Assembly (NCBI RefSeq): GCF_009914755.1
Contig: NC_060936.1
Reading direction: 5' to 3' (one strand)
Length of the DNA stretch: 64,000 nucleotides
From: the human T2T-CHM13v2.0 reference genome, Homo sapiens
Part shown: piece after piece, positions 1-64,000 of the stretch
Numbering within the stretch: the stretch's first letter is position 1
Layout: each line of letters begins with the position of its first letter
Made by a program: the position numbers and the translations under genes
Notes under the pieces: generated by a model
The model's database searches: none
Told to the model about the DNA's origin: nothing
What the model saw: the letters and a program-made list of their open reading frames with translations, nothing else

Positions 1-1230
1 AGTAGTTTGGAAACACTGTTTTATATAGAATCTGCAAAGGGATATTTGGGAGCACATTGAGGCCTCTTGTGAAAAACGAGATATCTTCAGAGTAAAACTA
101 GAAAGAAGCTTCGTGAGAAACTGCTTTGTGATGTGTGCATTCATCTCACAGAGTTAAACCTTTGTTTTGATGGAGCAGTTTGTAAAAACTGTTTTTGTAT
201 AATCTGCGAAGGGATATTTTGGAGAACTTTGAGTCCTATGGTGAAAATGGAAATATCTTTAGACAAAAACTAGAATGCAACTTTCTGAGAAACTGCTTTG
301 TGATGTGTTCATTAATCTCACAGAGTTAAACCTTTCTTTTGATGGAGTAGTTTGGAAACACTGTATTTGTAGAATCTGCAAAGGGATATTTGGGAGTGCA
401 TTTAGGCCTGTGGTGAAAAGAGAAATATCTTCAGAGGAAAACTAGAAATAAGCTTTGTGAGAAACTGCTTTGTGATGTGTGCATTCATCTCACAGACCTA
501 AACCTTTCTACTGAAGGAGCAGTTTGGAATCACTGTATTTGTAGAATCTGTGAAGGCATATTTGAGAGTGCTTTCAGGTATACAGTGAAAAGGGAAATTG
601 CTCCAGATACAAACTAGACAGAAACTTTCTGAGAAACTGCTTGGTGGTGTGTACTTTTGTCTGATAGAATTAACCCTTTCTTTTGGTGGAGTAGTTTGGA
701 AACACTGCTTTTGTAGAATCTGCAAAGTGGTATTTGGGAGCGCATTGAGGACTATTATGAAAAAGGAAATATCTTCAGAGAACATCTAGAAAGAAGCTTT
801 GTGAGAAACTGCTTTGTGATGTGTGCATTCATTTCACAGAGTTAAACCTTGCTTTTGAAGGAGCAGTTTGGAAACACTGTATTTGTAGAATCTGTGAAGA
901 CATACTTGGGAGCATTGTCAGTCATGTGGTGAAAAGGGAAATTACTTCAGATAAAAACTATACAGAAGCTTTCTGAGAAACTGCTCAGTGATGTGTGCTT
1001 TCATCTCACATAATTAAACATTTCTTTTGGTGGAGCCATTTGGAAAGATGGTAGAATCTCTGTAGGGGTATTTGGGAGCTCAGTGAGACCCATGGTGAAT
1101 AAACAAATATCTTCAGATAAAAACTGGAAAGAAGCTTTCCGAGAAACTGCTTTGTGATGTGTGCATTCATGTCACAGTGCTAAACCTTTCTTTTGATGGA
1201 ACCATAAGGAAATACTCTTTTTGTAGAATC
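1..1230. repeat. Monomeric alpha satellite (171-bp, A-type/pJalpha)
   Basis: Tandem ~171-bp units (gaggcctatggtgaaaa..gaaatatcttcag..gagaaactgctttgtgatgtgtgcattcatctcacagagttaaacc); no CENP-B box (cttcgttggaaacggga) seen. Confidence 0.97.
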
Positions 1231-4200
1231 CTCCCAACCACAGATGCCCTGGGCCTTGGGGATCCTGGGTTTCCCTGGCTGATGCCCACAAAGTGTATCA
1301 TGCCAAAGGGGGACAGCCCAAAGTGGTAGGGAGGCTTGAATGGGGAGGTTGAGACTCCTGTGTCGTGTGAATGGAAAAAAATCAGAGCAGCATAGGTCCC
1401 CCCCATGGGCAAAAGTGCCTCCCAACTGCACATGCGCAGGTCCCAGGGCATACTGGGCATCCTTTTTTCATGTCCATGGAGCATCTCAGGGCCAAGGGTG
1501 CAGCCCAAAGCGACAGGAAGTTTTGAAAGGGGAAGTCGAGGCACTTGTGTGGCATGGAAGGAAAAACATACAGTGCAGCACAAGTTCTCCCACAGGCGAA
1601 AGTGCCACCCAACCGGGCATACAACAAGGGGCCGAGGGGATCCTGGGTATGTTTCTTTCCCTGCCATGGGTTGTCTCAGGCCCACAATGGACAGCCCAAA
1701 GTGGCAGGATGGCTTGAAAGGGATGTTGAGGCACCCGTGTGGTGAGGAAGAAAAAGAAACAGCGCAGCAGTGGCCCCCATGGGCGAAAGTGCTTCCCACC
1801 CACGTATGATTGGAGGGCTGGGGATCCTGGGCACCCCAGGTTCTCACTCAAGGAGGGCGTCGGCCCACAGGGGCCAGCCCAAGGCCACAGGAAGGCTTAA
1901 AAGGGGATGCGCAGGCTCCAGTGTTGTGAAAAGAAAACACAAATGGCGAGGCAAACGTCCCCCAACATGGGTGAAAGTGCCTCCCCACCGCTCATGCATG
2001 AGGCCTAGGGGACTCTGGGGCTTCCCTGATCCATGCCCAAGGAGTGCCTCGGGCCCACGGGCTACAGCCCAAGGCAGCAAGAAGCCTTGAAAGGGGAGGT
2101 GGAGTCACCTGTGTTGTGGAAGGAAAATGCAAATGGCGACTTAGAGGTCCCCCATCAATGGGTGAAAGAGCCTCCCCATCACACATGCATGGGTCCAGGG
2201 GCCCCTGAGGGTCCCTGGTTCACACCCATGGAGCAACTCGGACCCACAGGGACCAGCCCAAGGTGGCAGGAAGACTTGAAATAGGAGGTGGAGGCACTGT
2301 GTTGTGTAAGAAAAAAACAAATGGTGAGGAAGAGGTCCCCCACAAATGGGCAAAAGTGCATCCCCAGCATGCATGCACAAGGCGTAGGTGATCCTGGGTG
2401 TCCCTGGTTCACACCCACGGAGCGTCTCAGGACCACGTGGAGCAGCCCAAAGTGGCAGGAAGTTTTGAAAGGGGAGGTCAAGGCTCTTGTGTGGTGGGGA
2501 AATTAAAAAAAAAAAAAAACCGGCATGGCTGAGGTCCCCCTCACAGGAAAAAGTGTCTCCCAACTGCACATGTGCAGGGTGCAGGGTATCCTGGACATCC
2601 CTGGTTGGCATCATCATAGAGTCTCGGGCCCACAGGGTACAGCCAAAAGGGTGCAGGTGATGCTGGGCTTCTGTGATTCATGTCCACAGAGCATCTAATG
2701 CCCACAGGGGGAAGCCCCAAGCAGCAGGAAGGTTTGAAATAGGATGTCGAGGCACCTGTGTGGTATGGAAGGATGAAAAATTGTCACTTCAGAGGTTCCC
2801 CCAAGGGCTAAAGTGACTCCAAACCACACATGCGCAGGTAACAGGGGATCCTGGGCTTCCCTGGTTTGCACCCTCAGAGCATCTCGGGCCCACAGGGGGA
2901 AACCCAAAGCGGCAGGAATTATTGAAAGGGGAGGTTGAGGCATCTGTGTGGTATGGAAGGAAAAACAAAACGGCATTGCAGAGGTCCCACAACAGGCGAA
3001 ATTACCTCCCAACCACGCATGTGTGGGGACTTGGGGATTCTTGGATTCCCTGGTTCATGCCCACAAAGTATATCGGGTCAGAAGGGGCAGCCCAGTGCAG
3101 CAGAGAGGCTTGAATGGGGATGTCGAGGGACCTGTGTGGTGTGGAAGGAAAAAAAACAGGCACCACAGAGGTCCACCCATGAGCAAAAGTACCTCCCAAC
3201 CGCACATGGGTGGGACCCAGGGGACACTGGGCACCCTTGTTTCATGCACACAGAGCATCTTGGGCCCACGGGGGGCAGCCCAAGCAGCAGGAAGTCTTGA
3301 AAGGGGAGGTCGAGGCACCTTTGTGGTTTGAAAGGAAAAAAACACGGCGTGGCAGAGGTTACACCCAAGGGTAAAAGTACCTCCCAACCACGCATGTGAA
3401 GGTCCCAGGGATCCAATGCCTCCTTGGTTCTTGTGCACAGAGTGTGTGGGGCCCATGGGGAGCAGCTCAAAGTGGCAGTAAGATTAAGGCTTGAAACGGG
3501 AAGTCAAGGCACTTGCTTGTTGTGGAAGGAAAACAAAATGGAGTGTCAGAGGTCCCCCCCCAAAGACAAAAGTGTCTCTGAATCGTGCATACATGGGGTG
3601 GAGGGGATCTTTGGCATCCCTGATTGATGCCCATGGAGTACCTCGTGCCCACAAGGGGCAGCCTAAAGCGGCAGAAAGGCTTGAAAGGGAAGGTTGAGGC
3701 ACGAGTGTGGTGTGGAAGGACAAAAAAAGGTACCGCCGAGGTCTGCCCCACGGGCAAAAGTACCTCCCAAATGAGCATGCACACGGCCCTGGGGAACCTG
3801 CGCGTTGGTGCTTCATGCACCCAGAGCGTCTCAGGTCCACGTGGGGCTGCCCAAAGCAGCAGGAATGTTTGAAAGGGGAGTTTGAGGCACCTGTTTGTTG
3901 TAGAAGGAAAAAAATTGACGCTACATAGGTCCCCACCAAAGGTGAAAGTGCCACTTGCCCATGCACTCATGGGTCCCAGGGGATCCTGGGATGCCCTGGT
4001 TCATGCCTACAGAGAGTCTCAGGCCCCCGGGGGGCAGCCCAAAGTGGCAGGAAGACTTGAAATTGGAAGTCGACACACCTGAGTGTTGTGGAAGGATAAA
4101 AACATGTCGCGGCATAGGTCCTCCTTAAAGGCAAAAATGCCTCCTAGCCACACATGCACAGGGTGCTGGGGATCCTGGGCATCCCTATTTCACACCCACG

Positions 4201-7200
4201 GAGCATCCTGGGGACATGGGGTGAAGCTCAAAGTAGCAGGAAGTCTTCAAAGGTGAGGTAGAGGCACTTGTGTGGTGTGGAAGGAAAAAAAAAGGCAAAG
4301 CAGAGGTCCTCCCCACGTGTGAAATAGCCCCCAACTGTTCATGCGCGGGCCCCAGAGTATCCTGGGCTTCCCTGGTTTGCAGGCTCAGAGCATCTCGGGC
4401 TCACGTGGGGCAGCCCAAAGCTTCATGAAGGCTTGAAAGGGGAGGTCAAGACATTTGTGTGGTGTGAAAGGAAAATAAAAACCCGCCATGACAGAAGTCC
4501 TGCCACGGGAGAAAGTGCCTCCCAACTGCTCATTCCCAGTGCCCAGGGCATTCTATGTCTCCCTGCTTCGCGTTCACTGAGTGTCTCATGCCCACAGGGG
4601 GCAGATCCAAGCTGAAGTAAAGTTTGAAATGGGAATTCGAGACACCTGTGTGGTATGGAAGGAAAAAAAATGGCGTGGCAGAGTTCCCCCCCAGGGGCCA
4701 ATCTCAATCGCGCATGGACGGGGCCCAGGGGATCCTGGGCTTCCCTGGTTCATGCCCAAGAGGGACAGCCCAAGGCAGCAGGAATGCTTGAAAAGGGAGT
4801 TCGAGTCCCCTTTATGTTGTGGGAGGAAAAAAAAATGGCGCAGCAGAGGTCCTCCCACGGGCGAAACTGACTCCCAGCTGCGCATGTGTAGGTCCCATGG
4901 AATCCTGGGTGTCCCTGGTTCATGCCCATGAAGCACCTCAGACCCACAGGGGCAACCCAAAGCGGCAGGAATTATTGAAAGGGGAGGTCGAGGCATCTGT
5001 GTGGTGCCAAAGGAAAAAAAAGGTGCAGCAGAGGTCCCATAACGGGAGAAAGTGCCTCCTAGCCACGCATGCATGGGGACCTGTGGATCCAGGGTTTCCC
5101 TGGTCCATGCCCACAAAGCGTATCAGGCCAAAGGGGGGCAGCCCAAGGCGGCAAGACGGCTTGAATGGGGAGGTCGAGTCACCTGTGTGGTGTGGAAGGA
5201 AAAAAAAACGGCACGGCAGGGGTCCCCCCCCATGGGCAAGAGTACCCCCCAACCGCATTTGCGTGGGGCCCAGGGGATACTGAGCATCCCTGTTTTGCTC
5301 CCCCATAGTGTCTTGGGCCCACGGCGGCAGCCCACAGCGGTAGGAAGACTTGAAAGGGGTGGTCGAGGCACGTTTGTGGTTTGAAAGGAAAAAAACACGG
5401 AGCAGCAGATGTCCCCCCCAAGGGTGAAAGTGCCTCCCAATCGCACATGCGAGGGTCTCGGGGGATCCTAGGCATCCCTTGTTCTTGCGCATGGAGTATC
5501 TCATGCCCACAGGGGAAGCTCAAAGCGGTAGGAAGCCTTGAAATGGGAGGTTGAGGCACCTGTTTGTTGTGGAAGGAAAACAAAATGGCGTGGGAGAGGT
5601 CCCCCCTCCAAAGATGAAAGTACCTCTCAACTGTGCATCTGTGGGCCCCAGGGGATCCTGCACATCTCTCGTTCCCAGCCATGGAGGGTTTCAGGTCCAC
5701 AGGGGACAGCCCAAAATGCCAGGAAGGCTTGAAATGGGAGGTCGATTCACCTGTGTGGTGTGGAAGGAAAAGAAAAGGCGACACAGAAGTCCCCCCAATG
5801 GACGAAAGTGCCTCCCAACCACACAGGCGTGGCACCCAGGGGATCCTTGGCATCCCTGGTTGATGCCCACTGAGGGTCTCATGCCCACGGGGGGCAGCCT
5901 AAAGCGGCAGGAAGGCTTGAAAGGGGAGGTTTAGACACCTGTGCGGTGTGAAAGGAGAAAAAAAACACGGTGCGGCAGAGATCTCCCCCAGGGGCGAAAG
6001 TGTCTCCCAAACGAGCATACACAGGGCCCAGAGGATCCTGGGCATCCCTGGTTCATGCACCAAGAGTGTCTCAGGCCCATGGGGGAGCTGCTCAAAGCAA
6101 CAGGAAGGTTTGAAATGGGAGGTCGAGGCACCCGTGTGTTGTGGAAGGAAAACAAATGACGTGGCATAGGTCTCCACCACAGGTGAAAATGCTTCTCACC
6201 TGCGCATGTGCAGAGCCCAGGGCATCCTCCCGTCCCAGCTTCATGCCCACAGAATGTCACAGGCCCGTGGGGGACAGCTCAAAGAGTCAATAAGGCTTCA
6301 AATGAGCAGTCGAGGCACCTGTGTGGTATGGAAGCACAAAAACACGTCGTGGCAGAGGTTCGCCCCAAGGGCGAAAATGACTCCCAACTGCACATGCGTG
6401 GGTCCCAAGGAATCCTGGGCGTTTCTGGTTAGCGACCCAGGGCATCTTGGGCTCACAGGAGGCAACCGAAAACGGCAGGAAGGATTGAAAGGATATGTCG
6501 AGGCATCTGTGTGGTGTGGAAGGAAAAAAAAAAAACGGCGCGGCAGAGGTCCCCCATCGGGCGAAAGTGCCTCCCAACCGCACATGCGTGGGTCCCTGGG
6601 GATCCTGGGTGTCCCTGGTTCATGCCCATGGAGCGCCTCGGGCCTATGGGGGGCAGTCTAAAGAGGCAGGAAAGCTTGAAAGGGGAGGTTGAAGCACCTG
6701 TGAGGTGTGGAAGGACAAAAAAACGGTGCGACCGAGGTCCGCCCCATGGGCGAAAGTGCCTCCCAAACCAGCATGCATGGGACCCAGGGCATCCTGGGAA
6801 TCCCTGCTTCATGCACCCAGAGAGTCTCGGGCCCACGGGGGTCTGCCCAAAGCAGCAGGAAGGTTTGAAAGGGGAGGTCGAGGCACCTGTGTGTTGTAGA
6901 AGGAAAAAAAATGACACAGCATAGGTCCCCATCAAAGGAGAATGTGCTTGTCATCCGCCTATGCTTAGGGCCCAGGTAGTCCTGGGCGCCCCTGGTTCGT
7001 GCCTACAGAGTGTCTCAGGCCCACAGGGGGCAGCCAAAAGTGGCAGGAAGGCTTGAAATTGGAGGTCGAGACACGTGAGTGTTGTGGAAGGAAAAAAAAT
7101 GGCACAGCATAGGTCCTCACTAAAGGCAAAAATGCGACCTAACCGCACATGCATGGGGCTCTGGGGATCCTGGGCGTCCCTGTTTCACACCCAGGGAGCA

Positions 7201-10200
7201 TCTTGCGGACATGGGGGGAGGCCCAAAGCAGCAGGAAGGCTTCAAAAGGTAGTTAGAGGCACCTGTGTGGGTGGAAGGGAAATAATAAAAGGCACAGCCG
7301 AGGTCCTCCCCACTGGCGAAATAGCCCCCACTGCTCATGTGCGGGGCCCAGGGGCTCCTGGGCTTCTCTGGTTGGCACCCTCGGGCATCTCAGGCTCACA
7401 GTGGGCAGCCCAAAGAGGGATGAAGTCTTGAAAGGGGAGGTGGAGGCACTTGTGTGGTGTGAAAGGAAAAAGAAACGCGCAGCAGGGGAGAAAGGGCCTC
7501 CCAACCGCTGATTCGCGGGGCCCAGGGTATCCTGCATCTCCCTGCTTCATGTTCAAGGAGAGTCTCAGGCTCACACGGGGCAGATCAAAGCGGAAGTAAG
7601 GCTTGAAAGGGGAAGTCGAGTCACCTGTGTGGTATGGAAGGAATAAAAACGGTGCAGCAGAGGTCCCCCCATGGGCGAAAGTGCCTTCCAACCCGGCATG
7701 TGTGGGGCCCAGGGGATCCTGGGTTTCCCTGGTTCACGCCAACAAAGCATCTTGGGTCCAAGGGGGGCAGCCCAAAGTGGCAAGAAGGCTTGAAAGGGGA
7801 GATCGAGTCCCCTGTGTGTTGTGGGAGGAAAAAAAAAAGGGAGCCACAGATGTCCCCTCGACAGGCGAAAGTGCCCCCCAACCGCGCATTACCATGCCCA
7901 GAGCATTGTGGACATCCCTGGATCAGGCTGAAGGAGTTTCTCAGGCCCACGGGGGACAGCCCCAAGCGGCAGGAAAGCTTGAAAGGTGAGGTTGAGGCAC
8001 CTGTGTGGTGTGGAAGGAAAAAAAAATGGCAAGCCATAGGTCCCCACAATGGGTGAAAGTGCTCCCAACTGCGCACGTGTGGTGACCAGGGAATCCTGGG
8101 CTTCCCTGCTTCATGCGGACAGTGTCTCAGGCCCACGGGGGGCAGGTCAAAGTGGCAGTAAGTATTCAAAGGGGAAGTCGAGGCACCTGTGTGTTATGGA
8201 AGGACAAAGAAAGTCGCAGCAGAGGTTCCCCCTACAGGCGAAAGTGACTCTGAAACACATATGCGTGGGTCTCAGGGTATCCTGGGAGCCCCTGGTTTGC
8301 ACCCACGGAGCATCTCGGGCCCACAGGAGGCAACCCAAAGAGGCAGGAAGGATTGAAAAGGGAGGTCGAGGCATTGGTGTGTTGTGTAAGGAAAAAAAAA
8401 ATGGCGGGGCAGAGGTCCCTCAACGGGCGAAAGTGCCTCCCAACCACACATGCGTGGGGACCTGGGGATCCTGGGCTTCCCTGGTTCATGCCCACAAATT
8501 GTATCAGGCGAAAGGGGAGCAGCCCAAAGCAGCAGGAAGGCTTGAATGCGGAGGTTGAGGCACCTGCGTGGTGTGGAAGGAAAAAAAACATGTCGGCAGA
8601 GGTCCCCAACGGGAGAATGTGCCTCCCAACCGCTCATTCGCGGGACCCAGGGGATCCTATGTGTCCCTGTTAGCATTCACAGAGTGTCTCAGGCCCACAG
8701 GGGGCAGATAAAAGCGGAAGTAATGCTTCAAAATGGTAGTCAAGGCACTTGTGTTGTATGGAAGGACAAAAAAAGTCACTGCAGAGGTCCCCCCACGGGA
8801 GAAAGTGACTCCTAACCGCAAATGCATGGGTTCTAGGGAATCCTGGGCATCACTGCTTCGTGCACACGGAGCATCTGGAGCCCACAGGGGGCAACCCAAA
8901 GCGTCAGGAAGGACTGAAAGGGGAAGTCGAGGCATCTGTGTGGTGTGGAAGGAAAAAAAAAGCGGCACGGCAGAGGTCCCCTAAAGGACGAAACTGTCTC
9001 CCAACCACGCATGCACGGGGCCCTGTAGATCCTGGGCTTCCCTGGTTCATGGCCACAAAGCATATCAGGCAAAAGGGGGGCAGCCCAAAGCGTCAGGAAG
9101 GCTTGAATGGGGAGGTCGAGGCACCTGAGTGGTGTGGAAGGAAAGAAAAACTGGCGCAGCAGAGGCCCCCCCAACAGGCAGAAGTACTTCCCAACCACGC
9201 ATGCATGGATCCCCGGGGATATGAGCCATCCCTGTTTCACACCCATGGAGCATATCGGGGCCATGAGGGCAGCCCAAAGCAGAAGGAACTTTTGAAAGGG
9301 GAAGTCAGAGCACCTGTGTGGTGAGGAAGGAAAAAAATAAGGTGCTGCAGATATCCCCCCACAGGCAAAAGTGCCTCCCAACCGCCCAACGGGAGGCCCA
9401 GGTTATCCTGGGCATCCCTGGTTCACCCCCCACGGAGCATCTCAAGCCCACGGGGGGTAGCCAAAAGCGGCAGGAAAGCTTGAAAGAGAAAGTTGAGGCA
9501 CCTGTGTAGTGTGGAAGGAAAAAATACGGTGCGGCAGAGGTCCCTGCACGGGCGACAGTGCCTCCGAACTGCACATGCATGGGGCCCAGGGTTTCTTGTG
9601 CATCCCTGTTTCATGCCCACGGAGCGTCTCGGGCCAATGGAGTGCAGCCAAAAGCGGCAGGAAAACTTGAAAGGGGAGGTAGAGGTACCTGTGTGGTGAG
9701 GAAGGAATAAAATATGGCACGGCAGAAGTCCCCCCATGGGCGAAAGTGCTTCCCAACAGGGCAGGTGTGGGGCACCAGGGACCATGGGTTTCCCTGGGTA
9801 CCACCCATGGAGCGGCTTGGGCCCACAGGGTCTGCCCAAGGCGGCAGGAAGACTTGAAAGGGGAGGTGGAGTCACCTGTGTTGTGGAAGGAAAACACAAA
9901 TGGTGAATCAGTGGTCCCCCCCATGGCTGAAAGAGCCTCCCCACAGCACATGCGTGGGGCCCAGGGGACCTTGGGGGTCCCTGGTTCACACTCATGGAGC
10001 ACCTCGGGCCTATGGGGGCAGCACAAGGTGGCAGGAAGGTTTGAAAGAGGAAGTGAAGGCACCTGTGTTGTGGAGGGAAAAACCAAAAGGTGAGGCAGAT
10101 GTCCGCCCCCTGCGGGCAAAAGTGCCTCCCCACAGGACATGTGCGGGGCCTAGGAGATCCTGGGCATCCCTGGTTCACACCCACGGAGAGTCTTGGGCCC

Positions 10201-13200
10201 ACGGGGGGCAGCCCAAAGTGGCAGGAAGGCTTGGAAAGTGAGGTCGAGGCACCTGTTTGATGAGGAAGGAAAAAAATACAGCACGACAGAGGTCCCCCCA
10301 CAGGCGAAAGTGCCTCCAAACTGCACATGCGCAGATCCCAGGGGATCCTTGGCGTTTCTGGTTCATGCCCACGGTGTGTCTCAGGCCCACGGGGGGCAGC
10401 CTAAAGCGGCACGAAAGCTTGAAAGGGGAGGTCGAAGCACCTGTGTGATGAGGAAGGAAAACAAAACGGCGCAGCAGAGGTCCCTCCACGGGCGAACGTG
10501 CCTCTCAACTGCTCATGCGTGGGGCCCAGGGGATCCTGGACATACTTGCTTTGCTCCCATGGAGCATTTCAGGCCCACAGGGGGCAGCCCAAAGCGTCAG
10601 GAAGGCTTGAAAAAGGAGGTCAGGTCACCTGTGTGGTTGGAAGGAAAAAAAAAATGGCGCGGCCGAGGTCCCCTCCACAGCCAAAGTGATTCCCAACTGC
10701 ACATGTCTGGGGCCCAGGGGATCCTGGACCTCCGTGGTTTGTGCCCACAGGGCATCTCGGGCCCCCCAGGAGAAGCGTAAAGCGGCAGGAAGGCTTGAAA
10801 GGGGAGGTCGAGGCACCTGTGTATTCTGGAAGGAAAACAAATGTCGTGGCCGAGGTCCCCCGAACAGGCAAAAGCGCCCATCATCCGCGCATGTGCTGGT
10901 CCCAGAGGATGCTGGGGTTCCCTGTTTTGTGCCCACGGAGCACCTCCGGCCCAAGTGTTGCAGCCCAAAATGGCAGGAAATCTTGAAAGGGGAGGTCGAG
11001 GCACCTGTGTGGTGTGGACGGAAATAAAATGGTGTGTCAGAAGTCTCCCCACGGGCAAAAGTACCCCCCAAGAGTGCATGCGTGGGGCCAGGGGATAATG
11101 GGTATACCAGTCTTGTGCTCACATAGCATCTCAGGGCCACAGGAGGCAGCCCAAAGCGGCAGGAAGCCTTGAAATGGGAAGTCGAGGCACCTTTGTGGTT
11201 TGAAAGGAAAAAAACACGGCACGGCAGAGGTCCCTGCCAAGGGCGAAAGTGCCTCCCAACCACTCATGCGAGGGTCCCAGGGGATCCTCGGCATCCCTGA
11301 TTCACGCTTACAGGGCATCACGGGCCCACAGGGGGCAGCTCAAAGCGACAGGAAGGCTTGAAATGGGAGGTCGAGGCACCGTTTGTTGTGGAAGGAAAAA
11401 AAATGTCGTGGCATGGGTACCCACCAAAGGCGATAGTTCTCACCCGCACATGCGTGGGGCCCAGGAGATCCAGAACATCCCTGGTTCATGCCTACAGAGC
11501 ATCTTGGGCCCACAGTGGGCAGCCCAAAGAGGAAGCCTTGAAATTGGAGGTCAAGGCACCTGAGTGTTGTGGAAGGATAAAAAAACGGAGCCGCCGAGGT
11601 CCCCACAACAGGTGAAAGTGCCTCCCAACCGCGCATTCACTGCACCCACGGGATTGTGGGAATCCCTGGTTCTGGCCCAAGGAGCATCTCAGGCCCAAGG
11701 CGAACAGCCCCAAGCGGCAGGAAGGCTTGAAAGGTGAGGTCGAGGCACCTATGTTGTGTGGAAGGACAAAAAAAGGTGCACCACAGTTCCCCCAATGGGC
11801 GTAACTCCTCCCAACCGCACATATGTGGGACCCCGAGGATCCTGGCCGTCCCTAGTTGGTGCCCACAGAGCATCTTGGGCCCACGGGTGGCAGCCCAAAG
11901 CGGCAGGAAGGCTTGAAAGGGGAGGATGAGGCACTTGTGTGATATGTGAGGAATAAAAACGCAGTGGCAGAGGTCCCCCCATGGGAGAAAGTGCCTCCCA
12001 ACCACGGATGCGTGGGACCCACGGGATCCTGGGCATCCCTGCTTCATGCCCACAGAGTGTCTCAGGCCTACGGAGGACAGCTTAAAACGGTAGTAAGGCT
12101 TCAAAGGGGAAGTCGAGACACCTATGTGGTATGGAGGGACAAAATAAGTCGCGGCAGAGGTCCCACCCACGGGCGAAAGTGCCACCCAACCGTGCATGCA
12201 TGGAGCCCTGGGGATCCTGGGCATATCTGGTTCATGCCCACGGAACATCTTGTGCCCACGGGGTCCAGCTCAAAGCGGCAGGAATTCTTGAAAGTGGAGG
12301 TGCAGGCTCCAGTGTTGTCAAAGGAAAACACGAAGAGCGAGGTAGGGTTCCCCCAACACGGGTGAAAGTGCCTCCCCACCACACATGTGCGGGGCCCAGG
12401 GGACTCTGGGCGTCCCTGATCCATGCCCAAGGAGTGCCTTGGGCCCACGGGGTCCAGCCCAAGGTGGCAGGAAACCTTGAAAGGGGAGGTGCAGGCACGT
12501 GTGTTGTGGAAGGAAAACACAAACAGCGAGGCAGAGGTTAACCCCTCGGGTGGAAGTGCCTACCCATCACGCATGTGCAGGACCCAGGGGACCCTGGGCA
12601 TCCCTGGTTCATGTCCACAGAGAGCCTCAGCCCATGGGGGCCAGCCCAAGGTGGCAGGAAAGCTTGAAAGGGGAGGTGGAGGCACCTGTGGTGTGGAAGG
12701 AAATCGCAAATGGCGTGGCAGATGTCCCCAACCACTGGCGAAAGTGCCACCCCATCATGCATGCATGGGGCCCAGGGGACCCTGGGCATCCCTGGTTTGC
12801 ACCCACAGAGCACCTCAGGCTCAGCGGGGCCTCCTCAAGGAAGGCTTGAAAGGGGAGGTCGAGGCACCTGTTGTGTGGAAGGAAAACACAAATGGCGCAG
12901 CAAAGTTACCCCCCACGGGAGAAAGTGCCTCCCCACCACGCATGCACAGGGCCCAGGGGACCTGCGCATACATGGATCTCGCCCACGGAGTGCCTTGGGC
13001 CCAAGGGGCCAGCCTGAGGCAGCAGGAAGTCTTGAAAGGGGTGTTGGAGGCACCTGTGTTGTGGAAGTAAAACACAAAGGGCAAGGCAGAGGTCCCCCCT
13101 CCATGGGCGAAAGTGCCTTTCCTCCACACATGTGCAGGGCCCAGAAGGCCATGGGCTTCCCTGGATCACAGCCACAGAGTGCCCCAGTCCCACGGGGCCA

Positions 13201-13618
13201 GCCCAAGTTGGCAGGAAGCCTTGAAATGGGAGGTCGAGGCACTTGTGTTGTGGTAGATAAACACAAAAGGCGAGGCAGAGGTCCCCCACCACGAGTGAAA
13301 GTGCATTCACACCGCGCATGTGCAGGGCCCAGGGGACCCTGTACTTCCCTGATTCATGTCCTTGGACTGCCTTGGGCCCACAGAGGACAGCCAAAGGCGG
13401 CAGGAAGGCTTGAAAGGGGAGGTGGAAGCACCTGTGCTATGGAAGGGAAACAAAAACGGCGAGGCAGTTGTCCCCCACAATGGGCAGAAGTGAATCCTCA
13501 CCACGCATAGGTGGGGCCCAGTGGAACCGCAAAAGGTAAAAGTGCCTTCCCACCTCACATACACAGGGACAAACGGACCCTGGGCATCCCTAATTTATGC
13601 CCAAGGAGTGCCCCAGCC
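1231..13618. repeat. GC-rich gamma-satellite-like tandem array, ~188-bp unit, ~65 copies (GSAT/GSATII family likely)
   Basis: Motif cttgaaaggggaggtcgaggcacctgtgtggtgtggaaggaaaaaaa recurs at ~188-bp spacing (e.g. ~2921, 3108, 3296, 5160, 5349, 5537, 13031, 13220, 13409). GC-rich and flanked by alpha satellite, the known context of gamma satellite. Exact family not verified. Confidence 0.85.
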
Positions 13619-13863
13619 CACTGCTTTTGTAGAACCTGGGGAGGGATATTTGGGAGTGCATTGAGGCCTACGATGAAAAAGAAAATATCTTCAGATAAAA
13701 ACTAGAAAGAAGATTTCAGATAACCTGCTTAGTAACATGTGCATTAATCTCACAGAGTTACAACTTTCTTTTGATTGAGCAGTTTGAAAACACTGTTTCT
13801 GTAGAATCTGCAAAGGGATGTTTCAGAGTACAATGAGGCCTATGGTGAAAAAGGAAATATCTT
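13619..13863. repeat. Alpha satellite (~1.4 monomers) between the gamma array and L1
   Basis: actgcttttgtagaacc...gaggcctatggtgaaaaaggaaatatctt. Confidence 0.95.
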
Positions 13864-13906
13864 TTATTTTATTTTATTTTATTATTTTATTTTATTTTAT
13901 TTTTTT
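13862..13906. repeat. (TTTTA)n microsatellite derived from the L1 poly(A) tail
   Basis: ttttattttattttattttatta... directly abutting the TSD. Confidence 0.9.
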
Positions 13907-14226
13907 CACATTTAGTATGTGCTTTAATAATATTTTATAGTTTCTTTCATAGTGTTGTTATAAATCTTGTTTGACATTTATTTCTGTAGATTTATATATA
14001 TACATATTTTTATTTTATTATTATTATACTTTAAGTTTTAGAGTACATGTGCACAATGCGCAGGTTAGTTACATATGTATACATGTGCCATGTTGGTGTG
14101 CTGCACCCATTAACTCGTCATTTAACATTAGGTATATCTCCTAAAGCTATCCCTCCCCCCTCCCTCCACCCCACAACAGTCCCCGAGTGTGATGTTCCCC
14201 TTCTTGCGTCCATGTGTTCTCATTGT

Positions 14227-18053
<3,827 letters not shown>

Positions 18054-18116
18054 TATGATGTTTGCTGGTTATTTTGCCCGTTAGTTGATGCAGTTACTTC
18101 CTAGCCTCGATGGTCT

Positions 18117-19125
18117 TTACAATTTGGCATGATTTTGCAGTGGCTGATACCAGTTTTTCCTTTCCGTGTTTAGTGCTTCCTTCAGGACCTCCTTTAGGAC
18201 AGGCCTGGTGGTGACAAAATCTCTCAGCATTTGCTTGTTTGTAAAGTATATTATTTCTCCTTCACTTATGAAGCTTAGTTTGGCTGGATATGAAATTCTG
18301 GGTTGAAAATTCTTTTCTTTAAGAATGTTGAATATCGACCCCCACTCTCTTCTGGCTTGTAGAGTTTCTGCCAAGAGATCCACTGTTAGTCTGATGGGCT
18401 TCTTTGTGGTAACTCGACCTTTCTCTCTGGCTGCCCTTAACATTTTTTCCCTTCATTTCAACTTGATGAATCTGACAATTATGTGTCTTGGAGTTGCTCT
18501 TCTCAAGGAGTATCTTTGTGGCATTCTCTGTATTTCCTGAATCTGAATGTTGGCCTGCCTTGCTAGATTGGGGCAGTTCTCCTGGATAATATCCTGCAGA
18601 GTGTTTTCCAACTTGGTTCCATTCTCCCCATCACTTTCAGGTACACCAATCAGACATAGATTTGGTCTTTTCACATAGTCCCATATTTCTTGGAGGCTTT
18701 GTTCATTTCTTTTTATTCTTTTTTTTTTCTCTAACCTTCCTTTCTCGCTTCATTTCATCTTCCATCACTGATACCCTTTCTTCCAGTTGATGGCATCAAC
18801 TCCTGAGGCTTCTGCCTTCTTCACGTAGTTCTCGAGCCTTGGCTTTCAGCTCCATCAGCTCCTTTAAGCAGTTCTCTGTATGGGTTATTCTAGTTATACA
18901 TTTATCTAAATTTTTTTCAAAGTTTTCAGCTTCTTTGGCTTTGGTTTGAATTTCCTCCTGTAGCTTGGAGTAGTTTGATCCTCTGAAGCCTCATTCTCTC
19001 AACTCATCAAAGTCATTCTCCATCCAGTTTTGTTCCATTGCTGGTGAGGAGCTGCATTCCTTTGGAGGAGGAGAGATGCTCCCCTTTTTAGAGTTTCCAG
19101 TTTTTCTACACTGTTTTTTCCCCAT
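18117..19125 (-). pseudogene. L1 ORF1 remnant, disrupted
   Basis: ATG at 19123-19125; fragments KRPNLCLIGVPESDGENG and MLRAAREKG...QNHAKL lie in separate ORFs. Confidence 0.92.
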
Positions 19126-20154
19126 CTTTGTGGTTTTATCTACTTTTGGTCTTTGATGATGGTGATGTACAGATGGGTTTTTGGTGTGGATGTCCTTTCT
19201 GTTTGTTAGTTTTCCTTCTAACAGACAGGACCCTCAGCTGCAGGTCTGTTGGAGTTTGCTAGAGGTCCACTCCAGACCCTGTTTGCCTAGGTACCAGCAG
19301 CGGTGGCTGCAGAACAGCGGATTTTCGTGAACCGTGAATTCTGCTGTCTGATCATTCCTCTGGAAGTCTTTTCTCAGAGGAGTACCCGGCCGTGTGAGGT
19401 GTCAGTCAGCCCCTACTTGGGGGGTGCCTCCCAGTTAGGCTGCTCGGGGCTCAGGGGTCAGGGACCCACTTGAGGAGGCAGTCTGCCCATTCTCAGATCT
19501 CCAGCTGCATGCTGGGAGAACAACTGCTCTCTTCAAAGCTGCAGACTCTGCTCTCTTCAAAGTCTGCAGAGGTTACTGCTGTCTTTTTGTCTGTGCCCTG
19601 CCCCCAGAGGTGGAGCCTACAGAGGCAGGCAGGCCTCCTTGAGTTGTGGTTTACTCCACCAAGTTGGAGCTTCCCCGCTGCTTTGTTTACCTAAGCAAGC
19701 CTAGGAAATGGCTAGCGACCCTCCCCCATCCTCACTGCTGCCTTGCAGCTTGTACTCAGACTGCTGTGCTAGCAATCAGTGAGACTCTGTGGGTATAGGA
19801 CCCTCTGAGCCATGTGCAGGATATAATCTCCTGGTGCACTGTTTTTTAAGCCCATCAAAAAAGCACAGTATTAGGGTGGGAGTGACCCGATTTTCCAGGT
19901 GCCATCTGTCACCCCTTTATTTGACTAGGAAAGGGAATTCCCTGACCCCTTGCACTTCCCAAGTGAGGCAATGCCTCGCCCTGCTTCGGCTCATACATGG
20001 TGCGCTGCACCCACTGCCCTGCACCCACTGTCTGGCACTCCCTAGTGAGATGAACCTGGTACCTCAGATGGAAATGCGGAAATCACCTGTCTTCTGCTTT
20101 GCTCACGCTGGGAGCTGTAGATTGGAGCTGTTCCTATTCAGCCATCTTGGCTCC
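19126..20154 (-). promoter_or_regulatory. L1 5'UTR internal promoter (YY1-site end; CpG-decayed)
   Basis: Reverse complement begins ggagccaagatggc; the 5'UTR is recognisable throughout. Confidence 0.85.
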
Positions 20155-20158
20155 AGCA

Positions 20159-23100
20159 GTGAAAAAGGAAATATCTTAAGATAAAAACTAGAAAGAAGCT
20201 TTCTGGGAGACTGCTTTGTGATGTGTGCATTCATCTCACAAAGGTAAATCTCTTTTGATGGAGCAGTTTGGAAACACTGTTTTTGTAGAATCCACAAAAG
20301 GATATTTGGGAGGGCATTGACGCCTATGGTGAAAAGAAAATCACTTCAGATTAAAAATAGAAAGAAGCTTTATTAGAAACTGCATTGCAATGTGTGGATT
20401 CATCTCACAGAGTTAAACATTGTTTGGATTGAGCAGTTTGGAAACAATGTTTTTGTAGAATCTCGGAAGGGATATTTGGAGCACATTGAGGTCTATTGTG
20501 AAAAAGGAAACATCTGCAGGTAAAAACTAGAAAGAAGCTTTCTGAGAAACTTCCCTGTGATGAGGGCATTCGTCTCACAGAGTTACACATTTCATTGAGC
20601 AGTTTGGAAACACTGTTTTTGTACAATCTGTGAAGGGATATTTAGGAGTGCATTGAGGCCTATGGTGAAAAAGGAAATAGCCTCAAATAAAAACTAGAAG
20701 GAAGCTTTCTGAGACACTGCTTTCTGACAGGAGCATTCCTCTCACAGCATTATAGCTTTCTTTTGATTGAGATATACGGAAACACTGTTTTTGCAGAATC
20801 TGGGAAGGGATATTTGGCAGTGCATAGAGGCCTGGGGCGAAAAAGGAAATATCTTCACATAAAAACTAGAAAGAAGTTTGTGAGAAACTGTTTTGTGATG
20901 TGTGCATTCATATCACAATGTTGAACCTTTCTTTTGATTGAGCAGTTTGGAAAGGCTATTTTTGTAGAATCTATGAAGTGATATTTGGGAGCACATTGAG
21001 GCATCTGCTGAAAAATGATATACAGATAAAAACTAGTAAAAAGCGTTATGAGAAACTGCTTTGTGATATGTGCATTCATTTCATAGAGTTAAACATTTCT
21101 GTTGGTTGAGCAGTGTGGAAACACTGTTTTTGTAGAATCTGGGAAGGGATATTTGGGAGCGCATTGAGGCCTATGGTGAAAAAGGGAATATCCTCAGATA
21201 AAAACTAGAAAGATGTTCTCTGAGAAATTGTTTTTTGATATGTGCATTCATCTCACAGAGTTACATCTTTCTTTTCATTGAGCTGTTTGGAAATATTGTT
21301 TTTGTGGAATCTGTAAAAGGATAATTGGGAACGCCTTAAGGCCTATGGTGAGAAAGGAAATATCTTCAGAAAAAAACTTGAAAGAAGCATTCTGAGAAAC
21401 TGCTTTGTGATGTGCACTTTCATCTCAAAGTGTTAAACCTTTCTTTTGATTGAGCAGCTTAGAAACACTTTTTTTGTAGAATCTGTGAAGGGATATGTGG
21501 GAGTGCATTGAGGCCTATGTTGAAAAAGGAAATGTGCTCATATAAACATTAGAAAGAAGATTTCTGAGAAACTCCTTTGGATGTGTGCACTCATCTCACT
21601 GATTGAAACCTTTCTTTTCATTGAGCAGTTTGGAAACACTGTTTTTGTAGAATCTGAGAAGGGATATTTGGGAGCACATTTGAGGCCTGTGGTGAAAAAG
21701 GAAATATATTCAGATGAAAACTAGAAAGAAGCTTTCTGAGATACTGCTTTGTCATGTGTGCATTCCTCTCACAGATTTAAACATTTCTTTTGATTGAGCA
21801 GATTAGAAACACTGTTTTTGTGGAAACTCTCATGGAATATTTGAGAGCACATTGAAGTCTATGGTGATAAATGAAATATCTTCAGATAAAAACTAAAAAG
21901 AACCTCATGGAGACATGGGTTTGTGATGTGTGCATTCATCTCACGTTAAACCTTCTTTTGATTGAGTAGTTTGGAATCACTGTTTTTGTAAAGTCTGCAA
22001 AGGAATATTTGGGAGCACAGGGAAATTTGGGAATGCTCTAAGTCCTGTGCTGAAAAAGGAAGTATTCTCGAAAAAAAATAGAAAGAAACTTTCTGAGAAA
22101 CTGCTTTGTGATGTGTAAATTCAACTCACAGAGTTAAACCTTTCTTTTGATTGAGCAGTTTGGAAACACTGTTTTTGTAGAATCCACAAAAGGATTTTTG
22201 GGAGGGCATTGAGGCCTTTGGTGAAAAAGGAAATATCTTCAAGTAAAAAATAGAAAGAAGCTTCATCAGCATTGTGATGTGTGGATTCATCTCACAGAGT
22301 TGAAACTTTGTTTTGATTGAGCGGTTTGGAAACACTGTTCTTGTAGAATCTGGGAAGGGATATTTGGGAGCACATTGAGGTCTGTGGTGAAAAAGGAAAT
22401 ATCCTCAGACAAAAACTAGAAAGAAGCTTTCTGAGAAACTGCTCTGTGATGAGGGCATTCATCTCACAGGGTTACACATTTCTTTTCATTGAGCAGTTTG
22501 GAAACACTGTTTTTGTACAATCTTCAAAGAGATATTTGAGAGTGCATTGAGGCCTATAGTGAAAAAGGAAATATCCCCAGATAAAAATTAGAAAGAAGGT
22601 TTCTGAGACACTGTTTTTGATGTGAGCATTCCTCTCACAGAGTTGAAGCTTTCTTTTGATTGAGATATACGGAAACACTGTTTTTGCAGAATCTATGAAG
22701 GGATATTTGGGAGTGCATAGAAGTCTAAGGTGAAAAAGGAAATATCTTCACATAAATACTAGAAAGCTTTGTGAGAAACTGCTTTGTGATGTATGCATTC
22801 ATATCGCAGTGTTGAATCTTTCTTTTGATTGAGCAGTTTGGAAAAACTTTTTCTAGAATCTATGAAAGGATATTTGAGAGCACATAGAGCCATATGGTAA
22901 ACAGGAAATATCTTCAGATAAAAACTAGAATGAAGTTTTATGAGAAACTGCTTTGTGATATGTGCATTCACTTCTTAGAGTTAAACCTTTCTTTTGATTG
23001 AGCAGTTTGAAAACACTGTTTTTGTAGAATCTGGGAAAGGATATTTGGGAGTGCATTGAGGCCTAAGGCAGAAAAGGAAATATCCTCAGATAAAAACGAG

Positions 23101-25119
23101 AAAGAAGCTTTCTGAGAAACTAGTTTTTGATATGTGCATTCATCTCAAAGAGTTTCACCTTTCTTTTGATTGACCAATTTTTGAACCTTGTTTTTGTACA
23201 ATCTGTGAAGAGATATTTGGGAACACCTTGAGGCCTATGGTGAAAAAGGTAACATCTTCATATAAAAACTAGAAAGAAGCTTTCTGAAAAACTGCTTTGT
23301 GATGTGTGCATTTATCTCATACAGTTGCACCTTTCTTTTCATTGAGCAGTTTGGAAACACTGTTTTTATAGAATCTGTGAAAGGATATTTGGGAGTGCAT
23401 TGAGGCCTACGGTGAAAGAGGAAATAACCTCAGACAAAAACTAGAAAGAAGCTTTCTGAGAAACTGCTCTGTGATGAGGGCATTCATCTCACAGAGTTAC
23501 ACATTTCTTTTCATTGAGCAGTTTGGAAACAGTGTTTTTGTACAATCTGCGAAGAGATATTTGAGAGTGCATTGAGGCCTATGGTGAAAAAGGAAATATC
23601 TTCAGATAAAAACTAGAAAGAAGCTTTCTCACATATTGCTTTGTGATGTGGTCATTCATCTCACAGAGTTAAACCAGTCTTTTGATTCTAGAGTTTGGAA
23701 ACACTCTTTTTGAAGAATCTGCAAAGACATATTTGGGAGTGCGTTGAGGCCTCTGGTGAAAAAGTAAATATCTTAAGGTAAAAACTAGAGAGAAACTTTC
23801 TGAGAAATGACTTGTGATGTGTGCATTCATCTTACAATTAAAACTTTCTTTTGATTCAGCCATTTGGAAACACTGTTTTTGTAGAATCTGCCAAGTGTTA
23901 TTTCAGATATCTTTGAGGCCTATAGTGAAAAGGGAAATATCTTCAGATAAATACTAGAAAGAAGTTTTGAGAAACTGCTTTTTGATGTGTGCATTCATCT
24001 CAATGAGATAAAACTTTGCTTTGATTGAGCAGTTTTGAAATACTGTTTTTGTAGAATCTGCAAAGGGATAATTGGGAGCACATTAAGGCTTATTGTGCAA
24101 AAGGAAATATCTTCAGATAAAAACTAGAAAGAAGCCTTCTGAGAAACCACTTTGTGATGTGTGCATTCATCTCACACTGTTAAACCTTTCCTTTGATTGA
24201 GCAGTTTGGAAACACTGTTTTTGTAGAATCTGCAAACGGATATTTGGGAATGCATTCAGGCCAATGGTGAAAAAGGAAATATGCTCAGATAAAAACTAGA
24301 AAGAAGGTTTCTGAAAAACTGCATTTTGATGAGTGCATTCATATCACAGAGTTAAATCTTTCTTTTAATGTAGCAGTGTGGCAACACTGTTTTTGTAGAA
24401 TCTGTGAAGGGATATTTTGGAGCGCATTGAGGCATATGGTGAAAAAGGAAATACCTTCAGATAAAAACTAACAGAAGCTTTCTGAGAAACTGTTTTGTGA
24501 TGAGTGCATCCATCTCACAGAGTTAAACGTTTATTTTGATTGAGCAGCTTGGAAACTGTTTCTGTAGAATCTGTGAAGAGACATCTGGGAGCCCTTTGAG
24601 GCCTATGGTGAAAAAGGAAATATCTTCAGATAAAAACTGGAAAGAAACTTTCAGAGAAAGTGCTTTGTGATGTTTGCATTCATATCACAGAGTTAAAACT
24701 TTCTTTTGATTGAGCAGTTTGGGACACTGTTTTTGTAGAATCTGGGAAGGGATATTTGGGGACATATTGAGGCCTATGGTGAAAAAGGAAATATCCCCAG
24801 ATAATAACTAGAAATAAGCTTTCTTAGAAACTGTTTTGTGTTGTGTGCATTCATCTCACAGCATTAAGGCTGTTTTTTGATTGAGCAGTTTGGAAACACA
24901 GTTTTTGTAGAATCTGTGAAGGGATATTTGGGAGCGCATTGAGACCTATGGGGAAAAATGAAATATCTTCAGATAAAAACTAGAAAGAAGCTTTCTGAGA
25001 AACTCCTTTGTGATGTCTGCATTCACCTGACAGTTAAACCTTTATTTTGATTGAGCAGTTTGGAAACACTGCTTTTGTAGAATCTGCCAAGGGATACTTG
25101 GGAGCACATTGAGGCCTAC
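20159..25119. repeat. Monomeric alpha satellite (~29 monomers)
   Basis: 171-bp periodicity with pJalpha-type boxes. Confidence 0.97.
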
Positions 25120-26033
25120 TGAAGGGGCCATCCCCTCCTCACATGTGGGTGTTTCTCATCCGGTGGTAAGAGAGACTGAGAAAAGAAATAAGACACAGAG
25201 ACAAAGTATAGAAAAAGAACATGGGCCCAGGGGACAGGAGCTTAGCATACAGAGGACCTGTGCCTGCACTGGTCTCTGAGTTCCCTCATTATTTATTGAT
25301 CACTATCTCTACCATCTCAGACAGGGGGTTGAGGGTATAGGGTAATGATGGGGAAATGTTCAGCATGAAAACATGTGAGCAAAGATCTCTGTGTCATAAA
25401 TAAGTTTAAGGAAACGGGCTGTGACTTGATGGGCATGTAGGCCAGATTTATGTTTGACTTTACACAAACATCTCAGTGCCTTAAAGAGCAGTATTGCCAC
25501 CAGCATGTCTCACCTCCAGCCATAAGGCGGTTTTCTGCTATCTCAGTAAACAGAACATACAACCGGGTTTTACACCGAGACATTCCATTCTCAGGGATGA
25601 GCAGGAAACAGATGCCTTCCACTTATCTCTATTGTAAAGAAGCCTTCCTCTTTCACTATTCCTTCTCATCACAGACCATTTATGGGTGCCAGGCTAGGGG
25701 ATGGTCAGGTCTTTCCCTTCCCACAAGGCCATATCTCAGGTGTTCATATGGGGAGAAACCTTGGAGATTACCTGGCTTTCCTGGAGAGAGGTCCCTGTGG
25801 CCTGCCTTCAAGCACTTTTTTAACAAAGCATATCCTGCACAGACCTAAATCCATTAAACCATGTGTCAACACATCACGTGTCTCTGCAAGCACAGGTTGG
25901 GGCTAGGGTTACAGATTAACAGCATCTCAAGGCAGGAGAATTTCTCTTAGTGTGGAACAAAATGGAGTTTCTTATGTCTACTACTTTCTACATAGACACA
26001 GTAACAGTCTGATCACTCTCTCATTTCCCCATA
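25120..26033 (-). mobile_element. 3' LTR (old LTR5A/5B-like), ~914 bp
   Basis: Reverse complement starts tatggggaaatgagagagtgatcagactgttactgtgtct and ends ccccttca; AATAAA at 25292-25297; about 68 bp shorter than the 5' LTR near 25802. Confidence 0.93.
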
Positions 26034-26051
26034 TTTCCCCCTTTTCTTTTC
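26034..26051 (-). other. Polypurine tract
   Basis: gaaaagaaaagggggaaa immediately upstream of the 3' LTR. Confidence 0.88.
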
Positions 26052-26807
26052 GACAATACCACCATCATCATCATGGCCTGTTCTCAATGGTTGCTGTCAC
26101 TTCAGAGCTGCTGGGTACACCTGTAGACTAACAACCGACAGAACAGGCACACAAAGATTAATATGAAATTTACAATAGTAGAACTTCCAATGGTCTTAAC
26201 CCAAGTGACAGGGTTAAGATTTGTGTGGCCATCAGCAACTCCTGCGATTGCCTCAGTTCCTGGTACCAAATTTAAATGAGTTTTTGATGCTTTGAAAACT
26301 TGTTCTTTTAATTTGGAAATGTCTAAAGTGAGATTATCTTCTCTTCCCTGTAGATGGTCTTTAGCCATGTCCCAGTGATGCTCAGACTCATTATAAACTC
26401 GGGGTGTAATACAAAATCTGATGTATTCCAGTCACACTATAACTGGAAACTATGTTCTAAGCTCATGAGCGTATCTCCTATCCAAATGACCATTTGTCTA
26501 AGCTCATTAATTTGATTTGCCAATTTTTGATCAATACCAGATTGTGAATTCCACAGTCTTGTAGAATTTTTTTTGACAATTATTAATAAAGTTTACTGTC
26601 TGAACAGAAGAGTGCAATGCAACTCCTACCACAGCAGCCATAGTTGTGACTGCAATTAATCCCATAATCACTGCAATTAAAGTAAAAATGAACCTTTTGG
26701 ATCTATTTAGATTGCCTTTTAATACTTCAGTCAAAATATGGATGGATGGCAAGGCCTCCCACGGTCAGTCCAGGGACACAGGGATCCACAATCCTGGGTC
26801 CACAATC

Positions 26808-27218
26808 CTGCTCAATCAAAAGAAAAGTTTAAATCTGTGAGATGAGTGCACACATCACAGAGCAGTTTCTCAGAAATCTTCTTTCTAATGTTTATCTGAG
26901 CACATTTCCTTTTTCACCATAAGCCTCAATGTGATCCCACACATCCCTTCACAGATTCTACATAATAGTGTTTCTAAGCTGCTCAATCAAAACAAAGGTT
27001 TAACAGTTTGAGATGAAAATGCATATCACAAAGCAGTTTCTCAGAATGCTTCTTTCAAGTTTTTTCTGAAGATATTTCCTTTTTCACCATAGGCCTTAAG
27101 GCCTTCCCTATTATCCCTTTGCAGATTCCACAAAAACAATATTTCCAAACTGCTCAATGAAAAGAAAGATGTAACTCTGTGAGATGAATGCACACATCAA
27201 AAAGCAATTTCTCAGAGA
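26808..27218 (-). repeat. Inverted alpha-satellite insert (~2.4 monomers) inside env
   Basis: ctgctcaatcaaaagaaaag...cagtttctcagaa is reverse-complement alpha; the only alpha segment in this orientation in the window. Confidence 0.96.
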
Positions 27219-28211
27219 GCCTTTTCTTGCTCTCACTAGCAGAATACAGTGCTGCCAATTAACAGTCGAATCAATGCAATTTAACAATCTGCAATTTTCA
27301 CAGGTTATAGTTTGCGAGTCTGGTTTAATGAATATATTTCCTACAACTAGCATATAAGGGGGCTTTCAAAACTTTTTAAAGGAACTGTTAGACTGGAATT
27401 TAGGGCGATAGTATAAAATGGCTTGTGATCTTTTTTTCTATAGCTTGATATCCAAACCAAATTCTAATGCGGTATGAGGCCACAGTAAGCCTCCTTAATT
27501 CTGATGTTCAGGGCCAGAAACAAGGCTTAGTATTTGTTGTCTTGGAGTAGAGATTCCTTTTTGTCACCATTCCCAATGGCAGAAAGACTATAATTTTTTG
27601 TGCTTATGTTTGTCCAAACTTTCTATTAAGTCACTATTAACAGCTGGACTCACTTGTGCACTGGGACACGACTGGGTTTGTCTTGTGCAATTGTGGCAGA
27701 ATTGACCTCGAGGTGCCCAGTCTATAATAATTCCAAATTCATTGTTCCATAATATCATCACACTATTGGCCACACTTTCTTGCCAAACTAAAACTTCTGT
27801 ACTTTTGATCTTTTGGGAATTTCCTTGGGGCAAGGTTTCCCTTTAGGCCTAAATTTTAATGATCTTTGATAAGAAAAGTCCTTTAAATAATTTACTTGTG
27901 GCTTGAGTGGCATTCCACTTACCATGTGATAAGTTAATCTACTGGTGGTACTGACAGTAGGTTCTTCTACCAACCAATTTTGGATTGCAGGCATTAAACA
28001 TCCTGGTGCTCTCCCTAAGCACATAGGAGGATAACGATGCCCAGTGGAAATATTTATCATCATTCCTTCTTCCTCAGGTTTGGGAGGGCAACGATCACCT
28101 GTGGGGACAGGTACACATGCACTATTATTAACATATACTTCAATAGGATTATCCATCCGTGTGATGGCCCAAATTAAGGGTGGGAAAGGCTCATAGGCCC
28201 AGTAGGTATAA

Positions 28212-31060
28212 TTAGCTGCAGCGGCTCCTGCAGACATGGGGAGACTTACCATCGTGGATACAATCATCAAAGCTGCAAGGAGAATATTCTCTGGAGTTTG
28301 TATCACCTTTGTGTTCTCTAGGCTTTTTTTTTAGCTAACTGTGTCAGCTTCTTTAATTGTGCCCAAGTCAGCAGCTCCGCTTTCTTGGTGGATGGCAACT
28401 TCATCTGTTCTTCTGACATCACCATTTTGTTCATCTTGTGAGTCAATGGTGCTCGATTGTGGTGTTTCCATCTCTGTGGAGGCTCTTTTCTTTGCATCCC
28501 CGATGGGTTCATTGTAGAGCTTCAAATGTCTAGTGGGTATCCAAACAGAAAGCTGATCTTCTCCTGGTGAAACACAAGCAAAACCTCTCCCCCACGTTAC
28601 CACCTCCTCTATTTCCCACGTCTTATTTTTGTTTTCTTTCCACCAAATCAGTTTTTCTTCATGTGGGCTGTTCTTTTTATCAGTAAGATGCTGTCCTGCA
28701 GGGGTAGTAGTCTGATTTCTATAAATGTTTAAAAAACTTACAGTATAGAGTGCTAGATTAAGTTGCATCTGAGTAGTGGAACACTCCTTACTGTCTGCCC
28801 CTTCTTTTTGTTTAACCAATTGAGTTTTGCGTGTTCCATTTGTTCTTTTAATTATGGCCTGCCCTTGGGAATTATACAGAATTCCTCTGGTACGTGTAAT
28901 TTTCCACTGATTTAAGAATTTTAGGAAAGCTGTACTACAGTCCTGGTCCCTTGTCAGTTTTAATTTTTTTGGAACTCCCATGACAGCAAAACAAGATAAG
29001 AAATGTTTTTTTAACATGGGAAGTACTTTCTCCTGTCTGGCATGTTGCCCATATGAAATGTGAATAAGTATCAACTCTTACATGGACACATGATAATCTT
29101 TCAAATGAAGGTACATGCGTGACATCCATTTGCCATAACACATTAGGACACAGACCTCTGGGATTAACTCGTGCCTCTTGAGTGGGCAAGTGTAGGACTT
29201 GACACTGGATGCAATGCTGTACAATACTTTTTGCCTGTTTCCATGTGACATCAAATTTGTTTTTTAATCCTGCTGCATTTACTTGAGTCAAAGCATGAAG
29301 TTCTTGTGCTTTTAAGAATGCAGATGATACCAGTAAGACAGCTTGTTCATTTGCTTTAGTTAAAGGCCCTGGTAAATTAGTGTGTACTCAAATATGAGCA
29401 ATATAAAATGAGAAATTTCTTTTTCTTACAGTTTGTTGTAATAAATTGGACAGCCGGTTTAACTGATCTTGCACGCTATATTTAATTAGAGCTGTCTCAA
29501 CATCCCTTGTAGCCTGTACTACATAGGCAAAATCTGATACAATATTAATAGGTTGATTAAAATCTTGTAACACTGTAATGACTGCAACCAACTTTGCTCT
29601 TTGAGCCGATTGATAGTGAGGTTTGATGACTCGCTCTTTTGGCTCTGTGTAATCTGCTTTTCCATTGCTGGAACAATCAGTAAACACTGTCAGAGCATTT
29701 TCTAGAGGTTTATGTCTGGTAATTTGGGGTAAAATCAAAGTAGTCAATTTTAAAAACTGGAAGATTTTTGTTTTTGTTTAATGATTTTCAATAATTCCCA
29801 CAAAGTTAGCAAGACCGATCTGCCATGCACCACAATTGATAAAACTTCTCTAACTTGTTCCTTGTTTAAAGGAACAACTATTTTGTCTGGATCATTTCCA
29901 CACAATTTTATTATTTGTAATCTTTCCTGACCAATTAATGTAGCTATTTGATCCAAGTACAATGTAAAAGTCTTAATTGTACTGTGAGGAAGGAATGACC
30001 ACTCCACAAGATCAGTGTTTTGAATAATGATGCCTGTTGAAGAAGATGCAGTAGCAAAAATCAAATGTTGGTGTGGGGCTAAGGGATCTATTCTATTTAT
30101 TTGTTCTGACAGAATATTTTCTTTCACTAATTTAATTTCTTTTGTTGCCTCTGTGGTTAATATTCTTTTACTATTTAAGTCAGGGTCTCCTCTTAACATA
30201 GAGAACAAATTTGACATGGCATAAGTAGGAATGCCTAGAGTTGACCGAATCCAATTAATGTCTCCTAGCAATTTTTGAAAGTCATTTTTAATGTGTCTTT
30301 TCTTATCTCTATTTTTTGTGGCTTAGTTTTTCTATTTTCTGTCTACATCCCAAATAATGAAAAGCAGTAGATGTTTGAATCTTATCAGATGCTATTGCCA
30401 GTCCTGCGTTGGCAACCTCTGCTTGCAGAAATGTGTAAGAGTCAATTTGTCTCTCGTTTCTGCAGCACACAAAATATCATCAACATAATGAATGATGTAA
30501 CAGTCTGAAAACTTGTCTCTGGTTGAAGAGCTTGACCTATGGAAGTCTGACAAATAGTTGGAGCATTAAGCATTCTCTGAGGTAACACTTTCCAGTGAAA
30601 CCTGGTGGCTTGTTTTTTATTATTTATGGCTGGTATAGTAAAGGGAAATTTTTCAAAATCCTGCTCCGCCAGAGGAATGGTAAAAAAGTAATCCTTCAGA
30701 TCAATTATAATTAAAGACCAGTCTTTTGGGATCATGGCCGGAGAATGCAACCCGGGTTGGAGAGGGCCCATGGGTTGAATTGTGGCATTTACGTCCCTTA
30801 AGTCAGTTAACATACGCCATCTACCGGATTTTTTCTGAATTAAAAACACAGGAAAATTCCAAGGTGAGAATGAAGGCTCAATATGTCCCTTTTCTAATTG
30901 TTCTTTTGCTAATAAATGTAAAGCCTCTAGTTTTTGTTTTGGTAGTGACCACCAATTTACCCATACCGGTTTTTCTGTTTTCCAAGTTAATGGAATTGGT
31001 TTAGGAGGCTCTATGGTGGCCACCCCTAAAAAGGAAACCGTATTCATTTTCTCTCTTGAT
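28212..31060 (-). pseudogene. pol: HML-2 pol remnant (RT, RNase H, integrase)
   Basis: [25 protein letters not shown] near 30480, RNase H VFTD, integrase CxxC and WQMDVTH; many frameshifts. Boundaries approximate. Confidence 0.92.
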
Positions 31061-32030
31061 TTCCCTCAGCCTCAATTGGGACCTTAATGCCACTTTCATT
31101 TTTTCCTAGTCCCTTTCCTGGTACATATCCCATTTTAGTCTTGATTTTTTAACTCGTGGGGCAGTATAATGGAGTGGGCATAGTGATTTCTGCACCCCAT
31201 TTTTGTAATAAATCTCGACCCCACAGACTAACAGGAATTGAGGTAATCATTTGCTGAACAGTATTTTCTTGATTATCCAGCCCTAAACAATGTAAAATCA
31301 TAGTACTTTGATATACCTCTGAGAAAGTGCCTATGCCAACAAGTCCTGTAACAGCCTTTTGTTTAGGCCAATTTTTTGGCCACTGATTTAAAAATGATAG
31401 AGACATCTGCCCCCGTGTCTACTAACCCTTCAAACTGTTTTCCTTGAATAACGGCCTTACACCCAGGTCTGCTCTCTGAGACTTGACTTGCCCAATATGC
31501 AGTCTTTCCTGCTGGATCACTGCTTCCAAACCCTCCTGTTCTTTTTATCTCACTGTTTCCAACCTTAATATTAGGCAGGAGTAATAATTGAGCAATTCTG
31601 TCTCCTGGACTGGCACTCCAAGGAATTGAGGAGCTAATAACCAATTGAATTTTGCCTTTGTAGTTTGAATCAACCACACCAGTACGAATTTGAACTCTCT
31701 TTAGATTTAGACTTGATCTTCCTAAGATTAGTCCTACAGTCCCTTTAGGCAGTGGGCCATACACCCCTGTAAGGATTTCTTATGGGGGCTCCCCTGGAAG
31801 CAGAGAGACTGCTTGTATATACATAAATCCGCTGCACTGCCACTTGTGGCAGGGGACATTTGTTGTATTGTGGTAACTGGCCCTTTCCCTGAGGCACTAG
31901 TGACAGTGGGGTTTGTTGTCCCTGAAAACCCTGAGGAACAAAGGGCTGAATTGGGAATGTCCCAGTTTGTTGCAGGGCCTGAGGGTGGCCCCTCTTCTCG
32001 TTTCCTGACAATGGTTGTCTATTTTTATCA
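31026..32030 (-). pseudogene. pro: HML-2 pro remnant (dUTPase + aspartyl protease)
   Basis: GRSS, GVVDSNYKG, RIAQLL, RTGGFGS (dUTPase); LVDTGAD and WGRDLL (protease); frameshifted. Start approximate. Confidence 0.92.
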
Positions 32031-33654
32031 AACTTAGAACGACATTGATTAGCTCAATGTTTGCCTTTTTTACATCTGGGACATAGGCCAGGTGGCTCTT
32101 TATCTGTTGTTGCAGTGGCTTGAGTTGTTATATTTTGTTCATTTGAGACTGGGCAATTTTTTTTTAGATGACCAATTTGACCACGATTATAACATTTTCC
32201 CCCAAATGTTCTAACTTGTCCTCCTAAAACAACTCCCATTATTGCTTGAGCCATAAGCATAGCTTTATGCATAGCTCCTCCAATTCCATCACAGGCTTTT
32301 ACCTACTCTGAGATTACATCTGATCCTGCCGTGAACTTCCATTTTAATGCCTTAATGGCTGATTGACAATCAGGATTGGCATTTTCATATGCCATCGACT
32401 CCACTATGAACTTACAGGCATTTTCATCAGGAATTGACCTTTGAGCAGCATCTTGGAGTCTTGCCACAAAATCAGGATAGGGCTCTTTATAGCTTTATCT
32501 TATTCTATTGAATCAGGGGCAGGTGGTTTCTGGGCCTTGGATTTTTTTCCAGGCCCTAAGGCAGATAGCTTTAACTTGCTCAATGGCCTCATTTTGCATT
32601 ACTGCTTGTTGATTAGTAGTGTAACAATTTTGACCTGTTCCTAATAGTTGATCTGCATCTATGTTAACTGGAGGATTGGCAGCCCTATTTTTTCGGACTT
32701 GTTCTTGAGCCCCATCAATCCACCAAGTCTTATGTTGTAAAATTTGCGAGGGTGAGAGTGATGATTTGGCCAAAATCTGCCAATCATAAGGAATGAGTCT
32801 ATGTCCATAAGCAATGGAATCTAATAATGTTCTCATATAAAGGTATAGCGCTATTCCCTGTGGTACTGGAAACATTCCTGGCTGTCCATACTGATTTTCT
32901 GGGGGTGGCCAATACTGAAGTTTGGCTGGTGGCCAGTATTGATAGGCCACCAGAGGTTGGGTCTTATTTTTTATCAGCTGATATTGTGGACACTGTATTT
33001 GGATTGGCATTGCCATGACAGAGACTCTATCTTTTTTTATTTGGTATTCTTTTGGGGTTTGTACTTGTCTAACCTGCATTTGGTGTTGTAATGTTACAGA
33101 CATCTGAACTGCTGGAAGAGGAGTTGGTCATCGTGGTTTAGACTCTGATGGTCCCATTAATTCTGTACCTTTTTCTTCTAATTTTAATGTTTTAGGATAT
33201 ATTACCTCCTGTAGTTGATTGTAGTCAACACCTTGCGTTGACTGAGCCATTACATACTCTGCTACATATTTACAATGTGAACTTTCCATTCCTTTCCAGG
33301 ATTCTGTCCCTGCCTCTCCTTCACAATCTATTACACAGCTTTCAGGGGTATCAGAAACTGAAAAGCTATCTTCTCCTATTTGAAAAGGTTCTAAAGCTGC
33401 TTTAATAATGGACCAATCATTCCATACTGTAAGTGGGATGATTTTACCCTCCTTATTTTCTTGTTTTAATTCTATGCCAATTTTTTCCCAATCTTTTATA
33501 TCTAAAAGTCCCTGTTCTGGAAGCAATGGGCAGAATTGTTCTATTGTTTCAAATAGTGTGATTAGGTTTTCTGTAGAGACTCTAACTCCCCCTCTTTTTA
33601 AAAGAATTTCAATAAAGCTAGATAAAAGGAATATTTACTGTCAGTTTGTACCAT
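31828..33654 (-). pseudogene. gag: HML-2 gag remnant with internal deletion
   Basis: ATG at 33652-33654; MA (PEQG.LD.KDW), CA (YMRTLLDSIAYG) and NC zinc knuckles (CYNRGQIGH, CPRCKKGKH); frameshifts. Confidence 0.92.
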
Positions 33655-33782
33655 TGTTACCCTGGGTTGCTCTGAGCACACACAATCTTACCACAAGGCT
33701 GACTGTGGACTTACTCGGGAATGTCTCTTCTACTTGTCCTCAATGACCATGCTCTAGCGTAACTTCAACCTAGAGAAAAGCA

Positions 33783-33800
33783 CCCTCGTTGGGCACAAGA
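33783..33800 (-). other. Primer binding site (tRNA-Lys type, degenerate)
   Basis: tcttgtgcccaacgaggg directly after the 5' LTR, resembling HML-2 tctggtgcccaacgtgg. Confidence 0.85.
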
Positions 33801-34784
33801 TGACGGGGGACAGCCCCTCCACACCAGTGGATGTTTCTCATCTGGTAGGATGAGAGACTGAGAAAAGAAATAAGACACAGAGACAAAGTGTAGAGAAAGA
33901 ACAGTGGGGCCAGGGGACTGGCACTCAGCACAGGGAGGACCCACGCCTTCACTGGCCTCTCAGCTCCCTTAGTATATATTGATCACTATCTTTACCATTT
34001 CATAGAGGGGGATGTGGCAGGACTATAGGGTAATAGTAGGGAGAGATTCAGTAGGAAAACATGTGAGCAAAGATCTCTGTGTCAAAAATAAGTTTAAGGA
34101 AAAGTTGTGCCTTGATGTGCACATAGGCCAGATTTATGTTTGACTCTACACAAACATCTCGGTGCATTAAAGAGCAGTACTGCTGCCACCATGTCTCACC
34201 TCCAGCCATAAGGCCATTCTCCCCTTTCTCAGTAAATAGAACTGGCAATCGGGTTTTACACCAAGAGATTCCATTCCCAGGGACGAGAAGGAGACAGATG
34301 CCTTCCTCTTATCTCAACTGCAAAGAAATCTTCCACTTTCACTAATTCTCCTCAGCACAGATCATTTACAGGTGTCGGGCTGGGGAATAGACAGGTCTTT
34401 CCCTCCCATGAGGCCATACCTCAGGCTATCACATGGGGAGAAACCTTGGACAATACCCGGCTTTCCTGGGCAGAGGTCCCTGCAGGTTTCTGCAGTGCAT
34501 TCTGTCCCTGGCTACTCGAGATTAGAGAATGGTAATGACTTTTACCAAGCATAGTGCATTCAAACACATTTTCAACAAAGCACATCCTGCACAGCCCTAA
34601 ATCCATTAAACCTTGAGTCAACACACCACATGCCTATGTGGGCACAGGGTTGGGGCTAGGGTTAGAGATTAACAGCATCTCAAGGCAGAAGAAATTCTCT
34701 TGGTACAGAACAAAATAGAGTTTCTTTTATCTAATTCCTTCTACATAGACACAGTAACAATCTGATCTCTCTTTCTTTTCCACA
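33801..34784 (-). mobile_element. 5' LTR (old LTR5A/5B-like), ~984 bp
   Basis: Reverse complement starts tgtggaaaagaaagagagatcagattgttactgtgtct and ends ccccgtca; poly(A) signal decayed to AATATA. Confidence 0.93.
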
Positions 34785-35001
34785 TAGAGCAGTTTGGAAA
34801 TACCATGTAGAATCTGCAAAGGGATATTTGGGATTTCATTGAGGCCTATGGTGAAAAAGGAAATATCTTCACAGAAAAACTAGAAAGAAGCTTTCTGAGA
34901 AACTGCTCTGTGTTGGGTGAATTCACCTAACAGAATTAAACATTTCCTTTCATGGAGCAGTTTGGAAACACTGTTTATGTAGAATCTGTAAAGGGATATT
35001 T
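34785..35001. repeat. Alpha satellite fragment between the provirus and L1
   Basis: gagcagtttggaaa...gaggcctatggtgaaaaagg...gggatattt. Confidence 0.93.
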
Positions 35002-45043
<10,042 letters not shown>

Positions 45044-46062
45044 AAAGATGGCCAAATAGGAACAGCTCCTGTCTACAGCACCCAGCATGAGCAACACAGA
45101 AGATCGGTGATTTCTGCATTTCCAACTAAGGTACCTGGTTCATCTCTCTGGGGAGTGTCAGAAAGTGGGTGCAGGACAGTGGGTGCAGCACACAGAGCAT
45201 GAGCTGAAGCAAGGTGAGGCATCACCTCACCTGGAAAGTTCAAGGGGTCAGGGAATTCCCTTTCCTAGTCAAAGAAAGGGGTGACAGACGGCACCTGGAA
45301 AATCGTTTCATTCCCACCCAAATATCGCACTTTTCCAATGGTCTTAGCAAATGACACACCAGGAGATTATATCCCACACATGGCTCAGAAGGTCCTATGC
45401 CCACGGAGCCTTACTCATTGCTAGCACAGTAGCCTGAGATCAAACTGCAAGGCAGCAGCAAGGCTGGGGGAGAGGCACTTGCCATTGCCGAGGCTTGAGT
45501 AGTTAAACAAAGTGGCCGGAAAGCTTGAATTGGGTGGAGCCCACTGCAGCTCAAGGAGGGCTGCCTGCCTCTGTAGTAGAGTCCACCTCTGGGGGCAGGG
45601 AATAGCCCAACAAAAGGAAGCAGAATCCTGTGCAGACTTAAAGGTCCCTGTCTGACAGCATTGAAGAGAGTAGTGGTTCTCCCAGCACACAGCTGGAGAT
45701 CTTAGAACAGACAGACTGCCTCCTCAAGTGGGTCCCTGAACCCCAAGAAGCCTAACTGGGAGGCACCCCCTAGTAGGGGCAGACTGACACCTCGCACAGC
45801 TGGGTACTCCTCTGAGACAAAACTTCCAGAGGAACAATCAGGCAGCAGCATTTGCTGTTCACCAATATTCGTTGTTCTGCAGCATCTGCTGCTGATACCC
45901 AGGAATACAGAGTATGGAGTGGACCTCCAGGAAACTCCAACAGACCTGCAGCTGAGGGTCTCCACTGGCAGAAGGAAAACTAACAAACAGAAAGGACATC
46001 CACACCAAAACCCCATCTGTATGTCACCATCATCAAAGACCAAAGGTAGATAAACCACAAAG

Positions 46063-47076
46063 ATGGGGAAAAAACAGAGCAGAAAAACTGAAAACACTAA
46101 AAATCAGAGCACCTCTCCTCCTCCAAAGGAATGCAGCTCCTCACCAACAATGGAACAAAGCTGGATAGAGAATGAATTTGATGAGTTGAGAGAAGAAGAC
46201 TCCCAATGATGAAACTACTCCAAGCTAAAGGCGGAAGTTTGAACCCACGGCAAGGAAGTTAAAAACACTGAAAAAAATAGACAAATAGCTAACTAGAATA
46301 ATCAATGCAGAGAAGTCCTTAAAGGACCTGATGGAGCTGAAAGCCAAGGCATGAGAACTATGTGATGAATGCACAAGTTTCAATAGCCAATCCAATCAAC
46401 TGGAAGAAAGGGTATCAGTGATGGCAGATCAAATGAATAACATGAAGTGAGAACAGAAGTTTACAGAAAAAAGAATAAAAAGAAATGAACAAAGCCTCCA
46501 AGAAATATGGGACTATGTGAAAAGTCCAAATCTACCTCTGATTGGTATACCTGAAAGTGACGGGAAGAATGGAACCAAGTTGGAAAACACTCTGCAGGAT
46601 ATTGTCCAGGAGGATTTCCCCAATCTAACAAGGCAGGCCAAAATTCAAATTCAGAAAATACAGAGAATGCCACAAAGATACTCCTCGAGAAGAGCAACTC
46701 CAAGACATATAATTGACAGAAACACCAAAGTTAAAATGAAGGAAAAATGTTAAGGGCAGCGAGAGAGAAAGGTTGGGTTACCCACAAAGGGAAGCCCATC
46801 AGACTAACAGCTGCTCTCTCAGCAGAAACTCTACAAGCCAGAAGAGAGTTGCGGCCAATATTCAACATTCTTAAAGAAAAGAATTTTCAAACTAGAATTT
46901 CATATCCAGCCAAACTAAGCTTCCTAAGTGAAGGAGAAATAAAATACTTTACAGACAAGCAAATGCTGAGAGATTTTGTCACCACCAGACCTGCCCTAAA
47001 AGAGCCCCTGAAGGAAGCACTAAGCATGCAAAGGAACAACTGGTACTAGCCACTGCAAAAACATGCCAAATTGTAA
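46063..47076 (+). pseudogene. L1 ORF1 remnant, disrupted
   Basis: atggggaaaaaacagagc start; fragments 46517-46753 and 46747-47049; stops and frameshifts. Confidence 0.92.
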
Positions 47077-47136
47077 AGACTCTCAAGGCTAGGAAGAAAC
47101 TACAACTAACGAGCAAAATGACCAGCAAACATCATA

Positions 47137-50951
<3,815 letters not shown>

Positions 50952-51175
50952 ACAGTGAGAATACATGGACACTGGAAGGGGAACAGCACACAGTGGGGCC
51001 AGTTTTGGGGTCTGGGGAGGGGGGAGGTATAGCATTAGGAGATATACCTAACGTTAAATGATGAGTTAATGGGTGCAGCACACCAACATGGCACATGTAT
51101 ACACGTGTAACTAACCTGAACGTTTTGCACATGTACCCTAAATCTTAAAGTATAATAAAAAAAATTAAAAAAAAT

Positions 51176-54100
51176 AAAAACTAGAAAGAAGCTTTCTGAG
51201 AAACTGCTGTGTGTTGTGTCTGTTCATCTCACAGAGTTAAACATGTCTTCTGATTGAGCAGGTTGGAAACTGTTTTTCTGTAATCTGCGAAGGGATATTT
51301 GGGTGAGCATTGAGGCCTCTGGTGAAAAGTAAATATCTTCCAATACATACTAGAAACAAAGTTTCTGAGAAACTAATTTGTGATGTGTGCATTCATCTCA
51401 GAGAGTTAAACATTCCTTTTGTTTGAGCCGTTTGGAAAGACTATTTTACTAGAATCTGCAAAGGCATATTTGGGAGCACTTTGAGGCCTATGTTGAAAAA
51501 GGAAATATCTTCTGATACAAACTAGAAAGAAAGTTTCTGAGAAACTGCTTTGTGATGTGTTCATTCATCTAACAGATTTAAATTACATTTTTTTTTATTG
51601 AGCAGTTTGGAAACACTCTTTTTGTAGAATCTGCAAAGGGATATTGGGGAGCCCTTTGAGTATTAAGATGAAAAAGGAAATACCTCACATAAAATCTAGA
51701 AAGAAGCATTCTGAGAAACTACTTTGTGATGTGTGCATTCATCTCAGAGAGTTAAACCTTTCTTTTGATTGAGCACTTTCTACCACAGTTTTTTTTTTTT
51801 TTATAATCTGTGAAGGGATATTTGGGATCACATTGCGGCCTATGGTGAACAAGGAAATATCTTCACATACAAACTAGAAAGAAGCTTTCTCAGAAACTGC
51901 TTTGTAATGTGTGAATTCATCTCACAGAATTAAACCTTTCTTGTGATTGATCGGCTTCAAACACTGTTTTGGTAGAATCTGTGAAGGGATATTTGGGAGT
52001 GCAGTGAGGCCTATGGTGAAAAAGGATATGTCTTCAGATACAAACTAAACAGAAGCTTTCTGAGAAACTTCATTGTGATGTGTGCATTCATCACAGAGAG
52101 TTAAAACTTTCTTTTTACTGAGCAGTTTGGAAACACTGTTTTGGAAGAATATGCAAAGGGATATTTGGGAGCGCTTTGAGTCCTATGATGAAAAAGGAAA
52201 TATTTTCAGATGCAAACTAAACAGAAGCTTTTTGAGAAACTTTTTTGTGATGTGTGCATTAATCTCATGGGGATAAACTATTCTTTTGATTGAGCAGTTT
52301 AGAAACACTGTTTTTCTAGAGTCTGCAAAGGGATATTTAGAGAGCATTGAGTCCTATGGCAAAAAAGGAAATAACTTCAGATACAAACTAGAAAGAATGT
52401 TTCTGAGAAACTGCTTTTTGTCTTGTGCATTCATCTCACAGAGTTAAACCATTCTTTTGATTGAGTAGGTTTGATACAGTGTTTTTGTAGAATCTACAGA
52501 GGGATATTTTGGAGCCCATTGACCCTTATGTTGGAAAGGGAAATATGTTCACATAAAAACTAGAAAGAAGCTTTCTGAGAAACTGCTTTGTGATAAGTGC
52601 ATTCATCTCACAGAGTTAAAGCTTTCTTTTGATTGAGCAGCTTGGAAACACTGTTTTTATAGAATCTGCAAGGGGATATTGGGAGAGCATTGAGGCCTAT
52701 GGTGAAAAAGCATATATCTTCTGATACAAACTAGACAGAAGCTTTCTGAGAAACCACTTTGTGATGTGTGCATTCATCTCATAGATTTAAACCTTTCTTT
52801 TCATTGAGCAGTTTGGAAGCACCGTTTTTGTAGAATACGTAAAGGGATATTTTGGAGTGCAGGTAGGCCTATGGTGAAAAAGGAAGGATCTTCACATAAA
52901 AACTAGAAAGAAGCTTTCTGAGAAACTGCTGTATGTTTTGTCCATTCACCTCACAGAGTTAAACATTTGCTTTGATTAAGAACGCTGGAAACACTGTTTT
53001 TGTAGACTCTATGCAGGGATATTTGGAAACGCATTGGGGACTAGGATAAAAAAGGAAACATCTTCACATACAAACAAGACAGAAGCTTTCTGAGAAACTT
53101 CTTTGTGATGTGTGTATTCATTTGAGAGAGCTAAACCTTTGTTTTGATTCAGCAGTTTGGAAACACTGCTTTTGTAGGATCTGCAAAGGTATATTTGGGA
53201 GTGCATTGAGACCTAAGATGAAAAAGGAAATTCTTCAGATTCAAACTAGAGAGAAGCTTTCTGAGAAACTACTTTGTGATTTGTGCATTCATCTCACAGA
53301 GTTAAACCTTTCTTTTGATTGAGCAGTTTGGAAACACTCTTTTTGTAGACTCTCCAAAGGGATAATGTGTACAACATTGAGTCTTAAGGTGAAAAAGGAA
53401 ATATCTTCACATAAAAACTAGAAAGAAGATTTCTGAGAAACTGCTTTGTGATATGTGCATTCATCTCACAGAGTTAAACCTTTGTTTTTCTTGAGCAGTT
53501 TGGAAACACTGTTATTGTAGAATCTGCGAACTCATATTTGGGAGTGCATTGAGGCCTGTGCTGAAAAGGGATATACCTTCAGATACAAACTAGACAGAAG
53601 CTTTCTCTGAAAGTGCTTTCTGATGTGTGCATTCATATCACAGAGTTAAACCTTTCTTGTGATTGAGCAGTTTCTAAACCTGTTTTTGAAGAATCTGTGG
53701 CAGGATATTTGGGAGTGCATTGTGGCCAATGGTGAAAAGGAAATATCTTTACATAAAAACTAGAAAGAAGCTTTCTGTGAAACTGCTTTGTGATGTGTGT
53801 ATTCACCTAACACAGTTAAAACTTTCTTTTCATTGAGCAGCGTGGGAACCATTTTTGTAAAGTCTGCAAAAGCTTGTTTTAGAGCCCATTTTGTCTTACG
53901 GCGAAAAGGACATATCTTCACATAAAAATTAGAAAGAAACTTTCTGAGAAACTGCCATGTGATATATGCATTCATCTCACAGAGTTAAACTTTTCCTTTG
54001 ATGAAGCAGTTTGGAAACCCTGTCTCTGTGGAATCTGTGTAGGGATATTTCAGAGCCCATTGAGGCCTCTGGTGAAAAGGACATATATCTTCATACACAA

Positions 54101-57100
54101 ACTAGACAGAAGCTTTCTGAGAAACTGCTTTGTGATGTGTCCATTCAAGTCACAGAATTAAACCTTTCTTTTCATTGAGCAGTGTGGAAATACTGTTTTC
54201 CTAACACCTGCAAAGGGATATTTCAATGCGCATTGAGGCCTCTTGTGAAAATGGAATTATCTTCCAATACAAACTAGAAAGAAAATTTCTGAAAAACTGC
54301 TTTGTGCTGTGTGCATTCATCTCACAGAGTTAAGCATTTCTTTTGATTCAGCAGTTTGGAAACACTGTTTTCATAGAATCTGCAAAGGGATACTTGGAGA
54401 TCATTGAGGCCAAAGGTGAAAAAGGAAATATCTTCTGGTACAAGCTAGAAAGATGCTTTCTGAGCAGTTTCTTTGTGATGTGTTGATTAATCTCATAGAG
54501 TTAAACCACTCTTCTGATTGAGCATTTTGGAAACACTGTTTTTGTAGTACCTGCCAAGGGATATTGGGCAGCACTTTGAGTCTTAAGGTGAAAAAGGGAA
54601 TATCTTCACATAAAAACTAAAAAGAGGCATTCTGAGAAACTGCTTTGTTATGTGTGCCTTCATCTCACAGAGTTAAACCTCTCTTTTGACTTAGCAGTTT
54701 GGAAACACAGTGTTTATAGAATCTGCAAAGGGATATTTGGGAGTGCCTTGAGGCCTATGGTGAAAAAGGAAACATCTTCACATAAAAAGTAGAAAGAAGC
54801 TTTCTGACAAACTGCTTTGTGATATTTGCATTCATCTCACAGAGTTAAACTGTTGTTTTTATGGGGCAATTTGGAAGGACAGATTTTCTAGAATCTGTGA
54901 TGTGATATTTGGCAGAACATTGAGGCCTATGATGAAAAGGATGTATATCTGCAGACACAAACTAGACAGAAGCATTCTGAGAAACTGCTTTTTGATGTGT
55001 GCATTCATGTCACAGAGTTAATCCTTTCTTTTGTTTTAGCAGTTTGGAAAGACCATTTTTCTAGTAACTTCAAAGGGATATTTGGGAGCGCATTGAGGCC
55101 TGTGGTGAAACAGAAATATCTTCCGATACAAACTAGACAGAAGCTTTCTGAGAAACTGCTTTGTGATGTGTGCATTCATTTGAGGGAGTTAAACCTTTGT
55201 TTTGATTGAGCAGTTTGGAAACACTGTTTTTGTCGAATCTGCAAAGGGATGTTGGGTAGTCCTTTGATTCTTAAGGGGAAAAAGGGAATATCTTCACATA
55301 AAAACTAGACAGAAGGTTTCTGAGAAACTGCTTTGTGGTGCATGCATTCATCTCACAGAGGTAAATCTTTCTTTTGATTAAGCAGTTTGGAAACACTGTT
55401 TTTGTAGAATCTGCAAAGGGATATTTGGGACCCCATTGATTCTTACGGTGAAAAAGGAAATATCTTCACAAAAAACAAGAAAGGAGCTTTCTGAGAAACT
55501 GCTTTGTGATATGTGCATTCGTCTCACAGAGTTTAATCTTTATTTTGATGGAACAATTTGGAAACACAGTTTTGGTAGAATATGCAAAGGGATATTTTTT
55601 AGAGCATCGAGGCCTATGTGAAAAAGGGTATATATCTTCAGATATAAACTACACAGAAGCATTCTGAAAAACTGGTTTGTGATATGTGCATTCATCTCTC
55701 AGCGTTAATCCTGTTTTTGATTTAGCAATTTAGAAAGTCTGTTCTTCTAGAATCTGCAAAGGGATATTTAGGAGTGCATTGAGCCTGTGTTGAAAAAGGA
55801 AATATATTTTGAGACAAACTAGAAAGAAAGTTTCTGAGAAACTGCTTTGTGATTTGTGTATTCATCTCATGGAGTAAAAACTTTCTTTTGATTGAGCATT
55901 TTGGAAAGAAAGTTTTTCTAGAAACTGCAGAGGGATATTTGGGAGCAGACTGAGGCCTGTGGTGAAAAAGGAAATATCTTCCGATACGAACTAGACAGAA
56001 GCTTTCTGAGAAACTGCTTTGTGATGTATGCATGCACGTCACAGAGCTAAACCAGTCTTCTTATTGAGCAGTTTTGAAACACGGTTTTGTAGAATCTGCA
56101 AAGTGATATTTTGTAGCTCTATGAGTCTTAAGGTGAAAAAGAAAAATTCTTCACATAAAAACTAGAAAGAATCTTTCTGAGAAACTGCTTTGTGATATGT
56201 GCATTCATCTCTCAGAGTTAAACCTTTCTTTTGGTAGAGCCATTTGGAAAAACTGTTTTTGTAGAATCTGTGAAGAGATATTTGGCAGTGCATTGAGGCC
56301 TATTGTGAAAAGGATATATATCTTCCGATAACAACTAGACAGAAGCATTCTGAGAAACTGCAGTGAGATATTTGCATTCATAGCACAGAGTTAAACCTTT
56401 CTTTGATTGAGCAGTTTGGAAATACTGTTTTTGTAGAATCTGCAAAGGGATATTTGGGAGCACCACAAGGCCTATTGTGAAAAAGGAAATACCTTCACAT
56501 AAAAACTAGAAAGAAGCTTTCTGAGAAACTTCTGTGTGTTTTGTCCATTCATCTCATAGACTTAAATATTTCTTCTGATTCAGCGGTTTCAAAACACGGT
56601 TTTTGAAGATTGTTTGAATGCAAATTTGGGAGCACATGGAGACCTACTGTTAAAAACGAAATACCTTCTGATACAAACTAGACAGAAGCTTTCTGACAAA
56701 CTGCTTTGTGATGTGTGCATTCATCTTAGAGTTAACACTTTCTTTTGATTGAGCAGTTTGTAAACACTGTTTTTACAGAATCTGTGAAGGAAAACGGGAG
56801 TGCATTGAGGCCTATGGCAAAAAAGGAAAAATCTTCAAATAAAATCTAGGAAGAAAGTTTCTGAGCAACTGCTTTGTGATGTGTGCATTTATCTCACAGA
56901 GATAAACTTTTCTTTTCATTGACTAGTTTGGAAACACTGTTTTTGTAGAATCTCCAAAGGCAAATTTTGGATCCCATTGAGTCTTATGTTGAAAAAGGAA
57001 ATATCTTCACATAAAGACAAGAAAGAAGCATTCTGAGAAACTGCTTTGTGATATGTGCATTTATCTCACAGAGTTAAAACTTTTTTTGATTGTGTAGTTT

Positions 57101-60100
57101 GGAAACACTGTTTTTGTAGAATCTGTGAAGGGATATTTTGGAGGGCTTTGAGGCCTAATGTGAAAAAGAATACATATTCAGATACAAACTAGAGAGAAGC
57201 TTTCTGAGAAACTTCTGGGTGATGTGAGCATTCATCTCACATAGTTAAACTTTTCTTTTGATTGAGCAATTTGAAGCCACTGTTTTTGTAGAATCTGCAA
57301 AGTGTTATTTGGGAGCTCATTGATTCTTAAGGTGAAAAAGGAAATATCTTCACATTAAAACTAGAAAGAAGCTTTCTGAGAAACTGCTTTGTGATGCGTG
57401 CATTCGTATAACAGAGTTAAATCATTCTTTTGATTTAGCAATTTGGAAACACTGTTTTTGTAGCATCTGGGAAGGTATATTTGGGAGCACATTGAATCCT
57501 TGGGTGAAAAAGGGAATATCTACAGAAAAAAGCTAGGCAGAAGCTTTCTGAGAAACTTCTTTTTGATGTATACATTCATCTCACAGAATTAAACGTTTAT
57601 TTTCATTGAGCACTTTCTAACACTGTTTTTCTATAATCTGCAAAGGGTTACCTTAGAGGGCACTGGGGTCTATGGTGAAAAAGGAAATTTTTTCAGATAC
57701 AAACTGGACAAGAGCTTTCTGAGAACCTGCAATGTGATGTGTGCATTGATCTTATAGAGTTAAAACTTACTTTTGATTTTGCGGTTTGGAAACATTGCTT
57801 TTGTAGAATCTGTGAAGTGATATTTCAGGGCACTTTGAGGCCTGTGGTGAAAAAGGAATATCTTCAGATTCAAAACAGACAGAATCATATTGAGAAACTG
57901 CTTTGTGATGTGTGCATTCATCTCACGGAGTTGATCCTTTCTATTGATTAAGCAGTTTGGAAAGACTGTTTTTCTAGAATCTGCAAAGGGATATTTGGGA
58001 GTGAATAGAGTCCTATGGTGAAAAAGGAAATAACTTCAGATACAAACTAGAAAGAAAGTTTCTAAGAAACTCCTTTGTGATGTGTGCATTTATCTCACAG
58101 TTAAACCTTTCTTTTGATGGAGGAGTTTGGAAACACTGATTTTCTAGAATCTGTGAAGGGAAAATTGGGAGTGCTTTGAGATCTATGGTGAAAAAGTAAA
58201 TATCTTCCAATACAAACTTCACAGAAGCTTTCTGAAAAACTGCTTCCTGATGTGTGCATTAATCTCACAGAGTTAAACCTTTCTTTTGATTGAGCAATTT
58301 GGAACCACTGTTTTTGTTGAATCTGCAAAGGGATATTTGGGAGCCCATTGATTCTTAAGGTGAAAAAGGAAATATCTTCACATAAAATGTAGAAAAACCT
58401 TTCATAGAAACTGCTTTGTGATGTGTGCATTCATCTCACAGAGCTAAACCTTTCGTTTGATTGAGAAGTTTGGAAACAGTGTTTTTGTAGAATCCATGAA
58501 GGGATATTTGGGAGTGCACTGATGCCTGGGGTGAAAAGAGAAATATCTTCAGAGAAAAATCAGAAAGAAGCTTTATGAGAAAGTGCAATGTGATATGAGT
58601 ATTGATCTCATAGGGTTAAAACTTTCTTTTGATTGTGCAGTTTGAAAACACTGTTTTTTGTAGAATCTGTGAAGGGATATTTGGGAGTGCATTGAAGCCT
58701 ACAGTGAAAAAGGAATATCTTCAGATTCAAAGCAGACCGAAGCTTTCTAAGAAACTGCTTTGTGATGCGTGCATTCATCTCACAGTGTTGATCCTTTCTT
58801 TTGATTACGCCATTTGGAAAGACTGTTTTTCTAGAATCTTCTAGAAGGGGTATTTGGGAGTGCATTGAGGACTATGCTAAAATAAACTATCTTCTGATAC
58901 AGAATAGACAGAAAGTTCTGAAAAACTGCTTTGTGATGTTTGCATTCATCTCACACAGTTAAAGCTTTCTTTTGATTAAGCAGTTTGGAAACTCCGTTTT
59001 TGTAGGATCTGCAAAGGGAAATTTGGGAGTGCAGTGAGGCCTATAGTCATAAAGGAAATACCTTCACTTAAAAAATGGAAAGAAGCTTTCCAAGAAACTG
59101 TTTGTGATGTGTGCATTTATCTCACTGAGTTAAACCATTCCTTCTATTGAGCAGCTTGGAAACACAGTTTTTGCAGTATCTGAGAAGAGATATATGGGAG
59201 TGCATTGAGGCCTATGATGAAAAAGGAAATATCTTGAGACACAAACTTGACAGAAGCTATCTGAGAAACTGCTTGTGATGTGTGCATTCATCTCACAGAG
59301 TTAAACCTTTCTTTTCATTGAGCAGTTTGGAACGACTGTTTTTCTAGAGTCTGCAAAAGGATATTTGCAAGCCCTCTGAGGCCTATGGTGAAAAAGGAAA
59401 TATCTTCCGATACAAACTAGATAGAAAGTTTCTGAGAAATTGCTTTGTTATGTTTGCATGCATCTCACATAGTTAAACCATAATTTTTGATTGAGCCTTT
59501 TGAGGAAACAGTTTTTGTAGAATCTGCAAAGGGATATTTGCAAAGGCTTTGAGGCCTCTGGTGAAAAATGAAATATCTTCGGATACAAACTAGACAGAAG
59601 CTTTCCGAGACACTACTTTGTGATGTATGAATTCATCTCACAGAATTTAACTTTTCTTTTGATTGAACAATTTGGAACCACTGTTTTTGTAGAACGTGGA
59701 AAGAGATATTTGGGAGCCCATTGACTCTTAAGTTGAGAAAGGAAATATCTTCACGTAAAAACAAGAAAGAAGCTTTCTGAGAAACCGTTTTGTGATGTGT
59801 GCATTCACGTCACAAAGTTAAACCTTTCTTTTGATTGAGCAATTTGGGAACACTCTTTTTGTAGAATCCGTGAAGGGATATTTTGGTCTGCCTAGAGGCC
59901 TATGGTGAAAAAGGAAATATCCTCAGATACAAACAATACAGAATTTTCTGAGAATCTGCTCTGTGACACTTGCATTCATCTCACAGAGTTACAACTTTCT
60001 TTAGAATGAGCTGTTTCTAAAACTGTTTTTTCTAGAATCTGCAAATGGCTATTTTGGAGCACTTAGAGGCCAATGGTGAGCAAGGAAATATTGTCAGATA

Positions 60101-63100
60101 CACAATAGACAAAACTTTCTGAGAAACTGCAATATGATGTGTGCATTGGTCTCTAGAGTTAAAACGTTCTATTGATTGTGCAGTTTGAAAACACTTTTTT
60201 TGTAGAATCTGCAAAGGAATATTTAGGAACATTTTGAGGCCTATGGTGAAAAAATAATATATTCCAATCCAAACTAGAAAGAACGCTTTCTGAAAAACTG
60301 CTTTGTGAAGTGTGCATTCATCTGACAGAGTTGAAACGTTCTTTTTGTTGACCAGTTTGGAACCACTCTTTTTTCGGCTCTTCAAAGGGATATTTTGAAA
60401 CCCTTTGAGTCTTACAGTGAAAAAGGAAATATGCTCAACATAAAAACTAGAAAGAAGCTTTCTGAGAAACTGCTTTGTGTTGTGTGCATTCATCTAATAG
60501 AGTTAAACCATTCCTTTGATTGAGCCACTTGTAAACACTGTTTTTGTAGAATCTGCAAAGGTATATTTGGCAGCGCATTGAGCCCTAGGGTGAAAAAGGT
60601 AATATCTACAGATAAAAGCTAGATAGAAGCTTTCTGAGAAACTGCTTTGTGATGTGTGAATTCTTCTCTCAGAATTAAACATTTCTTTTCATTGAGCACT
60701 TTCTAACACTGTTTTTCTATAATCTGTGAAGGGTTACTTTGGAGGGCTTTGGGGCATATGGTGAAAAAGGAAATATTTTCTGATACAAACTAGACAGAAG
60801 CTTTGTCAGATACTTCTTTGTGATGTGTGCATTCATCTCACAGAGTTAAACCTTTCTTGTGATTTAGCAGTTTCCAACACAGTTTTGGTAGAATCTGCAA
60901 AGGGATATTTGGGAGCACATTGAGGCCTATGGTGAAAAAGGAATTATCTTCTAATACAAACTAGACAGAAGCTTTCTGAGAAACTGCTCTGTGATGTGTG
61001 CATTCATCTCACAGAGTTACAACTTTCTTTTGATTGAGCTGTTTCTAAAAATGTTTTTTCTAGAATCTGCAAATGGATATTTTGGAGCACTTAGAGACCA
61101 ATGGTGAACAAGGAAATATTGTCAGATACACAGTAGACAAAACTTTCTGAGAAAGTGCAATATGATGTGTGCATTGATCTCTACAGTTAAAACGTTCTAT
61201 TGATTGTGCAGTTTCAAAAAACTTTTTTTGTAGAATATGCAAAGGAAAATTTAGGAACATTTTGAAGCCTATGGTGAAAAAAGAATAGCTTCCAATTCAA
61301 ACTAGAAAGAACCCCCTTCTGAAAAACTGCTTTGTGATGTGTACATTCATCTGACAGAGTTGAAACATTCTTTTTTTGACCATTTTGGAACCACTTTTTT
61401 TGTAGATTCTTCAGAAGGATATTTTGAAACCCTTTGAGTCTTATGGTGAAAAAGGAAATATGCTCACATAAAAACTAGAAAGAAGCTTTCTGTGAAACTG
61501 CTTTGTGTTGTGTGCATTCATCTAATAGAGTTAAACCATTCCTTTGATTGAGCCACTTGTAAACACTGTTTTTGTAGAATCTGCAAAGATATATTGGCAG
61601 CGCATTGAGCCCTAGGGTGAAAAGGTAATATCTACAGATAAAAGGTAGATAGAAGCTTTCTGAGAAACTGCTTTGTGATGTGTGAATTCTTCTCACAGAA
61701 TTAAACCTTTCTTTTCATTGAGCACTTTCTAACACTGTTTTTCTTTAATCTGTGAAGGGTTACTTTGGAGGGCATTGGGGCATAGAGTGAAAAAGGAAAT
61801 ATTTTCTGATACAAACTAGACAGAAGCTTTGTCAGATACTTCTTTGTGATGTGTGCATTCATCTCGCAGAGTTAAACCTTTCTTGTGATTTAGCAGTTTC
61901 CAACACAGTTTTGGTAGAACCTGCAATGGGATATTTGGGAGCACATTGAGGCCTATGGTGAAAAAGGAATTATCTTCTGATACAAACTAGACAGAAGCTT
62001 TCTGAGAAACTTCTCTGTGATGTGTGCATTCATCTACAGAGTTAAACTTTACTTTTGATTGAGAAATTTGGAACCACTGTTTTTGTAGAATCAGCAAAGG
62101 GATATTTCAGAGCCCATTGATTCTTATGGCGAAAAAGGAAATATCTTCACCTAAAAAGTTAAAAGAAGCTTTCTGAGAAACTGCTTTGTGACGTGTGCAA
62201 TCATCTCACAGAGTTAAACCTTTCTTTTCATTGAGCACTTTCTAATACTGTTTTTCTAGAATATAGAAAGGGATATTTGGGATCGTTTTGAGGCCTATGG
62301 TGAACAAGAAGTTATCTTCTGATACAAACTAAAAAGAAGCATTCTCAGATATTGCTTTGTGATGTCTGCATTCATCTCACAGAGTTAAATGTTTCTTTTC
62401 ATTGAGCACTTTCTAATACTGTTTCTCTAGAATATGGAAAGGGATATTTGGGATCACCTTGAGGCCTATGGTGAACCAGAAAATATCTTCTGATACAAAC
62501 TAGTAGGAAGCATTCTCAGATACTGCTTTGTGATGTCTGCATTCATATCACAGAGTTAAACCTTTCTTGTGATTGAGTAGTTTCAAACACGGTTTTGGTA
62601 GATTCTGAGAGAGGATATTTTGGAGCGCATTGATGCCTATGGTGAAAAAAGAAATACCTTCAGATACAAACTAGATAGAAGCTTTCTGAGAAACTGCTTT
62701 GTGATGTGTACATTCATCTCACAGAGCTAAACCATTCTTTTGATTGAGCAGTTTTGAAACCCTCCTTGTGTAGAATTTTCAAAGCGATATTGGGGAGCCC
62801 TTTGAGTCTTAAGGTGAAAAAAGAAGTATCTTCATATACAAACTAGACCAAAGCTTTCTGAGAAACTGCTTTGTGATGTGTGCATTCATCTCACAGAGTT
62901 AAACCTTTGTTTTGATTGAGCAGTTTCTAACATTGTTTTTCTAGAATCTGTGAGGGGATATTTTGGAGCATTCTGAGCCCTATGGTGAACAAGGAAATAT
63001 CTTCTGTTAACAACTAGAGAAAATCTTTCTGAGAAACTGCAATGTGATGTGTGCATTGATCTCTTAGAGTTAAAACTTTCTTTTGATAAAGCAGTTTGGA

Positions 63101-64000
63101 AAGACTGTTTTTCTAGAATCTGCAAAGGGATATTTGGGAGTGCTCAGAAGCCTATGGTAATATAAACTATCTTCCAGTACAAACTAGAAAGAAAGTTTTT
63201 GAGAAACTGCTTTGTGATATGTGCATTCATCTAACAGAGTTAAACATTTCCTCTTATTGAGCAGCTTTGAAACACTGTTTTTGTAAAATCTGCAACAGTA
63301 TATTTGGGAGCACATTTAGGCCTATAGTTAAAAAGGAAATTTCTTCACTTAAAATCTAGAAAGAAGCCTGTGAGAAACTGCTGTGTGTTGTGTCTATTCA
63401 TCTCACAGAGGTAAACCTTTCTTTTGATTGAGCAGTTTGGAAAGACGGTTTTTCTAGAATCTGTGAAGGGATATTTGGGAGCGCCTTGAGGCTGATGGTG
63501 AACAAGGAAATATCTTCCAATACAAACTAGAAAGAAAGTTTCTGAGAAAATTCTTTGTGATTTATGCATTCATCTGACAGATAAAAGGAAACTGTTTGGA
63601 AACACAGTTTTGCAGTAACTGCGAAGGTATATTTGGGAGAGCTTTGAGGCCTATGGTCAAAAAGGAAATAACAGCAGATACAAACTAGACAGTAGATTTC
63701 TGATACACTCCTTTGTGAGGTGTGCATTCATCTCACTGAGTTAAACCTTTGTTTTCATTAAGCAGTTTGGAAAGAATGTTTTTCTAGAATCTGCAAAGGA
63801 ATATTTGGGAGCGCTTTGAGGCCTATGGTGAAAAAGGAGATATCTTCCTTTACAAACTTGAAAGAGTTTCTGAGAAACTGCTTTGTGATGTGTGCATTCA
63901 TCTCACAGAGTTAAACCATTCTTTTGATTGAGCCCTTTGGAAACACAGTTTTTGTAGAATCTGCGAAGGGATATTTGGGAGTGCTTTGAGACCTACGTTG
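51176..64000. repeat. Monomeric alpha satellite (~75 monomers) with local multimer duplications
   Basis: 171-bp periodicity; pJalpha-type boxes; no CENP-B box seen. Confidence 0.97.

What the first reader, a model, noticed from the sequence alone, without database searches (positions are those of the whole stretch)
26785..27222. Inverted alpha-satellite patch inside HERV-K env, apparently copied from a donor 5 kb away, with a stuttered junction
Seen: env is split at gggatccaca|gccttttcttgc with about 1 bp lost. The insert (26808-27218) is the reverse complement of 21217-21628 and shares its private variants (ttacatctttc, aaatattg, gtggaat, ggataat, ccttaaggcc, gaaaaaaacttgaaagaagcatt, gcttagaaac, aatgtgctca, aaacattagaaagaagattt, gcactcatc). 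I count ~29 differences in ~411 bp (~93%), visibly closer than ordinary neighbouring monomers. The left junction has a 12-bp tandem repeat, tccacaatcctg (26785-26796 and 26799-26810). There is no poly(A) and no TSD. Inference: a double-strand break in the provirus was repaired by templated insertion or template switching (Pol theta-type or MMBIR/SDSA) from a nearby alpha donor. This would be a fossil of how satellite seeds into foreign DNA and makes local inversions.
Basis: partly seen in the sequence, partly recalled or inferred. Interest (0 to 1): 0.8.

Follow-up and report, generated by a model that had tools for sequence, protein, structure and literature searches.

The report
Nearby satellite copied into old provirus
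A 411-base piece of centromeric alpha satellite was copied, upside down, from 5 kb away into the envelope gene of an old, already catalogued endogenous retrovirus, leaving a scar typical of sloppy DNA-break repair: a clean example of a known kind of mutation.

Summary
The provirus is the catalogued HERV-K(HML-2) 12p11.1 (K50e), on the minus strand at 25120-34784. Its env carries 428 extra bases (26791-27218): a 17-base filler plus 411 bases of alpha satellite in the opposite orientation to all other alpha in the window. One env base is lost, judged against 11 of 11 other HML-2 copies. There is no target-site duplication and no poly(A).

The patch is 92.7% identical to the reverse complement of 21217-21628. 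The next best match is 84%, both in the window and genome-wide (capped search). The 30 differences split evenly between the two copies (13 vs 12 polarised), which fits one copying event followed by neutral decay (K2P 0.069, roughly 15-30 My). The 12-base stutter is exact and occurs nowhere else in the window.

Best reading: a break in env was patched by synthesis templated on the nearby alpha array, then closed by end joining. A cDNA or DNA-fragment patch is not excluded.

The kind is known: class 2 templated-sequence insertions, and short alpha repeats embedded in ERVs, L1 and Alu. What is unusual is a traceable donor in cis, which argues against a circular-DNA route for this case. I found only this clear case in 264 kb. 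Interest is modest.

The parts
25120..34784 (-). HERV-K(HML-2) provirus 12p11.1 (K50e), 9,665 bp including the insert. Order on the minus strand: 5' LTR, gag, pro, pol, env, 3' LTR.
   Evidence: Pfam hits on minus-strand ORFs are collinear: Gag_p24, RVT_1, IN_DBD_C, HERV-K_env_2 and HERV-K_REC. LTR termini were read directly. The identity with 12p11.1/K50e rests on the table in PMC3228705.
25120..26031 (-). 3' LTR
   Evidence: Aligns to 33806-34786 at 83-85%. K2P is 0.189.
33802..34784 (-). 5' LTR
   Evidence: A primer-binding-site-like sequence lies just inside it (read; the motif itself is recalled).
26781..26790 (.). Last env bases on the left of the break (gggatccaca).
   Evidence: 39 of 39 other HML-2 copies stop aligning at 26788-26790. 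11 of 11 junctions were printed.
26791..26807 (.). 17-nt filler (atcctgggtccacaatc), which is neither env nor alpha.
   Evidence: Absent from 11 of 11 empty sites and not aligned to the donor. No other template for it exists in the window.
26785..26796 (.). First copy of the 12-nt stutter tccacaatcctg (6 nt of env plus 6 nt of filler).
26799..26810 (.). Second copy of the 12-nt stutter (9 nt of filler plus the first 3 nt of the alpha copy).
26808..27218 (-). 411-bp alpha-satellite copy (2.4 monomers), inverted relative to all other alpha in the window.
27219..27230 (.). First env bases on the right of the break (gccttttcttgc). The right junction is blunt, with no microhomology.
21217..21628 (+). 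Donor (or its direct descendant), inside the alpha block 20159-25118 that abuts the 3' LTR. It lies 5.2 kb from the insert.
   Evidence: 92.7% identity. It is the best genome-wide hit. The donor region itself has no paralogue above 84%. It sits in uninterrupted alpha, so it was not excised.

Best explanation
After the HML-2 provirus had integrated beside, or within, monomeric alpha satellite on 12p11.1, its env gene suffered a break between ...tccaca and cgcc....

The left 3' end looped back to the alpha array 5 kb away on the same chromatid (or the sister). It primed next to a near-match: the donor reads tccaaa where env ends tccaca. It then copied 411 nt of the opposite strand, which explains the inverted orientation.

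The left junction went through abortive or slipped rounds of synthesis. These left a 17-nt filler and a 12-nt direct repeat. The free end of the new strand was then joined bluntly to the right env end, with loss of one base.

In short, this is a synthesis-dependent, DNA-templated insertion closed by end joining (a hybrid of SD-MMEJ/TMEJ-like priming with SDSA- or MMBIR-like extension). The event is old, roughly 15-30 My.

Shown: the copy, its donor, its orientation, the exact junctions, the 1-bp loss, the absence of TSD and poly(A), the intact donor, and equal decay of the two copies. Inferred: that a break started it, that the template was DNA, which end primed, and which enzymes acted.
For: The donor is identified at 92.7%, against 84% or less for everything else in the window and genome-wide.

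Three consecutive donor monomers match three consecutive insert monomers collinearly.

The donor still lies in continuous alpha, so this was a copy and not a cut.

The empty site is defined by 11 of 11 paralogous env copies. It shows a 1-bp loss, no TSD and a site that is not TTTT/A.

The exact 12-nt direct repeat spans the left junction and is unique in the window. Direct repeats spanning a junction are the product described for loop-out SD-MMEJ (PMC2943611, passages read).

The six donor bases just upstream of the copy start match the env end in 5 of 6 positions (read). My hand calculation gives p about 0.005 for a fixed position, and less weight once the several places I looked at are counted.

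Differences are split 13 donor-derived against 12 insert-derived.

A donor only 5 kb away, among tens of Mb of alpha, requires a mechanism that depends on proximity.
Against: The right junction has no microhomology, which is not what MMBIR or TMEJ predicts for the second join.

The 3 nt 'atc' present in both stutter copies have no template in the present donor or in env.

411 nt is longer than typical Pol-theta templated inserts (recalled, not checked).

Experimental class 2 templated insertions of the same size and with the same junction features were attributed to RNA-derived patches (PMC5110952, passages read).

The first monomer alone is only 90% identical to the donor, against 88% for an unrelated chr19 monomer.

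Genome-wide searches scored only 13-40 of several thousand first-look candidates, so they are not exhaustive.
Confidence: 0.6

Rival explanations
1. RNA-derived patch (class 2 templated-sequence insertion). A transcript of the neighbouring alpha array was reverse-transcribed, or used directly as template, and the product patched a break in env by non-homologous end joining.
For: All junction features fit class 2 TSIs as described in PMC5110952: no TSD, no poly(A), a microdeletion, non-templated nucleotides and an unexcised donor. The reported size range is 73-414 bp, and this insert is 411 bp.
Against: Donors in that system mapped to 18 of 24 chromosomes without preference. Here the donor is 5 kb away in cis, which requires the extra assumption of a nascent local transcript. 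The near-match (5 of 6) at the priming site and the stutter are more natural for primer-template synthesis on DNA. Nothing in the sequence marks an RNA origin.
Confidence: 0.15
2. Capture of a pre-existing DNA fragment. A linear alpha fragment or a small extrachromosomal circle, released from the neighbouring array (or the sister chromatid), was ligated into the break.
For: [quoted passage not shown] The blunt right junction fits simple ligation.
Against: The insert is 2.4 monomers long, not a whole number, and it is collinear with the donor end to end with no circle junction or permutation. There is no 2-10 bp duplication flanking the insert, as that model predicts. The donor is intact. The templated-looking stutter is not explained.
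Confidence: 0.12
3. 21217-21628 is not the donor but only a surviving paralogue. The real donor is elsewhere, unscored, or has been lost.
For: Genome-wide searches scored only 40 of 7021, 13 of 8598, 40 of 3946 and 40 of 3304 candidates. Only one haplotype was searched. The first monomer is only 2-3 points closer to the donor than to a chr19 monomer.
Against: Over the whole 411 bp there is a 9-point gap to the next hit, in the window and genome-wide. The donor region has no paralogue above 84%. The even 13:12 split of derived changes is what a direct donor-copy pair gives.
Confidence: 0.08

Closest known systems
Class 2 templated-sequence insertions (TSI/TSIP; Onozawa and Aplan, review PMC5110952, passages read)
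   Same: An insert of a few hundred bp copied from elsewhere in the genome into a break. No TSD, no poly(A), a microdeletion, extra nucleotides at the junction and an unexcised donor. The reported size range of 73-414 bp includes 411 bp.
   Different: The donor is 5 kb away in cis and inverted, not on a distant chromosome. The template is satellite DNA. The event is ancient; population frequency was not examined. An RNA origin, which those authors favour, is not shown here.
[quoted passage not shown] 2020, PMC7719264, section 16 and table passages read)
   Same: 0.3-4 monomers of alpha inserted into a transposable element that was already there, including ERV internal regions. Each is a unique locus that is not spread further.
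   Different: Those are euchromatic, with 2-10 bp duplications at most sites and no specific donor named in the parts I read. This one is pericentromeric, has no flanking duplication, has a one-sided 12-nt stutter, and has an identifiable donor. Its 2.4-monomer collinear copy does not fit their eccDNA model.
SD-MMEJ / polymerase-theta-type templated junction insertions (Yu and McVey 2010, PMC2943611, passages read; PMC7165422, abstract only)
   Same: A direct repeat spanning the repair junction, plus a short filler built from copies of nearby sequence.
   Different: Those inserts are short and copied from within tens of bases of the break. Here a 411-nt tract from 5 kb away is attached as well.
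Replicative template switching (FoSTeS/MMBIR) and fold-back inverted duplications (PMC3907307, search listing and abstract only)
   Same: A nearby template used in inverted orientation, giving a complex junction.
   Different: There is no microhomology at the second junction and no larger copy-number change. Replication dependence cannot be tested.

Membership tests
Class 2 templated-sequence insertion | No target-site duplication, no poly(A) tract | tested here: met
   Empty site from 11 of 11 paralogous env copies, and the insert ends read directly.
Class 2 templated-sequence insertion | End-joining features at the junctions (microdeletion, extra nucleotides) | tested here: met
   1 bp lost and a 17-nt filler.
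Class 2 templated-sequence insertion | Donor copied, not excised | tested here: met
   The donor lies in uninterrupted alpha, 20159-25118.
Class 2 templated-sequence insertion | Donor in a distant genomic region; RNA intermediate | tested here: not met
   The donor is 5.2 kb away in cis. An RNA origin cannot be tested with these tools.
Dispersed alpha repeat embedded in a transposable element (Feliciello 2020) | Short alpha tract (0.3-4 monomers) inside an element that pre-existed at the site | tested here: met
   2.4 monomers inside env. The env flanks are contiguous in 11 of 11 other copies.
Dispersed alpha repeat embedded in a transposable element (Feliciello 2020) | 2-10 bp duplication flanking the insert; euchromatic site | tested here: not met
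   No flank repeat across the insert. The site is pericentromeric alpha.
eccDNA integration by short homology | A whole number of monomers and/or a circularly permuted insert | tested here: not met
   411 bp is 2.4 monomers, collinear with the donor throughout. The monomer period is about 171 bp, from the 1028-bp 6-mer.
LINE-1-mediated insertion (class 1 TSI / retrotransposition) | TSD of 5 bp or more, poly(A), TTTT/A target | tested here: not met
   None of the three is present.
SD-MMEJ / TMEJ scar | Direct or inverted repeat spanning the junction, made of local sequence | tested here: met
   An exact 12-nt direct repeat at 26785 and 26799, unique in the window.
SD-MMEJ / TMEJ scar | Dependence on polymerase theta | not testable with these tools
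   Needs genetics.
MMBIR / FoSTeS template switch | Microhomology at each switch point | tested here: inconclusive
   Left junction: 5 of 6 imperfect match (tccaca against tccaaa), but separated from the copy by the filler. Right junction: none.
HERV-K(HML-2) provirus 12p11.1 (K50e) | HML-2 gene set with paired LTRs at the published locus | tested here: met
   Pfam hits, LTR pair, and 90-94% env identity to other HML-2 copies. Locus, strand and length match the table in PMC3228705.

The most novel reading that the evidence does not exclude
Local, DNA-templated break repair would be a regular way in which alpha satellite colonises the transposable elements lodged in pericentromeres, instead of circular DNA or RNA patches. 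The inverted repeats it leaves (here 411 bp, 5.2 kb apart) would seed later inversions of the kind seen as orientation switches in alpha layers. This locus would then be the first case with donor, target and scar all preserved.
Probability: 0.12. Interest if true: 0.55.

Novelty: new member of a known kind. Interest (0 to 1): 0.3.

Why it matters
Short alpha-satellite tracts inside Alu, L1 and ERV elements have been catalogued, but in the parts I read their source and mechanism were only guessed at (eccDNA plus short homology).

Here donor, recipient and both junctions survive. That allows the mechanism to be read for one case: a copy, not a cut; a donor in cis and close by; an inverted, non-integer monomer length; and one junction with a synthesis stutter. 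This argues against the circle model for this event and for proximity-dependent templated repair.

It also adds a precise structural note to a provirus that is used in HML-2 expression and Rec studies. It creates a 411-bp inverted repeat that could matter for local stability.

It does not change what is known about repair pathways or centromere evolution. A genome-wide census of such patches would be needed for that.

Tried and rejected
Retrotransposition was rejected: there is no TSD, no poly(A) and no L1-type target site.

Later inversion of a larger block was rejected: the provirus is collinear on the minus strand on both sides of the insert.

Assembly artefact was rejected: the provirus length in hg19 matches.

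The second stutter copy as a natural alpha variant was rejected. No alpha monomer in the window reads anything like cacaatcctgctcaa within 2 mismatches, and the donor state equals the usual alpha state.

Moving the right junction further right was rejected. The 12 bases after 27218 match other env copies in 11 of 12 positions but the donor in only 5 of 12 (my count).

Mutagenic synthesis near the priming end found no support. There are 17 differences in the first 173 bp against 13 in the last 238 bp (Fisher p = 0.12). Derived changes in that first part are 7 donor against 7 insert.

Alpha from the oppositely oriented domain upstream was rejected as donor: identity is 83% or less.

The search for further cases in 264 kb found only an 89-bp inverted alpha piece, with no donor above 86%.

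Literature searches for a description of the alpha insert in 12p11.1 found none. The one supplementary file of PMC3228705 held as text has no occurrence of the terms. One search was an unproductive phrase search. These searches cover only the held library.

Full report
**What is there**

The window (T2T-CHM13 chr12:34,472,001-34,536,000) is pericentromeric. It is monomeric alpha satellite interrupted by other repeats. With the proposed donor as query, alpha lies at 1-1230, 13619-13863, 20159-25118, 34770-35001, 37212-45044 and 51174-64000, all in one orientation. The only alpha in the opposite orientation is 26808-27218.

Between 25120 and 34784 lies a provirus on the minus strand. Its ORFs match, collinearly, Gag_p24, RVT_1, the integrase DNA-binding domain, HERV-K_env_2 and HERV-K_REC. 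It has paired LTRs at 25120-26031 and 33802-34784.

Locus, strand and length identify it as HML-2 12p11.1 (K50e). It is listed in Subramanian et al. 2011 at hg19 chr12:34,772,555-34,782,217 (-), with an LTR-based age of 39-71 My and chimpanzee as the most distant species in which it was found (PMC3228705, table passage). The published span is 9,663 bp and the span here is 9,665 bp. The insert is therefore also present in that independent assembly and is not an artefact of this one.

**Check of the observation**

BLAST of 26785-27222 against the window gives 178 HSPs.
- The best non-self hit is 26808-27218 against 21628-21217 on the minus strand: 92.7% over 413 columns, with 27 mismatches and 3 one-base gaps.
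- The next best hit is 83.9%.

As a background, I cut the alpha blocks into 295 tiles of 411 bp.
- The median best non-self identity is 83.8%.
- Only 23 tiles have a partner at 89% or more. One is the donor tile. The other 22 lie in a single 6-monomer tandem duplication at 59860-62144.

The donor-insert relation is thus a clear outlier and not ordinary monomer similarity.

**Genome-wide searches**

These searches score only the best first-look candidates, so they are not exhaustive.

| Query | Identity to donor locus | Next best | Candidates scored |
|---|---|---|---|
| Insert with flanks (26785-27222, 438 bp) | 93% | 84% (chr12 local, chr5, chr19) | 40 of 7021 |
| First monomer (170 bp) | 90% | 87-88% (chr19) | 40 of 3946 |
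| Last monomer (179 bp) | 95% | 88% (chr11) | 40 of 3304 |
| 851-bp region around the donor | (self) | 84% | 13 of 8598 |

**The junctions**

A search with the env flank found 39 other HML-2 copies. All 39 stop aligning at window 26788-26790 (40 of 196 candidates scored).

I printed the site in 11 of them (all 11 that were fetched as loci). Every one reads ...gggatccaca|c|gcc(c/t)tctcttgc....

In the window, the same two flanks are separated by 428 bases (26791-27218):
- a 17-nt filler, atcctgggtccacaatc;
- the 411-nt alpha copy.

The single c is missing. There is no duplicated flank, no A or T run at either end, and no L1-type target.

The 12-mer tccacaatcctg occurs at 26785-26796 and 26799-26810, with gg between. 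It occurs nowhere else in the window, even with one mismatch.
- The first copy is 6 nt of env plus 6 nt of filler.
- The second copy is 9 nt of filler plus the first 3 nt of the alpha copy.

The stutter therefore contains both env-derived and donor-derived bases, so it arose at or after the joining.

The right junction (27218|27219) is blunt. The bases after it match other env copies in 11 of 12 positions and the donor in 5 of 12 (my count).

One more detail, read: the six donor bases just upstream of the copy start are tccaaa, and env ends tccaca. That is a 5 of 6 match at the place where priming would have occurred. It is suggestive only.

**History of the two copies**

I polarised the 30 differing columns with 20 in-phase local alpha segments as outgroup:
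- 13 changes fall on the donor;
- 12 fall on the insert;
- 3 are unresolved;
- 2 fit neither.

Both copies have decayed equally, as expected for a donor and its copy evolving neutrally. There is no excess of insert-specific changes that would indicate mutagenic synthesis. The slightly higher divergence of the first 173 bp is not significant (Fisher p = 0.12).

K2P distance between insert and donor is 0.069. Between the two LTRs it is 0.189, or 0.178 without CpG sites. With the LTR clock implied by the published age (about 0.24-0.45% per My, back-calculated by me from the ages), the copy is roughly 15-30 My old. That is well after the LTRs began to diverge.

The LTR age itself is suspect because the provirus has no target-site duplication. 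The left flank ends gcctac and the right flank starts tagagc. The two flanks are also out of phase by about 64 bp in the alpha monomer. This points to a recombinant provirus or a flank deletion.

**Mechanism**

The facts to explain are these:
- a copy, not a move;
- a donor 5.2 kb away in cis;
- inverted orientation;
- 2.4 monomers, collinear with the donor;
- a 1-bp deletion;
- one junction with a filler and a direct-repeat stutter next to a near-microhomology;
- the other junction blunt.

The reading that covers all of these is a break in env whose left 3' end folded back onto the neighbouring array. That end primed there after slipped or abortive attempts, copied 411 nt, was released, and was joined to the other end.

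Direct repeats spanning a junction are what loop-out SD-MMEJ produces (PMC2943611, passages read). The long extension is more like SDSA or MMBIR. I put this reading at 0.6.

Rivals:
- **RNA-derived patch.** Class 2 templated-sequence insertions have exactly these junction features and this size range (73-414 bp), and they were attributed to RNA-derived patches (PMC5110952). Their donors, however, were scattered over 18 of 24 chromosomes. A donor 5 kb away needs a proximity-dependent step.
- **eccDNA.** The route proposed for dispersed alpha repeats (PMC7719264) predicts flanking 2-10 bp duplications. As I read the model, it also predicts whole-monomer or permuted inserts. None of these is seen.
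- **Linear fragment capture.** This cannot be excluded, but it leaves the stutter unexplained.

**How general is it**

I mapped alpha orientation over 264 kb: the window plus the 200 kb upstream.
- Upstream alpha is all in the opposite orientation to the window's alpha, up to a switch at chr12:34,469,715/34,469,725, which is 2.3 kb before the window.
- Apart from the patch under study, the only short piece with the minority orientation is 89 bp at an L1/alpha boundary (chr12:34,313,887-34,313,975). It has no donor above 86%.

The centromere side could not be fetched. One clear case in 264 kb does not support a claim of a frequent process.

**What is known, and the verdict**

The provirus is catalogued. 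Short alpha tracts inside ERVs, L1 and Alu are catalogued (PMC7719264). Break repair by templated patches is described (PMC5110952).

In the held library I found no paper that mentions the alpha insert in 12p11.1. A 2025 paper lists 12p11.1 among loci with a full-length Rec sequence (PMC12724133, one figure-legend passage). From recalled HML-2 splicing, the insert would lie in the rec intron. I did not test this.

It is a new, unusually legible member of a known kind and not a new kind.

Noticed in passing
window 1231-13618: A 12-kb GC-rich tandem array with a 188-bp unit (376-bp dimer), about 58 copies at 69-72% matches, abutting alpha on both sides. It has many long spurious ORFs and no Pfam hit for the one ORF tested. 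It may be a gamma-satellite-type repeat (recalled, not tested).
   Followed up: partly
window 25113-25119 and 34785-34790: The 12p11.1 provirus has no target-site duplication (left flank gcctac, right flank tagagc). Its alpha flanks are about 64 bp out of monomer phase. Its LTRs differ by K2P 0.19. Together these suggest a recombinant of two proviruses or a flank deletion, and they would explain the implausibly old published LTR age.
   Followed up: partly
window 59860-62144: A 6-monomer (1,028-bp) tandem duplication at 90-97% identity, inside alpha that is otherwise about 84% identical between monomers. It is the only other high-identity pair among the 295 tiles.
   Followed up: no
L040:7715-7725 (chr12:34,469,715-34,469,725, 2.3 kb upstream of the window): A head-to-head switch of alpha orientation. 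About 185 kb of upstream alpha runs opposite to all alpha of the window.
   Followed up: partly
L025:1887-1975 (chr12:34,313,887-34,313,975): An 89-bp alpha piece in inverted orientation, exactly at the boundary between an L1 fragment and an alpha block. No local donor exceeds 86%. It may be an older or different junction event.
   Followed up: partly
window 13864-20158 and 35002-37211: LINE-like fragments interrupt the alpha. ORFs with RVT_1 lie at 15015-16217 (-) and 36535-37218 (+). The second follows a (tta)n run at about 35010-35045.
   Followed up: no
window 21217-21628 with 26808-27218: Donor and copy now form a 411-bp inverted repeat at 93% identity. It brackets 5.2 kb that includes the 3' LTR and the 3' part of env, so it is a potential substrate for inversion polymorphism. 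This was not examined in other haplotypes.
   Followed up: no
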